From contig SXWA01000078.1 of NCBI GenBank assembly GCA_005791575.1, positions 6,688 through 70,687 of the forward strand: 64,000 bases of DNA, written 5' to 3'. Positions within the stretch are counted from its first letter, which is position 1. Every line of letters starts with the position of its first letter. This document shows, piece by piece, positions 1 through 64,000 of this stretch. The translations under genes were made by a program, and so were the position numbers. The notes under the pieces were generated by a model, which saw only the letters and a program-made list of their open reading frames with translations, ran no database searches and had not been told where the DNA came from. The stretch comes from Planctomycetaceae bacterium. GTDB lineage: Bacteria > Planctomycetota > Planctomycetia > Pirellulales > UBA1268.

Positions 1-1248
1 GCCATGGACCGGTCGAACCACCAGCCCCCACAGCGCACCGGCTGCGAGGACCTGACCGATCACCTCGAGCCGGTAGGGTTTGAAGACGTTCCAGACGAAG
101 AGGAAGATCGACGCCGTCACCATCCAGCCGTAGAGGTTGCTGGCCACGGCGTAGGTGGCGAACGCCCAGCGGTTGCGTCGCGGGAGGAACGGATCCTCCG
201 GCTGCTCGATCCCGAGGCACCAGTGGCTGGCGAGCCGGCCGAGGATCGAACTGGCCTTCTGGCGGAGATTGGGGATCTCGAGCACGTCGGAGAGGATGTA
301 GTAGCCGTCGTAGCGCATCAGCGGATTGGCATTGAAGAGGATCGTCGACACGCTCGAGACGAACATCACGTCGAGGCACAGCTGGTTGAAGGTGCCGGCG
401 TGCGAATTCCACCACAGGTAGGTGGCGATCGAGGCGATGATCAACTCGACGTACATGCCTGCGGCACCGATCGCCGCCCGCCGCCACTTGCTCGGCAGCA
501 TCCAGCTGTCGGAGACGTCGCAGTAGAGGCACGGCGTGAAGACGAGGAGCATCACCCCCATCTCATGGCATTCACCGCCGTAGTGCTTGCACGACAGTCC
601 GTGGCCGAACTCGTGGAGGACCTTCGTGAAGGCGAGGGCGGCGGCGAGCCAGAACCAGTTGCCCGAGGCGAAGAACTGGTTGAAGGCCGGGAGGCGGCTG
701 CGGAAGTCGTCGAAGTTGACGAGCACGAGCGCCACGGCCGAGGCGACGAACACGAGCATCGCCACGATCGCCGGCGGTGAGAACAGCCAGCCGAACCAGG
801 GGTCGAGCCGCTCGAGCAGCCGGTCGGGGTCGATGCCACGGAAGCGCATCGCCATGATGTTGGCGAGCCACGCCTTCCACTGCCGCCAGAGCCGTTGGCG
901 GCGCCGTTCGAAGAGCTGCGGCCCCTGCCCGGAACGGTCGCCGATCACCAGTCCGCTGCGGTGGAGGGTGGCGACGAACCGCGACAATTCGTCGAGACCG
1001 ATCCGCCGGGGGGGGAATTTCTCCTCGAACCTGGCCTGCAGCGCCTCGAGGCTGGCCTTGCCGTCGAGCATGTCGAGGAGCGCGTATTCCTCGGGCCGGA
1101 AACGGTAGTAGGCCAGCGAGATCGGATCCTTCACCACCCACCAGGCCTGCCCCTGGTGGACCTGGCGGTTCGCGACCAGATCGCCACGGCGGCGCAGGCC
1201 GATCGGCCGGGTGGTACTGGAGCGAAAGGCATCGGCGGCGGTGGACAT
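1..1248 (-). CDS. M50-family (site-2-protease-like) integral-membrane zinc metallopeptidase with an N-terminal PqqD/RRE-like domain; the 3' end runs off the window
   Basis: Absent from the ORF track because there is no stop codon in the window. Manual translation of the - strand from the ATG at 1246-1248 gives MSTAADAFRSSTTRPIGLRRRGDLVANRQVHQGQAWWVVKDPISLAYYRFRPEEYALLDMLDGKASLEAL... and stayed open in every stretch I translated. The HEFGHG (HExxH) motif is encoded at 598-615 and is followed by LSCKHYGGECHEMGVMLLV and hydrophobic segments. The gene starts 19 nt downstream of the HlyD gene. Confidence 0.8.
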   Translation of the reverse strand, partial: MSTAADAFRSSTTRPIGLRRRGDLVANRQVHQGQAWWVVKDPISLAYYRFRPEEYALLDMLDGKASLEALQARFEEKFPPRRIGLDELSRFVATLHRSGLVIGDRSGQGPQLFERRRQRLWRQWKAWLANIMAMRFRGIDPDRLLERLDPWFGWLFSPPAIVAMLVFVASAVALVLVNFDDFRSRLPAFNQFFASGNWFWLAAALAFTKVLHEFGHGLSCKHYGGECHEMGVMLLVFTPCLYCDVSDSWMLPSKWRRAAIGAAGMYVELIIASIATYLWWNSHAGTFNQLCLDVMFVSSVSTILFNANPLMRYDGYYILSDVLEIPNLRQKASSILGRLASHWCLGIEQPEDPFLPRRNRWAFATYAVASNLYGWMVTASIFLFVWNVFKPYRLEVIGQVLAAGALWGLVVRPVHG

Positions 1249-1267
1249 CGGGCAGCCCTCGACCTCG

Positions 1268-2338
1268 CTACCGTGCCGCGGCCTGGGGATCGGCTGCCGG
1301 GGGCGCGGTGAGGTCGCGCCGCACCGGCGGCAGGGGCGCCTGGTTGGAATGAATCGTCATCCGCGCCGTCTGACCGGGCCGCATGAGCCACGTGCCCGAG
1401 TCGGGCACGAGCCGGTTGGCCACCTCGGCCCAGACCCGGTAATCACCGCCCGATTCGACGATCGGGCTGGTGAAGACGATCCGTCCGGAAAACGTCTCCA
1501 CGCGCTTGTCGGCGAGGGTGATTTGCACCGTCACCGGGCGGTCGCGGACCGCCTCGGGGTCGTGCCGGGCGGAGTCGACGTAGCCCTCGACCCGCAGCGT
1601 GTCGGCCCGAACGACCCGCGCGAGGGGATCGCCGGGCTGCAGCCATTCGCCCTCGTGGGGAAAGACCTCGACCACCACCCCGTCGAGCGGCGCCGTCACG
1701 AGCCGGCGGCCGATGGCATCGCTCGCCGCCTGAACCTCCACCTCCTTGGAGGTGGAGGTGAGGCCGGCCAGTTTCTGCTCGAGCCGCGCCTGCTCGATCG
1801 ACAATTCGCTCTTCTGTTGATTGAGCCTGAGGCGCTCGATTTCGACCGACGTGATCGCACCGGAGACCGTGCGGTTGGCGTCGTTGGCCTTCTCCAACTC
1901 GGCCCGGGCGACGAGCTCGGCCGCCACGGAGTAGCGGATGTCGACGTCGCTCTCCGCCTTGGCCACCGCCTGATCATGCTCGGCCTTGGCCTTGCGGCGA
2001 TCCGACTGCGGCTGGCTGTCGTCGATCTTGGCGATCACCGCCCCACGCGTGACGGTGTCCCCTTCACGGATGTCGAGCGATACGAGCACCCCCGCCTCCC
2101 GCGCCGGTACCTTCGCCTCCTGCACGAGCGACACCAGGCAGTTCGAGAGGATCGGCTCGTTGGCGGGTGACTCGCTCTCCACCGAACGCGGCCGCGCCGG
2201 CGGGGCCGGTTCATCGGCGCCCGTCCGCCCGGGGATGGCCGTCGCCGCGGCCGCCAGCACCGTGAGTGCCGCCGCCAGTCGCATCCGCGGTGCGGCATGC
2301 CGTTTGTCGTCCATCAGGAAACCCTCCGCGGAAAACAC
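1268..2338 (-). CDS. HlyD-family membrane-fusion (periplasmic adaptor) protein
   Basis: The 356-aa ORF has a signal-like N-terminus (MRLAAALTVLAAAATA). It has a lipoyl-like hairpin (REGDTVTRGAVIAKID), a long coiled coil and a beta-barrel segment (VTAPLDGVVVEVFPHEGEWLQPGDPLARVV). Alternative starts are at 2314 or 2284. Confidence 0.85.
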   Translation of the reverse strand: MFSAEGFLMDDKRHAAPRMRLAAALTVLAAAATAIPGRTGADEPAPPARPRSVESESPANEPILSNCLVSLVQEAKVPAREAGVLVSLDIREGDTVTRGAVIAKIDDSQPQSDRRKAKAEHDQAVAKAESDVDIRYSVAAELVARAELEKANDANRTVSGAITSVEIERLRLNQQKSELSIEQARLEQKLAGLTSTSKEVEVQAASDAIGRRLVTAPLDGVVVEVFPHEGEWLQPGDPLARVVRADTLRVEGYVDSARHDPEAVRDRPVTVQITLADKRVETFSGRIVFTSPIVESGGDYRVWAEVANRLVPDSGTWLMRPGQTARMTIHSNQAPLPPVRRDLTAPPAADPQAAAR

Positions 2339-2383
2339 GATCCGCCGACGGCAACGCCGTCGGCCAACTCTCGTCGGATCGGA

Positions 2384-4492
2384 TCAGAACAGTCGGAACA
2401 GGACCTGCGATTGGATGAACGCGAGCACGTCGTGGAACCAGACATACCCCAGCGAGCGCCGTCCGCAGGCGATCCGCGCGGTCACCGTCGCCCCGGCTCC
2501 AAGCTCCGGCCGCTCGTGCCGGTCGGGGTCGATGGTGACGCGGACCAACGCCACGTTTCCGCTCTCGCCGCGGACCTCGGCCTGTTCGTGGATCTCCTTG
2601 ACCGAGCCGCGGTGCCGCGTGCCGGGATCGGTCGCGAGGATGTAGTCGACGCTGAGTTCGCGCCCGCCCGACCGGGCGGCCAGGGCCGCCTCGTTGACCT
2701 GCCCGAGGCGATCGTCCGGCATGTGGATCTCGAGTTCCCAGGGGCCTTCCTTGTCGGCCACGGTGAGCAGCACCTGCCCCTTCTCCACCGGCCGGAGAAG
2801 CAGGCGATCGGCGACCTGCCAGGTCACCACAACGCCGTCGATCGGACTGCGGACCTCGAGATCGCGCTTCTTGTCCTCGTAGAGCTTCTGCTGGGCGTCG
2901 AGGCTCTCGATCTCCCGCTGCAGCTGGGCGGCACGGCCGGACATCCGCGTGCGCTCGTCGGCCGAGATCCGCTTGTCCTCGAGGAGGGCCCGGCGGGTGG
3001 AGACGAGTTGCTCCTCGGAGGAGGCCTTGCGGCCGAGCACGTCGGTGAGTGCCACCTCGAGATCGGTGTTGCGCAGCGTGACGAGCAACTGGCCGCGAGT
3101 CACCCCGACGCCGTGGGCGATCCCCGGGGCGATCTCCTTGACCACACCATCGACGCCGGCGAAGACGTCGCGTTTGTGGACCGGCTCGAGAGTCCCCTTC
3201 CCCTCCAGACGCAACTCGGCGGGGATGAAGATCAGGGCCGCGATCGCCGCCAGGCTGGCAAGCGCCGCGAGCACCGTTTTCGGCAGGTTGCGCGCCGTGG
3301 TGAGGGCGCGGGAGCGGCCCAGGACGTCGATCACACGGAACAGTGGCAGGCCCGTGTGGTCGAGGGAGTTGGCCAGGGCGATGCTGCCATGCTCGGCACA
3401 GACCTCGACGCGGGCCCGGCGGCCACCTTCGAAGGTGCTCGACGTGAACCATTCCGCGACCAGCACGCCGATCGGCTCACCCGCAGCGACGTCCGCCGGC
3501 GGCGCCGCCTCCGCCTTGGCCACGGCCACCGCGTCGACGCCACCCGGCTTCACGACCGGTGTCTTCCGCGGTCGCACGAGCGGCAGGATCGCCAGCCCGC
3601 TGGCGTGCGACTCGTCGATGTAGTGCTCCAACTCCTCCTCGATCTGCGGCGGCAATTCGCGCGCGGGATCGGGATGCCAGAGCGCATCGCGTGCCCGGGC
3701 CACGACCCGGGCGAGCGCCTCGATGGCCTGCACCGCGGTGGCCCGCCGCTCCACCGATTCCTGGCCGCTGACCGCCTCGAGGCGCAGCCGCCGGCCGCGG
3801 CGGACCAGCACGCTGACCCGGTCGCACCCGATGATCCGGCGCGCCTCGTTGGCCAGGGTGAAGGCCGTGGCCACGGGGTCGAGCGACTCGTGCACCTGGC
3901 GGCTGAAGCGGTCGACCTGGACGAGCGCCGCCTGCTGGCTGTCGAGTGACTTCACCTGCCTGCGGACGAGGTAGCTCCCCGCCACCCCTGCGACCTGATC
4001 GACGAACACCAGGTAGCCCTGCTCCACCTCCGGTTGGTTGTGGTGGTGGAACACCTCCAGGAGCCCGGCGCGAGTGCCGCTCCGTTCCAACGGTGCCGTG
4101 ATCACCAGCAGATCGGTGGGATTGTTCGAGACCGGCCGCCCATCGGGACCGTTGAGCTGGGCGCGGGCGGGAACGAGCATCGCGTTGGGGGCGGCGAGGA
4201 GCGACTGCACCAGCCGCCCATGGGTTTCCTGCGGTTCGCCTGGCTCGGCCAAGCCGGTGGCCTGCATGCCCGAATGGCAGACCGGTTCGCAACGTCCCTG
4301 GTCACCCACCAGCCAGACCAGCCCGCCGACCGCCCCCATCGCCTCGATGACCCGGTCGAGAAGGCCGCGAAAAAAGTCGGCCTCGGCGAGATCGGTGCGG
4401 CCGAGTTGGTCGATCTCGGAGATGATCGCGCGGATCTGCTGCCGGGATTCCTCGACAGCCTGTGGGTCCACGGTACTCATGCGGTCCACCAC
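2384..4492 (-). CDS. Membrane-fusion protein with a large N-terminal cytoplasmic GAF-like sensor region (two GAF-like modules, one TM helix, HlyD-type periplasmic part)
   Basis: The 702-aa ORF starts with about 390 aa of soluble sequence in two GAF-like blocks (..GGLVWLVGDQGRCEPV.., ..IIGCDRVSVLVRRGRRLRLEAVSG..). A TM helix follows (TVLAALASLAAIAALIFIP). The rest is HlyD-like (VTRGQLLVTLRN, a coiled coil, then RSPIDGVVVTWQV). Confidence 0.85.
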   Translation of the reverse strand: MVDRMSTVDPQAVEESRQQIRAIISEIDQLGRTDLAEADFFRGLLDRVIEAMGAVGGLVWLVGDQGRCEPVCHSGMQATGLAEPGEPQETHGRLVQSLLAAPNAMLVPARAQLNGPDGRPVSNNPTDLLVITAPLERSGTRAGLLEVFHHHNQPEVEQGYLVFVDQVAGVAGSYLVRRQVKSLDSQQAALVQVDRFSRQVHESLDPVATAFTLANEARRIIGCDRVSVLVRRGRRLRLEAVSGQESVERRATAVQAIEALARVVARARDALWHPDPARELPPQIEEELEHYIDESHASGLAILPLVRPRKTPVVKPGGVDAVAVAKAEAAPPADVAAGEPIGVLVAEWFTSSTFEGGRRARVEVCAEHGSIALANSLDHTGLPLFRVIDVLGRSRALTTARNLPKTVLAALASLAAIAALIFIPAELRLEGKGTLEPVHKRDVFAGVDGVVKEIAPGIAHGVGVTRGQLLVTLRNTDLEVALTDVLGRKASSEEQLVSTRRALLEDKRISADERTRMSGRAAQLQREIESLDAQQKLYEDKKRDLEVRSPIDGVVVTWQVADRLLLRPVEKGQVLLTVADKEGPWELEIHMPDDRLGQVNEAALAARSGGRELSVDYILATDPGTRHRGSVKEIHEQAEVRGESGNVALVRVTIDPDRHERPELGAGATVTARIACGRRSLGYVWFHDVLAFIQSQVLFRLF

Positions 4493-4748
4493 CCCCAGAG
4501 GTCAGCCGGGCAGGCCATGCGGCCCGGGGCGGGCCGTGACGCCACGAGGCCGCAGTTGGGCCGCGCCGCGAAGGCCGCCGAGGTCCGCCGGGTGCCGTTC
4601 ACCCGGCCCCGTTGGATCCCAATACTACGTCGGAACGGCCATGATGTGCGGAACGATCGGCACGGATCCCCCCATTTCCACCCCGTCGGAGGTGGTGAGA
4701 TGCGGGGGCTACCGGCCGGCCCCGACCCAGCGGCTGTGACCAGCCACT

Positions 4749-4777
4749 CCCGCCGGGAAACCCGTCGGCCCGGCGGG
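4749..4777 (-). terminator. Candidate stem-loop terminator downstream of the DUF3467 gene
   Basis: A perfect 9-bp inverted repeat, CCCGCCGGG (4749-4757) and CCCGGCGGG (4769-4777), flanks an 11-nt loop. It lies about 40-70 nt past the stop at 4819. There is no U-tract, so function is uncertain. Confidence 0.35.
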
Positions 4778-4818
4778 AGTAGCCATGGTGGAAGGCAGAC
4801 CCGCCTGGGCGGCGACCG

Positions 4819-5157
4819 TCAGGCCTTCGTCGCCTGCTGGTGGATGACCCGCCGCTGGACGTCGGTCTCGAGGACGCCGAACGCCTGCTCGTAGCGCTGC
4901 ACCGCCATGTGGAGCGCGTAGGCGAGCCGCTTCGCGGTGAAGAAGTTGACGATGATCCGCTGGGTGAGCTGGATCGTCTCCGGCGTCGTGCCGGCCACCT
5001 GCTTGTTGAGCCCGAAGTCGACGATCAACTCCTCCGGCGTGCCGGTGACGCGGCAGAAGTTGGCGTACGTGGCGGCGATGTGGGACTCGTCCACCGGCAC
5101 TGCCATGGGCTCGCCGGCGGGGCGGGTTTGCGGGGCGACGCGGGTTTCTTCAGACAT
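4819..5157 (-). CDS. DUF3467-family small protein
   Basis: The 112-aa ORF contains the core YANFCRVTGTPEELIVDFGLN....TQRIIVNFFTAKRL, which I recognise as typical of DUF3467. Composition is coding-like. Confidence 0.75.
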   Translation of the reverse strand: MSEETRVAPQTRPAGEPMAVPVDESHIAATYANFCRVTGTPEELIVDFGLNKQVAGTTPETIQLTQRIIVNFFTAKRLAYALHMAVQRYEQAFGVLETDVQRRVIHQQATKA

Positions 5158-5399
5158 GGAATCTCCGACGGATGGGGGTAGTGTGAATCAGGCCGGGCAC
5201 GACGTGCCGATTCGGGAACGGGATCCCCGAAGTCGGCAGCGTGCATCCCCGCCTGACCAGGAAGTCTACCAACCTGGGGCATGCCCCGCTCAACAGTCGG
5301 GACGACGCGCCCCGCTCGTCCGTGTCCAAGGTCCATCCCTGGCCTTTGCCACAGCCTCCTGGCAGTCGCGCGGCCCGCGTGAGGGGCTCGAGGGGGTGG

Positions 5400-6344
5400 T
5401 CAAGGCAGCGGTTCTGGCCCACGATCCATCCGGAAGGGGCCCGCCGGGTACCGCACCGGGAGACCGTGGCGCTCGAGCCAAGCCGGGGTGACGAACCTGC
5501 GCAGGAGGGCGATGAAGGTCCGCCGCGCGTCGCGGGGCCAATCCGCCGGGCCTCCCGCGCCAGCTTCGCACCCGGCCCAGGCCAACCGGCAGGGCCAACC
5601 CTGCTCCCGCGCGACGGTATCGAACCGTTCGGCGACCCGTAGGGTCCACGCCGCGCCGAAGGTCTCCCGGAAGGCGATCCAAGCCGCTTCGGTCCCCCTC
5701 CACGCTGCCGACGGGTCGCCTTCGGGGCGACTGCCGTGGGGGCCGGTCCGCGGCGCTGCGGGCCAGACCGCTGCCGCCACCACCGCCACCACCACCAGTC
5801 CGGTGCCGAGCGCATCGACGGGATCCCCCGCGGCCACCGCTCCCGATCCCCAGGGGAGGAAGGGCCTGGCGAGGAGCGCCTGCCCGAGCGCCAACGCTGC
5901 TGCCGGCGCCGCGCGCCGCGTGGCGGCGTGATTGAGCCACCCCACCGCGATGATCGCCGCCACGAGGAATCGCGAGAGGAGATGGACGTCGGGCGGAGAA
6001 CCCGGGCGGACGAGGGCGGCCGTGGCGGCCGGAAGAAGAATCACCACCGCAAGCGAGGCGACGATCGCCTGCCATACCCCATGCTGCGGCCGCTTTGCCC
6101 CCAGCAGCGACATCCCCGGGCAGAGGCCGAGGGCCACCAGGCACAGCCGCCGGCAGGCGAGCGTGGCGGCGTCGTCCGCAGGCGGGTTGGCGGAGAACCG
6201 CTCGGCCGCCAGTGCCAGTCCGGCGGCAATCCCCCACCACGCGGCGGGCACCGCCGTGCTGCCCCGCACCCTGTAGGCACCGACGGCGGCGGCCGCCGCC
6301 ACCACGAACCCCGCCGCCAAGCCGATCGAACCGGATGACTCCAT
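5400..6344 (-). CDS. Hypothetical polytopic membrane protein with a soluble C-terminal domain
   Basis: The 314-aa ORF has several Ala/Leu/Val-rich hydrophobic spans and a Trp/Arg-rich C-terminal domain of about 110 aa. The overlapping alternative frames are Arg/Gly/Pro-rich junk. Confidence 0.6.
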   Translation of the reverse strand: MESSGSIGLAAGFVVAAAAAVGAYRVRGSTAVPAAWWGIAAGLALAAERFSANPPADDAATLACRRLCLVALGLCPGMSLLGAKRPQHGVWQAIVASLAVVILLPAATAALVRPGSPPDVHLLSRFLVAAIIAVGWLNHAATRRAAPAAALALGQALLARPFLPWGSGAVAAGDPVDALGTGLVVVAVVAAAVWPAAPRTGPHGSRPEGDPSAAWRGTEAAWIAFRETFGAAWTLRVAERFDTVAREQGWPCRLAWAGCEAGAGGPADWPRDARRTFIALLRRFVTPAWLERHGLPVRYPAGPFRMDRGPEPLP

Positions 6345-6539
6345 GCTGCAAGGCTACCCGGCTTCATCGCGACCCGCTCGTGGTGCCACGTGTAGCGGTG
6401 GTGACGACGGCAAGGGCCGGGGAAACCGCGGCGGACAGCCGTGGCCGGCGACGCCGAAGACTCCCCTGGAAACCAACCGATGCACGCCCCACCGGCCCTC
6501 TCCGGGCCGCGCCGTGCCAGCGCCGCCCCGAGTACCGCC

Positions 6540-6938
6540 ATGAACCGCCCGCTATGCCGCCGCCCCGCCCTGGGAGCGGCCGTTCCCGTGATCGTTGCCC
6601 TCGTCGGCAGCGGCATCGCCGCCGTCTCGGCTCCCGCCATCGAGATGTTCACCTTCTTCGGCGATGGGAGCCGGATCGGGCTGCCGAGCCTCGAGGTGCC
6701 CATCGAGGCCTACCCGGGGAGTCCGCTCCGCAGCGACCGGATCAGGGCACGCCGCGGATGGCGTGTGCCCACGACCCGGACCCAGCCTGCCAGGTCGGCG
6801 CGCGGTCCCGTGGGGTCAGCAACCGGCACCCGCGCTGCCGGTCAGCCACCGGCAGCCGGGAACCGCATTCCTGGGCAGCTCGGTGATCCGGAGCCGATCG
6901 TCCCACCGGCTGCCATTCGTCCCTTCCCGGTGCGCTGA
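6540..6938 (+). CDS. Hypothetical small secreted or membrane-anchored protein
   Basis: The internal ATG at 6540 gives MNRPLCRRPALGAAVPVIVALVGSGIAAVSAPA, which is signal-peptide-like. GC3 is high in the first half. A GC hairpin follows directly after the stop. The C-terminal half is low complexity, so confidence is modest. Confidence 0.4.
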   Translation: MNRPLCRRPALGAAVPVIVALVGSGIAAVSAPAIEMFTFFGDGSRIGLPSLEVPIEAYPGSPLRSDRIRARRGWRVPTTRTQPARSARGPVGSATGTRAAGQPPAAGNRIPGQLGDPEPIVPPAAIRPFPVR

Positions 6939-6941
6939 CCA

Positions 6942-6961
6942 CCGCGCGGGCGCCCGCGCGG
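6942..6961. terminator. Candidate bidirectional GC-rich hairpin between convergent genes
   Basis: CCGCGCGG gcgc CCGCGCGG forms an 8-bp stem with a 4-nt loop. It sits between the stop of 6540..6938 (+) and the stop of the TPR gene at 6979 (-). Confidence 0.4.
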
Positions 6962-6978
6962 CCTACCGGGGGCGGAGT

Positions 6979-8388
6979 TCACTTCTTCGCTGCGCCCGAC
7001 TTCAGCTTCTCGAGCAGATCGACGGCGTCGGAGCGGGTGGCGAAGAACGGCTCGCTGGCCAGCACCTGCTCGAGGATCGACCGCGCCTTGTCGGCATCGC
7101 CACGGTCGGCGAGCACCCGGGCGAGGTAATAGGCCCCGTCCGTCGGCAGCGTGTTGTTCTGCGTGACACGACTGAACAGTTTCTCGGCATCCTCGCGCCG
7201 GCCGGTGCGGTAGTAGATCCACGCCAGCGTGGTCAGCGCGTTGGGCCCGATCGTGTTGTTGTCGCGGTACATGGCAACGTTGGCTTCAGCCATTTCGACA
7301 GCCCGCTGCCGCGGCTCCTTCTCCTCCGACTCGACGAGCACGAGTGCCAGCGAGTTGGATGCGGGAAAATTGCCCGGTGACTGGACATGGGCATCGTTGA
7401 GGAATTTCTCCGCCGAGCGGTAATCGCGGGCGATACGCGCCACCGTGCCGCGCACGAGCTTCGCACCGAGGCTCTTCTCATCGACCGCGAGTGCGGCGTC
7501 GGCATTGGTCTTCGCGGCCTCGAGGTCGTTCTGGGCCAGGAACCATTCGGCCGCGCCGAGGAGCACGCCGACGTCCTTGGGGGCCGCCTTCACCGCCGCC
7601 TCGATCTGCTTCCGGGCCACGTCCCGTTTCTTGGCGTCACTGTACAGTCGCGCCATCCACAGTTCGGGCTGGAGGGACTTGGGGTCGAGTTTCTTCGACT
7701 CCCGGAACTGCTCGAGGGCCTTGTCCTCCTCGCCAAGTTGGAAGAGCACGATGCCGAGCCGTTGCCGGGCGCTGGCGTTGTCGGGATCGAGGGTCATCCA
7801 GGCCTCGATGTGCTTGCGGGCCACGTCCCACTGGCGACGGGCCTCCGCCACGGCGGCGAGCCCCGCGTTGGAGCGGATCTCGAAGTCACGCTTGCGCTTG
7901 GGGTTTTCCGTGAACGCCTTCGTCAGGTCGGTGGCCTTGTTGAACAGCAGGCTCGACTCGGTGATCCGCCGGTCCTGGAAGGCAAGGTCGCCGAGCATCA
8001 GGTAGGGCTCGGGATCGGCGGGAAACTTGTTGGTCGTGTCCTCGAGTTCAGCCCGCGCCTCGGCGACTCGATTCACGTTCATCCAGAGCATCGCCATCAT
8101 CACCCCCGACGGGGGCAGCTTGGGATTGTTCGACTTCACACGCTCGAGGAGCGCCCGGCAGCCATCGATGTCGCTGGCCAGGAACCGGTTGATGGCGTTG
8201 GTCACCTCACCAGCCTGATCGTCATCGGAGACCGCCTTGCCGATGAGCATCTGGGCCGTCGGGATGTTCTGCGCACGTGCCTGCGTCGCCATGGTGCCTG
8301 CCACCACCAGGCAGAGCGCCACGACGACACCGCGGCCTGCCCGGCAGGCCAGCACGGGCGACAGCGCGAATGAACGGAGGCAGATCAT
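6979..8388 (-). CDS. Secreted TPR-repeat protein
   Basis: The 469-aa ORF has an N-terminal signal sequence (VVVALCLVVAGTMATQARAQ). It contains many 34-residue TPR-like repeats (..A.....A...P.....LG..) and ends in a Lys-rich tail. Confidence 0.85.
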   Translation of the reverse strand: MICLRSFALSPVLACRAGRGVVVALCLVVAGTMATQARAQNIPTAQMLIGKAVSDDDQAGEVTNAINRFLASDIDGCRALLERVKSNNPKLPPSGVMMAMLWMNVNRVAEARAELEDTTNKFPADPEPYLMLGDLAFQDRRITESSLLFNKATDLTKAFTENPKRKRDFEIRSNAGLAAVAEARRQWDVARKHIEAWMTLDPDNASARQRLGIVLFQLGEEDKALEQFRESKKLDPKSLQPELWMARLYSDAKKRDVARKQIEAAVKAAPKDVGVLLGAAEWFLAQNDLEAAKTNADAALAVDEKSLGAKLVRGTVARIARDYRSAEKFLNDAHVQSPGNFPASNSLALVLVESEEKEPRQRAVEMAEANVAMYRDNNTIGPNALTTLAWIYYRTGRREDAEKLFSRVTQNNTLPTDGAYYLARVLADRGDADKARSILEQVLASEPFFATRSDAVDLLEKLKSGAAKK

Positions 8389-8597
8389 GCGGGGGGCTCC
8401 TGCTGACGACGGGTTCGGGAATGGTCGAAGGGCGCTTCACGATACACGGTCTGGGAGTCGGCTCAAGCCTGCCGACGGAGGGCCGCGGCGTGGGGCCACG
8501 CGGCCGCCCGCCCAGCAGGCCGACCGATGGGGCCGCGCGCGGGGATTTGTGATAGCCTCCCGCCTGCGGTCGATCGTGAGGTGCCGGGAGAACGGGC

Positions 8598-10268
8598 ATG
8601 TTGTTGGGGGCGGTGTTCGAGCGCGAGGTAGGGTGCGCCCCGCGGGCCCGCGGGTGGTTCGTCGCCCGGGCGGTCTACTGCGGGGCCCTGCTGGCGATCA
8701 TCGCCACCTGCTGGTTGGTGGTGACGGGCACGCAGTCGGTCGCCACCGCCGGCGACACCGCCCGATTCGGCGCCACCCTGCTGCGGATCCTGGCGCCGCT
8801 CCAACTCTCGCTGGCAGTGCTCGCCGCCGCCCTGGCCGGGGCAGTCGCCGTGAGCGCGGAGAAGGATCGGCGCACGCTGGAGCTCCTGCTCGTCAGCCGG
8901 CTCACCGATCGGGAACTGGTGCTCGGGAAGCTCGCGGGCAGCCTTGTCAGGGTCGTCCTGCTGCTGGTCGCGGCGGTGCCGATGTTCGCGATCGCGGCGC
9001 TGTTCGGCGGAGTGACCGTCCCGCAGCTCGCACGACTGTTCGTGGTGACGATGGCCGCCGCGCTGGCGGCGGCGAGCATCGCCACCGCCGTCGCCTTCTG
9101 GAAGGACACCACCTTCCAGACCCTCGCCATCACCCTCTTCCTGTTGGCGACGTGGGTGGCGGTCGGCGAGACCCTCGCCGCGACGCGTGGTCCGCTGGCG
9201 GGCGCCGCCGTGTCGCCGGCGCGCGCGGTGTTCGCCGCCCTGGCGCCGGAGGGGGGCCGCACGCTGGTGCCATTCCTCGCCGTGTGTGCCGCGCTGATCG
9301 GCGGAGCGAACGCCGTGGCGGTCGCCTGCCTGCGGCGCTGGAACGTGGCGCGGGAGGCGCGGCGGCCGGCGTCCGCCGAGCAAGCCGCCGCCTTCCGGCC
9401 GGCGCGGAAGGTGTGGAGCAACCCGATTCTCTGGCGTGAGATCTGCACCCGGGCGTATGGCCGGATGATCATCCTCGTCAGACTCGCATGGCTGGCCCTG
9501 TTCGCCGTCGCGGTCGTGGGAATCGTGCGCGAGGCGGCGGCCGCGCGGCCCGACCGGTTCGCGGTGGCGATGGCGGTGGTCCCGATGGCGCTGGCGAGCC
9601 TGGTCGCGGTGGCGGCACTCGCCGTCACCAGCATCACGACCGAACGCGACCGGGGCGCGCTCGATCTGCTCCTCGTGAGCGACCTCGAACCGGCGGAGTT
9701 CGTCTGGGGCAAACTCCTCGGCGTGCTGGTCGTGGCCCGCGAGATCGTCCTTCTCCCCCTGTTTCTCTGCGTGGTGCTCGTGGCCACCGGCATCACCACG
9801 GTCGAGAACGGCATCTACCTCGCGGTGGGGATGGCGGCACTGCTGTTTTTCGCCGCGGTGCTCGGGTTCCACGTCGGCTTGTCGTATGCGGCGTCACGGC
9901 AGGCGATCGCCGTAGCGCTGGGAACGGTCGCGTTCCTGTTCATCGGTGTGGCCACCGCGATGCGGATCATGGTGGCGTTCGGCTCCAGTTTCGAGCTCCA
10001 ACTGGCACCCTTCCTCGCGGTGATCGTCGGTGGGGCGGTCGGACTCTACGCGGCGCTGTCGGCCCGCAACCCCTCCCCCGCGATCGCCTGGGCGTCGGCC
10101 CTCCTGCCAGCGCTGACGTTCGTCGCGATCACCGGATTTCTCCAGGGCAACAGCCTCCAGGTCCTCCTCGTGGTGCTGGTGGCCTACGGGTTTGCCACGA
10201 CCGCGCTCCTCGTCCCGGCGATCGGCGCCTTCGATCTGCTCACGGGGCGGACGACTGCGGCTGATTGA
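8598..10268 (+). CDS. ABC-2-type transporter permease, internally duplicated (two 6-TM-like halves)
   Basis: The 556-aa ORF has two halves that each carry the motif E(K/R)DR.TLELLLVS.L....(V/F)..GKL followed by hydrophobic helices (SAEKDRRTLELLLVSRLTDRELVLGKLAG and TTERDRGALDLLLVSDLEPAEFVWGKLLG). Confidence 0.75.
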   Translation: MLLGAVFEREVGCAPRARGWFVARAVYCGALLAIIATCWLVVTGTQSVATAGDTARFGATLLRILAPLQLSLAVLAAALAGAVAVSAEKDRRTLELLLVSRLTDRELVLGKLAGSLVRVVLLLVAAVPMFAIAALFGGVTVPQLARLFVVTMAAALAAASIATAVAFWKDTTFQTLAITLFLLATWVAVGETLAATRGPLAGAAVSPARAVFAALAPEGGRTLVPFLAVCAALIGGANAVAVACLRRWNVAREARRPASAEQAAAFRPARKVWSNPILWREICTRAYGRMIILVRLAWLALFAVAVVGIVREAAAARPDRFAVAMAVVPMALASLVAVAALAVTSITTERDRGALDLLLVSDLEPAEFVWGKLLGVLVVAREIVLLPLFLCVVLVATGITTVENGIYLAVGMAALLFFAAVLGFHVGLSYAASRQAIAVALGTVAFLFIGVATAMRIMVAFGSSFELQLAPFLAVIVGGAVGLYAALSARNPSPAIAWASALLPALTFVAITGFLQGNSLQVLLVVLVAYGFATTALLVPAIGAFDLLTGRTTAAD

Positions 10269-10331
10269 GGTCCGCCGACGACCGCGACCGCGGAGCGACG
10301 ACGGTCGGCTGGTCCACCGGGCGAGAGTGCA

Positions 10332-10418
10332 CCTGATTCACCGGCGCCTGATTCACCGGCGCCTGATTCACCGGCGCCTGGAGCACCGGCGCCTGGAGCA
10401 CCGGCGCCTGGAGCACGC
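10332..10418. repeat. 15-bp tandem repeat, about 5.8 copies in two variant blocks
   Basis: CCTGATTCACCGGCG occurs 3 times, then CCTGGAGCACCGGCG occurs about 2.8 times. The array sits in the 168-bp gap between the convergent stops at 10268 (+) and 10437 (-). Confidence 0.9.
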
Positions 10419-10436
10419 TACCGACGGGCGGCGTGC

Positions 10437-11264
10437 TCAGCGGCGGGGCTCGGCCGCGGCCGGAGACGCGGCGACCGCGGCCGGCGCCGGCACCGTCAGG
10501 GCCGCGAGCCGTTCGACGCCCTCCGCCGACCCGTTGGTCTCGACGGCCCGACGGTAGCTGGCGATCGCGTCGGCGGTGCGGCCGAGTGACTCCTGCGCCA
10601 ACCCCTCCATCACCAGCACGTCGGCCGGTACCCGATCGGCACCGTAGGTTTCCCCGAGGATTGCCAGCGTGGCGAGAACGCGCTGGGGTCGATCCAGACG
10701 GCGGTACACCGTCGCCGTGTCGAGGAGCAGGCCCCTGTCGTCGGGTGCCAGCGCCAGGCCGCGGTGGAAGTCGGCCAACGCCTCACGGTCCTGACCGCGG
10801 GCGAGCGCGACCTGCCCGTGCACCCGCCACGCCGCCGCGGAACCGGTGTCGAGGCGCGTGGCCTCGGCGGCGAGGCGTTCGGCGTCGTCGAGGAGGCCGA
10901 TCTCGGTGTACATCCGCGCGGCGACGACGCACAGTTCCGGATCGCTGGGGCTGTGGCGCAGCGCTGCGGCGATCTGGTCGACGGCCGCCAGACGCTCTCC
11001 CCGTTCCCAGAGGACCTCCGCGTAGTGCTGCCGCGCCTCGACATCGGCGGGACAGCTGCGGACGGCGCGGTCGAGGAGCCGCTGGGCCTGGTCCAATTCG
11101 TTCCGGTCGGCGGCCGCGAGCCCCTCATTGGCAAGCCGACGGGCCTGGGCGAGTTCGGCCGGTGCGGGACCGGTGCGGGGGAGCAGCCGGCAGCCGGAGA
11201 GCGCACTGGCGCCGACAAGGAGGCCAGCCAACAGCCGCGCGGCGGACGGACGGGGGAGGTTCAC
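10437..11264 (-). CDS. TPR-repeat lipoprotein
   Basis: The 275-aa ORF has a lipobox (LLVGASALSGC) after MNLPRPSAARLLAG. The rest is TPR-like repeats (A..L..A......P.......A..Y...G..D.A). Confidence 0.85.
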   Translation of the reverse strand: MNLPRPSAARLLAGLLVGASALSGCRLLPRTGPAPAELAQARRLANEGLAAADRNELDQAQRLLDRAVRSCPADVEARQHYAEVLWERGERLAAVDQIAAALRHSPSDPELCVVAARMYTEIGLLDDAERLAAEATRLDTGSAAAWRVHGQVALARGQDREALADFHRGLALAPDDRGLLLDTATVYRRLDRPQRVLATLAILGETYGADRVPADVLVMEGLAQESLGRTADAIASYRRAVETNGSAEGVERLAALTVPAPAAVAASPAAAEPRR

Positions 11265-11401
11265 GGGAGCGGGAGGGTAACCACCGCCAACGGTGGCGGC
11301 AATCGCTGCGGGAACCTACGGAACCGCCGCAGGCCACCCAGGTTGTCGCGACGGTGCTGCCCTTGCCGGCGGCGGGGCCGCGCCCGTACCAACCCGCCCC
11401 C

Positions 11402-12013
11402 ATGTGCGCGTTTTCGATCCCACCGTCGCCGCCCCGTCCCGCCGACCGGCGGCTGGCGGCGATCCTCTGGGCCACCGTGGCCGTGCTCCCCTCCGGTTGC
11501 GAGGTCCGCGACGAGGTCGGGGGGGTCCCGTCCGCGGCCCGGCACGTGTCGGGAGCGGCACGCCTGCTCGACCGGGTACCGAGCAGCGGTCCGCGGCAGG
11601 CGGCGGGAGCCACCGAGCCACGCGTCACCCCGACGGTGGAGTTCGTCGAGGGGTATGAGGCGGGGGTCCGCCGCGCGCGGACCGAGGCACGGCCAATGGT
11701 TCTGGTGTTCAAGGCGGTATGGTGCCGGCACTCGGGCATGCTGCTGCAGCGGACACTGCTCGACCCGCGGGTGGTGGAGCTCTCGCGGCGTTACGTCTGC
11801 GTGGCGATCGATGCCGACCGGGAACCCGACGTCTGCCGCCGCTATGCGGTCACGGCCTTTCCGACGCTGATCGTGGTCGATGCCGCCGGCCGCGCCGGGC
11901 CCCCGACCGTCGGCCGACCGTCGGCGCTGGATCTGCTGGCGGTGTTGGAAGCGGGTGACCGGGACGATGGACCGGAGCGGATCGCGACCGGCGACGACGC
12001 GGTCGCCCGGTGA
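11402..12013 (+). CDS. Thioredoxin-fold lipoprotein with a CxxS (monothiol) motif
   Basis: Only the C-terminal 203 aa of the 526-aa track ORF look real. The ATG at 11402 gives a lipobox (VAVLPSGC). The thioredoxin-like core is PMVLVFKAVWCRHSGML...YAVTAFPTLIVVD. Confidence 0.7.
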   Translation: MCAFSIPPSPPRPADRRLAAILWATVAVLPSGCEVRDEVGGVPSAARHVSGAARLLDRVPSSGPRQAAGATEPRVTPTVEFVEGYEAGVRRARTEARPMVLVFKAVWCRHSGMLLQRTLLDPRVVELSRRYVCVAIDADREPDVCRRYAVTAFPTLIVVDAAGRAGPPTVGRPSALDLLAVLEAGDRDDGPERIATGDDAVAR

Positions 12014-12092
12014 GCACCACCGGTCGGGTACGATCGCCGGTCCGGCTCGGCCACCGACGGGCGCCGGTGACGGATCGGCATGAGGAGGAGCC

Positions 12093-13277
12093 ATGGAGGG
12101 GGACCAAGGCGGGGCTGCGACCGGTGGTGTGACGCCGGCCCCGCGACCGGGTCAGGCCGAGAAACCGTTTCACCCCTACCCGGTGTGGACGCCGCGGTTC
12201 TGGCATGGAATGCCCCTCTCGGTCTGGGGGGGGCTCGTGGCCGAACACCACTGCCGCTGCTCCCCGAGCCGCCTCGGCCTGTTTGCCTCGGTGAGCCTCG
12301 CCTCGGTCTTCAACTCGATCGCCGGTGGCCTCACCACCCTCACCCATGGCCGGCGGATCCGCTGCCCGCCGCAGACCCCCCCGCCGGTGTTCATCATCGG
12401 GCATTGGCGGAGCGGGACGACGCTCCTCCACGAGCTGCTGATGCTCGACGGGCGCTTCTGCTGTCCGAACACGTTCCAGTGCATCGCCCCCGGGCACTTC
12501 CTCCTCACGGAACCGTTCCTCGCTCCACTTGTCGCCTGGCTGATGCCGGCGAAACGGCCGATGGACGACGTCGCTGCGGGCCCCGACCGCCCGCAGGAGG
12601 ACGAGTTCGCGCTCGCCAATCTCGGCGCTCCGTCACCCTACCGACGGATGGCCTTTCCGGCGACCAGCCCACCGTGGCCCGTGGCACTCGACCTCGAGTC
12701 GTTGCCTCCCGCGGAGCGGGTTCGATGGCAGGGGGTGATGCGCTGGTTCCTCGCGGCATTGGCGGTGCACGATCCGCGGCGGCCGGTGCTCAAAAGCCCT
12801 CCCCACACTGCCCGGATGGCGATCCTCGCGGAGATGTTCCCCGGGGCGCGGTTCCTCCACGTGGTCCGTGATCCGTTCGTCGTCTTTCCCTCCACCGTCC
12901 GGCTGTGGCGGTCGCTGCACCACACCCAGGGCTTGCAGGTCGATCCGGGAACCCAGCTCGAGGAGTACGTCTTCACGGCCTTCGAGACGATGTACCGGGC
13001 GTTCGAACGCGACCGCGCGGGCCTGCCGCCCGGGGCGCTGCACGAAGTGCGCTACGAGGACCTGGTCGCCGACCCGGTGGGCTGCCTGGAGCAGGCCTAC
13101 GGGCAACTCGATCTCGGGGATTTCGCCGCGGTTCGTCCCGCCTTGGAGGCCGAGGCACGTTCGATGCGTGACTACCGCACCAACAGCTATCAGCACGATC
13201 CGCGCATCGTGGCGGCGATCGGCCGCCGCTGGAGCGGATTCATCGAGCGCTATGGCTACCGGCCACCGGCAGCTTGA
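12093..13277 (+). CDS. Sulfotransferase-family protein
   Basis: The 394-aa ORF has a PAPS 5'-phosphosulfate-binding loop (IIGHWRSGTTLLHELL) and a 3'-phosphate motif (HVVRDPFVVFPS). A GAGGAGG ribosome-binding site precedes the ATG. Confidence 0.8.
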   Translation: MEGDQGGAATGGVTPAPRPGQAEKPFHPYPVWTPRFWHGMPLSVWGGLVAEHHCRCSPSRLGLFASVSLASVFNSIAGGLTTLTHGRRIRCPPQTPPPVFIIGHWRSGTTLLHELLMLDGRFCCPNTFQCIAPGHFLLTEPFLAPLVAWLMPAKRPMDDVAAGPDRPQEDEFALANLGAPSPYRRMAFPATSPPWPVALDLESLPPAERVRWQGVMRWFLAALAVHDPRRPVLKSPPHTARMAILAEMFPGARFLHVVRDPFVVFPSTVRLWRSLHHTQGLQVDPGTQLEEYVFTAFETMYRAFERDRAGLPPGALHEVRYEDLVADPVGCLEQAYGQLDLGDFAAVRPALEAEARSMRDYRTNSYQHDPRIVAAIGRRWSGFIERYGYRPPAA

Positions 13278-13987
13278 CGGCGGGGGGCGTGGAACCGCAC
13301 GCGCGGCCCGGCCTCGACAGCGCGCTGTTCCGCCGCGAACTCCTCTGGCGTCATCCACAGCCGTCGTTCGGCGCGGCGCCGCGCCAGGGCCCATCCGGCG
13401 AGCCCCATGGCCGCGGCGCTGCCCGCCACCGGCAGGAGAATCCTCCGGGCGGTCTCCAGGCTCCCCTGGGCGGTGGCCATCGCATCGGTGGCCAGTGCCC
13501 ATGCCAGACCGTGACACGACCAGACGACGGCTGCGGCGACGAGCGCCAGGCCGATCGCTCCTCCCGCGATCGTCCGCAGCGTGTCGGCGGAGAGGATCCG
13601 CGCCAGGCCCGTCCAGGGGGCGATGCGGCGCAGATCGAAAGCGGCCCGACCGGGGTGCCACTGCACGCCGTCGCAGGCCATACGCACCGCCACGGCGGCC
13701 GCTGTGGCGGCACAGACGATCGTCACCGTCGGCCCCAGCACCGCGACGGCACCGCCCCAGACCGCCACCGTGTCCTCCCCGCGAACCGCCGCCGGGAGGG
13801 CGCTCTGGAAAAACGCGGCCGCCGCGCCGGCGGTCGCCTCCAGCCAGCGGGGCAGCAGCAGGATCGTCACCACCGCCGATGCTCCCCAGGCCGGCAGCGT
13901 GGCGGTGGGGATGAGGCCGGCCCGCCGGGCAGCGTCGCGGCGCCGGGGGGTCGGGGGCAGGCTACGGTCGGCGGTGCTGTCGGACAT
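13256..13987 (-). CDS. flhB: FlhB/SctU-family export-gate protein, transmembrane domain only (no C-terminal autocleavage domain)
   Basis: The 243-aa ORF has an N-terminus DRSLPPTPRRRDAARRAGLIPTA (compare FlhB EKTE.PTPKRL.DARKKGQV.KS). It has four hydrophobic segments. FDLRRIAPWTGLARILS resembles the FlhB P..GLKRIFS box and MTPEEFAAEQRAVEAGPRV resembles MSKQEVKDE.K..EGDP.IK. The ORF stops about 15 aa later, so no NPTH region is present. Confidence 0.8.
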   Translation of the reverse strand: MSDSTADRSLPPTPRRRDAARRAGLIPTATLPAWGASAVVTILLLPRWLEATAGAAAAFFQSALPAAVRGEDTVAVWGGAVAVLGPTVTIVCAATAAAVAVRMACDGVQWHPGRAAFDLRRIAPWTGLARILSADTLRTIAGGAIGLALVAAAVVWSCHGLAWALATDAMATAQGSLETARRILLPVAGSAAAMGLAGWALARRRAERRLWMTPEEFAAEQRAVEAGPRVRFHAPRRQAAGGR

Positions 13988-14005
13988 GGCGGGGTGGGGA
14001 TGGTG

Positions 14006-14809
14006 TCAGCCGGCCGGTGTTCCACCGGTGGCCAGTTCGATGACCGACGATGCCGCCGTGGCGGCCCGGCCGCTCCAGGCGGGGGCGGTGACCAGCAGGC
14101 TGGCGAGCACCAGTGCGGCGACAAGTCCCTGCACGACACCGGGACCGGGTACGAACCGGATCGTGCGCAGGCACATCGCGATGGAGAGGTGGCAGGCGAT
14201 GACGGCGACGAGGGCCGGCACGGCGAGCCCGAGCGCCAGTTCCAGGGCCGCCCCGGGGAGGCTGACGAGGATCGCGCCGGGATCGGCCAATGGGGCCACC
14301 GCCGCGCCGCCGGTGACCATGCCGACGGGAATCGCCTCCAGACTCCACAGCAGCGCCGTGACCAGGGTCCGACACCCGCCGGTGGCGAGGAACGCCGCCG
14401 CTCCCATCCACCACCCGAGGCGGGCGATGCCGGCTGATTGGGGATCGCCCGCCGGCAGGTCGTCGTCCCACGCGAGACCGGTCGGGCCGGCGAGCATGCT
14501 CCCGCTCCAGCCGCCGAGGCCGATCGCCATGGCCGCCACCGTCCCCAGGGCCCAGCCACACGCCATCTCGCCGACGAGCACCAGCGGCACCCGGGACCAG
14601 TGATCGACCACGCCGGCGGCGGGAAGCCCGGCCACCGCCGGCAGTGCCGCGACGACCAGCGCGATGGCGGCGCAGACCGTCACCCGGAGCGGAAGATCGG
14701 CGAGCGTGCCCCGCGAGGTCGCGATCGTGGCGGCCACGATCCGCAGCGCGGCACCGCCTGCCAGGCAGGCGATCGCGCGGGCGTCGGTGTCGGGGGTCAG
14801 GGGGACCAT
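14006..14809 (-). CDS. fliR: FliR/SctT-family export-gate protein
   Basis: The 267-aa ORF is a polytopic membrane protein in the canonical position between fliQ and flhB. The pattern of Gly/Ala-rich helices is consistent with FliR. Confidence 0.8.
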   Translation of the reverse strand: MVPLTPDTDARAIACLAGGAALRIVAATIATSRGTLADLPLRVTVCAAIALVVAALPAVAGLPAAGVVDHWSRVPLVLVGEMACGWALGTVAAMAIGLGGWSGSMLAGPTGLAWDDDLPAGDPQSAGIARLGWWMGAAAFLATGGCRTLVTALLWSLEAIPVGMVTGGAAVAPLADPGAILVSLPGAALELALGLAVPALVAVIACHLSIAMCLRTIRFVPGPGVVQGLVAALVLASLLVTAPAWSGRAATAASSVIELATGGTPAG

Positions 14810-14837
14810 GGGCCTGCCGGGTCGGGGATCGGGGGTG

Positions 14838-15089
14838 TCAGGACGGAGGAACCGCGGCCTGAACGAGGAGATCGACCAGTCGTTCCGCCATCCACGGCAG
14901 CGTGATCAGCAGGACCGTGGCCATGGCCGCCAGCCGGGGCACCAGGGCGAGGACCGGTTCATGGATCCCGGTCGCGGACTGGACCAGCCCGACCACGGCC
15001 GCAACCAGGAGGCCGACCAGCAGCATCGGGGCCGCCACGAGCATGACCGTCCACACCGCCTGCCGGACGAGGTCGCACAGTTCGGTCAT
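14838..15089 (-). CDS. fliQ: FliQ/SctS-family export-gate protein
   Basis: The internal ATG at 15089 is preceded by GGGAGG. It gives an 83-aa two-helix protein, MTELCDLVRQAVWTVMLVAAPMLLVGLLVAAVVGLVQSATGIHEPVLALVPRL.., which fits the FliQ pattern. Confidence 0.85.
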   Translation of the reverse strand: MTELCDLVRQAVWTVMLVAAPMLLVGLLVAAVVGLVQSATGIHEPVLALVPRLAAMATVLLITLPWMAERLVDLLVQAAVPPS

Positions 15090-15109
15090 CGTTCCTCCCG
15101 TTCGCCGCG

Positions 15110-16015
15110 TCAGCCGCTGGGCATCAGGCCGTCGAGCAGCGATCGCACCACCAACGTCCATCCGTCGGCCATCACGAACACCATCAGCTTCAGCGGCAGC
15201 GCGACGACCGCGGGGGGCAGGGTCACCAGCCCCGTCGACAGCACCAGGGTGGCCACCAGGAGATCGATCACCAGGAAGGGCAGCAGGAGCCGGAAGCCGA
15301 TGCGGAAGGCGACGTCGAGCTCGCTGACGAGGAAGGCGGGCAGCAGGCTCTCCAAGGGGACGTCGTCGTAGCTGCGGATCGCCGTCGGGCGGGAGGGATG
15401 CCGCTCCAGGAAGAGCAGCATCGTGTCACGGTTGCCCGCCTCCTCGATCTGACCCGCCATCCAGCGCCGCACCGGGAGACTGCCGCGCTCCACGGCGGTC
15501 GCCAACTCCACCCGACCCGCCTGATACGGTTCGACACCTTCCGTCCAGGCCTGTGTCCAGACGGGCCAGATCACCAGCGCGGAGAGGAACAGCGCGAGGC
15601 TGGTGACGATCTGGTTGGAGGGCAGTTGGGGGGTACCGAGCCCCTGCCGCAGCAACGTGAGGACCACGGAGATCCGCACGAACGACGTGGTCATGAGGAG
15701 CAGCGCCGGGGCGAGGCTCACCACCCCGAAGACCACCGCGGCCGACAGCGAGGCGTCGAGCGAGCGCCCGCCGATGAGCCGCAGCGCCGCCGCCACGACC
15801 GGCGACTCGGCCGCCCCGGTGGCCGCGGGGAGGGGGCGGACCGCAGCCGGATCGCTTCCCACCGGATCGGCACCGGGGGCATCGCCGTGCGCGACGCCTG
15901 CCCAGGCGAACGACAGCAGGAGGGCCGCGACGAGCCGGTGCACGCACCACCGACGCGAGCGCCGGAGGGGGGTTCCGCGGGGGCGCAGCCGCGCCTCGGG
16001 ATCGGAGGTCGTCAT
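15110..16015 (-). CDS. fliP: FliP/SctR-family export-gate protein
   Basis: The 301-aa ORF has a signal-like N-terminus. Hallmark FliP blocks are present: MTTSFVRISVVLTLLRQGLGTPQLPSNQIVTSLALFLS and PAFLVSELDVAFRIGFRLLLPFLVIDLLVATLVLSTGLVTLPPAVVALPLKLMVFVMADGW. Confidence 0.9.
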   Translation of the reverse strand: MTTSDPEARLRPRGTPLRRSRRWCVHRLVAALLLSFAWAGVAHGDAPGADPVGSDPAAVRPLPAATGAAESPVVAAALRLIGGRSLDASLSAAVVFGVVSLAPALLLMTTSFVRISVVLTLLRQGLGTPQLPSNQIVTSLALFLSALVIWPVWTQAWTEGVEPYQAGRVELATAVERGSLPVRRWMAGQIEEAGNRDTMLLFLERHPSRPTAIRSYDDVPLESLLPAFLVSELDVAFRIGFRLLLPFLVIDLLVATLVLSTGLVTLPPAVVALPLKLMVFVMADGWTLVVRSLLDGLMPSG

Positions 16016-16647
16016 GCGGCACCCCGCGACGCGGGGGGCACAGCGGCAACGGGGGCCGGGGGCGCGGTCGGGGTCGGAAGCAGAGGCGTTGCAGGCGCGT
16101 GCTCCGGGCCGGGGCTGGCGACTGTGCCCGCCGTGACCGGGCCGCTCGTCCCGTCGGCATCGCCGCCGAGCGGATCGTCGGTTTCAGCCAAGAGATGGCA
16201 GCCGTTGGGGGAAATGCCCACGAGAAGCGTGCGACGGCCGAACCGGACGACGCGCAGCCCATGTTGTCCACCGAGTGGCAATGCACCGAGGAGCGCCACC
16301 GACTGTGACGGGAGTGCCGCATCGCGGCGCGGGCCGACGCCGCGCAGGATCGCCACCGCGGCGGCCAGGGCTCCGAGGAAGGCCGCCAGCTGCCAGCCCC
16401 AGGGTGACTGGGCTCCCCCCTCCCCCCGGCGCGGGCCGCGGATCGGGCTGCGTTCGAGATCGAAGGGGCTCGGATCGTCGAGGCGGCCCGGGGGTGAGGC
16501 GAGGATCTCCTCCGCGCCCTGTGCCTCCGCGCGGGGTTCCCCCCCGGCATCGGTCTCCGCGGCATGCGCTGGAGTGAAGACCGTGACCGGTGCCACGAGC
16601 AGCAGCGCGAGCAGACCGCTGACGAGCGCCCCGGATCGGGTGTCCAT
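16012..16647 (-). CDS. fliO: FliO-like protein
   Basis: It has a signal sequence, one TM helix (WQLAAFLGALAAAVAILRGV) and a FliO-like C-terminal block (LRVVRFGRRTLLVGISPNGCHLLAE). Its ATG shares one base with the fliF stop (TGATG). Its stop overlaps the fliP start by 4 nt. Confidence 0.65.
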   Translation of the reverse strand: MDTRSGALVSGLLALLLVAPVTVFTPAHAAETDAGGEPRAEAQGAEEILASPPGRLDDPSPFDLERSPIRGPRRGEGGAQSPWGWQLAAFLGALAAAVAILRGVGPRRDAALPSQSVALLGALPLGGQHGLRVVRFGRRTLLVGISPNGCHLLAETDDPLGGDADGTSGPVTAGTVASPGPEHAPATPLLPTPTAPPAPVAAVPPASRGAA

Positions 16648-18128
16648 CACGCCGCCTCCCGCCACCGCTGCGGTGGATCGGCTGCCGGGATGGAGACGCG
16701 CGGATCGGTTTCGATGGCGGACGGTGCGGCGCCGGTGGCCGTCGGGGCTTCCCGCACGTCGCGGTGGCCCCGTGCGCCGGCCCGCCAGAGGAATGCCGCC
16801 AAGGCGAGGGACACCAGCGAGAACGTCGCCAGCAGCAGGCCGCGGCGCAGGATGTCGTCGTCGGTGTCGCCGTTGGCGTCACTGCCGGGGGATCCACTGC
16901 CCTTCCCCAACCAGGCCAACAGCGGCCCGGGGGTGGCCGCGCGTTCCACCGCTTCGGCCTGCCGGCCACCATGGCTCATGCCGCTGGCGAACGGGGCGAC
17001 GACGATCCGCGTCCGCGCGGGATCGGCCACGTCCGGCAGCATCGTCGCGACGAATGACGTGAGCCGTTCCAGTTCCGCCGCCTCGGCCCGCTCCGCGTCG
17101 TCCTCGGACCAGCGGCTGCCACCATCGGCACGGCGCTGCTGCCGGCCGCGTGCGGCGGCGACCGCCGATTCCAGATACGTGTCGGGAACCGCGATGAGCA
17201 CATGGAGGGAATCGCCCGACGGGAGCGGCGCCTCGCGGGCGACCGCCGCGGCGACCGCGGCCGGGGCGTTGGCATCGGCTTGGCTGCCGGTCACCTCGGC
17301 CGGCGCCGGCCCGATCGTCGCTGGCGGGGCTGCGGCGCCGAGCGTGACATCGACGACGACGCCCCGGATGAAGCCGAGCGACTGGCGGATCTTGGCGGCC
17401 GTGGCCCGCTCCAGCCCGCCGCGCGCGGCACGGGCGGGGTCGGTCGTGCCGTCGGCGGGCTCCAGCGGCCCGGCGAACACCCGTCCGCTCCGTAGGTCGG
17501 TGACCGCCACCCGTTCCACGGGCAGGCCGGCGATCGCCGAGGCGACCAACACGCGGATCGCCTGGACCCGCGAGGGATCGAGGTCGCTGTCGGGTTGCGT
17601 GCGGATGCTGACGCTCGCGGTGCGCTCGTATCCCCCGGCGAGACCGGGGCGTGGTGCATCGTCGTAGAGCACCGCGGCCCGCTCGATGCCCGGCATCGAG
17701 CAGAGGACCAGCGAGAGCTCGTCCTGGATCGCGACACGCAACGAATCAGCGCGCAGCGCGGTACTGGTCCAGGGCCCGTTGTTCGCCAGTGCCCGTCGCA
17801 GGCTGGCGCCGAACTCACGCGGCAGCGCCTCGGAGTCGACCAGGGCGCGCATGTAGGCGCTTTGGCGCGTCCGCGGCACGTAGACCCTGCCGCCCTCGGT
17901 GCGATAATCGGTGAGCTGGGCCCGGTCGAAGGCCGCCTCCATGATCGCCAGTTCCGACTGCGGCAGCACCGAACCCTCGAGCAATTCCGCCTCTTCGCTC
18001 GCCGGCCGGTCACGGAGCATCCACGCCGACCAGCCGATGGTGACGACGAGCAGCCCGAGGGCCATCGCCTGCAGCGGGCTCAGCACGGCGGGCCGACCGG
18101 CAACGACGATCCGGGCATCTGGGTCCAT
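16647..18128 (-). CDS. fliF: FliF/SctJ-family MS-ring protein (493 aa)
   Basis: Only the C-terminal 493 aa of the 789-aa track ORF look real, starting at the ATG at 18128. It has an N-terminal TM helix (LQAMALGLLVVTIGWSAWML). YscJ/FliF-like periplasmic blocks follow (IMEAAFDRAQLTDYRTEGGRVYVP..., ASVSIRTQPDSDLDPSRVQAIRVLVASAIAGLPVERVAVTDL). A C-terminal TM helix (LLLATFSLVSLALAAFLW) is followed by a cytoplasmic tail of only about 45 aa. Confidence 0.8.
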   Translation of the reverse strand: MDPDARIVVAGRPAVLSPLQAMALGLLVVTIGWSAWMLRDRPASEEAELLEGSVLPQSELAIMEAAFDRAQLTDYRTEGGRVYVPRTRQSAYMRALVDSEALPREFGASLRRALANNGPWTSTALRADSLRVAIQDELSLVLCSMPGIERAAVLYDDAPRPGLAGGYERTASVSIRTQPDSDLDPSRVQAIRVLVASAIAGLPVERVAVTDLRSGRVFAGPLEPADGTTDPARAARGGLERATAAKIRQSLGFIRGVVVDVTLGAAAPPATIGPAPAEVTGSQADANAPAAVAAAVAREAPLPSGDSLHVLIAVPDTYLESAVAAARGRQQRRADGGSRWSEDDAERAEAAELERLTSFVATMLPDVADPARTRIVVAPFASGMSHGGRQAEAVERAATPGPLLAWLGKGSGSPGSDANGDTDDDILRRGLLLATFSLVSLALAAFLWRAGARGHRDVREAPTATGAAPSAIETDPRVSIPAADPPQRWREAA

Positions 18129-18166
18129 GAGGGGGCCGCTCGGAGAGCACGGGAGGGAAACGACGA

Positions 18167-18661
18167 TCAGGCCGCACGGCGTTCCGTGAGGCGGCGCGGG
18201 AAGCGGAGGGTCACTGCGGTTCCACCCTCGGGGCACGGGCGCACGTCGAGGGTGCCCCCCAGCCTCCGGGCGGCGTCGCCCTGACGCTCGAGCCACGCGT
18301 GGTCGAGTGCCGAGGGTTGCGGTCCGGAGTCGGCGACCTCGAGTTCGATCGCGTCCGGCAGCAGCACGCTCGTCACCACCACCTCGCGGCGCCCCACCCC
18401 CACGGCCGCACCGGTCGATCTCCGGGCCCGGTTCACCAGGTCTCCGAGCATCTCGGTGAGCAGATCGGGATCGGCGTGGATGACGTGGGCATCGGGCACG
18501 TCGATCGTCAACGTGGCGCCGCCGCCTGCACCGCCATCGTCGCCGCCGACGGCCGCATCGACGACACGCCGGGCGCCGACCCATGTCGGGCGCGCCGCGC
18601 CATGGGCGGCCCGCAGCGGGAGGGTCATCGGTTCGCGGTGATCGATCGTGGGCTCGGGCAT
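18167..18661 (-). CDS. Stand-alone HATPase_c (histidine-kinase-like ATPase) domain protein; possible RsbW/SpoIIAB-type anti-sigma kinase
   Basis: The 164-aa ORF has an N-box-like LTEMLGDLVNRARR, a G1-like IELEVADSGPQ and a C-terminal GGTLDVRPCPEGGTAVTLRFP. No HisKA or dimerisation domain is present. Confidence 0.6.
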   Translation of the reverse strand: MPEPTIDHREPMTLPLRAAHGAARPTWVGARRVVDAAVGGDDGGAGGGATLTIDVPDAHVIHADPDLLTEMLGDLVNRARRSTGAAVGVGRREVVVTSVLLPDAIELEVADSGPQPSALDHAWLERQGDAARRLGGTLDVRPCPEGGTAVTLRFPRRLTERRAA

Positions 18662-18697
18662 CGCTGTGGTTCGCCGGGGTGGAGCGGAGGGGCCTGG

Positions 18698-19408
18698 TCA
18701 GGCGGGGCAGACGGGGGTGGCCACCGACACGCCGCCGCACACCGCGTCCATCAGCCAGCGATTCACGTCGCGGAGGATCGCCGGCGCGAGGTCGTGCGGT
18801 TCCTGGTAGATCCGCATCGAGAGCTGGGCACCGGCGGCATGGAAGAGCCGCAGTGTCATCGAGGTCGTGGCGACCATGTCGGCCTCCGCGTCGCGGCGGC
18901 AGCAGAGCAGCACCGGGAGCCGGCGCACCGCCGACAGCCGGGCGAACAGCGCCTCGGCGTGGGGAAAGGCACCGCCCAGCGAGACCATGCCGGCGAACCG
19001 ATCGGCATGCCGGCAACCGACCCGGAACGCGGCCGTTCCGCCATCCCCCCGTCCGATGAGGAACACGCGGTCGGGATGCACGTTGGCCCGCTCAGCGGCC
19101 GCGTCGATCGCCTCCCAGACGGCGTCCTCGATCGCAGCGGGGCGATCCTCGGGGCCGATCACCGGTTCCACCGCGAGGTAGTTGCGGGTGCTGAGCCGGT
19201 TCATCGCCTTTCCGAGGTCGAACCGTCGCGACCCCGGTAGCCAGACGAGGAGGGGGTAGGCATACCCGGGCTCGTAGCCCTGCGGCATGAAGACCCGCGG
19301 TTGCCGGTGCGCACGCTCGCGGGATGCTGCCACACGGACGGGGCGCACGGAGACCGTGCGAGCCGGGAACCGGTGGTCGAGACCGCCATCGGATGGAATC
19401 GCAGACAT
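18698..19408 (-). CDS. Alpha/beta-hydrolase-fold protein (phospholipase/carboxylesterase-like) lacking the nucleophile serine
   Basis: The 236-aa ORF has YPLLVWLPG... and DRVFLIGRGDGGTAAF, where esterases of this type have GFSQGG (GxSxG). A later Asp and His are present (CCRRDAEAD, EPHD). Confidence 0.65.
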   Translation of the reverse strand: MSAIPSDGGLDHRFPARTVSVRPVRVAASRERAHRQPRVFMPQGYEPGYAYPLLVWLPGSRRFDLGKAMNRLSTRNYLAVEPVIGPEDRPAAIEDAVWEAIDAAAERANVHPDRVFLIGRGDGGTAAFRVGCRHADRFAGMVSLGGAFPHAEALFARLSAVRRLPVLLCCRRDAEADMVATTSMTLRLFHAAGAQLSMRIYQEPHDLAPAILRDVNRWLMDAVCGGVSVATPVCPA

Positions 19409-19601
19409 CAGCGAACGTCTCCACGGGAGACGAGCCCCTACGGAAGTGGGGGCTCGTCGGCTCAGGGCCCGCGGTTTCTAGCGGAAGCACCGACCACGCC
19501 ACAACGCCAGACGGCGATCGCACCGACCCGGATGGAAGGCCGGGTAAACGGGGCGTTCCGGGGGCTTCGCTGGCCCGGGGAGCGACCGCCCGTGGTTGGC
19601 G

Positions 19602-23048
<3,447 letters not shown>

Positions 23049-23052
<4 letters not shown>

Positions 23053-23327
23053 GGCCGTGCGTTTCCCGGACCATCGCCGTCGTCCGTCGGGCGCTGGCGT
23101 CGCATCTCGCGCCACACGTACAGTCCGAACGATCCGGCGAGCGTGAACGGCATCGCCAGCATCAGAAGGATGCTGTAGAAGTAGCCGCGCGCCAGGTTGG
23201 CCGCCGCCGCATCGCCGTCGGCGAGGGAGTCTTTGCAGGTCGGGCAGCCGAGCGCTTCACCGGCGACCAGCGCTGCACCGCAGCCGATCACCACCGCCAT
23301 CATCAGGGCGCGAGTCCGGAGCGGCAT
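23049..23327 (-). CDS. Small two-TM protein with an extracytoplasmic CPTC motif
   Basis: The internal ATG at 23327 gives a 92-aa protein: MPLRTRALMMAVVIGCGAALVAGEALGCPTCKDSLADGD...ARGYFYSILLMLAMPFTLAGSFGLYVW. The upstream part of the track ORF is Arg-rich junk. Confidence 0.6.
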
Positions 23328-23490
23328 CGGCTCGGCTCGGCTTCGGCTGCCGTACCGGTGAGGCTGCTGACACGTCGGTTGCCGAGCGTTTGCCATGCAT
23401 ACGTCTCCATCGCGGGATCGCGACGTCCGCCGCCGCAGATGGCCCCTCGGCATTCTATCCCGCTGGTTCCCTTCGGCTGCGTGGAGGCGA

Positions 23491-23964
23491 TCAGCCCGCC
23501 AGCGGGCCGGGGACCGGAGCCGAGGGAAACAGCACGTAGAGCATCAGGTAGATCACGACGCCTGTCACCGACACGTAGAGCCAGACGGGGAGGGTGATCC
23601 GCCCCAGCCGCCGATGGGCAGTCCAACGGCCGCGGGCGGCGAGGACGAACATCGCCACCGCGAGCACCGGCACGGTGGCGGCAAGCACGATGTGGCTGGC
23701 GAGGATCGTCAGGTAGAGCGTCCGCACCGCTCCCTGACCCGTGAACGGCACGTGGCCGACGAGGGCGTGGTAGGTGAGGTAGCAGACGAGGAACACGGCC
23801 GAGACGGCGAAGGCCGCAATCATCGCCGCCCGGTGGGCCCGCCAGTTGCCGCGGGCGATGGCCACCCAGCCGACCACCAGGAGAACAGTCGCGAGCGAGT
23901 TGAGCACCGCGTTGGTGGTGGCGAGCGGATGGATGGCCAGCAGCGGCCCGATGCCGGCGCTCAT
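23491..23964 (-). CDS. DUF420-family membrane protein (typically associated with cytochrome-oxidase assembly loci)
   Basis: The ATG at 23964 overlaps the SCO1 stop (ATGA). The 157-aa four-helix protein reads LATTNAVLNSLATVLLVVGWVAIARGNWRAHRAAMIAAF...HRRLGRITLPVWLYVSVTGVVIY, which fits the DUF420 pattern. Confidence 0.8.
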   Translation of the reverse strand: MSAGIGPLLAIHPLATTNAVLNSLATVLLVVGWVAIARGNWRAHRAAMIAAFAVSAVFLVCYLTYHALVGHVPFTGQGAVRTLYLTILASHIVLAATVPVLAVAMFVLAARGRWTAHRRLGRITLPVWLYVSVTGVVIYLMLYVLFPSAPVPGPLAG

Positions 23965-24656
23965 GGTGCGGCTCCGCCAACGGGTTCGGCGAGGACCTCG
24001 CGGATCAGTTTGACCAGGAGTTCCACCCGGTCGGGCTGGAGGAGATGGTAGCTGCCGCGGAGCCGCCCCTCCCGGTCGAAGACGACCCCCCGTTCCGAGT
24101 GGACACCGACTTCGGCCGGCAGGAGGAACGTCTTGTTGGCCACCGTGCGGATGACATCCATGTCGCCGGTCAGGAACTTCCACCGCGCGGGATCGGCGCC
24201 GAACCGATCGGCATAGCGGCGGAGCACCTCGGGGGTGTCATTGTCAGGGTCGCAGGTGACGCTCACCGCCACCAGGTCGGGGTCGTTGACCTCGCGGAGG
24301 ATGTCGGCGACCGCTTGGTTCTCACGGAAGCAGGGCCCAGGACAGTTGGCGAAGAAAACGCTCGCCAGCCACACGCGGCCACGAAGAGCGGTCGAGTCGA
24401 AGGGACTCCCCGTCTGGTCGGTGAGCGTGAACGGGGCCGCTGGGTCGCCTGGTTTGACGACCGCCGGTGCGGGTGTGACATCGGCCGTGCCGGCGGATGC
24501 CGGAGGGGGCGCCACCGGTTGCCGTGTGCATCCCGCCAGCAGCAGCGCGGGCACTACGAGCAGGCTGTGGACAAACAGCCTGCTGCACCGGAGGGATCCG
24601 GTGCCGGGAGCGCAGCTCCCGTGAAAAGCGCAGCTTTTCGGATGGCCAAAGGCCAT
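23961..24656 (-). CDS. SCO1/SenC copper chaperone (thioredoxin fold, lipoprotein)
   Basis: It has a lipobox (ALLLAGC), a CPGPC copper-binding motif (VFFANCPGPCFREN) and a downstream His (VGVHSERGVVFD). The start is uncertain. The ATG at 24656 and an alternative at 24779 both lie inside the 123-bp repeat copies. Confidence 0.85.
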   Translation of the reverse strand: MAFGHPKSCAFHGSCAPGTGSLRCSRLFVHSLLVVPALLLAGCTRQPVAPPPASAGTADVTPAPAVVKPGDPAAPFTLTDQTGSPFDSTALRGRVWLASVFFANCPGPCFRENQAVADILREVNDPDLVAVSVTCDPDNDTPEVLRRYADRFGADPARWKFLTGDMDVIRTVANKTFLLPAEVGVHSERGVVFDREGRLRGSYHLLQPDRVELLVKLIREVLAEPVGGAAP

Positions 24657-24803
24657 GGATGGACTTTGGCCACGGGCTGTCAGCAGGCTGTGGACAAACA
24701 GCCTGCTGCACCGGAGGGATCCGGTGCCGGGAGCGCAGCTCCCGTGAAAAGCGCAGCGTTTCGAGTGGCCAAAGGCCATGGATGGACTTTGGCCACGGGC
24801 TGC
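24561..24803. repeat. 123-bp REP-like element in two tandem copies, each with two hairpins
   Basis: Copy 1 (24561-24683) and copy 2 (24684 to about 24803) are near-identical. Each contains CAGGCTGTggacaaACAGCCTG and GGCCAAAGgccatggatggaCTTTGGCC. The array lies between coxIV and SCO1 and overlaps the SCO1 5' end. Confidence 0.9.
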
Positions 24804-25017
24804 TCGTCCAAGGGAAAGGGACTTCTCTGGCATTCGCCCACGCGACCAGCCGCCCCACCCACGGGAGGTGCATGTCTGGCAAGGCGTTTTGGAGTGATCA
24901 CCATGCATCGCCGCGCCTCCGGTCATGCCGCAGATCCCCGTCGCGCCACGGGCGAATTGCCGCTGGCTTCCGGCCGGCCACCCGACGAGGGAGTGCGACG
25001 ACGGCTGCCCCCGAGCG

Positions 25018-25554
25018 TCAATGTCCAGCGGGCTCCGCACCCGGCAGGCCGGTCTCGCCGGCCTGCTCCATGAGGCGCACGTCGGACTGCCGCGGCATGT
25101 AGAGGGCTCGTTCCTGGGCCACCATCCGGGTTCGCATCCCGATGTCGGGGACGAGCATCAGGGCCAGGAAGATCGCCATCATCGCTGCCGGGATGGTGAG
25201 GACGTACTTCCAGTTGGCCTCCCAGAGGACGTGCATGAAGAACAGCACCACGAGCATCGCCTTGGTGCACGACACCGCCAACATGAAGGCCCAGCCGACC
25301 TGCGGCTGATCACGCCAGGGCCAGGCCGATGAGTAGGTGAAGAACGACATCGTGGTCAGGCCGCAGAGGGCGAGAAACACCATCATGTAGGTGCCGATGC
25401 CGCCGTGGGATTCGTGGTGCTCGGCATGCGTCGTCGTGGCCCCCGCGCCGTGGTGATCGGCGGCGGACTCACGGTCGGCGGACTCCCCCGGCCGGGTGAC
25501 CGGACCATGGCCAGAGTGCGGCTGCGGGTCGGAATGGGGATCGTGGATGCTCAT
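25018..25554 (-). CDS. Cytochrome c oxidase subunit IV-like small membrane protein with a His-rich N-terminus
   Basis: The ATG at 25554 gives 178 aa. The His-rich head (MSIHDPHSDPQPHSGHG...THAEHHESHGG) is followed by three hydrophobic helices (YMMVFLALCGLTTMSFF.., GWAFMLAVSCTKAMLVVLFFMHV, YVLTIPAAMMAIFLALMLV). The gene sits immediately after ctaE. Confidence 0.7.
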   Translation of the reverse strand: MSIHDPHSDPQPHSGHGPVTRPGESADRESAADHHGAGATTTHAEHHESHGGIGTYMMVFLALCGLTTMSFFTYSSAWPWRDQPQVGWAFMLAVSCTKAMLVVLFFMHVLWEANWKYVLTIPAAMMAIFLALMLVPDIGMRTRMVAQERALYMPRQSDVRLMEQAGETGLPGAEPAGH

Positions 25555-25607
25555 GGTCGTTCTCGGTCCGGATGGAGCGGGCTGGCCGCGGTCGGGGAGA
25601 CGGGTGA

Positions 25608-26597
25608 TCAGAACAGGTAGAGCAACGGAAAGAGGAAGATCCACACGAGATCGACGAAGTGCCAGTAGAGGCCGGCATTCTCGATCATGCCGCTGGTGCG
25701 CCGGTCGAGTTTGTAGAGCAGGAGGATCGTGAACACGATCAGCCCGACGACCACGTGGATCGCATGGAAACCGGTGAGGAGGAAATAGGTGCTTGCCCAC
25801 ATGTTGCCGCCCGGAATGACCGCCGGAAGGCGGAGCCACGGGAAGACGTCGTTGAGACCCGAGCCGTGCCCGTGTCCTCCGCCCGACGCGAGTGGCATCA
25901 CCTGGTCGGCGACGACCGCGAGGTCGAACGGCTGCTGATCGGGATTGGTGATCATCGTGCGGATCTGGCGCAGCCGTTCCCGACCGGTGCGCTGCTCGGC
26001 CGAAAGGCTCCCCTCGGGGGTGTCGTCGAGTGTCTTCAGTTGATCGATCATCGCCGGCTCACCGAGCCGCGCCCGCACCGCCGACCCGTAGTAGAGGTCG
26101 GGTTTTTCGTAGACCCGGCTGCGCGGCGACCAGGGATAGATGCCGTGCGAGAACTTCGCCGAGTACTCGTAGGCCTTGACCCCGAGGAACAGCGTCCCGA
26201 GGAGGAGCGTGGCGAGCATCCAGATCTTGGCGAGTTCCGACTTGTTGGCCCGCGCCGCCTCGAGCGCCAGGACGATCGTGACGCTCGAGCAGATCAGCAC
26301 GAAGGTGTTGAAGGCCCCGATCGGCTCGCTGAGGTGGACATGGTGGGGCAGCGGCCATGCCGGGGCGCCGAAGCGGAGCACCACGTAGCTGCCGAGCAGG
26401 GCCGCGAAGAACATGATCTCGGTCGAGAGGAACAGCCACATGATCAGCTTGCCGCGCGAGAGCGGCAGGCCAGGCTGGTACTGGAGATGCACGTGCCCGT
26501 GGCCGGCACCATGCCCGTGGGCATCGTGGCCGTGGGCATCAGGGCCGTGATGATCATGGCCGTCGCCGTGCGGCAGGCTGATGGCGGAGGCGGTCAT
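25608..26597 (-). CDS. ctaE: Cytochrome c oxidase subunit III (with a His-rich N-terminus and an internal soluble insertion of about 100 aa)
   Basis: The 329-aa ORF contains [30 protein letters not shown] and [19 protein letters not shown]...[20 protein letters not shown]. These are subunit III hallmarks. Confidence 0.9.
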
Positions 26598-26664
26598 CGG
26601 GGGGTTCCAGGGAGATGGGCCGAGTGGATGGGGCGACGGGATGTCGAATCAAAGGCACCGGGAA

Positions 26665-27657
26665 TCAAAGGCGCGGTGGGCCGCAGCCGACGGATGCCAC
26701 GAGCAGCCCGAGGAGGACGATCAACGACACGAGCAGGAGACCGCGGGCGGTGCGTTCATCGCGCCGCACGGCAAAGCGGATCGCGGCGAGGACGTAGATC
26801 CCCGCGAGCACGGCGGCGACGACGAACAGCGGCCAGCGTGCCGACGGCACCGCGAGTGTGAGGCTCGCCGGGACCATCGCCAGGGCCGCCGTCACGGCCT
26901 GGATGCCGGCCTGACCGCCGCTCGGGTCGGTGACGGTGAGCATCCGCATCCCCGCCGCCTCATACTGCCGGCGGTAGAGCCAGGCGATGGCCATGAAGTG
27001 CGGGAATTGCCAGAGGTAGAGAACTGCTCCCAGGGCCGCCACCGCGACGGCGCCGGCAGCGTCGCCGGCGGCGAAACGCGCCGGCCCGTCCGCTCCGAGC
27101 CAGCCGATCGCCACCGGGAGGGCGCCAGGGAAGGCGCCGACGGCGGTGTTGAGCGGCGTACGCGTCTTGAGCGGCGTGTAGACGACGACGTATGTCAGCC
27201 AGGTCACCAACGAGGCCGCGGCGGCCCCGGTCCCACCGCCGGCGAGGGTGGTCACCAGGCCGGCGGCAAGTGTCGCGCCCGCCAGCCACCACGCTGTCCG
27301 CGGATCGATGCGCCCCGCCGCGAGCGGACGCCCCGCCGTGCGCGGCATCAGCCTGTCGGTGCCACGCTCGAGGATCTGGTTGGCGATACTCGAACTGGCC
27401 GCCACCAGGGCGGTGCCCGCCAGCAGCACCACCAGCCGCACCGGATCGATCGCCCGCCCCGCCGTCAACCAGGCAGCCGCGACCACGGTGGCCAGCACCA
27501 TGACGGTGATCCGAGGCCGGATCAATTGGCCGATCTCGCTGATCGCCGCCGGACGAGCGGCAACGGCAGATGCGGAATGGCCCAGCGGGGGACGAACCGC
27601 GAACCGTCCGGGGACCGGTGCGTCGGTCACCAACGCGACGGGGGGTTGGGGGCTCAT
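26665..27657 (-). CDS. ctaB: Protohaem IX farnesyltransferase (haem O synthase)
   Basis: The 330-aa ORF has LIRPRITVMVLATV, SSSIANQILERGTDRLMPRTAGRPLAAGRI and UbiA-type polytopic topology. Its start overlaps the ctaA stop by 4 nt. Confidence 0.9.
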   Translation of the reverse strand: MSPQPPVALVTDAPVPGRFAVRPPLGHSASAVAARPAAISEIGQLIRPRITVMVLATVVAAAWLTAGRAIDPVRLVVLLAGTALVAASSSIANQILERGTDRLMPRTAGRPLAAGRIDPRTAWWLAGATLAAGLVTTLAGGGTGAAAASLVTWLTYVVVYTPLKTRTPLNTAVGAFPGALPVAIGWLGADGPARFAAGDAAGAVAVAALGAVLYLWQFPHFMAIAWLYRRQYEAAGMRMLTVTDPSGGQAGIQAVTAALAMVPASLTLAVPSARWPLFVVAAVLAGIYVLAAIRFAVRRDERTARGLLLVSLIVLLGLLVASVGCGPPRL

Positions 27658-28814
27658 GCGGAGACCTCCCGCATGCTTCGGCCAGCGAACGCCGTTGACG
27701 GATCAGCCGTCCAGACGAGCATGAGCACGACCGATGCGCCGAGGATCATCATCCCAAGGATCGCATGGCCGGTCACCACCAGCGCACCGCGAATGCTGCG
27801 CGCCACAAGCGGGCCACTCGGGGTCCACGCATCCTGGAACCAGCCGGCAGGCACACCATAACTCACCAGCCACGCGCCGCAGCCGAGGAGAATCTGGCAG
27901 CCGACGAGGGCGAGGATGGTCCGCGACCAGCGCCGGGCGGCCGGAGGTTCGTGCGGCTGCCACGCGAGGGCCGCCAAGGCGGCGAGAACGACCACGGCGG
28001 CGGCGCCGATGAGATGGAACGACACGATCCAGCCGAAGTCGGTGGGAGTGAGGGTCGCGTCGAGGTGCCGGAGTTGGGCACCGGCGACCAGTTGGAGGTA
28101 CGCGGCCGCCACGAGCGCAGGGGGCACGAAGCCGGCTGTGGCCCACGAAGGCAAAGCCGAGGGCAAAACGGAAGGCAAAGCCGAGGGCAAAACGGAAGGC
28201 AAAGCCGAGGGCAAAACGGAAGGCAAAGCCGAGGGCAAAACGGAAGGCAAAGCCGAGGGCAAAGCGGAAGGCGGGCCGACCGTCGACGGAGCGCGGCGGG
28301 GCGGACGGGCGCCGTCCCCTGCCCCGATTGGCGGATCATTGCGCTGGCGGAACGCCAGCGTGGCGATCGCGGTGGCGACGGCGAAGAACAACGGGCCGGT
28401 GCAGGCGTGGACCTTGGCGATCGTCTTGTCGTCGAGGAGCACGCGCATCCCGCCGAGCACCCCCTGGACCACCACGAGGAGGACGGCCGCCACGACCAGC
28501 CCGCGGATCGCCGGATTGCTCGGCCGCAGCCAGACCAGACCGGCCAACACCAACGTGATCAGGCCCACTGCCGCCCCGAGCAGCCGATGGCCATGCTCGA
28601 GGAACAGGTCCCAGGGTCCGCCGAGCCAATCAGCGAGGGGAAAAAGAAACATGTTGTGGCCATACGTCGCCGGCCAGTCGGGCACCGCCATCGCCGCGTC
28701 GTACGTCGTCACCAAGGCGCCGAAACAGAGCAGCACTGCCGTCATCCCCACCAGTAGGCAGGCGACCAGGAGGGTCAGGAGGGGACGCGGGGAGACTGTC
28801 GCAGGGTCGGCCAT
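27654..28814 (-). CDS. ctaA: Haem A synthase (COX15/CtaA family)
   Basis: The ATG at 28814 gives 386 aa. It contains TTYDAAMAVPDWPATYGHNMF, LEHGHRLLGAAVG and, in the second half, HLIGAAAV and VTGHAILG, which are paired His-containing helices. It also carries the in-frame SALPSVLP repeat. Confidence 0.85.
   Translation of the reverse strand: MADPATVSPRPLLTLLVACLLVGMTAVLLCFGALVTTYDAAMAVPDWPATYGHNMFLFPLADWLGGPWDLFLEHGHRLLGAAVGLITLVLAGLVWLRPSNPAIRGLVVAAVLLVVVQGVLGGMRVLLDDKTIAKVHACTGPLFFAVATAIATLAFRQRNDPPIGAGDGARPPRRAPSTVGPPSALPSALPSVLPSALPSVLPSALPSVLPSALPSVLPSALPSWATAGFVPPALVAAAYLQLVAGAQLRHLDATLTPTDFGWIVSFHLIGAAAVVVLAALAALAWQPHEPPAARRWSRTILALVGCQILLGCGAWLVSYGVPAGWFQDAWTPSGPLVARSIRGALVVTGHAILGMMILGASVVLMLVWTADPSTAFAGRSMREVSA
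28150..28269. repeat. 24-bp in-frame tandem repeat, 5 copies, inside ctaA
   Basis: GGCAAAGCCGAGGGCAAAACGGAA is repeated 5 times, and the last copy has one substitution. On the - strand it encodes (SALPSVLP)n in the central loop of CtaA. Confidence 0.95.
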
Positions 28815-28872
28815 CGGCACTTCTGTGGAAACGCGACAACGGGAGGGTGGGCGACGCGCTGCCCGGGCTGGA

Positions 28873-30681
28873 TCAGTGGGCGGCCGCCAGGGCCGCGGAA
28901 TGGGCATCGGGTGGATCGGTCTGCATGAGATGGTCCTTCTCGCAGCCCGGCACCGAAAACTCGTAGGGCCCGCGGTGCACGACCGGCTGGAAGTCGAAAT
29001 TGCCGTGGCCAGGGGGGCTCGGCGCCGTCCACTCGAGGGTGTTGGCATTCCACGGATTCCGGCCGGCGACCGGACCGTAAAACATGCTCCACACGAAGTT
29101 GACCGCGAAGATGATCTGGGTCGCCACCATCCCGATGGCGCACCACGTCATGAACGCGTTGAGCGGCTGGAGGTGGTGGAACGTCTCGTAGTGGTAGGCA
29201 TCGGCGAGGCGGCGCGGGAAACCGACTGCCCCGAGGATGTGCATCGTGAAGAAGGTGCCGTTGAGGAACAGGAACGTGAGGAAGAAGTGCACCTTGCCCC
29301 ACGTCTCGTTCATCAGCCGGCCGAACATCTTCGGGAACCAGTAGTAGATCCCCGCCCACACCCCCATCGCCGTGCCGGCGAAGAGGACGTAGTGGAAGTG
29401 GGCGACGATGAAGTAGGTGTCGTGGATGAAGATGTCCACCGGCGTGGCGGCCATGAAGATGCCCGACAGACCGCCGATGATGAACATCGAGACGAACGAC
29501 ACGGCGAAGAGCATCGCGGTCGTGAACTGGATCCGGCCTCCCCACAGGGTGCCGAGCCAGTTGAAGGTCTTCACGGCGCTCGGTAGGGCGATCATCATCG
29601 TCGACACCATGAAGGTGATGCCGAGGGCCGGGTTCATGCCCGAGATGAACATGTGGTGGCCCCAGACGATGAACCCGAGGCCGGCGATCCCGGCGATCGA
29701 ATAGACCATCGGCCGGTAGCCGAACAGGGGCTTACGGGCGAAGGTCGTGAGGATGTCGCTCACCATCCCCATCGCCGGAAGGATCATGATGTAGACGGCG
29801 GGGTGGCTGTAGAACCAGAAAAGGTGCTGCCACAGCAACGGGTGGCCACCGCCGGTGCTCGTCGCCAGGTTGTTGACGACGTTGCCCTCGGGGGTGAAGA
29901 AGCCGGTGCCGAGGAGGCGATCGGTCAGCTGCATGAAGCCGGCTGCCGTGAGCACCGGCAGGGCGAACGCCTGCAGGATCGCGGTGATGAACATCGCCCA
30001 GATCGTCATCGGCAGGCGGAACATCGTCATCCCCGGGGCCCGCATGAGGATGATCGTCGTCATGTAGTTGACGCTGCCGAGCATGCTCGACACGCCGACC
30101 AACGTCAGGCCGAGGAGCCAGAGCGTCTGACCCCAGCCGCTGCCCGGGCTCGAGGCGACGTTCGTCGTCAGCGGGGGATAGCTCGTCCAGCCGCTCGAAG
30201 CCGCCCCGCCCTCGACGAAGAAACTCGCCCCGAAGGCGATGAAGGCGGGCCACATGAACCAGTAGGAGAGCATGTTGAGCGTCGGAAACGCCATGTCATC
30301 GGCGCCGATCATCAGTGGGATGAGGAAGTTGCCGAAGGCGCCGGCGAGGATCGGGATGATCACGAGGAAGATCATCACCGTGGCGTGCATCGTGAATAGC
30401 ATCGTGTAGAACTCGGGCGACATCTGGCCCCCCTCCTGGGCGAACAACTTGCCCAGCACGGGTACCTGCGACCACGGCCAGGCGATCTGCCAGCGCACCG
30501 CCAGCGCGAGCAGGCCGCCGATGAGGAACCAGAGGAGTGTCGAAAACAGGAATTGGAGCCCGATGACCTTGTGATCCTTCGAGAAGACGTAGGTCGAGAG
30601 GAAGGTCGAGAGCGACTGCCCGGTCCGAGGCGTGACCACGGCAGGGCTCGACGGCGCGTGGGGGGCTTGGACGGTGCTCAT
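28873..30681 (-). CDS. ctaD: Cytochrome c oxidase subunit I (haem-copper oxidase, A-type)
   Basis: The ATG at 30681 gives 602 aa. It contains HKVIGLQFL, MHATVMIFLVIIP, WFYSHPAVYIMILPAMG, GFIVWGHHMF and HDTYFIVAHFHYVL. Confidence 0.97.
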   Translation of the reverse strand: MSTVQAPHAPSSPAVVTPRTGQSLSTFLSTYVFSKDHKVIGLQFLFSTLLWFLIGGLLALAVRWQIAWPWSQVPVLGKLFAQEGGQMSPEFYTMLFTMHATVMIFLVIIPILAGAFGNFLIPLMIGADDMAFPTLNMLSYWFMWPAFIAFGASFFVEGGAASSGWTSYPPLTTNVASSPGSGWGQTLWLLGLTLVGVSSMLGSVNYMTTIILMRAPGMTMFRLPMTIWAMFITAILQAFALPVLTAAGFMQLTDRLLGTGFFTPEGNVVNNLATSTGGGHPLLWQHLFWFYSHPAVYIMILPAMGMVSDILTTFARKPLFGYRPMVYSIAGIAGLGFIVWGHHMFISGMNPALGITFMVSTMMIALPSAVKTFNWLGTLWGGRIQFTTAMLFAVSFVSMFIIGGLSGIFMAATPVDIFIHDTYFIVAHFHYVLFAGTAMGVWAGIYYWFPKMFGRLMNETWGKVHFFLTFLFLNGTFFTMHILGAVGFPRRLADAYHYETFHHLQPLNAFMTWCAIGMVATQIIFAVNFVWSMFYGPVAGRNPWNANTLEWTAPSPPGHGNFDFQPVVHRGPYEFSVPGCEKDHLMQTDPPDAHSAALAAAH

Positions 30682-30785
30682 GGACGGGGTCTCCGGAACA
30701 GGCTCGGGGACGACTGGCAGCGGGGTGGAAATGAACGCCGGGTTCCCAGTTGGGGGATCACGGAACGGTTGAGAGGGAACGGTTG

Positions 30786-31592
30786 TCAGGGAACGGCGGC
30801 GACCTCGGCAGCGGTCGCGTCGGCTTCGGGCTGGGTGGCCTCCTGGCGGGCCTCCATCTCGGCGAGCCAGCGATCGAAGTCCTCGCGCGACTCGACGGTG
30901 ATCCGGCCCTTCATCTTGTAGTGGCCCCAGCCGCACAGTTCGGCGCAGACGATGTCGTACTGCCCGATCTCCGTGGCCTTGAACCACACGGGGATCTTCA
31001 TCCCGGGAACCGCATCCTGTTTGATGCGCAGGTTGGGCAGGAAGAAGCTGTGGAGCACATCCATGCTCTTGAGCTGGACAAGGATGTCCTCGTCCACAGG
31101 CACGTGCAGGTCGTTGACGAGGAAGATGTCGTCGGGGGTGCCCAGTTCGCCGTCCCGGCCCGGATAGCGCAGCCGCCATTCGAACTGCCGGGCCACCACC
31201 TCGACCGTCGGCGCGATGCGGGGCCGGCGCATCTTCACGTCGGCCCAGGTGTTCATCTGGTAGATCGCGAGGAACAGGAGCGTGGCGGCCGGGATGATCG
31301 TCCACACCACCTCGAGGGCGTGGCTGCCGTGGATGAACGTCGCCGGCGCCTTCGTACGGGCGCCGTCGTACTTCCACAGGAACCAGAACACCAGCACCTC
31401 AGTGACAATGAACACGATCCCGGTGAGGCCGAGGATGAAATAGAACAGGCTGTCGATCGACCGGCCATGCTCCGAGACGTCCTTGGGCAGCCAGATGTCG
31501 TATGACGGAGCGACGGCGAATGTCGCCACTCCCAACACCGGGACGGCAAGGAACAGCAGGCTCCAGAACATCCCGGACCAGCGGTTTCCCAC
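30786..31592 (-). CDS. ctaC: Cytochrome c oxidase subunit II (CuA)
   Basis: The 268-aa ORF has two N-terminal TM helices and the CuA site DVLHSFFLP...CAELCGWGHYKM. Confidence 0.93.
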   Translation of the reverse strand: MGNRWSGMFWSLLFLAVPVLGVATFAVAPSYDIWLPKDVSEHGRSIDSLFYFILGLTGIVFIVTEVLVFWFLWKYDGARTKAPATFIHGSHALEVVWTIIPAATLLFLAIYQMNTWADVKMRRPRIAPTVEVVARQFEWRLRYPGRDGELGTPDDIFLVNDLHVPVDEDILVQLKSMDVLHSFFLPNLRIKQDAVPGMKIPVWFKATEIGQYDIVCAELCGWGHYKMKGRITVESREDFDRWLAEMEARQEATQPEADATAAEVAAVP

Positions 31593-31680
31593 GTGTGGAG
31601 CTCCTCGTGCAGATGTCGGTGTGCGTGGCGGGGATCGATGCGGGTGGCGGGATGCGGTGATCGGGTGCGGGCACCTTCGG

Positions 31681-33018
31681 TCAGAACCTGTCGCGCGTGC
31701 TGACCGTGGTGGTCCGGTCGGCGCCCAATTCGCCGTCGAATCCGTAGGGCAAAGACCTCACGTAATTGACGATGTGCCAGATTTCCTCGGGGGGGATCGT
31801 GCCCTTGGCCGCCGGCATCGGGGCACCGTTGATGCCGGCATGGATCCGGTAATAGATGTCAAGGGGACGACGCCCGCCGCGGTAGATCCCCTGCCGGAGG
31901 TTGCGCGGCGGAATTGTCCGTGGCCTGTGGGCGTCGCCATCGAGCACATGATGGAAGCGGTTGACCCACGCCAGGTTGGCGCGGTGCTCCGCCAAATCAT
32001 CGGCCGACATCCCGGAGGTTTTGGTCTCCCGGGCACGCTCGGCGGTGCCGTCGATCTCCTTGTTGATTTCGACGATCGCCTTGTTCCAGTCGTCGTAGTC
32101 GTTGGCCTGACCGTCACCGAGGCCGGTCACGCCATGGCACTTCACGCAATTGGCCTTGTCGCCGTAAAACAATTCCTTGCCCTTGGCGATCGATGCCACC
32201 ATGTCGATGTCGGCAGGCATCTCGGGCACGGGGATCCGCGCCTCCTCTGCGGCCCGCCATTTGTCGGCCACCGGCGTGAGCATTTCGTCGACGAGAAAAT
32301 CCCGGGTCTCCGGCAACTTTCCCTGGGCATCGTCGTCGAGATCGAAGAACGCGCGCATCAGGCCGAGTTCGGTCTCGCCGCGGATCGAAAGGTAGCGGAC
32401 ATACTCCGCCAGGGCGTCGATCTGGATGTCGCTGAGCAGGGCGAACGACGGCATCGAGGTGCCCGGAATGCCGTTGTGGAGGATGCGCAGGAGATCGTCG
32501 CGGGTCGGTTTGTCAGCGCGCTCCGTGCTCTTGAATTTGAAGACACCCGGTCGGTAGTCGCGCGGATACGGGTTGAGGAAGGCAGCGGTCGGACCGAGCC
32601 CGTCGCCGGTCACACCGTGACAATGGGCGCAGTGCTCACGGTAGAGACCGTTCTTGCGGCCGGTCGCGTCGCTGTGGACCGGGCCGGCGGCGAGATCGAG
32701 TTTGGCCTGATCCAGGCCCGTTTCGGGCAGCGCGACCGGATCGTCGGGCGTGCCGAACAGCGCGAGCATCACCGTGGCGACTTGACTCTCCTGCGCGGAG
32801 GTGAGGCGCTGCTTGGTCGCCTCGACCATGTTGGGACGGAACCATGCGGGCGGAACGCCACCGCAGCCGGTGCAGGCGAGCAGGGTGGCGAGAAGTCCCG
32901 CGCGGGCGGCCCAGCCCCGCTGGGACACGGCCGACCGGGGTGTGAAAGAACCGCGGGCGGTGGGCCGTCGGGTGATGGCCGAGCCGCGGCCGCGGAAAAC
33001 ATTCGAGGGCGTCTGCAT
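31681..33018 (-). CDS. Dihaem c-type cytochrome lipoprotein
   Basis: The ATG at 33018 gives 445 aa with a lipobox (LLATLLACTGC). It has two CxxCH motifs (CAHCH, CVKCH) and downstream Met-Pro ligand contexts (IPGTSMPSF, INGAPMPAA). Confidence 0.85.
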   Translation of the reverse strand: MQTPSNVFRGRGSAITRRPTARGSFTPRSAVSQRGWAARAGLLATLLACTGCGGVPPAWFRPNMVEATKQRLTSAQESQVATVMLALFGTPDDPVALPETGLDQAKLDLAAGPVHSDATGRKNGLYREHCAHCHGVTGDGLGPTAAFLNPYPRDYRPGVFKFKSTERADKPTRDDLLRILHNGIPGTSMPSFALLSDIQIDALAEYVRYLSIRGETELGLMRAFFDLDDDAQGKLPETRDFLVDEMLTPVADKWRAAEEARIPVPEMPADIDMVASIAKGKELFYGDKANCVKCHGVTGLGDGQANDYDDWNKAIVEINKEIDGTAERARETKTSGMSADDLAEHRANLAWVNRFHHVLDGDAHRPRTIPPRNLRQGIYRGGRRPLDIYYRIHAGINGAPMPAAKGTIPPEEIWHIVNYVRSLPYGFDGELGADRTTTVSTRDRF

Positions 33019-33049
33019 GGAACAGTCCTGAGTGGGCCGGGCGCGGGGG

Positions 33050-33964
33050 TCAACTCCCGAGCGCGGCTGCCGGGATCTCCAATGTGCCGAGGTCCTTGAC
33101 TTGATCCGGTTCGAGCCGTACCTGGAAACGGCCCTTCGGAGTCCACTTGAGGTCGGGACGGTCGAGGCCCAAGGCCCCGCTCGGGCCTGTGGAACGCTCG
33201 TGCCAGACCTGAAGTTCCACCGCTTCACCGGCGGGAAGGTCGGGGATCGTGAACCTGCCATCGGGTGCCGAAACGGCGACGTAGCCATCTTTGCGGAACA
33301 CGGTGTAGGCCTTCATCCACGGGTGGATATTGCAGGTCACCATCGTCGGCAAGCCGGTCTCGGCATCGGCCTTGTAGAGGGTGCCGGCACCGGCCGGGAT
33401 CAGCTGATTGAAACTCGTGCCGGCGATGTTGGTGTTGTGACCGATGGGATCGCTGTTGCGCACGTCGATCGGCTGCCCGACGCGGGCGGCGAACACCGGT
33501 GCGAGGAATTCACAGTTCTTCTGATCGAACACCAGCGGGGTGTCGGGGACTGGATGCCGCACACGGGTCGTCTTGCGGGCGAAAATCACCACGTTGGCCA
33601 CTCCCTTGGAGCCGGGATCGACGACCAGCGAGCGATCGACCAGTTTGACCCCATCCTTCGAGCAGACCTCGGTGTCCTTGTCGACGATCAGCGCCCTCGC
33701 CTCCGCGGGACTGCCGGCGAAGACGAAACGCCCCGAAAGGGTCCCCCATCCGGTGCCCGTCTCAGCTGCCGTTGTGTCGGTCGAGACGGCGGCAGACGTT
33801 CCGAGGGCAGAACGCAACTGGAGCGCGAAGCCGGCATCGGCCGCCGGGTTGGCGACACGGTCTGATCCGCAGCCGGTCAGCAGGGGCACGAGGGCCACTG
33901 CCAGCCACGACGGCGCACCACTCAGTCGGCGCGTGGGCCGATCACTTCTTGAACAGGCTGGCAT
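33050..33964 (-). CDS. Amicyanin/MauL-like cupredoxin lipoprotein with a C-terminal Ig-like (CarboxypepD_reg-like) domain
   Basis: The ATG at 33964 gives a lipobox (LVPLLTGC). Type-1 copper ligand pattern: IGHNTN ... TCNIHPWM, with the same Cys-x2-His-x2-Met spacing as amicyanin CTPHPFM. The C-terminus reads APDGRFTIPDLPAGEAVELQVWHE. The start is inferred and overlaps the upstream gene by 23 nt. Confidence 0.75.
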   Translation of the reverse strand: MPACSRSDRPTRRLSGAPSWLAVALVPLLTGCGSDRVANPAADAGFALQLRSALGTSAAVSTDTTAAETGTGWGTLSGRFVFAGSPAEARALIVDKDTEVCSKDGVKLVDRSLVVDPGSKGVANVVIFARKTTRVRHPVPDTPLVFDQKNCEFLAPVFAARVGQPIDVRNSDPIGHNTNIAGTSFNQLIPAGAGTLYKADAETGLPTMVTCNIHPWMKAYTVFRKDGYVAVSAPDGRFTIPDLPAGEAVELQVWHERSTGPSGALGLDRPDLKWTPKGRFQVRLEPDQVKDLGTLEIPAAALGS

Positions 33965-34739
33965 CGAGCGTGATGTCTCCCATGGCGTTGTCACCGGCCT
34001 TGACGGTGACCTTCTTGCGACCCTTGGCGGTCTTCTCCGCCCTGCCACCGACCTTGATCTCACCGATGTAGCCGGCCTTCTCGTGCCACAACTGGAGCTC
34101 GAGTTCGCCGGCGGGCAGCCCCTTGATCTCGAAGCTGCCATCGGCCTTCGACACCGTGGCGTAGGGGTTGGGGCGGACGACGATCCAAGCCTTCATCCAC
34201 GGGTGGATGTTGCAGGTCACCTGGGCGGGGATCGCTTCCTCCGACGAGAAACTGATCTTCGAGTCGCCACCGGCCGGGATCAGGCTATTGGAGGGGCTGT
34301 TCTTGATGGTCGCGACGTTGCTGTTGTGGCCGATGGTGTCGGAGTTCTTCAGCACGAACGACTGGCCGGTCTGGACGACCGCCACGTGGGGCTCGAAACG
34401 GCAATCCTTGTTGTCGAGGGTGACCGGCGTGTCCTTCGACTTGGCGAGGTCGGGGTGGACCTTGACGTCCTTGTCGCGGACGAACACCACCACGTTGGCG
34501 ATCCCGCCGCCGTCTCCGACGACCAGTTCCTCGCTCAGCAACTTGTGCTTGCCGCAGACCTCGACATCCTTGTCGGCCTTGATGTCGGCGGCGGCCGGCT
34601 TGCTCCCGCCGTAGACGAAACGCCCGGTGATCGTGCCCCAGTCATCGGCCCGCGCGCCGGAGACACCGCCGGCGACGAGCAACGCCGCCGCACCTCGGAA
34701 GGCGATGCCGTGGAGTGCGGCCCTGAAGAGGCGAACCAT
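33942..34739 (-). CDS. Amicyanin/MauL-like cupredoxin (paralogue of 33050..33964)
   Basis: The ATG at 34739 gives a signal peptide (MVRLFRAALHGIAFRGAAALLVAGGVSGARA). The same motifs are present: IGHNSN ... TCNIHPWM, then KADGSFEIKGLPAGELELQLWHE. Confidence 0.8.
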   Translation of the reverse strand: MVRLFRAALHGIAFRGAAALLVAGGVSGARADDWGTITGRFVYGGSKPAAADIKADKDVEVCGKHKLLSEELVVGDGGGIANVVVFVRDKDVKVHPDLAKSKDTPVTLDNKDCRFEPHVAVVQTGQSFVLKNSDTIGHNSNVATIKNSPSNSLIPAGGDSKISFSSEEAIPAQVTCNIHPWMKAWIVVRPNPYATVSKADGSFEIKGLPAGELELQLWHEKAGYIGEIKVGGRAEKTAKGRKKVTVKAGDNAMGDITLDASLFKK

Positions 34740-34831
34740 GGGTGAAGCTCCGCGAAGTGGGGTGGGAACGTCGGGCTGGTCGGGCTGGTGGAGGGGCCGT
34801 CGGCAGGAGGCCACGAGGCCCCTGTGCCACT

Positions 34832-37800
34832 CTAGCCTCCGGACAACGGAATGGGAGCGATGGCGGCGGGCAGGGACGATGCCGATGCACCCGCGGGAGC
34901 CGGTTTCGCTTCGGCTGCAGGAGGTGCGTCACTGGCGGGGACGGCGGGGGCCTGTCGCAGGTACGCCTCGAGCGACAGCTGCTGCTTGGCGAAGGCGTCG
35001 AAGTGCATCAGCAGGTCGGTCAGCGCCGATACCTGTTGCTCACTGGTGCCCTTGTAGAGATCCTGGCTGACCGGCTTGTCGAAGGGAATGTTCACCGGCA
35101 TGCCGGTGTAGGGGAGGTAGCGCTTCGGGTTGGCGATCCAGTTGTGGACGTAGTCCGGACGCAGCCGCTCATGGACCTCGGCCAACTGCGGAGCGAGGGC
35201 CTTGGGGTTGCCCGGAGGTGAATAGGAGCCCACGAGGTGGCACTTCACGCAGTAATTCGTGTTGGTGACAATCTTCATCGCGCCGTCGAGGTGCCCCGGA
35301 TGGGCCTGTTCCGTCGCCGCGAGCGACGACTCGTCGAGGCGTGCGTCGTAGACATACGGGAAGACCGATCCATCGACGGCGGCGAAGTAATTGACCAGGG
35401 CCGTCGCCTCCGACGCATGGAAGTTGAACTTCGGCATCCGCAGCACCGCCGCGGGGCGGATCGTCTGCGGGTTGAGCAGGAACCGGTGGAGCCAGCCTGA
35501 CTGCACTTTATTGCCCTCGCCCACGAGGGGCGGCGGCAGCCAGCCCCAGGCGTCGTCGGCCTTGACGTTGGGGTTGATCTGCTTTTCGTCGGCGATGACC
35601 GTGGGGAACAGCAGGCGTGCCAGATCGCCGCCGCGTGCCGGATAGTGGCGGCCGGCGGCCACGGCGTCGAGCGGCACCTGCAGGGCCTGACCTCCCACCG
35701 CGCGCGGTTCACCGTCGACGAGGACGTCCTTCCAGAGCATCACCGGGAGGTGCGGCACCGATTCGGTGTCCCCGTCCTCGATCGGCACGCCGTCCTCGTC
35801 GACGAACTGCGGCTTCCCCGACGTGGGATCGAGGATCGGCATCCCCGACACCAGGGCGAGGCGCCTTCCCTGCCGGTCGGTGGTCAGCGACCGCGCCACG
35901 TCGTCCGGGGTGAAGTGCGGCGACAGGAACGGATAGTCGGCCGGCGGGGTCGCGCTGCCGAGCGATTCAGGCCGGTAGCGCAGATCCCACCGGTCCATCT
36001 GCAGGGCATGGCATCCGCCGCAATTGTACCGCTCGGCGACGACCAACCCGTCGAGACGGGCCTGATCCCGGGGATCGGGTTTGTGGATGTACTGTGCGGC
36101 AGGCGGTTCGGAGACCAGACCGAGCACGAACGTCATCACTGCTTCGCGCTGCTTGGCGTCGAAGGGGAACTGCGGCATCCGGTAGCGCTCGTTATAGGTC
36201 TTGTTCTCGGCCTTCTTGTAGTCGTAGCTGCGGGGGGCGCGGAGCTTCTGCCAGAGGAAGCCCTCGCGCTCGTGGGCGAGCAGCTTCTCGAGGAAGAAAC
36301 CGGTGTCGGGATCGACCGATTCGGGGCTCACGTGGGGGTCGGTGACCCTGCCGTAGGCAAGGTCAGGGGCAAGCGGCTCTTCACCGAGAAGCGCACCGGC
36401 CGGCCCGGTCGTGCCGTGGGCACCGTCGGCATCGTGTGATCCGGAGAGCGCCCCGCCATGCAGATCGGCACCGTGCGGATCGGCACCATGCAGATCGTTA
36501 CCGTGCGGATCGGCGTGTGCGCCTCCATGACGACCATGTTCGATCTGGTGCATGACGAAGTGGGCCACCTGTTCGAAGGCGATCTTTGACGACTCCTTTC
36601 GGCCCCAGTCGGCGAGGGCGGCGCCCGCCGCCTTGGCATCCTCGAAGCCGGGGATGTCGTGGCAGGACGAGCAGGCGAGTTTGGCGATCGTCTTCTTGCC
36701 GACGTACTCCAAGAGCCGGGCGTCGCGATCCGCCCCGCTCATGCCGACGAGCATCCGCTCGTCGCCCTGGATCACTGTCTGGTCGGAGGGCAGCCCCTCG
36801 GCGAGCACCCGCTCGGCGCGGGCCGCCGGGAAGCGATCCTTGAGGTACATCAGCGCCAGTTCGGCGGTGGCGGCCCTTTCGCCATCGGTAAGGGAATCGG
36901 CAGCGGGAATGTCGCGCGGATTCCACTCCTCGGTGGAACGGAGGAGATACGCGGTGGCGTCGGCAGCCGGATCGCTGACCGTTCCATCGGCCAGCTTGAC
37001 CGGCTCGAGGAGGACGTTCGGCATGATCGTCCGCGGGTGGTAGCGAGACGGCTCCCTGAGCCAGGAATAGAGCCACTTTGCCCCATCGGGGTGCGAGGCC
37101 GCCTTGGCACCGATCCGCGACAGATTGGGGCCATGGATGCTCGTCGCACCGGGGAAGTCGGCGTGCTGATGGCACGCCAGGCACCCGCGCACCTCGACCA
37201 CCTTCTTGCCGCGTTCCACGTCGGCTGCGGCGGTGATGCCGGCCGGTGGGGCAACGTAGTCGAACGGCTGGCTGACGCTGTCGAGGTAGGCGATCATCGA
37301 GCGGATCTCGATCGGCTCGTAGCGCTGCGACTCCTCGAGACCCTTGCCGGAGAGATGCTCCCAGAGTCCGAAAAACCGCGGCATCTTGGTGGAGGGGCGG
37401 AAATCCTGGGGGTTTCGCAGCCACGAATAGAGCCAGTCGAAACCGACCTTCGACGCGACATGGCGCAGGCTCGGTCCGACCTTCGGGAGCCCGCCCGGGG
37501 TCTCCGGATCCTTGAGGAGTGTCGCCATCTGGTGGGTCCGCTCCGCGAGCACACCATCAGCGCCGGCCGCGGCGTCACGCTCGATCACCTGACGGAGACG
37601 CTCACGGGCCTGGCGCCCATCGGGACTGTGGGCCACTTCGTCGGCCCAACGCCTCGCCATGCCGCCATCGTCGAGGCTGTCGAGCGCCGGATCGGCCGAC
37701 ACGGCCGCCGCGACTTCGTGGAAGTTGGGGGCAAGACGCATGTCTGGGCCGATCCGTTTGTCGGGGCCGGCCCAGCCGTTGATCTCGTGACAGCCATAGC

Positions 37801-39418
37801 ATCCGTACTGGCGGATGAGGTGATAGCCCTCGACGAGCTTCGCCGCGGGAGGCTCCGGAAAGCGGTCAGAGGGCTCGAGATCGACGACCTGATGGTGGCA
37901 CTTCAGGCAGCTCGATTCCTCGAATCGCTCGGGAAGCATCGGCAGGATCCAGTGGTGGTTGTTGAACCAGCCGTGCTCGTTGTGCCATTCGTGCCCTTCC
38001 TTCGGCGTGTTCGGGGTGTGCGATGCCCACTTGAAGCTCGTCGAACTTCCCTGCCCTTGATGGCAGATGGTGCAGCCGAACGACTGCATCGGGTGCGGGC
38101 TCGTCGAGCCGACGAACAGATCGAGCCGGGGGTGCGAGGCATAGGGCTGGGGCACGCCGCGTCGGACGGAGATTCCGACGGGGCGACCCCAGACGGGGGA
38201 ATCGAGCAGGGCATTGGCCACCATCGTCGTGCCGAGCGTGCGGCCACCCTCGACCGATTCGATCACGTCTCCGGTCTGGAGGCCGGCCACGGCCGCCGGC
38301 GATTCCCGGCGGACGAAGCTGACGGTCGGATCGTCGGCATCGAACAGGCCGCGATCGGCAAGATGGAATCCGTAGACCGCTTCGAGCCGTTGGTTCGCGT
38401 CGCTTGCCGACGCAGTGGCCGGCGAGGAGGCGGGGGTGGAGAGCTGGAGCGCGAGCGTCTGCTCGTGCGGATAGGCCGGGTCGAGGGGGGCTCCGGGTGC
38501 CGACTTCTCGATCCCCTTGTGGCACGTGGTGCACCGATCGAAGCGAGCGACGTCACGGAAATTGTTGTTGAGGGTGAGCTGCGGCAGCCAGAGCTGGTCG
38601 ACGCGGAGGGGGCCGTTGAACGCGTCGAGCACCGGCATTTCGAGGAGTGACTTGCCGTAATTCGGTGCCCGGTCTTTCACTGTCTTGGAGAGCTGGTCGA
38701 GCTGGAGCCGATGGTCGGCGAGAGCCTTTGCCGCGGCATCCTCGTCACGCGTGATGTCGCGGAGGATCGCCTCGAGTTCCTTGCGGTGCGTGTTGGCGGC
38801 CTGATTGGCCAACGTGGCGGCACCGACCTGCTCGCGCTTGCGATCGGCGAGTTTCAGCAGGGCATCGAGTCGCGACTCGCCGGCCCCGTCGGCGACCGCA
38901 AGTTCGTAGTCGGCGCGATTCTTGTCGAGCTCGGCCTTGCGCAGCTTGAGTTGGCCGGCGAGCAGGTCTTCACGGAAACGTGCTCTCTTGGCGATGTCGC
39001 GCATCCGGGCGAGGAGATCGCCGCGGATCGTCAGCCGCTGCTCGGCGACGGTCTGGGTGCGCAGCTGATCGACGTCGAGTTGCACGCGATCGGCTGCTTC
39101 GGCGTCCTCGTCGACGTCCCGCACGCGGGCGAGGAAGCGGTTGACGAGATCCGGGTCGATGTCGGCGCGGCGGGTGTCGGCGAGGGCGGTGGCCAGTTCC
39201 GCCGATCGGGCCTCGTAGTCGCTGGAGTCCTCCTCGTCGACGCGTGCCCGGGCCGACCAGGTCTCGAGCGCGCGGAACTCACGCTGGTACTTCTTCCAGG
39301 GTCGATTGTGATCGACGGCGAGCATCGCCACGGTGGCGGCGAGGAGCGCCACGGCGGTGAGCCCGAAGACAACGTGCAGAACCTTGAGGTCGCGCCAGGT
39401 CTGTTCTGTGGCAGGCAT
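34832..39418 (-). CDS. Giant membrane-anchored octahaem c-type cytochrome (TM anchor, coiled coil, PDZ-like segment, 8 CxxCH motifs)
   Basis: The 1528-aa ORF has an N-terminal TM helix and a coiled coil of about 230 aa. The CxxCH motifs are CTTCH, CTICH, CLKCH, CYGCH, CLACH, CSSCH, CGGCH and CVKCH. The last five lie in class-I-like modules that end in a Met-Pro ligand context (KMPRFF, IMPNVL, RMPQFPF, RMPKFNF, GMPVNIPF). A PDZ-like stretch is present (AAVAGLQTGDVIESVEGG). Confidence 0.9.
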   Translation of the reverse strand: MPATEQTWRDLKVLHVVFGLTAVALLAATVAMLAVDHNRPWKKYQREFRALETWSARARVDEEDSSDYEARSAELATALADTRRADIDPDLVNRFLARVRDVDEDAEAADRVQLDVDQLRTQTVAEQRLTIRGDLLARMRDIAKRARFREDLLAGQLKLRKAELDKNRADYELAVADGAGESRLDALLKLADRKREQVGAATLANQAANTHRKELEAILRDITRDEDAAAKALADHRLQLDQLSKTVKDRAPNYGKSLLEMPVLDAFNGPLRVDQLWLPQLTLNNNFRDVARFDRCTTCHKGIEKSAPGAPLDPAYPHEQTLALQLSTPASSPATASASDANQRLEAVYGFHLADRGLFDADDPTVSFVRRESPAAVAGLQTGDVIESVEGGRTLGTTMVANALLDSPVWGRPVGISVRRGVPQPYASHPRLDLFVGSTSPHPMQSFGCTICHQGQGSSTSFKWASHTPNTPKEGHEWHNEHGWFNNHHWILPMLPERFEESSCLKCHHQVVDLEPSDRFPEPPAAKLVEGYHLIRQYGCYGCHEINGWAGPDKRIGPDMRLAPNFHEVAAAVSADPALDSLDDGGMARRWADEVAHSPDGRQARERLRQVIERDAAAGADGVLAERTHQMATLLKDPETPGGLPKVGPSLRHVASKVGFDWLYSWLRNPQDFRPSTKMPRFFGLWEHLSGKGLEESQRYEPIEIRSMIAYLDSVSQPFDYVAPPAGITAAADVERGKKVVEVRGCLACHQHADFPGATSIHGPNLSRIGAKAASHPDGAKWLYSWLREPSRYHPRTIMPNVLLEPVKLADGTVSDPAADATAYLLRSTEEWNPRDIPAADSLTDGERAATAELALMYLKDRFPAARAERVLAEGLPSDQTVIQGDERMLVGMSGADRDARLLEYVGKKTIAKLACSSCHDIPGFEDAKAAGAALADWGRKESSKIAFEQVAHFVMHQIEHGRHGGAHADPHGNDLHGADPHGADLHGGALSGSHDADGAHGTTGPAGALLGEEPLAPDLAYGRVTDPHVSPESVDPDTGFFLEKLLAHEREGFLWQKLRAPRSYDYKKAENKTYNERYRMPQFPFDAKQREAVMTFVLGLVSEPPAAQYIHKPDPRDQARLDGLVVAERYNCGGCHALQMDRWDLRYRPESLGSATPPADYPFLSPHFTPDDVARSLTTDRQGRRLALVSGMPILDPTSGKPQFVDEDGVPIEDGDTESVPHLPVMLWKDVLVDGEPRAVGGQALQVPLDAVAAGRHYPARGGDLARLLFPTVIADEKQINPNVKADDAWGWLPPPLVGEGNKVQSGWLHRFLLNPQTIRPAAVLRMPKFNFHASEATALVNYFAAVDGSVFPYVYDARLDESSLAATEQAHPGHLDGAMKIVTNTNYCVKCHLVGSYSPPGNPKALAPQLAEVHERLRPDYVHNWIANPKRYLPYTGMPVNIPFDKPVSQDLYKGTSEQQVSALTDLLMHFDAFAKQQLSLEAYLRQAPAVPASDAPPAAEAKPAPAGASASSLPAAIAPIPLSGG
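36457..36516. repeat. 30-bp in-frame tandem duplication inside the octahaem cytochrome gene
   Basis: CATGCAGATCGGCACCGTGCGGATCGGCAC is followed by CATGCAGATCGTTACCGTGCGGATCGGCGT. On the - strand this encodes ADPHGNDLHG/ADPHGADLHG within a His-rich segment. Confidence 0.8.
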
Positions 39419-39507
39419 GGGGGAGCCGGGGGTGGTGCGGTGTGCGGGGCGGAATCGGCGTGTCGTCGGTCGGGATCAAGCCCCGGACCGTCGGGGAGAT
39501 GGCAGTG

Positions 39508-40833
39508 TCAGAAGTTGAGGGAAAACTCCGGAATGCTCACCAGGTACTTCAGGTTCATTGTCCAGCGGAGAACCATCTTCAGCGGCAGCGAGAGCATCAG
39601 CAGCATCAGATTCGCCATGATCATGTAGCGGATGAAACCCATCCGGGCGAAGAAGCCGCGGAACACCGTGACCGCCAGGAGCGGGGGAAGGATCAGCAGG
39701 TACGCACCCAGCAGGACCAGGCCCGGAGCCTCGCGGAGGAGGATGGTTCCGACTTGCGTGAGCGTCGATGCCCCCTGCGGCGCCCGGGGAAGGGGCCGAT
39801 CGAGGAGGTTCACCCAGAACATCTGCGGCAGGTCGACGTTGTTGAGCACCTCGACCTTGTAGGGACTCCAGTACTCGAACGGGCCGAAGAAGTTCCAGTT
39901 GGGTCCGCGGAGGAACGTCCCGAGGATGATCAGCGTGATCCACAATTCGAGAAACCCGAACTGAAAGGTCAGGTAGCTGAACTTCCGCTCGGCGATCGAG
40001 TAGTAGCCATTGCCCTTCTTGTTGAAATCGAGATAGGGCATCGCCATGAGGCCGAAGATCACGAGGCTCGGCAGCACGACGCCGGCGTACCACGGGTCGA
40101 AGTAGACGAGCATTTCCTGCAACCCGAGGAAGTACCACGGCGCCTTCGACGGATTCGGCGTCTTCACGCTCGACGCGGGTTCCTCCAGCGGCGCCGGCAG
40201 GAAGATCGCCCACGCCAGCAGGAACGCCGACACGGCGATCATGCAGATCAGCTCGGTGTAGACGAGATCCGGCCAGACGAGCACCTTCTCGTCGTCGAGT
40301 TTCTCCATCGGCGGCAGCCCCTGCGCGATCCGGTCGTCGTTGACGACCGCCTGCTTGGTGGCCACCCAGGTGAAAAACGCGAGCAGGAACACCAGACCGA
40401 CGATCGGTACGTTGTCGGGCTTCATGACGATCGAGGCGAAGTTCTCGTCCGCCATCGACAGCCCCATCAGGAGGAGCATCGCGTTGAGGATCGTCCACGC
40501 CACCATCGGCTTGACGAAAAAACGCCGGAAAACGAACAGCACCGTCAGCAGCGCCGTCGTCCCGAGCGTGTAGAGCACCGGGCCGGAGAGCTGGTTGACC
40601 AGCCCGCGGAGCCAGGCCGGCAGCGCGGGAACAAGGCCCGGAGACCCCGACAGCGCGAGGCTCGCGAGGATCATCATCACGCCGGCGAAGACGGTCCAGA
40701 CCAACGCCTGGGTCGGCTCTTTGGACCGCTTCCAGAGCAGGTAGCCGGCAACGCCGTTCATCACCGCGAGGGCCGTGTAGTACGACCCGAGGAAGCCGGC
40801 GACGTCCTTGAGGAACAACCCGTTGGAGTGCAT
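39508..40833 (-). CDS. Cytochrome b C-terminal-domain protein (subunit IV/PetD-like) extended by extra TM helices
   Basis: The 441-aa polytopic protein has a core WPDLVYTELICMIAV...PNPSKAPWYFLGLQEMLVYF that matches the PEWYFL-type motif of the cytochrome b C-terminal domain. Additional helices flank the core on both sides. Confidence 0.85.
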   Translation of the reverse strand: MHSNGLFLKDVAGFLGSYYTALAVMNGVAGYLLWKRSKEPTQALVWTVFAGVMMILASLALSGSPGLVPALPAWLRGLVNQLSGPVLYTLGTTALLTVLFVFRRFFVKPMVAWTILNAMLLLMGLSMADENFASIVMKPDNVPIVGLVFLLAFFTWVATKQAVVNDDRIAQGLPPMEKLDDEKVLVWPDLVYTELICMIAVSAFLLAWAIFLPAPLEEPASSVKTPNPSKAPWYFLGLQEMLVYFDPWYAGVVLPSLVIFGLMAMPYLDFNKKGNGYYSIAERKFSYLTFQFGFLELWITLIILGTFLRGPNWNFFGPFEYWSPYKVEVLNNVDLPQMFWVNLLDRPLPRAPQGASTLTQVGTILLREAPGLVLLGAYLLILPPLLAVTVFRGFFARMGFIRYMIMANLMLLMLSLPLKMVLRWTMNLKYLVSIPEFSLNF

Positions 40834-40842
40834 GGGATTGGG

Positions 40843-41616
40843 TCACAGCGGTCCGCTGATCCCGCCGTCCTTTCGTACGCGCCAGAAGTGGATCGCCAAC
40901 AACAATGCCACCGCCAGCGGGATCGCGATGCAGTGGAGCACGTAGAAGCGGTTGAGGGTCTCCTCGCCGACGAATCGCGCGCCGAGGAGGCCGAAACGGG
41001 CGTCTGATCCGTCGGTGATCATGTCGATCCCACCGACGGTGAGGAGCTGCTGGCCGGGACCCTCGTAGCCGAGGATCGGCGTCGCCCGGGCCATGTTCGA
41101 TCCGACCGTGATCGCCCAGATCGCCAACTGATCCCAGGGCAGCAGATACCCGGTGAACGACAGCAGGAGGGTGAGCAGCAGGAGGATCACCCCGATCACC
41201 CAGTTGAACTCGCGCGGGGGTTTGTAGCTCCCGGTGAGGAACACCCGGTACATGTGCAGCCAGGTGGTGATCACCATCGCATGGGCGCCCCAGCGGTGGA
41301 GTTCGCGGAGAATGCCGAGGCTGGTCACGTCGCGCAGGGCGAGGATGTCGTTGTAGGCCCACTCGAGCGTGGGCCGGTAGTAGAACATCAGCAGCACGCC
41401 GGTGACCGTTTCGACGAGAAACAGGAAGAACGTCACCCCTCCCATGCACCAGGTGAATGACAGGGCGATCCCCTGCTTTTTGATCGAAACCGGGTGGAGG
41501 TGGAGGAAGAAGTTGGTGAGCATCACCACGATCCGGTTCCGCCTGTCGAGCGGCATCGGATGGCGGAAGATGCTCTTCCAGATCTGGGAGTTACGGATCG
41601 TCTCGCCGATGGCCAT
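40843..41616 (-). CDS. Cytochrome b N-terminal domain protein (b6-like, 4 helices, bis-His haem ligands)
   Basis: The 257-aa ORF has [24 protein letters not shown] and [24 protein letters not shown], which supply the two His pairs. It also has [12 protein letters not shown]. Confidence 0.92.
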
Positions 41617-41736
41617 GGCAGGAAAATCTCGCGGGGCTGTGGAACGCCGTGTATTCGGGTTGGGCCGTGTATTCGGGTTGGGCCGTGGCTTGTTTGACGG
41701 GGCTCGGATTCAAGGACGGATCGGGCAGCCCGGCCG

Positions 41737-42912
41737 TCACACGGGCACGAACGACGACGGGTCGTTCCACTGGCCCAACTCCTCCTGGAAGGCACGGCTC
41801 TTGTCGACTTCGAGTTGCCCGTCATCAGCGATCTTGATCGCGTAGCGCTCCAGCGGCCGCGGTGCCGGCCCTTCGAAGTTGACGCCGTCCTTGTAGAACC
41901 CACTGCCGTGGCAGGGGCACTTGAATTTCTGCTCCGCCTCGAGCCAGTTCGGGGTGCATCCGAGGTGGGTGCAGACCGTCTTGAGCGCGTAGATCTGCTG
42001 CTGACCGCCGATGTCGCTGTTGACCACCCAGACACCGAATTGGGCGACGTACTTCGTCTCGACCTTCCCGACGGGGAATCCATCCTTGAAGCCGACCTTG
42101 AAGCGGCTTGGTGGTTCGGCCAGCACGTTGGGGAACATAAACCGTGCCAGCCCAAGGGAAAACAGACCGCCCGTCACCGACAGCGACGTGAAGCCGAGTG
42201 CCATGAACGACCCGAGTGCCATCGAGAGGAAACCCCGACGGTCGGCCTCGTCGTCGGCTGCCTTCGCCGCCGCTTTTGCGGGCCGCGTCGGCATCGGTGG
42301 GGCCGTTTTCAGCGCCGCGGTTTTGGTCGCAACCGGCTTCGCGGCAGCGTCTTGCCCCGCCGAGGCCCCTTTCGGCGCGTCCGGTTTTCCCGACGGGCGC
42401 GTGGACTCCGCGAGGAGCGTCTTGACCGCAGCCGGCGCGTCGGCCTTGCTGACCGGTCCGGGCTTCGCCCCCGCCCGGGCGGCTGCGAGGATGCTCGCGG
42501 TGTCGCGGGGCGCTGACGCCTTCGCCGGTCCGCCGCTGGCGGCGGGCTTCGTTGCAGCAGCCGGTTTTGCCGCGGCCGGCTTCGCCGCCGGTGCCTTGGG
42601 TGCCGGCTTCGCCGCGGCCTGCTCTTCGGCTACAGAACTTGCTCCATCGGCCTTCTTCGCCCGCGCCAGGGCCATGATCTCCGCCACGCTCGGGCGTCCA
42701 CCGGACGCAGCCGGCTTCGCCGCGGGCTTCGGGGCCGATGGCCGCTCGGCGGGGAGCGGTGCGTCCGCCGCGTCGGACTCCGGGGTGGCGCTGGCTCCGG
42801 GAGCCGGTGCGGATGCGGCAGACTCCGCCGGCGCCGCGGGCGCGGCCCCACCCTTTTCGGCCCGGGCGGCCGCGAGGATCTCCGCAACGGTCATCTTCTT
42901 CTTTTCAGCCAT
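41737..42912 (-). CDS. Rieske [2Fe-2S] protein with an Ala/Pro/Lys-rich N-terminal extension of about 230 aa
   Basis: The 391-aa ORF has cluster-binding boxes CTHLGC and CPCHGSGF near the C-terminus. A TM helix (FLSMALGSFMALGFTSLSV) precedes them. The N-terminal extension is low complexity with a thrice-repeated motif. Confidence 0.9.
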   Translation of the reverse strand: MAEKKKMTVAEILAAARAEKGGAAPAAPAESAASAPAPGASATPESDAADAPLPAERPSAPKPAAKPAASGGRPSVAEIMALARAKKADGASSVAEEQAAAKPAPKAPAAKPAAAKPAAATKPAASGGPAKASAPRDTASILAAARAGAKPGPVSKADAPAAVKTLLAESTRPSGKPDAPKGASAGQDAAAKPVATKTAALKTAPPMPTRPAKAAAKAADDEADRRGFLSMALGSFMALGFTSLSVTGGLFSLGLARFMFPNVLAEPPSRFKVGFKDGFPVGKVETKYVAQFGVWVVNSDIGGQQQIYALKTVCTHLGCTPNWLEAEQKFKCPCHGSGFYKDGVNFEGPAPRPLERYAIKIADDGQLEVDKSRAFQEELGQWNDPSSFVPV

Positions 42913-43586
42913 CGCCGTGTTCCGCGTTTCGGGGTGTTGCTCAGCCTGATTTCAGGTTGCTGGTCAGCGTGTCGTCAGAGATGGTTTCACGACGGGGTCT
43001 GTTTGGGGCCGGGATCCCGTTCGGGTCATGTCTGCCGCTGCTTCGCGCCCAACGCCTGCCGGGGACACTGCCCGCGACCTGATCGATGCCCTTGATCTGA
43101 ACGCTACCGGTGGCCTGATCGATGATCGCGCGTACGCAACTCGGCCGCTCCGCACCGCGTAGTCTGTTCACAGGAGGGCCGATCCGTCCATGCGTCGTCT
43201 GCTCCGGCGGTGCAACAGCGCCAAAAGCGATGTTTCGATTTCGGAATGGAGGAGCCTGAAAAGCCGCGCCACCCAGAAGTTCCGCCGTGCTGCTTTCCGC
43301 TCCTTCACTTTTTCCAGGGGCCATCGCGAACCGTGAGCAAAGGCCGCCGGGCGAGCGGGCCGGGCCACAGCACAAGCACGCCGTTGCCACATGCACCGCT
43401 CGCGATCGGGCGATCCGGAGGTCCCACGAACGGTGGCAGGGCCTGAGCGGGGCAAGGTTTGGAGATCGATCCGTGGCCGATGGTTCCGGACTGATACCGC
43501 ACCTCGTTTCCAACCACCCGCAAGCCACCCCTCCCCCTCCCCTGATCGATCGGCAAAAATGAGAAAAACATCGAGCGTGAGATAGG

Positions 43587-43650
43587 TTCGTGATTTTTTT
43601 CACGAACTTCTCTACTGTATCGGTTGCATGGTTTTTGTCAACCTTTGACG
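43587..43650. promoter_or_regulatory. AT-rich island with palindromes and a sigma70-like -35/-10 pair on the - strand
   Basis: A hairpin TTCGTGA-tttttt-TCACGAA lies at 43587-43606. On the - strand, TTGACA (43641-43636) is followed by a 16-nt spacer and TACAGT (43619-43614). A palindrome GTCAAcctTTGAC lies at about 43637-43649. This is the only clearly low-GC spot in the window. Confidence 0.3.
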
Positions 43651-43924
43651 CCGCTGCCCCCCAGCCCTGCCGCGGGGCATCGCCGACGTCGAAGGGGAGG
43701 CTCGGATTGGGACGGTTCGAGCGGTTTTCCGGATTGGGAACCAATCCGCTTGAGCCGCCCCGGGGCCTTCCCGACAATCCTGCGTCGCCTTGGCCCTGCG
43801 CGCCTCGGCGCCGACTGGAGCAGCCGTGCCGGTTCCCGGGGGCGGGGTCCGTTCCGGAACTGGCCTGCCGGCTTTCGCGCCGATCAGGCTGTCGACCGTT
43901 CCCTCCGCTGAAGGTGGATCCGCC

Positions 43925-45241
43925 GTGGCCGAAGCCTCCCGTCGCGTGCTCATCGTCGGGAGCGGGGGGCGTGAGCATGCCCTCGCCTGGAAACTCGCGG
44001 CGGACGGTGCCGAGGTGTTTACAGCACCCGGCAATGCCGGCACCGCGGCGGTGGGCACGAATCTCGACTGCGCGGCCACCGACATCCCGGCACTGGTCCG
44101 CCACGCCGGGGAGCAGGGCATCGACCTCACCGTGGTGGGGCCGGAGGCACCGCTCGTCGCCGGCATCGCCGATGCCTTCGTCAGCGCCGGCCTGCGGATC
44201 TTCGGTCCGTCGCGGGCTGCGGCCCGGATCGAGGGCAGCAAGCTGTTTTGCAAGCAGATCCTCCGTCGGGGCGACGTGCCCACGGGGATGTTCGAGTCGT
44301 TCTCCGGGCCCGCACGGGCGCGTGAGTTCATCGAGGCCCGCGAGGAAGTACCGGTCGTGGTCAAGGCCGATGGCTTGGCGGCCGGCAAGGGGGTGTTCGT
44401 CTGCAATGACCGGGCCACGGCCCTTGCCGCGATCGATGCCCTGGCGGCCGACCCGGTTCTCTCCCGCGGCGGCATCCTCATCGAGGAGCGGCTCGACGGT
44501 GTCGAAGTGAGCGTGATGGCGATCACCGACGGCCGCACGATCGTGACGCTGCCGCCGGTGCAGGACCACAAGGCCGCCTTCGACGGCGACACCGGGCCGA
44601 ACACCGGTGGGATGGGAGCCTACAGCCCGACCCCGTTCGTGGGTGCCGACCAGCTCGCCGAGATCGAGTCGCGGATCCTCGTGCCGACCGTGCACGCCAT
44701 GCGGCGGGCCAAGGTGTCGTTCCAGGGGGTGTTGTTCGCCGGGCTGATGCTCACGGCGCAGGGCCCCAAGGTGCTCGAGTTCAACGCGCGGTTCGGCGAC
44801 CCCGAGTGCCAGACCCTCCTCTCCCTCCTCGACTCGAGTCTCTGGGAGCTCCTCGACGCCGCCGCCAGCCGACGCCTCGAGGAGGTCGATCCACCAGCGT
44901 GGCGGCAGGGCGCCGCGGTCACGGTCGTCATGGCTTCGGAGGGCTATCCCGGAGCGGTCACGAAGGGGTTGCCGATCCGCGGGCTCGGAGCCGCGGCCGC
45001 GGTACCGGGCGTGCACGTGTTCCATGCCGCGACGCGCGGCGCCGGCGGCGCGGTCTTCAGTGACGGCGGGAGGACGATCGCCGTCACCGGGGTGGACGAA
45101 ACCCTCGCCCGCGCCAAGCTCCGGGCCTACACCGCCGTCCGCGAGATCCGCTGGCCGGGGGCGTGGTGCCGCAAGGACATCGCCGACAAAGGGCTCCATG
45201 AAGAGCGCGCCCGCGCGGCTGCGGCCGGGGATTCGGCATGA
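43925..45241 (+). CDS. purD: Phosphoribosylamine-glycine ligase
   Basis: The sequence reads RVLIVGSGGREHALAWKL..., VVVKADGLAAGKGV, GPNTGGMGAYSP and VLEFNARFGDPE. The probable GTG start at 43925 is preceded by a GAAGGTGGA ribosome-binding site. The track ORF starts at 43790, but its first 45 codons look non-coding. Confidence 0.93.
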   Translation: MAEASRRVLIVGSGGREHALAWKLAADGAEVFTAPGNAGTAAVGTNLDCAATDIPALVRHAGEQGIDLTVVGPEAPLVAGIADAFVSAGLRIFGPSRAAARIEGSKLFCKQILRRGDVPTGMFESFSGPARAREFIEAREEVPVVVKADGLAAGKGVFVCNDRATALAAIDALAADPVLSRGGILIEERLDGVEVSVMAITDGRTIVTLPPVQDHKAAFDGDTGPNTGGMGAYSPTPFVGADQLAEIESRILVPTVHAMRRAKVSFQGVLFAGLMLTAQGPKVLEFNARFGDPECQTLLSLLDSSLWELLDAAASRRLEEVDPPAWRQGAAVTVVMASEGYPGAVTKGLPIRGLGAAAAVPGVHVFHAATRGAGGAVFSDGGRTIAVTGVDETLARAKLRAYTAVREIRWPGAWCRKDIADKGLHEERARAAAAGDSA

Positions 45242-46263
45242 GGCTGCGGGCAGGCATCGTCGGCTTGGGGAGCCAGTGGGAGTCGCGGTATCTGCCGGCC
45301 CTGCGCTCGTTGGCCGACCGCTTCGAGGTGCGGGTGGTCTGCGAGCAGGTGGCCCATCTCGCCCGGCGCGCAGCCAACGAGTTCAACGCGGTGCCGATCG
45401 ACGGGTTCCGGGCCCTCGCCGCCCGCGCCGACATCGACGTCGTGCTGTTCCTCGGCGAGCAGTGGTATGGCACCGCACCCGTCGAGGCGGCGTGCGCCGC
45501 GGGCAAGGCCGTCTACACCGCCATCGGCCTGCCGGTCGATCCGTTGGAGGCCGAGACGCTGCGCACACGGATCGAGCACTCGGGGGTGGCGTTCATGGCC
45601 GAACTTCCCCGCCGCCACGCCCCCGCGACCGTCCGCCTCAAGGAGCTCGTGGCGACACGCCTCGGGCAGCCGCGGATGCTGTTCTGCCACCGCCGCGTGC
45701 CGCTCTCGGGCACGACCGCCGCCGGTGGCGCTCGCGAGCGGGCCGACGAGATCCGCGACCTCATGGAACTCGTCGACTGGTGCCGCTATGTGCAGGGCAG
45801 CGATCCGACCAGCGTGGTCGCGGTCCGCCACGCCGAGAGCCCGGGGGGCGAGACCGACGACTACCGGATGATGAGCCTCGACTTCACCCCTTCGGGACGA
45901 TCGGGCGACGGGTCGATCGCGCAGATCAGTTGTGGCTACTACATGCCGCGCTGCTGGGAGGAGGCGGTGGGCTTCCGACCGCCACCGGCGCTGCAGGTGG
46001 TCTGTGCCCACGGCATCGCCTTCGTCGACCTGCCCGCCAGCCTCGTCTGGTTCGACACCGCCGGCCGGCACCAGGAGTCGCTCGAGTCTGATCGACCCGT
46101 CGGGGAGCAGATGCTGCTCCAGTTCCATCGCACCGTCACCAGCCTGGTGCGTCGTGTGAGCGGCCTCGACGACACGCTGGCAGCGATGCGGATCGTTGCC
46201 GCCGCCGACACCAGCGCCCGGGAAGGGCGTCGTGTGCCGCTGCCGGGCGCCGCCCCGGGCTGA
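45238..46263 (+). CDS. Gfo/Idh/MocA-family oxidoreductase
   Basis: The 341-aa ORF has an N-terminal Rossmann-like MRLRAGIVGLGSQWESRYLPAL. Its length and layout are typical of the family. The ATG overlaps the purD stop (ATGA). Confidence 0.8.
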   Translation: MRLRAGIVGLGSQWESRYLPALRSLADRFEVRVVCEQVAHLARRAANEFNAVPIDGFRALAARADIDVVLFLGEQWYGTAPVEAACAAGKAVYTAIGLPVDPLEAETLRTRIEHSGVAFMAELPRRHAPATVRLKELVATRLGQPRMLFCHRRVPLSGTTAAGGARERADEIRDLMELVDWCRYVQGSDPTSVVAVRHAESPGGETDDYRMMSLDFTPSGRSGDGSIAQISCGYYMPRCWEEAVGFRPPPALQVVCAHGIAFVDLPASLVWFDTAGRHQESLESDRPVGEQMLLQFHRTVTSLVRRVSGLDDTLAAMRIVAAADTSAREGRRVPLPGAAPG

Positions 46264-46340
46264 CGGGCTTCCGGGTGATCGCCCGGCGCGTGCGACGGGG
46301 TGCTGGCGCTGTGCACGGCCGCGTCGGGAACCGGCCGGTG

Positions 46341-47468
46341 TCAGTCGGCGAGCGCCGCAACGACGAGGTCGCCGATCGCCCGGGTGCCGTGGCCCATCCG
46401 GCCGGCCGCCTGGCTGCTCATCTTCGTACCCGTCACCCGGGCCACCGCCCGATCGATGCGGGCGCCGGCCTGCGGATGCCCCGTGTGCTCGAGGAGCATT
46501 GCCATCGCGTTGATGGCGGCGATGGGGTTGATCTGGTCGGTGCCGGTGTACTTGGGCGCGCTGCCCCCCATCGGCTCGAACATGCTCACACCACCGGGGT
46601 CGGGATTGAGGTTCGCACCGGCCGCCACCCCCATGCCACCCTGAAGGATGCCACCGAGGTCGGTGATGATGTCGCCGAACATGTTCGTGGTCACGATCAC
46701 GTCGTACGCATCGGGGTTCTTCACCATCCACATGCAGCAGGCATCGACGTGGTTGTAGTCGGTCTTCACGTCGGGATACTCCTTCGCCACATCCTGGAAC
46801 GTCCGCCACCAGAGGTCGTGGCCGAAGGTGAGGACATTGGTCTTCGCGACCAACGTGAGCGTCTTCTTCAGGCTGTTCCGTCGGCGCGTGTAGTCGAACG
46901 CCCAGCGGATGCAGCGCTCGCAGCCCTTGCGGGTGTAGACGGCCTGTTGGACCGCGACCTCGTCCGGTGTGCCCTTCTTCAGGTATCCGCCCACGCCGCA
47001 GTACAAATCCTCCGTGTTCTCCCGGACGACGACGAAGTCGATGTCGGCCGGGCCGCGCCCGGCCAGCGGCGTCTCCACGCCGGGCAGCAGTTTCACCGGC
47101 CTGAGGTTGATGTATTGGTCGAGTTGAAACCGCAAGTCGAGGAGGAGGCCCTTCTCGAGGATGCCGGGAGCCACCTGGGGATGCCCGATCGCCCCGAGCA
47201 GGATCGCATCCTTCGTCCGCAGCAGGTCGAGTCCCCCCGGGGGAATCGTCTCGCCGGTGCGCAGATACCGCTCGCCGCCCCAATCGAGCGTCTCCAGCTC
47301 GTAGCGGATCCCTTCGCTGCCGGCGACAGCCGCCAGCACCTTGAGGGCCTCCGCAGTGACCTCGGGGCCGGTGCCGTCACCAGGAATCACCGCGATGGAG
47401 AGGGGAACGTTCGGGGAGCGACGCCTGGCTGGGGCGGGGGCGGACATGGTTGGCTTTCGGAGGGACAC
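46341..47468 (-). CDS. Isopropylmalate/tartrate/isocitrate dehydrogenase-family enzyme (LeuB/TtuC-like)
   Basis: The 375-aa ORF has [29 protein letters not shown] and [12 protein letters not shown]. The exact substrate cannot be assigned from sequence reading alone. Confidence 0.88.
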
Positions 47469-47588
47469 CGGAAGGGACTGCCACGGCGAAGGCGGACCCT
47501 CGATGGGCCCGCTCAGCCAGACCGATGGGTCAGGCCTGATGCCCGGAGACCGTCGCGATCGGCAGCGGACAATGGATCGCGACAGGGG

Positions 47589-47888
47589 TCAGTTGGGGCT
47601 GAAGTCCAACTGTTTGACGAGTGCCATGCCGAGCGGATTTCGCAGAAAACGTTCGCGGCAGGCGTCGCAGAGATCGAAGCGGAGAAGACGGCTTGGTTCG
47701 TCGAGCGACTCGGCATCCGCAGCCTCCTCTTCAAGGAGCCCCTGCATCTCCTCGAGGTGGTCGGCGTCGTGACAGCATTCGGGTCCCAGGTCATCGACCG
47801 CGGGGAAGATCTCGATCTTCAACACGTGATGGACGTCGTTCTGCGGATGGATCGGGCGTTTGCACGCATCGCACGAGTAGTGAACCAT
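47589..47888 (-). CDS. Small zinc-ribbon-like protein (two CxxC pairs)
   Basis: The internal ATG at 47888 gives 99 aa: MVHYSCDACKRPI...RFDLCDACRERF, with an acidic central stretch. Confidence 0.6.
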   Translation of the reverse strand: MVHYSCDACKRPIHPQNDVHHVLKIEIFPAVDDLGPECCHDADHLEEMQGLLEEEAADAESLDEPSRLLRFDLCDACRERFLRNPLGMALVKQLDFSPN

Positions 47889-48279
47889 GACGGCCCCTGA
47901 GGTCGAAGATCCGTGAGGTCGGACGAATGAACCGGTCCGGGCGGAAAGCGATGAATGGTCCCACGGGAACGAGAGACGCCGCGGCCAACGGCGGCGCACG
48001 ACCGGAAACAGGTCGGGTCACCACCTGACCCAGAGTGTGCCCGTGGTCTCCAGGGAAGGCAAGCGTCTTTTCGACCCGTCCACCGGTTTGGCAGCCCTTC
48101 CACCTGCAGACTACACTCGACGATCCGTGTTCCACGGTGAACCATGATCGACGGCTGTTCGACGCTCGTGGGCCGAGCCGGCGCGGCCATGGCCGGCAGG
48201 GAACCAAAGCGGGCAGCATGACCACGGGGGGCAGCGGGTGCCGACAGCGCCGGTGCCCTTCGATCAGACGGGAACAGGC

Positions 48280-48320
48280 CAGTTCAGGCGGTATCAGTTC
48301 AGGCGGTATCAGTTCAGGCA
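48280..48320. repeat. 15-bp tandem repeat, about 2.7 copies, just upstream of the HNH gene start
   Basis: CAGTTCAGGCGGTAT occurs twice and is followed by CAGTTCAGGCA. The array ends 27 nt before the ATG at 48347. Confidence 0.85.
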
Positions 48321-48346
48321 GGGACACTTCCGGAAGGGGTGGTGCC

Positions 48347-49015
48347 ATGAACGCGATCCAAGTGGGTGGCGTGGCCGGCGCGATGCCCGTGACGGTTCCC
48401 AGCACGCTCGGCCTGAGTGTGCTGGTGCTCAATCGTTCGTTCGTGGCGGTGCACGTCACCAACGTGCGCAGGGCGGTGACGCTCCTCTTCCGTCGTTTGG
48501 CGGAGGTGGTGCACATCGACGAGGGGCAGTTCGCGGCCCATTCGCTCGAATCCTGGCGCGAATTGTCGGCCATGCAGGCGGCATTCCGCACGGCTGACCA
48601 GGATTGGATCCACGCCGTCGGCTACGAATTGCAGGCTCCCCGGGTCATTCGTCTGGTGGCCTGCGACAGGGGGCCGCGTCCCGGGATCCGCTTCAACAGG
48701 CGCAACGTCTTCGCCCGTGACGGCAATCAATGCCAGTACTGCGGGCGGCATTTTCCCACCAGCGAACTCTCACTCGACCATGTCGTGCCGCGAAGCCGTG
48801 GCGGGATGACGAGTTGGGAAAACATCGTCTGCGCGTGCGTGGCCTGCAATGTCCGTAAGGGTGGGCGGACGCCGCACGAGGCGCGGATGCAACTCATCCG
48901 CCACCCGCTCAAACCGAAGCGGAGCCCGCTGCTGTCGATGAAACTCGGCAACCCGAAATACGAGAGTTGGAAGAGCTTTGTTGACAGCGCGTATTGGCTT
49001 GTGGATCTGCGCTGA
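48347..49015 (+). CDS. HNH endonuclease-family protein
   Basis: The ATG at 48347 gives 222 aa. The HNH core reads RDGNQCQYCGRHFPTSELSLDHVVPRSRGGMTSWENIVCACVACNVRKGGRTP. Confidence 0.85.
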   Translation: MNAIQVGGVAGAMPVTVPSTLGLSVLVLNRSFVAVHVTNVRRAVTLLFRRLAEVVHIDEGQFAAHSLESWRELSAMQAAFRTADQDWIHAVGYELQAPRVIRLVACDRGPRPGIRFNRRNVFARDGNQCQYCGRHFPTSELSLDHVVPRSRGGMTSWENIVCACVACNVRKGGRTPHEARMQLIRHPLKPKRSPLLSMKLGNPKYESWKSFVDSAYWLVDLR

Positions 49016-49172
49016 GGAAGTGTCGCGCCCCGGGTGCAGTGCTGGATGATCAGCGCGTATTGGCTTGTGGATCTGCGCTGAGGAAGTGTCGCGCCCCGGG
49101 TGCAGTGCTGGATGATCAGCGCGTATTGGCTTGTGGATCTGCGCTGAGGAAGTGTCGCGCCCCGGGTGCAGT
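48986..49172. repeat. 66-bp tandem repeat, about 2.8 copies, beginning inside the HNH gene 3' end
   Basis: Unit starts are at 48986, 49052 and 49118. Each unit carries AGCGCGTATTGGCTTGTGGATCTGCGCTGA (SAYWLVDLR plus stop) and 36 further nt. Copies 1 and 2 are identical as far as I can read. Confidence 0.95.
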
Positions 49173-49238
49173 CCAACCAGCCGGGCACCAGCCGCACGCC
49201 CCGGCGTCAACAAACGGCGCAACCAGAGGCACCCAACC

Positions 49239-49267
49239 GGAACCGCTCAGCAGAGCGGTTCCTTTTT
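49239..49267 (+). terminator. Intrinsic (rho-independent-type) terminator for + strand transcripts, embedded in the fdxA 3' end
   Basis: GGAACCGCTC-agca-GAGCGGTTCC forms a perfect 10-bp stem with a 4-nt loop and is followed by TTTTT (49263-49267). The fdxA stop codon lies at the junction of the left arm and the loop. Confidence 0.7.
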
Positions 49268-49519
49268 CTCGGTGATGACCGGGCACTGGGTCGCCATCTC
49301 GGCATTGAGCGGCTTGAAGTCTTTCCAGTCGGCCGGCAGGTTGTCCTCGTGGAAAATCGCTTCCACAGGGCATTCCGGCACGCACGCCTCGCAGTCGATG
49401 CACTCGTCGGGGTGGATGTAGACCATCTTGTCACCCTCGTAGAAGCACTCCACCGGGCAGACGACCACGCAATCGGTGTATTTGCAGGCGAAGCAGGGCT
49501 CGGCGACGACGTGGGTCAT
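49247..49519 (-). CDS. fdxA: 7Fe-type ferredoxin ([3Fe-4S][4Fe-4S])
   Basis: The 90-aa ORF has [18 protein letters not shown] and [12 protein letters not shown], the Azotobacter-type FdxA cysteine pattern. Confidence 0.93.
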
Positions 49520-49685
49520 GTCCTGATGACTCCTGGCGACTGGGCAGACCGTAACGATTGCGCGGAATCCTAGGTGGGCCCCGCACCGCTGTCAACGAAT
49601 CCAGCCATCGGCTTTTTCGCAGCCCGTCCGTGAGCAGGATCGGTCGTTCAGGGTGGGACCAAACCAGGGGGGCATGCCCCGGGGC

Positions 49686-49727
49686 GGGCAGTCCAGAGGA
49701 CAGCGCGGGCAGTCCAGAGGACAGCGC
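49686..49727. repeat. 21-bp tandem duplication in the fdxA/ECF-sigma divergent intergenic region
   Basis: GGGCAGTCCAGAGGACAGCGC occurs twice, back to back. Confidence 0.85.
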
Positions 49728-49914
49728 GGGGGGGCCGCCGCCGTCGGTGCCGCGACCACGCCGCGGCAACGGCGGAGAACGTGGCGGAAAAACGCCCCTC
49801 CGCGCTGCCGGTGGGCCGAAAAACATAGGCCGGGTGTTTTGCTCGGGCCTGATAGGATTGCCCCGGGCGGTGGGCGACCGCTGCAACGCGCCCGATCAGT
49901 CCGTGGGGTGTGCC

Positions 49915-50541
49915 ATGGCGGGAGCCGCCGACAGGGTCGGCACCAGCGATTCTGAACCCGGGGATTCCGACCGCACCGCCGCCGCCGTCTCGCCCGAGGA
50001 TGCGGCGCTCGTAAACGCCTGCATCGCGGGGGCACCGGGGGCCTGGGATGCGTTCGTCGCCCAATTCGCCGGGTTGTTGGCCCATGTGGCCGACCGATCG
50101 GCCCGGCAGCGTGGACTCCCCCTGTCGGTGGGCGATCGCGATGACATCGTCGCCGAGGTCCTCCTGCAGCTGCTCCGCGACGACGCGGCGGCGCTACGGG
50201 CGTTTGCAGGACGTTCGAGTCTGGCGACCTACCTGACGGTCATTGCCCGACGGGTGGCGGTGCGGCAGCTGTGCCGGCGGAGCGAGGCGGCGCCGGGAGC
50301 GGTCGACGCCACCCATGATCCGCGGCCCGCGGTCCGCGACCGTGAAGAGGTCGAGGCCCTGCTCGGCCACCTCGATGCCGACGAGGCGCGCCTCGTGCGC
50401 CTGCACCATCTCGAGGCCCGGAGCTACGGCGAGATCAGCCGGCTCACGGGGCTGCCGCTCGGCTCGATCGGCCCGGCGTTGTCGCGGGCGCGGGAAAAGA
50501 TGCGTGCGGCGGCGCCCGAAGATCAGTCGCCGAGCAGGTGA
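49915..50541 (+). CDS. ECF-type sigma-70 family factor
   Basis: The ATG at 49915 gives 208 aa. A region-2-like block (DDIVAEVLLQLLRD....SLATYLTVIARRVA) and a region-4 helix-turn-helix (SYGEISRLTGLPLGSIGPALSRAREKM) are present. No adjacent anti-sigma gene is evident. Confidence 0.8.
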   Translation: MAGAADRVGTSDSEPGDSDRTAAAVSPEDAALVNACIAGAPGAWDAFVAQFAGLLAHVADRSARQRGLPLSVGDRDDIVAEVLLQLLRDDAAALRAFAGRSSLATYLTVIARRVAVRQLCRRSEAAPGAVDATHDPRPAVRDREEVEALLGHLDADEARLVRLHHLEARSYGEISRLTGLPLGSIGPALSRAREKMRAAAPEDQSPSR

Positions 50542-52472
50542 CGCTCCACGAACAGGACCGTGGCCCAAAACTGGTAGTCGGCGTTGGCCTTCTTGCGGAA
50601 GCCGTGCCCCTCGTCGGCGGCCACCATGTACCACAACGGCGTGCCGTTGCCCCGGACCTTGGCCACCATCTGATCGGCCTCGCTGCGCGGCACCCGCGGG
50701 TCGTTGCCCCCCTGCACCACGAACAGCGGCTTCGTGATCCGCCCGGCATTGTTGAGCGGCGCGATCGACTCGAAGAACGCGGCCAGCGCCGGATCGCGCT
50801 CGTCGCCGTATTCCACCCGCCGCAGATCGCGACGGTAGCTCTCGGTGTTCTTGAGGAACGTACCGAAGTGCGAGATGCCGACGACGTCGAGGCCGCAGCG
50901 GATGCGGTCGGCTTCCGCCACCGACACCGCGAGCGTCATGAAGCCGCCGTAGCTGCCCCCCGTCACCATCACGCGCGAGGCGTCGAGATCGGGTTGGCGG
51001 GAGACCCAGTCGAGGAGCGCGGAGATGTCGCGGACACTCGCCATCCGTTCGAGGCCGTTGTCGAGCTTGAGGAACGTCTTGCCGAATCCACTCGAGCCGC
51101 GGACGTTGGGGTAGATGAGCGCGAGGCCGAGTTCGTCGAGGAGGAAATTGCTGCGGCCGAGGAACACCGGCCGTGACTGCCCCTCCGGGCCGCCGTGGAT
51201 CACGATCACCACCGGCCGCGGCCCAGCGAAGCGGCGCGGCGGCCGGTAGAGAAAGCCGCTGATCTCGCGGTCGTCGAACGAACGCCAGCGGATCGATTCG
51301 GCCTCGGGGAGCGTGGCAGCGACGAGACCGCCCGTTTCGCTCTCCGTCCAGCGCGTCGCCATCCCGGTCGCGGCGTCCACCGACCAGGCGTCGGCCGGGC
51401 TGCGCGCCGACTCGATCGACACGCCGAACTCCCCCCCCGCCCGTCGCCATGGCCCGAGCCGCATCACCCCCGCCGGCAGCCCCGGCACGGGCCGATGCTT
51501 GCCAGCGCCCAGATCGAGGAGCCGCAGCACGGAGGCCCCGGCCTCGTTGGCGGTGAAGGCGACGGTGCCGCCGTCAGGGGAGGGTTCGAAGTCCTCGATG
51601 TCCCAGGGGATGTCGCCGACGACGGTGCGCTGCTCCCCGCTGGCGAGGTCGATGCGGCACAACTGGAGGAACTCACCGTCGCGGTCCGAGGTCACGAGCA
51701 GGGAGCGGCCATCGGCGGCGAACCGGGCCTTGCCGTGGGCCACGTCACCGGCATCGGCGGTGATCCGGCGGCGCTGGCCGGTCTGCAGGTCGAGGAGGTG
51801 GAGGTGGGAACGGTTGATCGACAGGTACTCCCGGAGGACGAGCTGGCGGTCGTCGGGCGACCAGTCCTCGACCGACCATCCGCCGCCGGGGAGCTCCGCC
51901 GCCATCCGGTCGGTGGCGCGGTCGGAGGGATCCATCACCCAGACGTCGCGGTCGGCCCCGTTGCGACGGGTCGAGGTGTAGGCAAAGCGGTCGCCCGCGC
52001 GGTTCCACACCAGGCCGCCATTCTGGGCGCGGGCCCCGTCGGTGAGCGGCTCGATCCGACCGTCGGCGAGATCGAGCCGGTGCAGGTGGGTGAACTCGTT
52101 GCCACCGGTGTCGCGGGTGAAGACCACGAAGCGGCCCCCGCGCGGGTCGTAGGTGGCAGCCGCCACCGGCTCCGTGCCGAAGGTGAGCTGTGCCCTCGCC
52201 GCGCCCGGTGCCTTCACGCGGTGGATCTGCGCCGTGTCGCCGAACCGGGTGGTGACGAGGATCTGCCGCTCCGTCGGATGCCAGTCCTGCAGTGCGGCGG
52301 CACGGAACTCCGTGAAGCGCCGCGCCTGCTCCGCGATGCGCCGTGGCACCGGCGGCAGGCCGTCGAGGCTGATCGCCTCCGGCGGGGCGACAGCAGCCTC
52401 GTCGGCGGGCGCGACCGGGAGGGCGACAAGCGCGGCGGAGAGCCAGACGACGGCTGCGGATGCGCGGGGCAC
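50523..52472 (-). CDS. S9-family serine peptidase (prolyl oligopeptidase/acylaminoacyl-peptidase type) with an N-terminal beta-propeller
   Basis: The probable GTG start at 52472 is preceded by GGAGG and gives a signal peptide (PRASAAVVWLSAALVALPVAPA). Propeller repeats are present (WSPDDRQL.., PSPDGGTVAF). The catalytic motifs GGSYGGFM, GGNDPRV and EGHGF are all present. Confidence 0.9.
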   Translation of the reverse strand: MPRASAAVVWLSAALVALPVAPADEAAVAPPEAISLDGLPPVPRRIAEQARRFTEFRAAALQDWHPTERQILVTTRFGDTAQIHRVKAPGAARAQLTFGTEPVAAATYDPRGGRFVVFTRDTGGNEFTHLHRLDLADGRIEPLTDGARAQNGGLVWNRAGDRFAYTSTRRNGADRDVWVMDPSDRATDRMAAELPGGGWSVEDWSPDDRQLVLREYLSINRSHLHLLDLQTGQRRRITADAGDVAHGKARFAADGRSLLVTSDRDGEFLQLCRIDLASGEQRTVVGDIPWDIEDFEPSPDGGTVAFTANEAGASVLRLLDLGAGKHRPVPGLPAGVMRLGPWRRAGGEFGVSIESARSPADAWSVDAATGMATRWTESETGGLVAATLPEAESIRWRSFDDREISGFLYRPPRRFAGPRPVVIVIHGGPEGQSRPVFLGRSNFLLDELGLALIYPNVRGSSGFGKTFLKLDNGLERMASVRDISALLDWVSRQPDLDASRVMVTGGSYGGFMTLAVSVAEADRIRCGLDVVGISHFGTFLKNTESYRRDLRRVEYGDERDPALAAFFESIAPLNNAGRITKPLFVVQGGNDPRVPRSEADQMVAKVRGNGTPLWYMVAADEGHGFRKKANADYQFWATVLFVERHLLGD

Positions 52473-52597
52473 GGGGCACCTCCGGACGGGGAATCGGGCC
52501 GTGATCGACCGCCAGAGCGTGTCACGGCGACGCCGCCTTGGAAAGGGGCTGTCGGCGCCGCGGCGCTTTTGCCGGTCCGGTCGGTATTCCGGTCCGG

Positions 52598-53500
52598 TCA
52601 GCGGCCGCCGGCAGGGGTGAGCACGACCGACGGGTCGGAGAGGTCCACCGGCTGGAAGCCGGCGTAGGCGGGCATCTGCCAGAGCTGGCCCGGATCGGCC
52701 ACCGGCAGGTTGGTGGAGATGCTGGTGAGTTCCAGCTGGAACTCGAGCTGCGATGTCGGCCACTGCACCTCGACGAGATGGGGCAGCGCCGCTCCCGACT
52801 GGGGGTCCACACGGTGCCGGCTCGTCCGCACGCTCGCCAGCCGCGCGCCCGCCGCCGTGTAAAGGTGCTGCTCGACGACGAGGCCGGTCGTACCGTCGAC
52901 GATCGTCGACTTGAGCCGCTCGCCGTCGGGCGCCGGGATCCGGGTGCGGATCTCGAGGCGGCCATCGGCCAGCGGCACCGGGCCCTCGTGGCGGTCCTCG
53001 GGCCGGAACGTGACCAGACCGAGCAACTCCGGCATCCATTCGGCCTTCAGTGGCACGAGCGCCCGGGCGGCCGAGCGCTCGAACGCGTCGTGCCGGCAGT
53101 AGAGCATCACCGGCGGCTCGTGACGCCGGATCCAGAGCCAGAACAGATCGTCGTTGCTCCCCAGGTCGAGTTCGCCGCCGGTGACGGACGTCTGGGCACG
53201 GAGCCGGAAGCGGCGCGGGGGCTCACAGGCCACCTGGGCGGAAAGCCGTGGCACACCCGGCACGGAGAGGACGGCCTGCGGCACCATCAGGCTCCGCACG
53301 CGCTGCGTGTTGTCGTGGACGGTGGCCATCACCTGCTCGAGCGTGGGCTGCGGCGGCAGCGTGCGCGGCAGCGGCATCGTGCCCACCTGGTAGCCGCGGA
53401 TCAGCCGCGGGCAGGAGGCGCCGGTCGAGGCCACGGCCGCCGCCGCCAGCAGGAGCGCGGTGATGCGGAGCGGGGATGGACGGCGCGGGGGGGTCGTCAT
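52598..53500 (-). CDS. Hypothetical lipoprotein, LolA/LolB-like fold suspected
   Basis: The ATG at 53500 overlaps the upstream stop (ATGA). It has a lipobox-like LLLAAAAVASTGASC. The pattern RFRLRAQTSVTGGELDLGSNDDLFWLW resembles LolA/LolB/DUF4292-type proteins, but this assignment is weak. Confidence 0.6.
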   Translation of the reverse strand: MTTPPRRPSPLRITALLLAAAAVASTGASCPRLIRGYQVGTMPLPRTLPPQPTLEQVMATVHDNTQRVRSLMVPQAVLSVPGVPRLSAQVACEPPRRFRLRAQTSVTGGELDLGSNDDLFWLWIRRHEPPVMLYCRHDAFERSAARALVPLKAEWMPELLGLVTFRPEDRHEGPVPLADGRLEIRTRIPAPDGERLKSTIVDGTTGLVVEQHLYTAAGARLASVRTSRHRVDPQSGAALPHLVEVQWPTSQLEFQLELTSISTNLPVADPGQLWQMPAYAGFQPVDLSDPSVVLTPAGGR

Positions 53501-53982
53501 GCCGCCTCCGCGGGCCAGAGGAGTGCCGCCAAGCGCGATTCGAGCCCGGGGTCGACGAGCCGATCGGGTTGCACGGCCGCCACCGTGTAGGTGCTGTCGC
53601 GCCTCCGGCAGGTGAGCTGCAACGGTCCGGGAGCTGGCGCCGGGCCCGCTGCTTCGACCACGCGGAGCACCCGGCGACGGACCAGCTCCAGCGCCAGCAG
53701 ATAGCGCAGCGCCGCATCGTCGTCGCGGTCCTCGAGGCCCTCGAGCAGATCGAGCAGCACATCGACCGGCGCCACTTCCTCGCGCGCCGGACCCGGTGTG
53801 TGGGCCGCCCGCCACCAGGCAAGTGCCGACGGTGGAGGCCCGGTCCAGGCATCGGCCGCGACATCCTGGCGGCGGATCTGGCCCCCTTCGCGGAGCAGCG
53901 CCGAGTAGACCGTCTCGCCGGCGGCGAACGGTCGGCCGCTGATGGCACAGGTGGTGCGCGGACGTTCGATCTTGATGTCCAT
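53497..53982 (-). CDS. Conserved-looking hypothetical protein
   Basis: The internal ATG at 53982 gives 161 aa: MDIKIERPRTTCAISGRPFAAGETVYSALL... and ...DDAALRYLLALELVRRRVLRVV. I do not recognise a named family. Confidence 0.6.
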   Translation of the reverse strand: MDIKIERPRTTCAISGRPFAAGETVYSALLREGGQIRRQDVAADAWTGPPPSALAWWRAAHTPGPAREEVAPVDVLLDLLEGLEDRDDDAALRYLLALELVRRRVLRVVEAAGPAPAPGPLQLTCRRRDSTYTVAAVQPDRLVDPGLESRLAALLWPAEAA

Positions 53983-54082
53983 GCCGCGGAGATCCTGCCG
54001 GCCGGCTCGGGCGGGGCGGAGGATATACGGGGCCGACAGCGCCCGCCACAAGCCGCGTCGTGGGCTCGACCAGCGCGGGCCG

Positions 54083-54994
54083 TCAAGCCGGGGAGGATGG
54101 GGAGGGCTGGCCGTCGGCGAGGAGCAGGTCGGCGACGTCGGCGAGACCACCGCAATCGCTCGTCGCCACCACGCGATCGGCGGCCGCCCGCACCTCCGGT
54201 GTGGCGTTGCCCATCGCGATCCCCAGTCCGGCGCCGCGGATCATCGGCAGATCGTTGACGTCGTCCCCCACGGCGCAGATCGCGGCGGCGGGGATCTCCA
54301 GCGCCTCCGCCAGCCGCAGTGCTCCCGACCATTTGGTGACCGCGGCGGGAGCGAACTCGCACATCCAATCGCGGTACCGCGGGCTGCGGATGGTGTGGAG
54401 GGAGAGTTGGCCGGGACAGGCTTCGTCGAGCGCCGTCTCGAGTTCGAGCATCGCCTCGCGGGGGCCCATCGCGAACCCCGCGAAGGCGTCCTCCGGCGGC
54501 ACCTCCACGAGATCGGCACGGAGGTCGGCAAGATGGCGGTTGCGCACCAGGTAGCTGTCGAGGCCGGCGGGATCGATCGTTCCCTCCGGCGGCAGGCGGC
54601 GGCAGTGGAAATCGTGGCCGGCGGCGAAGCTGTCGGTGTAGACCACCGGTTCGAGGCCACGCGCGGTGATCGTCGCGAGGACGTGACCGAGCACGCCGGT
54701 GGCGAACCGGGCGGCATACAGCGTGGCATGGTCCCGGGGGCGCTTCACCAATCCGCCCGAGGCGGTGACCAGCGGCTGGTCGATCCCCAGGCCCTGCGCC
54801 ACCGGAAGGACGTCGCGGTAGCGGCGTCCCGTGGCCAGCGCGACGGTGATCCCGGCGGCCCGGATGCGCGCCACGGCGGCGCGGGTCTCGGGGGGCACCT
54901 CGTGGCGGCTGTCGGTGAGTGTGCCGTCGACGTCGAGGACGAGCAGCCGGATCGTGGTCCGGAGCGGGGACGGCGGCGACTCACCTGGGAGCAT
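54083..54994 (-). CDS. HAD-superfamily hydrolase, Cof type
   Basis: The ATG at 54994 gives 303 aa. Motif I is LLVLDVDGTLTD. Motif II is ALATGR. The C-terminal motif is AVGDDVNDLPMIRGAGLGIAMGNA. Confidence 0.85.
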   Translation of the reverse strand: MLPGESPPSPLRTTIRLLVLDVDGTLTDSRHEVPPETRAAVARIRAAGITVALATGRRYRDVLPVAQGLGIDQPLVTASGGLVKRPRDHATLYAARFATGVLGHVLATITARGLEPVVYTDSFAAGHDFHCRRLPPEGTIDPAGLDSYLVRNRHLADLRADLVEVPPEDAFAGFAMGPREAMLELETALDEACPGQLSLHTIRSPRYRDWMCEFAPAAVTKWSGALRLAEALEIPAAAICAVGDDVNDLPMIRGAGLGIAMGNATPEVRAAADRVVATSDCGGLADVADLLLADGQPSPSSPA

Positions 54995-55012
54995 GATCGT
55001 GTATGGTACCCG

Positions 55013-55399
55013 ATGATGACCGACGACATCCCCTACACCACCGTGGCCCGAGCAGGTGACATCCCGGTAGGCGAGGGGCGCTGCTTCGAGGTGGGCGGTC
55101 GCCTCGTGGCGGTGTTCTTCGACGGCTCCGGCTACGCGGCGATCGACGACCTCTGCCCGCACATGGGGGCGGCGCTCTCCTCCGGACCGCTCCGCGACGG
55201 GATGGTGACCTGCCCCTGGCATGCCTGGCGGTTCCGTCTCTCCGACGGTGCCTGGTGCGACGATCCGCGGCTCAAGGCGGAGGTGTTCGCCGTGCGGGTG
55301 GTGGATGGCACGATCGAGGTGGCGGTGCCGTCACGGGCTCCTGCGTGTGGAGGGCCGTCCTCCGGCCCGTCGGTCAGTCCCGCACCACCTCGACCATGA
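55013..55399 (+). CDS. Small Rieske [2Fe-2S] protein (NirD-like)
   Basis: The ATG at 55013 gives 128 aa with CPHMGA....CPWHAWRF. The rest of the 485-aa track ORF is antisense junk. Confidence 0.85.
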   Translation: MMTDDIPYTTVARAGDIPVGEGRCFEVGGRLVAVFFDGSGYAAIDDLCPHMGAALSSGPLRDGMVTCPWHAWRFRLSDGAWCDDPRLKAEVFAVRVVDGTIEVAVPSRAPACGGPSSGPSVSPAPPRP

Positions 55400-56081
55400 T
55401 CCGCTCGCCGGGCTGAAGCGGCCGGGGCTCGGCGGATGTCTCCTGTGCCACCCGCCGGGCCCAGGCCTGCACGTCCTGCGTGATCGGCGGCCAGGTGCCA
55501 TGGTGGCTCGGGAGCACGATCCGCGGACGCAGCATCCGCACCGCCTCCAGCGAGTCCTCCGGCCCCATCGTGAACAGATCACCGATCGGGAGCACGGCGA
55601 CATCGAGCCCCCCCTTCACCGCGGCACCGATCCGGGCCATGTCGGAGAACAGCGCGGTGTCGCCCGCCACGTAGACCGACACGCCCCCCACGTGGAGCAG
55701 CCAGCCCGCCGCGGTGCCGCCGTAGCTCCCATCGGGGAGACTGGAGGAATGCCAGGCGGTCTCCATCCGCGCCGTGCCCCCCGGCACCGCGGTGGTCCCG
55801 CCGAGGTTCATCGGCTGGGTGTTCGCCACCCCCTGCTTGCCCAGCCACTGGGCGATCTCCCAGTTGCAGAACACCCGCGCACCGGTCCGCTTCGCGATCG
55901 GCACCAGATCGGCGACATGATCGAAGTGTCCGTGGGTGACGAGGATCGCGGCACAGTCGACCGCTGCCGCCGCCATGCTGGTGGTGGGGCACTCGTCGAA
56001 GAACGGATCGACCAGCAGCACTCCCGCCCCGGTGTCGATCAGCCAGGTGGCGTGTCCTGTCCATGTGAGCGTGATCGCCAT
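55374..56081 (-). CDS. Metallo-beta-lactamase-fold hydrolase (UPF0173-like)
   Basis: The 235-aa ORF starts MAITLTWTGHATWLIDT. It has ILVTHGHFDH and VLPIGD..TMGPEDS. Its 3' end overlaps the convergent NirD-like gene by 26 nt. Confidence 0.88.
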   Translation of the reverse strand: MAITLTWTGHATWLIDTGAGVLLVDPFFDECPTTSMAAAAVDCAAILVTHGHFDHVADLVPIAKRTGARVFCNWEIAQWLGKQGVANTQPMNLGGTTAVPGGTARMETAWHSSSLPDGSYGGTAAGWLLHVGGVSVYVAGDTALFSDMARIGAAVKGGLDVAVLPIGDLFTMGPEDSLEAVRMLRPRIVLPSHHGTWPPITQDVQAWARRVAQETSAEPRPLQPGERIMVEVVRD

Positions 56082-56141
56082 GCAGCCCTCCGCGCGCGAA
56101 CCGGCCCGCCACCCCGGCGGGACCCGTGGGGAACGGTGGAA

Positions 56142-57347
56142 CTATAGTCCGGGCACGCCGCCGCCGCACCGCCCCGGAGATCCGGCATCCCCGCGCTCGA
56201 CGACGGTGGCGAGCAGCACCAGCGCGAGCAGCTGTCCGATCGCGTGCTCATCGATGCGTGGCAGGCGCACGACCGCCCCGGTGGCACCGGCAGTCCGGAG
56301 ATGATCGATGCCTGAGGCGGTGTCGGCCGCCGCCGCAGCGTGCCATCCTTCCGGCGTGGCCGATCCGCGGGGAAGGTCGCGGCGCGGTTCACCGCCGCTC
56401 ACCGCGAGGCAGCTGCCAGCGTTCCCGGTGGCACCGCAGTGGAGCAGGCCGGCCGGATGGGCGGCCGCGGTGAGGAGGTGTCCGTACCAGTCGGCGAGGG
56501 GATCGAGGGCTGCCGCCCACGTGACCACCCGTCGCACCGGTGGTGGCGCGCCGCCGAGCGCCGTTGCCAGGGTGGTGACCGGGGCGGCCCCGTCAGGCGC
56601 CCGGGATCGCGCCACGAGCGCCGCCGCGCCGACGAGTAGCCGGACCACGTCGATTCCGGCCAGTGCCGCGGCGATCAGACCGGCCGTCCCGAGCACCGAA
56701 CCCGGCCCGCTGCCGCACCCTGGGGCGTCGGTCGCCCACGAGTGGGTGTGGAACACCCTTCCTTCCACCGCGGGACCGAGGACGTGGACGATGTCCGTCG
56801 TCGGGGCCGTGGCCGGTTCGCCGACGACGATCAGCGCTGTCCGATCGAGCAGGTCGCGGTCGTGACCGGTCGCGCTTCCCTGCCCCGGCGGCAGCAGCAG
56901 GTCGAGCAGCCCCCCGATGGCGTCGGGATCGTGGTGCGGCGCCACGAAGATCAGTCGGGGCCGCCCCCCGCGGTCGCCGCGTGCGAGGTGGTCGTGCCAC
57001 GGGTGGGCGCAGGAGGCGAGGAGCAGCCTCGGCCCGGCGAGTGTGGCCCGGTCGCCGAGAAGGATCACCCGGTCGGCAGCGGCGGCGATCGCCCGGGCCG
57101 TCGCCAGGATCGCGAACAACCGGCTCTCGCGGCGGCGGGCGTGCGACCGCGTGATGCCGTACTCGGTGAGCAGCGTGTCGACGTCGAGGAGGGCCGCCGT
57201 GAGGGGATCGCCGCCGCTGCCGCCCTTCAGCAGCGCAGCCAGCACCGCCGCGGCGACATCACTCGCCGCTGGGGGGCCATCTGCCGGGCCGAGCGACTCG
57301 ACGGCGAGCGGATCATCGGGGGGCCGTGGACGGAGCACGCTCATCAC
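56142..57347 (-). CDS. Degenerate glucose-6-phosphate-isomerase-like (SIS-fold) protein, probably non-catalytic
   Basis: The 401-aa ORF follows the block order of short bacterial PGIs but with degraded motifs. RVILLGDRATLAGPRLL replaces V..IGIGGS.LGP. TALIVVGEPATAPTTD replaces SKSGTT.ET. PGSVLGTAGLIAAALAGIDVVRLLVGA resembles GGR.SVLSAVGLLPAALAGIDI. The C-terminus RIDEHAIGQLLALVLLATVV lacks the catalytic Glu context. This assignment rests on memory of motifs only. Confidence 0.5.
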   Translation of the reverse strand: MMSVLRPRPPDDPLAVESLGPADGPPAASDVAAAVLAALLKGGSGGDPLTAALLDVDTLLTEYGITRSHARRRESRLFAILATARAIAAAADRVILLGDRATLAGPRLLLASCAHPWHDHLARGDRGGRPRLIFVAPHHDPDAIGGLLDLLLPPGQGSATGHDRDLLDRTALIVVGEPATAPTTDIVHVLGPAVEGRVFHTHSWATDAPGCGSGPGSVLGTAGLIAAALAGIDVVRLLVGAAALVARSRAPDGAAPVTTLATALGGAPPPVRRVVTWAAALDPLADWYGHLLTAAAHPAGLLHCGATGNAGSCLAVSGGEPRRDLPRGSATPEGWHAAAAADTASGIDHLRTAGATGAVVRLPRIDEHAIGQLLALVLLATVVERGDAGSPGRCGGGVPGL

Positions 57348-57459
57348 GACACGGATCCCGGAGGGACATCAGCCAGCCTCCCGGCGGCCGCGGCGGGCAT
57401 CATGCCACGGGACAGCCAGGGGGTGGAGAGCGTGTGGGCCGGAGCGCCGGGAGCCAGAA

Positions 57460-57562
57460 GTCCACCCATGACCTTCGGCCACCCGAATCGCCGCGCTTTT
57501 CCCGGGAGCCGTGCCCCGGCACCTCTTCGATGGGGTGCTGCAGGCTGTTTGTCCACAGCCTG
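57460..57562. repeat. Third, diverged copy of the two-hairpin REP-like element (inverted relative to 24561..24803)
   Basis: By eye it is about 80% similar to the reverse complement of the 24.6-kb copies. It keeps GCAGGCTGTttgtccACAGCCTGC (57540-57563) and a bulged version of the other hairpin (..CCAGAAGtccacccatgacCTTCGGCC). It lies about 97 nt upstream of the apgM start. Confidence 0.75.
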
Positions 57563-57658
57563 CCGGGTGGGGCCGTCCCGGTGGTCGGGCTTGATCCCCC
57601 GGCGGCCGCGGCCCACAACATCCGTTGTCCGATCCGTTCCCGACCCCGGAGCCGACCC

Positions 57659-58864
57659 GTGATCGAGCACGAACTGCTGCGCGACCTGGCCGAGAAGAAC
57701 ACCACCAAGATCGTGATGCTGGTCGCGGACGGCCTCGGCGGTCTGCCGCTGGAGGCCGGCGGGAAGACCGAACTCGAGACCGCCTCGACCCCGAACCTCG
57801 ACCGGCTCGCTGGACGGGGCACGAGTGGTTCGAGCATTCCCGTGCTGCCCGGCATCACGCCGGGATCGGGGCCGGGGCATCTTGGCCTCTTCGGCTACGA
57901 CCCGCTCGAGTACCGCATCGGCCGCGGAGCGCTCGAAGCGACCGGGATCGGCTTCGAACTCGGCCCCGACGACGTCGCCGCCCGCGGCAACTTCTGCACA
58001 CTCGATGCCGCCGGTCGGATCAGCGACCGGCGCGCGGGCCGGATCCCGTCGGAGGAGAGCTTCGCGGTGGTGGAGCGCCTCCAGGCGGTGCGGATCGACG
58101 GGGTCGAGACCTTCGTGAAGCCGGTGAAGGAGCACCGCTTCGTGGTCGTGTTCCGCGGCCCGGGGCTCGACGGTGCCGTCGCCGACACCGATCCGCAGGC
58201 TACCGGCGTGGAACCGCTCGCCCCGGTCGCCGCCTCTCCGGCGGCGGAACGCACGGCTCGGGTGGCCGCGGAGTTCGTCCGCCAGGCTCGCACGATCCTC
58301 GCCTCGGAGAAGAAGGCCAATGGCCTCGTGCTCCGCGGGTTCGCCGCCAAGCCGCGGCTGCCCACCTTCGCGGAACTCTATGGGCTGCGGGCGGCGGCGA
58401 TCGCCGTCTACCCGATGTACAAGGGGCTCGCCCGCTTGGCGGGCATGACGCTCGTCGGCGAAGCCGCCTCGCTCGAGGAACAGCTCGACACGCTCGCCGG
58501 CTGCTGGCAGGACCACGACTTCTTCTTCCTCCACTTCAAATACACCGACTCGACCGGCGAGGACGGCGCCTTCGCCGACAAGGTCCGTCGCATCGAGGAA
58601 CTCGACCGCGCCCTGCCGCGGATCGAGTCGCTCCGCCCCGACGTGCTCGTCGTCACCGGCGACCACTCCACCCCCAGCCGGCTGCGGAGCCATTCCTGGC
58701 ACCCGGTGCCCACCCTGCTGGTGGCCGACACCTGCCGCCCCGACGGGCTCGAGCGGTTTTCAGAGCGGGACTGCCTCCGCGGCGGCCTCGGGCAGTTCCC
58801 CGCCAAGCATCTCATGCTCCTGGCGATGGCCCACGCGCTGCGCCTGGGGAAGTTCGGAGCATGA
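57659..58864 (+). CDS. apgM: Cofactor-independent phosphoglycerate mutase, archaeal/ApgM type (alkaline-phosphatase superfamily)
   Basis: The probable GTG start at 57659 has GGAG upstream and gives 401 aa. The sequence contains KIVMLVADGLGGLP..., TPNLDRLA, SGPGHLGLFGYDP and VVTGDHSTP..SHSWHPVP. Confidence 0.88.
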   Translation: MIEHELLRDLAEKNTTKIVMLVADGLGGLPLEAGGKTELETASTPNLDRLAGRGTSGSSIPVLPGITPGSGPGHLGLFGYDPLEYRIGRGALEATGIGFELGPDDVAARGNFCTLDAAGRISDRRAGRIPSEESFAVVERLQAVRIDGVETFVKPVKEHRFVVVFRGPGLDGAVADTDPQATGVEPLAPVAASPAAERTARVAAEFVRQARTILASEKKANGLVLRGFAAKPRLPTFAELYGLRAAAIAVYPMYKGLARLAGMTLVGEAASLEEQLDTLAGCWQDHDFFFLHFKYTDSTGEDGAFADKVRRIEELDRALPRIESLRPDVLVVTGDHSTPSRLRSHSWHPVPTLLVADTCRPDGLERFSERDCLRGGLGQFPAKHLMLLAMAHALRLGKFGA

Positions 58865-58932
58865 CGGGGGAAGGTTGGGTATAAGTCGAAGGATGGCCCC
58901 CCGTCGGGCCGACTTCCCGGCACGGCGAATCC

Positions 58933-60027
58933 ATGGCGCGACTCGACGACGAGGATCTTTTCCAGAGCTCGACGATGACGTTCGGCGAGCACTTGGAGGA
59001 ACTCCGGGTGTGTCTCGTCCGGGCGACGCGCGGCCTCGCGGTCGCGGTCGTCATCGGCTTCATGGTCGCCCGCCCGGTGGTCCATCTGGTGGAGCAGCCG
59101 TTGAAGCGGGCCCTGGGGAAGTACTACACGGGCCAGTCGCTGCGCACCTTCGACTCCTGGCAGCCGCGAGTCGCCGGCGGTGTTCCCCTGCCCTACTCGC
59201 GCGCCGAGGTGGTGGACGCGGTCGAGCGCCACGAGTTGTCGTTCGAGCTGCGTGAGGTCCACCCCGACCGATTGGCCCGCGTGCTCGGCGGCCCCACCAG
59301 CGGCCCCACTAGCGGCCCCGCCGGCAGCACAGCCGGCAGCACAGCCAGCGGCACGACCCCGTCGGCGGCCGAGCCGGACGACGCTGCTGCGGCGCCGTTC
59401 CTGCTCGACGATCTCGTGCCGCTCCTCCTCTGGCAGCCGCTGGCGCGCGATCCGCGGGTCAGCATCACCACGCTCAGCGCGCAGGAGGCGTTCGGGATCT
59501 ACATCAAGGCGGCGTTGCTGGTGGGGATCGTGCTCTCGAGTCCGTGGATCTTCTACCAGCTGTGGACCTTCGTCGCCGCGGGGCTTTATCCGCACGAGAA
59601 GCGCTGGATCCACCTCTTTCTGCCGGTGAGCATCGGTCTGTTCCTCGCCGGCGTCGCCCTCGCGTTCTTCTTCGTCTTCGACTTCGTCCTCGACTACCTG
59701 TTGCAGTTCAACGCCTGGCTCGGCCTCGACCCCGATCCGCGGATCAGCGAGTGGATGAGTTTCGTGCTCATCCTTCCCGTCGGGTTCGGCATCGGCTTCC
59801 AGCTCCCGCTGGTGATGCTGTTCCTCGAGCGGATCGGCATCATGGACGTGGCCGCCTATGCCTCGCAGTGGCGGCTGGCGGTGGTGGTGATCTTCGTCGT
59901 CTCGGCCGTCCTCACCCCTGCCGATCCCTACAGCCTGCTGTTCCTCGCCGTCCCGCTCTGCCTGCTCTACTTCGGCGGAGTGCTCCTTTGCAGGCTCCTG
60001 CCGCGCGCCGCCGAGGCCTCGGCCTGA
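58933..60027 (+). CDS. tatC: Twin-arginine translocase subunit TatC with a greatly enlarged first periplasmic loop
   Basis: The 364-aa ORF has MTFGEHLEELRVCLVR, SPWIFYQLWTFVAAGLYPHEKR and TPADPYSLLFLAVPLCLLY. About 135 aa separate TM1 from TM2. Confidence 0.9.
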   Translation: MARLDDEDLFQSSTMTFGEHLEELRVCLVRATRGLAVAVVIGFMVARPVVHLVEQPLKRALGKYYTGQSLRTFDSWQPRVAGGVPLPYSRAEVVDAVERHELSFELREVHPDRLARVLGGPTSGPTSGPAGSTAGSTASGTTPSAAEPDDAAAAPFLLDDLVPLLLWQPLARDPRVSITTLSAQEAFGIYIKAALLVGIVLSSPWIFYQLWTFVAAGLYPHEKRWIHLFLPVSIGLFLAGVALAFFFVFDFVLDYLLQFNAWLGLDPDPRISEWMSFVLILPVGFGIGFQLPLVMLFLERIGIMDVAAYASQWRLAVVVIFVVSAVLTPADPYSLLFLAVPLCLLYFGGVLLCRLLPRAAEASA

Positions 60028-60073
60028 CACCACCTCCGGGACCGACCGGTCACGGCCGGGCGCACGCGTGTGG

Positions 60074-60580
60074 TCAGCGGCTCACGAACGCGAGCCAGTA
60101 GAACCAGCTCCCGGTGATCGCGGTGAGCAGCAGATCGAGCGCCGCCAGCCGGGCCCAGCGGCGATGCCGCGGGCCGTGGGTGCCGGGGGCGGTTGGCACC
60201 GGGAAGCGCCGCAGCGCTTCGGTCATCACCCACACCCACAGCCCGAGGGTCGACACCGCGAAGACCAGGTGGATCCCCAGGGCTGACAGCACCCCGCGCG
60301 GCCAGTAGGGGCTCGGTGCCGCCCTCTCCTTCCAGTCGCTCACCAGGCGGACGTCGATCTCGAAGACGACGATCGCCGCCAGGAGGAGCAGGCCGATCGT
60401 CAGTTGCAGGCGGCGATGCAGGGTGTAGCGGCCACGCCGCACGAGGTGCACGCTCCAGGCCAGGAGCGGGAGCACGGCCAGCAGGCCGACGAGCACCACG
60501 TCCATCCCCAACGAGGCCCGCGTGCCGAGGAAGCCGTCGATGCCCCCGGGGGCAGGGGAAACCTGGGCTGTGGCTGGCAC
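60074..60580 (-). CDS. DUF420-family membrane protein (second copy in the window)
   Basis: The 168-aa ORF has GFLGTRASLGMDVVLVGLLAVLPLL...HRRLQLTIGLLLLAAIVVFE...HRRWARLAALDLLLTAITGSWFY. The four-helix layout is the same as in 23491..23964. Confidence 0.75.
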   Translation of the reverse strand: MPATAQVSPAPGGIDGFLGTRASLGMDVVLVGLLAVLPLLAWSVHLVRRGRYTLHRRLQLTIGLLLLAAIVVFEIDVRLVSDWKERAAPSPYWPRGVLSALGIHLVFAVSTLGLWVWVMTEALRRFPVPTAPGTHGPRHRRWARLAALDLLLTAITGSWFYWLAFVSR

Positions 60581-60684
60581 GCGAGCGTTCCGGAGAGGCG
60601 GGCGGTGAACCCGAATTCAGTGTAGCCATCCGGGCGCCGCCGGTGAGCGAACCACCGCTGGCTTCGTCGGGCTGCCATTCCACT

Positions 60685-60712
60685 GGAAAAAGGCCATGGA
60701 GGGACTTTTTCC
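60685..60712. repeat. Isolated hairpin related to hairpin 2 of the REP-like element (stem covaries, loop conserved)
   Basis: GGAAAAAG-gccatggaggga-CTTTTTCC compares with GGCCAAAG-gccatggatgga-CTTTGGCC at 24644-24671. The 3' flank (CGACGGCTGCT against CACGGGCTGCT) is also similar. It lies 28 nt upstream of tRNA-Leu. Confidence 0.6.
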
Positions 60713-60740
60713 GACGGCTGCTACCATCCCATGACCACGC

Positions 60741-60826
60741 GGCCGAGTGGCGAAACTGGCAGACGCACGGGACTTAAAATCCCGTGGAGAGCGATCTCCG
60801 TGCGGGTTCGATCCCCGCCTCGGCCA
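60741..60826 (+). tRNA. tRNA-Leu, anticodon UAA (type II, long variable arm)
   Basis: Hand-folded as follows. Acceptor stem GGCCGAG/CTCGGCC. D arm GCG-aaactggcaga-CGC. Anticodon stem CGGGA/TCCCG with loop CTTAAAA. Variable arm of 17 nt. T arm GCGGG-TTCGATC-CCCGC. Discriminator A. No CCA is encoded. Confidence 0.9.
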
Positions 60827-61323
60827 GTCGGGCGGACCGTGTCCGCCACCGGGTTCTCTTTCGGCTTGATCGGTGCCCGGGGAACCGGTACCTCTCGCTG
60901 CCCAACACGTGGGTGCCAGGAGACGAACCCCGGATGGCCTTGCCGATGCACCCTTTGCCGGGCCGCGGTGACCGTGACCGAATCCTGACCGTGCGCCGTG
61001 GGCCCTCCCGGGCCGGTTTCGGCGGGGCTGCCGCGCCAGTCGGGTGGCGGGACTCCATTGCCGTGTGGCTGCCGTGGATTGTCGCGCCGGTCTTCGTCGC
61101 CCTGCCCATCGGGGGATGCGGCATGGGGGAACGGCTGCGGCAGGCCGCGGCCCGTCCGATCGCCGCACCAGCCACCGGTGAAGGCACCAAGGGGGGCGGC
61201 CCGGTGACGCTCGTGACCTTCGAGCCGCGATAGGGCGGGCGCACGGCCGGCCCCTCCAGTGGCATTCCCCGGTCGGCCGCACTACCGTGGCAGGGAATCG
61301 TCACGGGCCCGGGAGAGTGCCGG

Positions 61324-63381
61324 ATGTCATTGCGTTCGCGGATCGCCCTCATCGCCGGGTTGCTGGTCCTCGCGTCGATCGCGGTCACGAGCCTGCTGCA
61401 GACCTGGGCGGCCCGGCGGGCCGTCCTCGAGGAGGTGCGCAGCAGTGGCAACGGCGTCGCCGAGGTGCTGGCCCGGTCGGCCGCGCTGGCGGCGGAGGTG
61501 CCGCGGGCGGTGGAGACGGAGATCGGCGAGCAGATGCTCACCCAGGCCCGGTTGCTGGCCGAGGTCGTGGCCCTGGCCGACCAGGCGGGACTGAAACCCG
61601 AGGAGGTCCGCGCCCGTCTCCGGGGGATCGCGGCCCAGGGGGGGATCGAGCTGCTTGCCACCGACGAAACGGGCAAGGTGGTCATCGACACCGGCGACGG
61701 CGCCGAGGGCTGGACCTTCTCGTCCAATCCCGCGGCGCAGCCGCAGGCCCATGTCTTCCACAAGCTCCTCACCGGTGACCTGCCCAGCATCGTCCAGGAT
61801 TCGCAGCGGCGCGAGATCGATGACCGGGTCTACAAGTACGCGGGTGTCGGCGGGGTCGATGGCCCGCGGATCGTGCAGGTGGGCATGGAAGCCACCTTCT
61901 TCGATCGCGTCGATCGCAACCTCGGGCTCCGTCGCCTGGTGCACGACTTGGTGGCTGGCGACGTGCGTGAGGTGCGGATCCTCGACGAGCGCCAGGTGCC
62001 GGTTGTCTCGCGGCGCGTCGATGATGCCGGGATCGTCACCGACGCCGATCTGCCGGTCGACGCGGCCGATGGAGCGCTGATCGGATCGGCGGCGGCCGCG
62101 GCCGGGCCGGTGGGCCGCTTCGACTCCGATGCCTACGTCGTCGCCGCCCCGGTGCGCCGCAACGACGGCGCCCCGGCCGGCGCCGTGCTGGTGAGGATTT
62201 CCACCGCCGCCAGCCGGGAGGGGCTCGCGTGGCAGGCGGCTGCCGCCGTGGCGAGCGGATTGCTCGTCGGGCTCCCGGGGGTCCTCGGTGCCCTGTGGTT
62301 GGCCCGCTCGATCGCCGAGCCGGTCCGGCGCTCGATGATGGTGGCCGAGTCGATCGCGGCGGGTGACCTCACCGTGCCTGTGCCGCCGGGGGGCAGCGAC
62401 GAGTTGGGGAGGCTGCTCGCCGCATTCGAGGCGATGTCGGGGTCGCTTCGCGGGCTCATCGGCCGGATCCAGGATTCAGGGTTCCGCCTGTCGGTGAGCG
62501 AATCCGACGCGGCCGCCGCCCTCGCCCGCCAGGAGCGGTCGATCCACGGGTTCAGCGGCTCCGCCGCCGACATCTCTGCCGCGGTGACCGAGATCGCCAC
62601 CACCGGCGAGCAGCTGCTCAGCACCACCAGTGCGGTCACCGACGTGGCCCGGGAGGCCGCCCGTGTCGCCGACCAGGGACGCGACGGTCTGCTCGGCATG
62701 TCGACCTCGATGCAGCACCTCGACGAGGCGATGAACGCGTTCACCCGCAAGCTGGGGACGATCAGCCAGCGGGCGGCGGGAATCACCACCGTGGTCACCA
62801 CCATCGCCAAGGTCGCCGACCAGACGAACCTGTTGAGCGTCAACGCCACGATCGAGGCGGAGAAGGCCGGTGAGGCGGGGCGTGGCTTCCGGATCGTCGC
62901 CCAGGAGATCCGGCGTCTCGCCGATCAGACCGCCCTGGCCACCAAGGACATCGAGCGCATGGTCCGCGACATGCAGGCCGCCGTCGCCAGCGGGACGATG
63001 GAGATGGACCGCTTCCGCAACGAGGTCAGCGCACGGATCGGCGAGGTGTCGCAGGTGAGCGAACAACTCGGTCAGATCATCGAGCCGGTGAAGTCGGTGA
63101 CCCAGTCGTTGGAGACGGTCCACGACGGCATGCGGACCCAGGCCGTGGGGGTGCGGCAGATCCGCGATGCCATGGAGAAGCTCCGTGCGGGCGCCGGGGA
63201 ATCGGCGTCGTCCACCGTGATCTTCGCCTCGACCCTCGCCGATCTGCGGCGCTCGATCGCCGAACTCAACGCCGAGTCGGCGCGGTTTCTCACCGCCGAC
63301 GGATTGCCCACCGCGCCCGCGGCGGACCACGACACGCCGGCCGAGCCGTGGAACGGCGGCAGGCTCGTGCCGCCGTCGTGA
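61324..63381 (+). CDS. Methyl-accepting chemotaxis protein (TM, periplasmic sensor, TM, HAMP, signalling domain)
   Basis: The 685-aa ORF has an N-terminal TM helix, a periplasmic region of about 290 aa, a second TM helix and a HAMP domain ([22 protein letters not shown]). The highly conserved hairpin tip is present ([39 protein letters not shown]). Confidence 0.92.
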
Positions 63382-63448
63382 GTGGGGCTGATCGTGGGTG
63401 AAGCTGATCCCGTGCCGGGGCTGCCCGGAGAACGCCGCGGGAAACGGC

Positions 63449-64000
63449 TCAGCGGCGGGTGGCGTCGTCTGCGCGGGTCGCCTGGCGGGCAGCGAGGAAT
63501 CGCCGCAGGCCGCTGACCACCCGTGAGGGATGCTGGGTGCCCGACTGACTGAACAGGGGCGTCTGCCCATCGTCTGTGACGATGATCTCGACCGCCTCGG
63601 GTGCCAACTCGACCCCACCGAGGAGGTGTTCCATCGACTGTTCCGTCTCGGTTCCGCCGGCAGTGGCGGGATTCACCTGGGCGACCACGAAATGGCTGTT
63701 CGCCAACGCCTCGAATTCCGGGTCGTTGATCAGGGAGGCCGTGCGCGTGCGGGCTGCGGTGTCCCCGGGCCGCGACACCACCAGGAGGATCGGCCGCTTG
63801 GCGCCCCGGGCCCGCACGACCGCCTCGTCGAGCGTGTCGCAGACCGCCGGCATGTGGGTGGCGAATTGGCCGATCCACTCCGCGGGGGACAGGCCGGTAT
63901 ACCCGGTTTGGGCGGTGAGTTTCTCGCCGTCCGGCGTCAGCAGGAGGACGCTCGGGAACGTGCTCACCCCGTAGCGTTTGCAAACCAGCGACCGCTCGCG
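63449..64000 (-). CDS. Thioredoxin-fold protein; the 5' end runs off the window
   Basis: The frame stays open upstream of the listed Met to position 64000 (..RERSLVCKRYGVSTFPSVLLLTPDGEK), which is a typical thioredoxin-fold beta-strand context. The true start and any CxxC motif lie outside the window. Confidence 0.65.
   Translation of the reverse strand, partial: RERSLVCKRYGVSTFPSVLLLTPDGEKLTAQTGYTGLSPAEWIGQFATHMPAVCDTLDEAVVRARGAKRPILLVVSRPGDTAARTRTASLINDPEFEALANSHFVVAQVNPATAGGTETEQSMEHLLGGVELAPEAVEIIVTDDGQTPLFSQSGTQHPSRVVSGLRRFLAARQATRADDATRR

Follow-up and report, generated by a model that had tools for sequence, protein, structure and literature searches.

We use sequence searches, profile comparisons and structure prediction to study a group of envelope genes at the left edge of a planctomycete contig segment (SXWA01000078.1, positions 6,688 to 70,687 of the forward strand, assembly GCA_005791575.1; this 64,000-nucleotide stretch is referred to below as the window). 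Three co-directional minus-strand genes, separated by gaps of 45 and 19 nt, lie within the first 4,492 nucleotides, and a fourth gene that belongs to the same unit lies directly upstream of them. The features are as follows:

4819..5157, minus strand: DUF3467 protein (112 aa), directly upstream of the GAF adaptor gene
2384..4492, minus strand: GAF-GAF-TM-HlyD adaptor (702 aa)
3974..4384, minus strand: first GAF-like module of this adaptor (residues 37-173), divergent
3389..3877, minus strand: second GAF-like module (residues 206-368)
3221..3277, minus strand: transmembrane helix of the GAF adaptor (residues 406-424), read directly from the sequence TVLAALASLAAIAALIFIP
1268..2338, minus strand: plain HlyD-type adaptor (356 aa from GTG, or 348 aa from the ATG at 2314) with an N-terminal signal or anchor sequence, reading RMRLAAALTVLAAAATAIPG
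1..1248, minus strand: first 416 of 744 residues of an RRE-S2P-HlyD fusion, running off the left edge
940..1176, minus strand: RRE/PqqD-like winged-helix head of the fusion (residues 25-103)
601..615, minus strand: HEFGH zinc-binding and catalytic motif (H212, E213, H216), within HEFGHG at 598-615
298..333, minus strand: N306-x-N-P-x4-D314-G-Y-Y, the S2P-type third-ligand motif

The base composition of the trio, with GC3 of 0.88-0.91 against GC2 of 0.45-0.50, marks these as real genes. The initial annotation had described a GAF-bearing adaptor, a conventional HlyD adaptor and an M50 protease with a PqqD-like head, and we find that this architecture is as read. It had, however, missed two components. 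In a near-identical contig (L001) the truncated third gene is 744 aa long, and the residues beyond the left edge of the window contain a last TM helix and a third HlyD module (457-736), so that the protease is itself a third membrane-fusion protein. The other missed component is the DUF3467 gene.

All three proteins of the trio match HlyD/membrane-fusion models. The GAF adaptor scores 37.7 bits on HlyD_3 (Pfam cut-off 22.2) and matches TIGR01730 RND_mfp over residues 426-679 (E 1e-15); the plain adaptor scores 52.9 bits on HlyD_3 and 41.3 bits on HlyD_D23, with TIGR01730 at E 2e-26; and the fusion scores 39.5 bits on HlyD_D23 and 23.0-27.2 bits on HlyD_3. Matches to TIGR01843 are also found. 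The GAF modules are less clear, as both are below threshold in this protein: GAF_2 matches residues 37-173 at 23.1 bits (E 9e-5, cut-off 28.6) and GAF matches residues 206-368 at 19.0 bits (E 2e-3, cut-off 22.4). The second module passes in orthologs, with 25.5 bits in L081 (a planctomycete locus from a clade at 50% identity), 33.0 bits in Mesorhizobium and 50.1 bits in Methylosinus. The first module stays weak: of 12 orthologs, 5 hit GAF_2 and 2 hit GAF, and the top three PDB profile hits are GAF domains at E about 0.04.

The fusion protein falls below the Pfam M50 cut-off (PF02163, 22.7 against 27.2 bits), although the ortholog in L081 passes at 29.7 bits. Nevertheless, the HExxH motif and the residues N306, N308, P309, D314, Y316 and Y317 are invariant in 85 homologs from two phyla, and HExxH lies in a predicted helix (198-222). 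The AF2 model (pLDDT 84, pTM 0.80) matches the site-2 proteases MjS2P and SpoIVFB, with Foldseek hits to 3b4r (E 5e-4, prob 1.00) and SpoIVFB 8vjl (prob 0.99). It shares the fold and the catalytic motifs HExxH and NxxPxxxxDG with these enzymes and with RseP, but has no PDZ or CBS domains and carries instead an RRE head and an HlyD tail. The PqqD match of the head (PF05402, cut-off 23.4 bits) is only 13.5 bits in this protein (E 0.09). However, 21 of 27 family heads hit PqqD (best E 2.4e-7), about a third of proteobacterial orthologs carry a precomputed PF05402 hit, and the best PDB hit of the head profile is PqqD (3g2b, E 0.0015). The head is predicted to form a three-stranded sheet (25-31, 34-41, 46-50) followed by three helices (52-60, 67-77, 85-98), and this model matches RRE structures, including leader-bound ones: TbiB1 5v1v (prob 1.00, TM 0.67), lasso B1 6jx3_B (0.99) and PqqD 5sxy (0.97).

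We next consider how widely these genes travel together. The trio is conserved, from about 50% to 95% identity, in every planctomycete locus long enough to show it. DUF3467 (Pfam E 7e-21) is syntenic in about 50 planctomycete loci, and is homologous (32-34% identity, E 1e-10) to the DUF3467 genes at the same position in proteobacterial modules; all 11 plasmid-borne DUF3467 genes lie in or beside such a module. Its fold is predicted to be a three-strand sheet plus a long helix, with no significant structural match. DUF3467 is thus a fourth component in two phyla.

The initial annotation had noted that no transporter was in view, and we find that this absence is genuine and is a feature of the family. 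On the extended contig the fusion gene is followed downstream by a MOSC_N protein, then a convergent surface protein, then an S8 peptidase; no ABC/C39 exporter or RND pump lies there. No cognate ABC, RND or MFS transporter was found in the other 60 kb of the window, in 80 related planctomycete loci or in 11 proteobacterial operons. TolC was not found in the window by tblastn or by a Pfam scan of about 30 credible genes, and no SecA_DEAD gene lies within the 64 kb here or within 10 kb in the 80 related loci.

The trio is not new as a gene set. A 2015 bioinformatic study (PMC4452313) described the same three protein clusters, a Peptidase_M50-like/HlyD protein, an HlyD 'secretion protein' and a GAF-HlyD protein, as a T1SS-related module without an ABC transporter, associated with secondary SecA_DEAD proteins and found in Planctomycetes, Verrucomicrobia, Proteobacteria, Nitrospirae and Chlorobi. 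The window holds a member of that module, although without an adjacent SecA_DEAD gene; the paper notes that this partner can be encoded elsewhere in the genome, beyond the reach of a 64-kb window. The paper did not recognise the RRE head, DUF3467 or any substrate class, and left the function 'completely unknown'. A substrate link is what we could not find in the literature.

Among characterised proteins, the daptide leader protease MpaP offers a precedent for an RRE fused to an intramembrane site-2 protease that removes a leader. The fusion aligns to the corresponding NCBIfam model (daptide_HExxH, NF041824) over positions 13-376 of 379 (E 2e-56), but its score of 191.8 bits is below the 300-bit cut-off, it has an extra C-terminal HlyD module of about 320 aa, and no daptide genes are present (DUF-RRE protein, decarboxylase, aminotransferase, methyltransferase, precursors ending in Thr). 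The apparent cargo is also large proteins rather than peptides of about 25 aa. The epipeptide maturation metalloprotease YydH/LiaK (NF058609, the source of the JGI/KEGG name 'putative peptide zinc metalloprotease protein') has a homologous HExxH membrane core (E 2e-13 over residues 163-330), but here the score of 50 bits is far below the 225-bit cut-off, there is no YydF/YydG/YydIJ context, and the head and tail domains are additional. In its logic the proposed pathway may also be likened to peptidase-containing ABC transporters of bacteriocin-type T1SS (C39-ABC + MFP + TolC, for example CvaAB-TolC), in which a protease built into the inner-membrane component generally recognises and cleaves an N-terminal leader. 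In our case no ABC transporter is present, an S2P with an RRE takes the place of the C39 cysteine protease domain, the protease is fused to the MFP rather than to the pump, and there are three different MFPs.

Inspection of the neighbouring genes in other bacteria reveals a candidate substrate class. In all 11 annotated proteobacterial loci checked, E. coli IncF plasmids included, a giant gene (10-49 kb) lies directly upstream of the module, and all 11 giants start with a basic stretch plus a LEPR-XLL-type motif. Of six motif-bearing N-termini tested, five pass the NCBIfam LEPR-XLL model (NF012209, cut-off 17 bits) at 29.6, 33.3, 30.8, 35.6 and 17.3 bits, while Variovorax gave no hit. The leader variant tracks the module subtype, with hLLSAD at DUF3467/GAF/SecA-type loci and (F/Y/Q)(M/L)FD(A/G)A at TolC-first loci. 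TolC (in cis in 6 proteobacterial relatives) and a SecA core of ~650 aa (SecA_DEAD + PPXD + NBD2, E to 1e-103) recur in these operons. The proteobacterial relatives resemble giant-adhesin type I secretion systems (LapEBC/LapA, SiiCDF/SiiE), where a giant repetitive Ig-like or Ca-binding protein is encoded next to MFP and TolC genes, but those systems use an ABC transporter and a C-terminal secretion signal, while here the shared signal is N-terminal and no ABC transporter is present.

In planctomycetes, 13 ORFs with a basic stretch plus E-x-L-E-x-R (about 640-2300 aa; S8 peptidases, Calx-beta proteins and others) lie 1.2-4 kb downstream of the fusion gene, and none lies in 271 kb of upstream flank or in the rest of the window (binomial p = 2.7e-4; a reversed-motif control gave 1 hit). 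One of them is an S8/Calx-beta peptidase just past the edge of the window (L001:16865-18805). These leaders are divergent: this peptidase scores 15.3 bits on LEPR-XLL (E 0.011), and others score 11.7 and 10.4 bits, all below the cut-off. It is important to note that only 12 of 28 loci with at least 4 kb of downstream sequence show a leader-type ORF, that these loci come from related genomes so the 13 observations are not independent, and that they are set against an unknown genome-wide frequency of LE-x-R proteins in this organism. Read directly from the sequences, these leaders lack a hydrophobic h-region.

Drawing on these observations, our preferred reading, which we hold with no more than moderate confidence, is that the four genes encode the inner-membrane and periplasmic core of a dedicated export-and-maturation pathway for proteins that start with a basic stretch followed by a LEPR-XLL-type (LE-x-R-h-h) leader instead of a Sec or Tat signal. 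In this proposed mechanism, all steps of which are inferred, the cytoplasmic RRE head binds the leader, as RRE domains bind RiPP leaders, and places it at the site-2-protease active site, which removes it. The three HlyD-type modules, each anchored in the inner membrane, assemble the periplasmic duct towards an outer-membrane channel, and the GAF modules couple the process to a cytoplasmic ligand or partner; the suggestion of the initial annotation that the system is ligand-gated through GAF remains pure inference. In Proteobacteria the SecA core is the likely energiser and TolC is encoded in cis, but in this planctomycete clade neither is encoded nearby, so motor and outer-membrane exit are unidentified. 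The window itself contains no leader-bearing gene and no ATPase, and because site-2 proteases are not known to form protein-conducting channels, the route across the inner membrane is unexplained.

Other readings should be weighed against this one. It is possible, though less likely, that the trio recognises and trims cargo and bridges to the outer membrane without being the translocon, feeding a conventional transporter encoded elsewhere (an ABC or RND pump, or SecYEG followed by periplasmic pick-up). Membrane-fusion proteins normally need a pump, no energy source is encoded in the window, SecA cores such as those in the proteobacterial loci normally work with SecYEG, and an orphan ABC-2 permease (8598-10268) is syntenic within the close clade. 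However, this permease is lost in the 50%-identity clade (L081), and no ABC, RND or MFS gene accompanies the module in any of about 90 loci from two phyla, including translationally coupled proteobacterial operons. We consider it unlikely that the module has a housekeeping envelope role in this clade unrelated to LE-x-R proteins, for example membrane-protein quality control or envelope tethering, with the downstream leader-type genes reflecting inherited synteny only. The exceptional conservation of the fusion (about 75% across a family-level clade), of DUF3467 and of their chromosomal housekeeping neighbourhood could reflect such a role, and fewer than half of the loci show a leader-type neighbour; yet these neighbours are several unrelated protein types rather than a single conserved ortholog, and the same four-gene core is tied to leader-bearing giants in Proteobacteria.

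The initial annotation had proposed that a peptide is recognised, cleaved in or at the membrane and routed across the envelope, and this idea of recognising a leader, cleaving it and routing the product outward remains the best reading. Nothing, however, points to a small RiPP-type precursor, and maturation and export of a small RiPP or bacteriocin peptide seems very unlikely. The closest characterised relatives are indeed RiPP leader proteases (MpaP and YydH/LiaK), and RRE domains are so far known from RiPP pathways, but there are no modifying enzymes and no conserved short ORFs, the only sizeable spacer is variable and unconserved, the daptide score is below its cut-off, and the family, in its chromosomal housekeeping context, is far more conserved than a specialised-metabolite gene (74-95% identity across more than 100 clusters). 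Orthologous loci also consistently lie next to giant leader-bearing genes. A regulated-intramembrane-proteolysis device, in which the S2P cleaves a membrane-tethered regulator such as an anti-sigma factor and the HlyD and GAF modules act as periplasmic and cytoplasmic sensors, is at least as doubtful. This is the classical S2P role (RseP, SpoIVFB), and GAF domains are sensory, but no sigma or anti-sigma genes lie adjacent in any locus examined, TolC, a SecA core and giant cargo-like genes in cis point to transport, and an RRE head implies a soluble leader ligand.

These genes encode a widespread but uncharacterised envelope machine, in which an RRE-like, putatively leader-binding domain is fused to a membrane protease and a periplasmic adaptor and is accompanied by two more adaptors and a small partner protein. 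Because the same machine sits beside giant secreted-type proteins that share one N-terminal tag in the 11 proteobacterial loci checked, it is probably a pump-less export and processing pathway for such proteins.

We first asked whether the three genes at the left edge of the window are real and what each of them encodes. All three lie on the minus strand, separated by gaps of 45 and 19 nt:
2384-4492 (-), gene for a 702-aa protein
1268-2338 (-), gene for a 356-aa protein, or 348 aa from the ATG at 2314
1-1248 (-), 416 codons, open at the left edge, with HEFGHG encoded at 598-615
A GC3 of 0.88-0.91 against a GC2 of about 0.45-0.50 marks them as genuine genes in this 70% G+C DNA. Profile searches give HlyD modules above threshold in the first two proteins, sub-threshold GAF hits at residues 37-173 and 206-368 of the first, and a sub-threshold Peptidase_M50 hit in the third. 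NCBIfam adds a strong but sub-cut-off match of the third protein to the daptide HExxH intramembrane metalloprotease (E 2e-56, 192 bits against a 300-bit cut-off), and this match spans the head as well as the membrane domain.

To see what lies past the left edge, we searched for contigs that extend the locus. Exact-sequence look-ups from the GTG starts, and from the ATG-start form of the 702-aa protein, found nothing, and only the 348-aa ATG form of the middle gene retrieved an extending contig. This ENA metagenome contig (L001, 90 kb) is 99.96% identical to window positions 1-10350 and continues 8.7 kb past the left edge; a small structural difference of about 50 nt at a block boundary (window 10350-10399 against L001 1965-1976) may be strain variation or an assembly artefact. 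In full, the third protein is 744 aa, and after the protease domain come another TM helix and a third HlyD module at residues 457-736 (HlyD_D23 39.5 bits; TIGR01843 E 1e-12). Downstream of this fusion gene we find the following genes, and then an MCP:
L001:13323-14198, co-directional with the fusion gene after a 21-nt gap, a 291-aa MOSC_N-domain protein, conserved directly after the fusion gene throughout the close clade (44-71% identity)
L001:14223-16694, convergent strand, about 1.9-4.4 kb beyond the window's left edge, an 823-aa protein conserved near the locus in many relatives (50-87% identity)
L001:16865-18805, an S8/Calx-beta peptidase
The initial annotation had held that an ABC/C39 exporter or RND pump immediately downstream would refute its reading; no ABC, RND or C39 gene is present there, so that condition is not fulfilled. 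We considered the 823-aa protein as a possible outer-membrane exit, but it has a signal peptide, a Gly/Tyr/Trp-rich region that weakly matches the inverse-autotransporter beta-domain, and C-terminal beta-helix repeats, and thus looks like a surface protein and not a TolC.

The other 60 kb of the window is chromosomal housekeeping: fliP/fliR, cytochrome oxidase and bc-type complexes, purD, icd and tatC. No TolC, SecA-like or exporter gene is among the credible genes; for TolC, neither tblastn with proteobacterial TolC proteins nor a Pfam scan of about 30 credible window genes found one. We looked for a SecA_DEAD partner both by SecA hallmark motifs and by tblastn with four proteobacterial SecA-core proteins, and it is absent from the window and from all planctomycete loci. 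Two further regions of the window deserve mention. The genes of the first are syntenic with the module within the close clade only, and its permease is about as conserved (about 75%) as the fusion protein:
8598-10268 (+), an orphan 556-aa ABC-2-type permease with no adjacent ATPase
6979-8388 (-), 5400-6344 (-) and 10437-11264 (-), neighbours of the permease: two secreted TPR proteins and a 314-aa membrane protein of unknown family
34832-39418 (-), a 1,528-aa protein with cytochrome c and PDZ-like matches, unusually large for a cytochrome, inside the respiratory gene cluster (cox, bc-type and ctaB-like genes at about 25.6-41.6 kb)

Next we consider the domain identities. Three independent models place weak PqqD/RRE hits on residues 55-101 of the fusion protein. 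In a two-phylum set of 27 heads, 21 hit Pfam PqqD individually (best E 2.4e-7), and the best PDB matches of the head profile are PqqD 3g2b (E 0.0015), the lasso-peptide RRE TfuB1 and PqqD 5sxy. About a third of proteobacterial orthologs carry precomputed PF05402 hits, and NCBI names several of them 'PqqD family peptide modification chaperone'. An AlphaFold2 model of the 416 window-encoded residues (pLDDT 84, pTM 0.80) shows the canonical beta3-alpha3 RRE topology; by Foldseek it matches MjS2P (prob 1.00) and SpoIVFB (0.99) and, separately, the leader-bound RREs TbiB1 and lasso B1, and PqqD (prob 0.97-1.00, TM about 0.6-0.7). In the protease domain, H212, E213, H216, N306, N308, P309, D314, Y316 and Y317 are invariant in 85 homologs, and this is therefore an active-looking site-2-type enzyme. 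Six cysteines in this domain (Cys220, 227, 240, 243, 291 and 344; window 220-590) are specific to the planctomycete clade (25-26 of 85 sequences) and are replaced by V, A, L or I in Proteobacteria. Four of them flank the HExxH helix and the beta-hairpin, and they may form a clade-specific metal site or disulfides. Of the two GAF modules, both sub-threshold in this protein, the second is solid at the family level (up to 50 bits), while the first is a divergent GAF-like module with only weak, recurrent support.

The fusion has more than 6,100 word-indexed homologs, of which the best 120 are 74-95% identical at a constant 743-745 aa and all come from Planctomycetota. An exhaustive search finds 12,254 representatives at 50% identity, nearly all of the best 150 being about 720-760 aa, and at least 485 species-level genomes encode a relative. 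In every planctomycete locus long enough to show it, the order DUF3467, GAF-HlyD, HlyD, fusion is kept, and the 50%-identity clade keeps the trio while the flanks change. In that clade (locus L081, 12274-13626) the gene directly after the trio, with a 42-nt gap, encodes a Wza-like Poly_export/SLBB outer-membrane protein, which could be an alternative outer-membrane exit in planctomycetes that lack TolC in cis. We also asked whether the 326-nt DUF3467-GAF spacer hides a precursor ORF or RNA, and reject this: across 48 loci the spacer varies from 5 to 301 nt (median 77 nt) and its sequence is unconserved, so the four genes behave as one unit with no hidden element.

The gene set itself is already known. 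A 2015 PLoS One paper (PMC4452313) reported these three protein clusters around secondary SecA_DEAD proteins in five phyla, noted the missing ABC transporter, proposed SecA_DEAD as the ATPase and the M50-like protein as the membrane component, and called the biological role 'completely unknown'. The daptide paper shows that MpaP is an RRE fused N-terminally to an intramembrane site-2 protease that removes a RiPP leader. Neither work, nor anything else we could search, connects the module to a substrate class, to DUF3467 or to the RRE.

A lead on the substrate comes from Proteobacteria. Annotated relatives there align over the full length at about 25-30% identity, and they sit directly downstream of giant genes of 10-49 kb in Alisedimentitalea, Methylosinus, Azospirillum, Mesorhizobium, Pseudosulfitobacter (two loci), Thalassospira, Variovorax, Terrarubrum, Pontibrevibacter and E. 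coli IncF plasmids. All 11 giants begin with a basic stretch followed by [LIF]E-x-R-h-h-h, although one is identified by its PGAP LEPR-XLL annotation and one only after correcting a mis-called start. The annotated start of the Alisedimentitalea giant 'calcium-binding protein' (locus L095, NZ_CP123586.1, around position 183224) is too far downstream, and the in-frame upstream sequence contains the basic stretch and the LEPRLLLAAD leader, eight codons before the called Met. Five of the six motif-bearing N-termini submitted to NCBIfam pass the curated LEPR-XLL cut-off. None has a hydrophobic h-region, as read directly from the sequences, so they are not Sec or Tat signals.

The proteobacterial operons also carry TolC, a short third adaptor, and a SecA core of about 650 aa (SecA_DEAD, the preprotein cross-linking domain and NBD2). 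PGAP names this SecA core variously as 'prepilin peptidase', 'DEAD/DEAH box helicase', 'translocase' or 'preprotein translocase subunit SecA', but all four examined are SecA_DEAD + PPXD + NBD2 proteins of about 640-675 aa (L085:11192-13108, L088:15044-17068, L087:14180-16141 and L104:13307-15292, each handle denoting one locus with the module). DUF3467 occupies the same slot as in this window: all 11 plasmid DUF3467 genes lie in or beside such a module, and they are 32-34% identical to the window's copy. Furthermore, the residues after the conserved Arg track the operon subtype, with hLLSAD going with DUF3467/GAF/SecA-type operons and (F/Y/Q)(M/L)FD(A/G)A with TolC-first operons that lack them. 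A SapC-family gene sits inside one proteobacterial module (L088:14230-15051), and a 2026 preprint (10.64898/2026.03.19.712371) reports SapC and TolC flanking the signal-less giant proteins of Chlorobium chlorochromatii, which hints that SapC is an occasional accessory of the same pathway. The E. coli version, found on IncF plasmids and a few chromosomes, is compact, consisting of a leader-bearing 4,459-aa Ig-like protein, TolC, two adaptors and an S2P-HlyD fusion (L105, plasmid NZ_CP081687.1, 44829-64580). It is present in 24 of 5,426 complete genomes, we found no literature on it, and it makes the hypothesis directly testable.

Does the same signal appear in planctomycetes? A strict LEPR pattern on planctomycete DNA gave only 4 hits against 2 for the control. 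On 944 kb of related loci, however, ORFs of at least 200 aa with high GC3 that start with a basic stretch plus E-x-[LIVM]-E-x-R number 15, against 1 for the reversed motif. About 13 look genuine; these are several unrelated protein types of about 640-2300 aa, and all lie 1.2-4 kb downstream of the fusion gene, while none lies in the 271 kb upstream or elsewhere in the window (binomial p = 2.7e-4). It is important to note that the loci are related, so the observations are not independent, that only 12 of 28 loci with enough downstream sequence show such a gene, and that this enrichment is seen without knowledge of the genome-wide frequency of these leaders. In this organism the candidate is the S8/Calx-beta peptidase at L001:16865-18805, which starts MRADHKRRLKQRRQPGLETLEQRVVMDAAAP, lies 3.6 kb past the fusion's stop and 4.6 kb beyond the window edge, and scores 15.3 bits on LEPR-XLL (E 0.011), below the cut-off.

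Drawing these observations together, our best-supported reading, which we hold at roughly even confidence and in the absence of biochemical tests, is a dedicated export-and-maturation pathway for LE-x-R-leader proteins, with the motor and outer-membrane exit unidentified here. In this reading the RRE would dock the leader at the cytoplasmic face, the S2P would remove it, the three membrane-anchored HlyD modules would form the periplasmic duct, and the GAF modules would regulate. DUF3467, whose fold is three strands plus a long helix with no significant structural match, would be an obligate small partner of unknown role. Functionally this would work like a peptidase-containing bacteriocin T1SS in which RRE+S2P replaces the C39 domain, but it has no ABC pump. 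Membership of canonical T1SS, of the daptide family and of the YydH family each fails on a defining feature, for the last two on score and on gene context. The main alternative, which we regard as unlikely, is that the set only recognises, trims and bridges while a pump or SecYEG elsewhere does the translocation; a clade-specific housekeeping role is less likely again, as are, in decreasing order, RiPP export and RIP signalling. The initial annotation is right in its domain calls, although the first GAF module has only weak support, and directionally right in proposing that a peptide is recognised, cleaved at the membrane and routed across the envelope, but it aims at the wrong cargo size and misses both the third adaptor and DUF3467.

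A stronger and more tentative possibility is that this is the core of a distinct and very widespread protein-secretion pathway, in which an N-terminal LEPR-XLL/LE-x-R leader replaces a Sec, Tat or C-terminal T1SS signal, is read by a RiPP-type recognition element and is removed by a fused site-2 protease. Cargo, up to giant adhesin-like proteins of more than 10,000 aa, would cross the envelope through a duct built from three different membrane-fusion proteins with no ABC, RND or MFS pump, and where a motor is present it is a stand-alone SecA core. This would be the first role for an RRE outside RiPP biosynthesis.

The fusion family is annotated inconsistently as 'HlyD', 'peptidase M50', 'PqqD family chaperone', 'biotin/lipoyl-binding protein' or 'YydH', and it has no assigned function. 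The leader-to-RRE link, if confirmed, would define a new and very common secretion route. Tying the family to LEPR-XLL-type leaders would explain how a large class of giant surface or secreted proteins, which have no recognisable export signal, leaves the cell; it would also extend RRE biology from small natural products to protein secretion, and add a pump-less architecture to the envelope-spanning MFP/TolC systems.

Follow-up and report, generated by a model that had tools for sequence, protein, structure and literature searches.

A Probable Remnant of the Main Flagellar Locus Encoding Ring and Export-Gate Proteins in Pirellulales

Introduction

In Salmonella, FliO aids the assembly of FliP, and FliP, FliQ, FliR, and the membrane domain of FlhB make the helical core of the flagellar export gate. 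In the systems that have been studied, export stops when FlhA is lost. The ring and the export apparatus can also be a signal in their own right, as in Campylobacter jejuni, where the soluble kinase FlgS senses an MS-ring/export-apparatus checkpoint. Parts of the machinery can persist in cells that do not swim. Nonmotile Buchnera aphidicola keeps flagellar basal bodies with FlhA, the ATPase, C-ring, rod, and hook, and it is mainly flagellin that is missing. Chlamydia, too, is reported to retain isolated export homologues (FliI, FlhA, and FliF) without flagella (PMC2830194).

Here, we describe a block of eight genes in a Planctomycetaceae bacterium (Pirellulales; UBA1268). The block lies in a stretch of 64,000 nt, hereafter the window (positions 6,688–70,687 of the forward strand of contig SXWA01000078.1, assembly GCA_005791575.1). 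Its ring and gate proteins are homologous to those of the flagellar MS ring and export gate of flagellated Pirellulales, Salmonella, and Vibrio, and the order fliO-P-Q-R-flhB is common to both. FliF of the block keeps RBM1, RBM2, RBM3, and both transmembrane (TM) helices, and in FlhB the N-terminal motif and the membrane domain are retained. Unlike in flagellar systems, the locus is without FlhA, FliHIJ, FliG/M/N, FliK, hook, and stator genes, fliF abuts fliO, FlhB is without the switch domain, and FliF is without the collar and the FliG-binding tail. As in B. aphidicola, selection would maintain some of the flagellar machinery in a non-swimmer, presumably in a different role, but the retained set is far smaller and the engine is absent. 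FliF is common to the block and to the set in Chlamydia; otherwise, Chlamydia keeps the engine and ATPase rather than FliOPQR-FlhB, and it has a separate injectisome. On balance, we favor the reading that the block is a reduced main flagellar locus, whose ring-gate core is kept as a platform in cells unable to swim.

Organization of the Block

The block spans positions 13256–19408 of the minus strand and consists of eight co-oriented genes (table 1). All eight open reading frames called in a preliminary description of the window are present, with coding-type GC3 of 0.79–0.91, and public annotations made independently for four contigs show the same eight genes. The junctions are also as described: fliF and fliO overlap at TGATG (shared junction letters GTGATGG), fliO and fliP overlap at ATGA (shared junction letters GCATGACG), fliQ, fliR, and flhB follow gaps of 20, 28, and 18 nt, and the two upstream genes are set off by gaps of 36 and 38 nt. 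No promoter of the block was recognized in the sequence. An MCP gene is also within the window.

Table 1. Genes of the block and flanking genes used as synteny anchors; coordinates are positions in the window.
Feature	Coordinates	Strand	Length (aa)	Basis and remarks
Thioredoxin-like gene	11354..12013	+		Public gene call with Thioredoxin_7; second synteny anchor
Sulfotransferase	12093..13277	+		Sulfotransfer_3, 1e-32; convergent; serves as a synteny anchor and is not counted in the machine
FlhB, membrane domain only	13256..13987	-	243	Pfam Bac_export_2, 66.7 bits
FliR	14006..14809	-	267	Pfam Bac_export_1, 49.4 bits
FliQ	14838..15089	-	83	Pfam Bac_export_3, 72.9 bits
FliP, pore-forming subunit of the export gate	15110..16015	-	301	Pfam FliP, 208.5 bits
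FliO	16012..16647	-	211	Pfam FliO, 29.4 bits; length from ATG at 16647 (alternative GTG at 16665)
FliF-like MS-ring protein	16647..18128	-	493	Pfam YscJ_FliF, 52.6 bits
Degenerate histidine kinase catalytic-domain remnant (HATPase_c-like)	18167..18661	-	164	HATPase_c, 24.8 bits
Alpha/beta-hydrolase-fold protein (hyd)	18698..19408	-	236	Weak Pfam matches to Abhydrolase_2/Esterase; first gene of the block
Malate dehydrogenase (mdh)	19602..20546	-		Ldh_1_N and Ldh_1_C; upstream synteny anchor

Distribution and Selection

A genome scan confirmed 109 stretches encoding a relative, and the block is thereby present in at least 109 species-level genomes. The best 80 of the 109, one per species genome, are all from uncultured freshwater Pirellulales, 'Vodnikaceae' included. 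All eight genes occur in the same order and on the same strand in 54 of these 80 loci, and the remainder are interrupted by contig ends. Reading frames are intact in each of the 54 loci whose length permits a judgment, with FliF identity as low as 45% across the clade. Estimates of dN/dS are about 0.02–0.4 for each of the eight genes and are similar for the neighboring sulfotransferase. Purifying selection acts on all eight genes across more than 100 species, and retention of the ring and export pore under selection suggests a use other than swimming.

These data bear on whether the block is a decaying, functionless leftover en route to loss, which we regard as very improbable. The proteins of the block lack several domains and motifs of their relatives, the six core proteins fall under the NCBIfam equivalog cut-offs, and the kinase remnant is missing from two loci, all of which decay would produce. 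Against this, frames and gene order are kept despite the divergence of FliF, dN/dS resembles that of the neighboring sulfotransferase, and many positions of FliF and FliP are invariant across the clade; the selection data largely refute the idea.

Flagellar Affinity and Lost Parts of the Retained Proteins

For every component of the block, the flagellar model outscores the Sct model: TIGR01103 (fliP) scores 211.5 versus 145.8 for SctR, the fliQ model 61.9 versus 37.3 for SctS, and the fliR model 30.7 versus 21.2 for SctT. Pfam scores of FliP, FliQ, and FliR all exceed gathering scores. Equivalog cut-offs of NCBIfam are missed narrowly by FliP (211.5 vs. 217.45) and by a wide margin by FliQ, FliR, FlhB, FliF, and FliO. 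FliO also matches TIGR03500 (32.4 bits). In a profile search against the PDB, flagellar FliF is the sole kind of match to the ring protein. An AlphaFold model of FliF (mean pLDDT of 71.6) has TM1, RBM1, RBM2, a split RBM3, and TM2, and when searched with Foldseek it finds FliF (4.7e-16) ahead of EscJ/PrgK (3e-4).

It is therefore exceedingly improbable that the block is a horizontally acquired, injectisome-like non-flagellar type III secretion system. A short ring protein, which JGI labels EscJ, and the lack of FliG and of a C-ring would be expected of an injectisome. That identity is nonetheless contradicted by the flagellar-model scores, by the first rank of FliF in profile and fold searches, and by the position of the block, which is orthologous to that of a flagellar locus. 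SctC, SctV, SctN, and SctD were not found in the window. The presence of FliO points the same way, with the qualification that FliO, which the preliminary description held to be specific to flagellar systems, is no longer counted as strictly so (bioRxiv 10.1101/2025.05.06.652439).

As read from their sequences, the retained proteins have lost regions in contact with the missing partners, namely the C-domain of FlhB, the beta-collar and FliG-binding tail of FliF, and two of the three gasket methionines of FliP. FlhB covers only positions 2–235 of the 335 in the Bac_export_2 profile, aligns with residues 4–249 of the 376 of Vibrio FlhB in a profile search against the PDB, and lacks the autocleaving C-terminal domain. 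In flagellated relatives, FlhB is 358–366 aa long and has an NPTE motif, whereas all of the approximately 53 complete orthologues in the clade stop within 0–31 aa of where that of the window ends. In FliF, the beta-collar has given way to a disordered Pro/Ala-rich linker. Also absent is the FliG-binding tail motif (DP..A..L..WIG), which flagellated L122 and intermediate L087 have. The cytoplasmic tail, previously put at about 45 aa, is about 37 aa after the second TM helix (422–456 in the model). RBM1-RBM2 is the best-conserved part of FliF in the clade.

The gasket of FliP reads SMGMMMLPP in flagellated relatives. Among 69 clade members, 52 have STGLVMLPP, and the window has STGLVTLPP, so one of the three methionines is kept in most of the clade and zero in the window. 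No gene of the block is more conserved than that for FliP (61–87% identity across the clade), and the two pore subunits, FliP and FliQ, are its best-conserved genes. FliQ keeps a Glu/Arg pair at the Glu/Lys position that we take to be the latch, and the conserved N-terminal motif of FlhB is kept.

Conservation of the pore raises the possibility that the block encodes a minimal channel that needs neither FlhA nor ATPase, in which a FliPQR pore with an FlhB membrane collar sits in the FliF ring and, its gating altered, passes a substrate or ions. The altered gasket is a new conserved motif and not random decay, and together with the kept latch pair and FlhB motif it is consistent with a working pore. 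Such a channel is the chief rival to the platform proposed below, yet we consider it rather unlikely. No energy-coupling component is present, no candidate substrate genes were found beside the block, and export ceases upon FlhA loss in the systems noted above. In addition, further decay of the gasket to AAGISSLSP and AAGLPSLSP, seen in a sister lineage that has FliF-FliP fusions, suggests a relaxed constraint on sealing.

Positional Orthology with Flagellar Loci

We compared loci along a reductive series anchored on mdh, the sulfotransferase, and the thioredoxin-like gene, using flagellated loci (L085, L086, L088, L089, L093, L094, L112, L122, and L124) and intermediate loci (L087, L090, L091, and L092). 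In flagellated and intermediate relatives, fliF is apart from fliOPQR, as the preliminary description had said of most flagellar loci, with fliG-H-I-J(-K-flgDE-flbD-motAB)-fliN intervening, and flhA-F-G-fliA lies beyond the sulfotransferase; both sets of genes are gone from the locus of the block. Intermediate loci have fliF-G-H-I-J-fliN(82 aa)-fliOPQR-flhB, with FlhB lacking its C-domain, plus flhA-F-G-fliA. An orthologue of the convergent sulfotransferase (42–49% identity) follows flhB in most flagellated and in all intermediate and reduced loci examined. The thioredoxin-like position is filled in the intermediate loci and in flagellated L093 and L094, where flhA is next. L087, L112, L113, L118, L122, and L124 share the order mdh-hyd-...-fliF with the window, and between L087 and the window, identities are 77% for mdh, 33% for hyd (E = 6e-27), 47% for the sulfotransferase, and 39% for the thioredoxin-like gene. 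Judged by these flanks, mdh/hyd on one side and sulfotransferase/thioredoxin on the other, the block descends from a flagellar locus by positional orthology.

The block and the intermediate loci share these flanks, an FlhB without the C-domain, and a short FliF without the beta-collar. Unlike the block, intermediate loci encode FliG, FliH, FliI, FliJ, a short FliN, FlhA, FlhF, FlhG, and FliA, and keep the FliG-binding tail of FliF and more of the FliP gasket, SMG-M-(F/V)-M. In the tree of FliP, the clade is on a long branch and not beside the intermediate type; a sister relation between the two therefore rests on synteny.

The ancestral operon would have been mdh-hyd-(FlgN)-kinase-fliF-fliG-H-I-J-x-fliK-flgD-flgE-flbD-motA-motB-x-fliN-fliO-P-Q-R-flhB, with the convergent sulfotransferase (plus the thioredoxin-like gene) and then flhA-flhF-flhG-fliA beyond it. 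Stepwise deletions probably removed fliG-H-I-J-K, flgD-E, flbD, motAB, and fliN, as well as flhA-flhF-flhG-fliA, leaving fliF abutting fliO-P-Q-R and flhB reduced to its membrane domain.

Absence of Other Flagellar Genes

In keeping with the preliminary description, the 64 kb contain no genes for FlhA, FliI/H/J, FliG/M/N, rod, hook, or filament; a Pfam scan of the other sizeable open reading frames of the window found none of these and no Mot proteins. Searches by tblastn with 20 flagellar proteins from relatives gave zero matches in 1.19 Mb of reduced-type loci, and positive controls worked. FlhA is absent from the window, from these clade loci, and from the syntenic site that it occupies in relatives, and FliH/FliI/FliJ and FliG/M/N are absent from the window and the clade loci. 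The six closest FlhA relatives whose contigs were looked up are all on flagellated-type or intermediate-type contigs.

If the block were an ordinary part of a split but complete regulon, the missing genes and a separate C-domain of FlhB would be elsewhere in the genome and the cells would swim. Flagellar genes are indeed scattered over several loci even in flagellated Pirellulales, the window has its MCP gene, intermediate loci show that an FlhB without the C-domain can coexist with FlhA, FliI, and FliG, and the absence of flhA, fliI, fliG, flagellin, and other genes applies to the window and the 1.19 Mb of clade loci. The preliminary description had also taken flhB followed by flhA as the norm. 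In Pirellulales, flagellated genomes included, the two are never adjacent and the convergent sulfotransferase is between them, so that argument carries no weight.

We nevertheless judge a split regulon improbable. Genes are gone from positionally orthologous sites, the 1.19 Mb of clade sequence has no match to flagellar proteins, none of the six FlhA relatives is on a contig of the reduced clade, and the loss of the FliF motif and collar and the altered FliP gasket are difficult to square with FliG, a rod, and an export cycle that function. Andrei et al. (2019; PMC6461901) assigned three of these MAGs to Vodnikaceae and, among MAGs that are 60–80% complete, found a flagellar apparatus only in Nemodlikiaceae and three other MAGs, giving Vodnikaceae none. 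The preliminary description had left two alternatives, a scattered piece of a normal regulon or a reduced ring-plus-gate module. The second is favored because partner genes are gone from the site and contact regions are lost.

Proposed Role of the Ring-Gate Core

With FlhA, FliHIJ, FliG/FliN, the stator, the hook, and the switch domain of FlhB missing from ancestral sites, the products of the block cannot rotate or build a flagellum. By analogy with work on Salmonella, the gate core of FliP, FliQ, FliR, and FlhB would probably seed the FliF ring via RBM1-RBM2. About 16 related loci encode a fusion of FliO with FliF, and in about 25 FliO is in frame with FliP; these frequent fusions and the translational coupling of fliF, fliO, and fliP fit co-assembly. 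Our preferred reading is that the core would form a ring-based platform in the membrane, such as an assembly checkpoint or polar landmark, on which other functions of the cell came to depend. Its cytoplasmic partners would be two catalytically degenerate proteins, namely a decayed kinase of the flagellar locus and an esterase-fold protein that lacks the serine. We know of no mechanism by which a FliPQR-FlhB gate could be opened or powered in the absence of FlhA, and of no documented function for a ring by itself, which makes this role a conjecture. Only tentatively do we entertain the broader idea that the ring-plus-gate core is a self-sufficient machine, either a channel free of FlhA and ATPase or the base of an unseen cell structure or checkpoint that these non-swimming planctomycetes need.

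With either of these, flagellated, intermediate, and reduced loci would be a surviving record of a flagellum that was dismantled and re-used stepwise. This would also bear on a possible origin of injectisome-like systems.

The Upstream Pair

The two genes upstream of fliF were previously proposed as accessories of the module's own. Both are already upstream of fliF in flagellated relatives and, on the strength of this comparison, are old members of the fliF operon. In the window, the nucleophile elbow of the hydrolase-like protein reads GRGDGG, as had been reported. Of 73 orthologues, 71 have G, A, D, or R at the nucleophile position and two have Ser, and positions of the triad His and Asp are not conserved; orthologues upstream of fliF in flagellated L122 and L112 and intermediate L087 are also without Ser. 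The best-fitting description from sequence is an esterase-fold family that never carried the catalytic serine. A profile search against the PDB matches LC-Est1C (1.3e-9), a match at the level of fold, and we rejected a serine alpha/beta-hydrolase.

The HATPase_c-like protein scores slightly under the gathering score of 26.4 in the window; of 16 orthologues, 13 match the family. It matches FixL/ZraS kinase domains in the PDB (profile search, 4.5e-7) and is orthologous to a soluble HisKA+HATPase_c kinase of approximately 300 aa whose gene in flagellated relatives lies immediately upstream of fliF (tblastn E values down to 3e-27, with matches in 49–52 type C loci). Compared with the orthologue in flagellated relatives, which has HisKA and the N, G1, F, and G2 boxes, it is missing HisKA, the Asn of the N box, and 17 aa that include the F and G2 boxes. 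Its sequence thus identifies it as a decayed histidine kinase of the flagellar locus, and we rejected a two-component histidine kinase. Without the phospho-acceptor domain and ATP-binding motifs, the remnant cannot signal by phosphorylation.

Flagellated relatives encode a soluble kinase of the AtoS/ZraS/FlgS type beside fliF, resembling FlgS of C. jejuni, and in the block the remnant is retained along with FliF and the gate core. Unlike FlgS, the remnant has neither the phospho-acceptor domain nor the ATP-binding motifs, and the likeness is one of kinase type (the match to the NCBIfam FlgS model, at 71.5 bits, is far under the cut-off). Adjacency of hyd and the kinase remnant to fliF is by itself no proof that they work with the ring, because 20 kb around the block are collinear across the clade. 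The remnant is missing from loci L054 and L082 and from L087, the sole intermediate locus that reaches the site. Where it is present, its C-terminus is Ala-Ala in 72 of 73 orthologues.

A flagellar secretion core, probably retained alone

In the usual view, the membrane core of type III secretion (FliPQR–FlhB in a FliF ring) serves no purpose once FlhA, the ATPase and the switch are missing. Yet in a large clade of uncultured freshwater Pirellulales it appears to be the sole part kept, under purifying selection, and this is why the finding matters. In the window, which has a G+C content of ∼70%, the core is encoded within a block of eight minus-strand ORFs that extends from 19408 to 13256, each with a coding-type third-position G+C (0.79–0.91). 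The block is made wholly of known families; what sets it apart is that it is so minimal and has no FlhA, that more than 100 species conserve it and that intermediate loci exist. For each core protein, the flagellar NCBIfam model outscores the injectisome model, and all six score below the curated equivalog cut-offs, with FliP nearest (211.5 vs 217.45).

The preliminary description of this DNA reads correctly at the level of gene junctions: the fliF stop and fliO start overlap in TGATG, ATGA joins the end of fliO to the start of fliP, and the other intergenic gaps are 20, 28, 18, 36, and 38 nt. Public annotations of four contigs whose FliF is identical list these eight genes too. Pfam scans of all other sizeable ORFs in the window identified respiratory, biosynthetic and transport genes and one methyl-accepting chemotaxis protein, bearing out the claim that the 64 kb hold no further flagellar gene. 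A promoter and terminator scan returned nothing usable on the ends of the operon. Literature searches on planctomycete flagellar and type III secretion remnants found no description of the block, and a preprint surveying FliO (bioRxiv 10.1101/2025.05.06.652439) does not mention Planctomycetes. The window also has four tandem repeats and two genes upstream of mdh whose products lack Pfam matches but are syntenic across the clade; one of these, unk448, is 41% identical to the gene at the same position in the intermediate locus L087.

Features of the window, with coordinates
Feature	Position	Strand	Description
Hydrolase-like (hyd)	18698-19408	-	236 aa; weak alpha/beta-hydrolase matches (Pfam)
HATPase_c-like (kinase remnant)	18167-18661	-	164 aa; HATPase_c 24.8 bits, gathering score 26.4 (Pfam)
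Ala-Ala codons, kinase remnant	18167-18172	-	C-terminus
FliF-like	16647-18128	-	493 aa; YscJ_FliF 52.6 bits (Pfam)
Ala-Ala codons, FliF	16650-16655	-	C-terminus
FliO	16012-16647	-	211 aa; FliO 29.4 bits (Pfam)
FliP	15110-16015	-	301 aa; FliP 208.5 bits (Pfam)
FliQ	14838-15089	-	83 aa; Bac_export_3 72.9 bits (Pfam)
FliR	14006-14809	-	267 aa; Bac_export_1 49.4 bits (Pfam)
FlhB-like	13256-13987	-	243 aa; Bac_export_2 66.7 bits, profile positions 2-235 of 335 only
Sulfotransfer_3 gene	12093-13277	+	convergent on flhB
Protein upstream of mdh	20657-22003	-	no Pfam match
Protein upstream of mdh	22000-23058	-	no Pfam match
Methyl-accepting chemotaxis protein	61234-63381	+	HAMP and MCPsignal
Tandem repeat	10332-10410		15-nt unit x 5.3, near TPR gene
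Tandem repeat	24559-24802		123-nt unit, two copies 97% identical; apparently non-coding, upstream of SCO1/cox genes
Tandem repeat	28147-28272		24-nt unit x 5.2 within CtaA-like ORF; encodes PSALPSVL repeats
Tandem repeat	48985-49172		perfect; 66-nt unit x 2.8, between HNH-domain gene and ferredoxin gene

Distribution and selection

Databases contain at least 455 relatives of the FliF-like protein, and every named one is from a planctomycete. When one genome per species was scanned, 109 genomes were positive, and the best 80 of the 109, which we examined, are all MAGs of uncultured Pirellulales/Planctomycetia, mostly from lake water. Three of the 80 (ZH-3NOV15-plancto3, -5, and -7) are assigned to 'Vodnikaceae' by Andrei et al. 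2019 (PMC6461901). The complete set of eight genes is conserved in order and strand in 54 of 80 loci and the remaining loci end at contig ends; two (L054 and L082) are missing the HATPase-like gene. Identity to the proteins of the window is highest for FliP (61–87%) and lowest for the HATPase-like protein (34–76%). Across five close pairs, each block gene has a dN/dS of 0.02–0.4 (Nei-Gojobori), similar to the neighboring sulfotransferase gene, and the block genes are therefore not decaying.

Origin from a main flagellar locus

Relatives were found via the nearest FliP and FlhA sequences from outside the clade and their gene contexts fall into flagellated, intermediate and reduced types, the last including the window. 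Among the matches listed by a metagenome scan with FlhA were the flagellated relatives that show the mdh-hyd-FlgN-kinase-fliF order. Relative to the window, the intermediate locus L087 encodes products that are 77% (mdh), 33% (hyd; E 6e-27), 35% (FliF), 28% (FlhB, over its full length), 47% (sulfotransferase), and 39% (thioredoxin) identical. Given the gene context of flagellated and intermediate relatives, and the flanking anchors in common with L087, the compact cluster is the residue of the main flagellar locus following two losses, of the fliG-to-fliN stretch and of the flhA–fliA operon. In a neighbor-joining tree of FliP, the clade is not beside the intermediate type because it is on a long branch, and the tree was thus not used for sister relation.

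Gene order in the three locus types
Type	Loci	Order through flhB	Beyond flhB
Flagellated	L085, L086, L088, L089, L093, L094	...fliI-fliJ-x-fliK-flgD-flgE-flbD-motA-motB-x-fliN-fliO-P-Q-R-flhB (358-366 aa)	convergent sulfotransferase (+ thioredoxin in L093, L094), then flhA-flhF-flhG-fliA
Flagellated, fliF end	L112, L118, L122, L124	mdh-hyd-(TPR)-FlgN-histidine kinase-fliF-fliG-fliH-fliI-fliJ	
Intermediate (uncultured Pirellulales)	L087:3772-12790, L090:1-7569, L091:1-7636, L092:1-7499	mdh-amidase-hyd-fliF-fliG-H-I-J-fliN (82 aa)-fliO-P-Q-R-flhB (271-288 aa, no C-domain)	sulfotransferase + thioredoxin; flhA-F-G-fliA
Reduced	window and 80 loci	mdh-hyd-kinase remnant-fliF-fliO-P-Q-R-flhB (243 aa)	sulfotransferase + thioredoxin, then unrelated TPR and ABC-2 genes

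Two readings had been offered initially, a split flagellar regulon and a reduced ring-plus-gate module with its own accessory proteins. The reductive series favors the reduced module but not accessory proteins of its own. Our own view that the module had newly acquired its two upstream genes was given up, since both precede fliF in flagellated relatives; with these counterparts, hyd and the kinase gene are old members or neighbors of the fliF operon. The argument that flhB is usually followed by flhA is inapplicable in this order, where a sulfotransferase gene separates them even in flagellated genomes. That gene is convergent on flhB in most Pirellulales flagellar loci inspected (L086–L094) and is retained even where surrounding flagellar genes are lost.

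The intermediate operon is without fliK, flgD, flgE, flbD, and motAB, and its fliF is without the beta-collar. The intermediate locus may stand for a flagellum some of whose genes have moved elsewhere, or for a derivative that only secretes. In flagellated loci L112 (2148-2609, minus strand), L118, and L124, genes for a FlgN-like chaperone and a large TPR protein separate hyd from the kinase gene upstream of fliF; the reduced type has neither.

Regions lost or changed in the retained proteins

The kinase remnant is orthologous to a soluble kinase of ∼300 aa that adjoins fliF in flagellated relatives (tblastn E down to 3e-27; matches in 49–52 reduced-type loci). The flagellated-type kinase, of the AtoS/ZraS type, pairs HisKA with an intact HATPase_c that carries the N, G1, F, and G2 boxes. 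In the reduced-type protein, HisKA is gone, as are the Asn of the N box and 17 aa that include the F and G2 boxes; it is a pseudo-kinase. Identity as an RsbW-type anti-sigma kinase was rejected on the basis of profile matches to FixL/ZraS-type catalytic domains and orthology to a HisKA-containing kinase. The hydrolase-like protein has an esterase fold; a Ser is at the nucleophile position in two of 73 reduced-type orthologues and in none of the flagellated or intermediate types, and conservation is also lacking at the positions of the triad His and Asp.

FlhB has a C-terminal domain with NPTE in flagellated relatives and stops directly after the conserved MTPEE helix in the intermediate and reduced types. 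The predicted model of FliF (mean pLDDT 71.6) has TM1, RBM1, RBM2, a split RBM3 and TM2, and in PDB sequence and fold searches, flagellar FliF ranks over EscJ and PrgK. Where Salmonella has the beta-collar, FliF of flagellated L122 (551 aa) has an insert of ∼100 aa, that of L087 has 7 aa, and in the reduced type the site is taken by a Pro/Ala-rich, disordered linker that includes the conserved motif ADANAPAE. The C-terminal ends of FliF in L122 (DDPDAAATILRNWIGKAA) and L087 (QDPRAAASVLKTWIGNAS) have a tail motif, which we take to be the FliG-binding motif, that is not in the reduced type. RBM1–RBM2, which faces the gate in solved basal bodies, is the most conserved part of FliF. FliP is highly conserved except for its gasket, where SMGMMMLPP is changed to STGLVMLPP in 52 of 69 sequences and to STGLVTLPP in the window. 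What FliF, FlhB and the kinase have lost agrees with expectation for cells that no longer have FliG, the rod, FliK or the regulatory circuit.

Is a flagellum encoded elsewhere?

The missing flagellar genes are not at their orthologous positions in the reduced type. Searches with 20 flagellar proteins from relatives had no match in 1.19 Mb of reduced-type sequence while positive controls matched; these loci extend 10 kb to each side, and the evidence for absence is indirect and covers these stretches. The six closest FlhA relatives with contigs that we looked up are 70–74% identical to intermediate-type FlhA, and all have flagellated-type or intermediate-type surroundings; where they carry NCBI accessions, these differ from all 80 MAG accessions. 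Andrei et al. 2019 (PMC6461901) report a flagellar apparatus only in Nemodlikiaceae and three other MAGs, not in Vodnikaceae. Together, these results suggest that organisms with the block do not build flagella, and it is very improbable that a working flagellum is still encoded in genomes of the clade.

The chemotaxis protein is in a region without flagellar motor genes, which its genome probably also lacks. It may be a member of a Wsp-like pathway, which is reported for all groups studied by Andrei et al. 2019 (PMC6461901).

Possible functions of the retained complex

The evidence establishes a parts list, descent, selection, tight coupling with frequent fusion of FliF, FliO, and FliP, and loss of contact regions. 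In Salmonella, FliO chaperones the assembly of FliP, and the core, made up of FliPQR and the membrane domain of FlhB, nucleates the ring of FliF. By extension, FliO of the block would chaperone FliP, FliPQR would join the FlhB membrane domain in a core and the core would seed a ring of FliF. The retained complex cannot export flagellar parts or rotate. The reading we favor, tentatively, is that it is kept as a ring platform, checkpoint or landmark on which other processes depend, along with two catalytically degenerate cytoplasmic proteins. Such a role accounts for the retention of all assembly factors alongside relaxed sealing and switching elements, and it agrees with the kept kinase remnant; in Campylobacter, FlgS, a soluble kinase, detects when the MS ring and export apparatus have formed. 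A channel with altered gating seems unlikely, and the third reading is something else.

A natural clade with only the core hints at a second function for FliPQR–FlhB/FliF, and the block represents a naturally minimized complex for structural and reconstitution work. Reduced and intermediate loci provide a stepwise series for testing ideas on flagellum loss or conversion into other machines. The finding also bears on annotation: pathway-based inventories of MAGs may count the block genes as partial 'flagellar assembly' in organisms that, on the evidence above, seem to build no flagella.

C-terminal tails and gene fusions

Among orthologues in L005–L084, the C-terminus of FliF is R-x-A-A in all 64 unfused sequences aligned, and AA closes 22 of 45 FliO sequences; the kinase remnant also ends in AA and the remaining block genes do not. 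In flagellated L122, FliF ends in KAA and the kinase in AAAA. Explaining Ala-Ala as a mere by-product of translational coupling fails for the kinase remnant, which is followed by a 38-nt gap yet has Ala-Ala as its last two residues in 72 of 73 orthologues. The tail might act as a protease tag of the ssrA kind; in Caulobacter, proteolysis of FliF proceeds through the C-terminus of the protein.

FliF and FliO are fused in ∼16 loci (L024, L028, L030–L033, L035, L037–L039, L045, L050, L051, L063, L066, and L081), FliO and FliP are in one frame in ∼25 (L007–L012, L014, and others), and two related proteins, P0123 and P0125 (758 and 666 aa), are single-ORF FliF–FliP. Equal synthesis of ring and pore subunits from fusions is at odds with the ratio in Salmonella, roughly 34:5, unless the products are processed.
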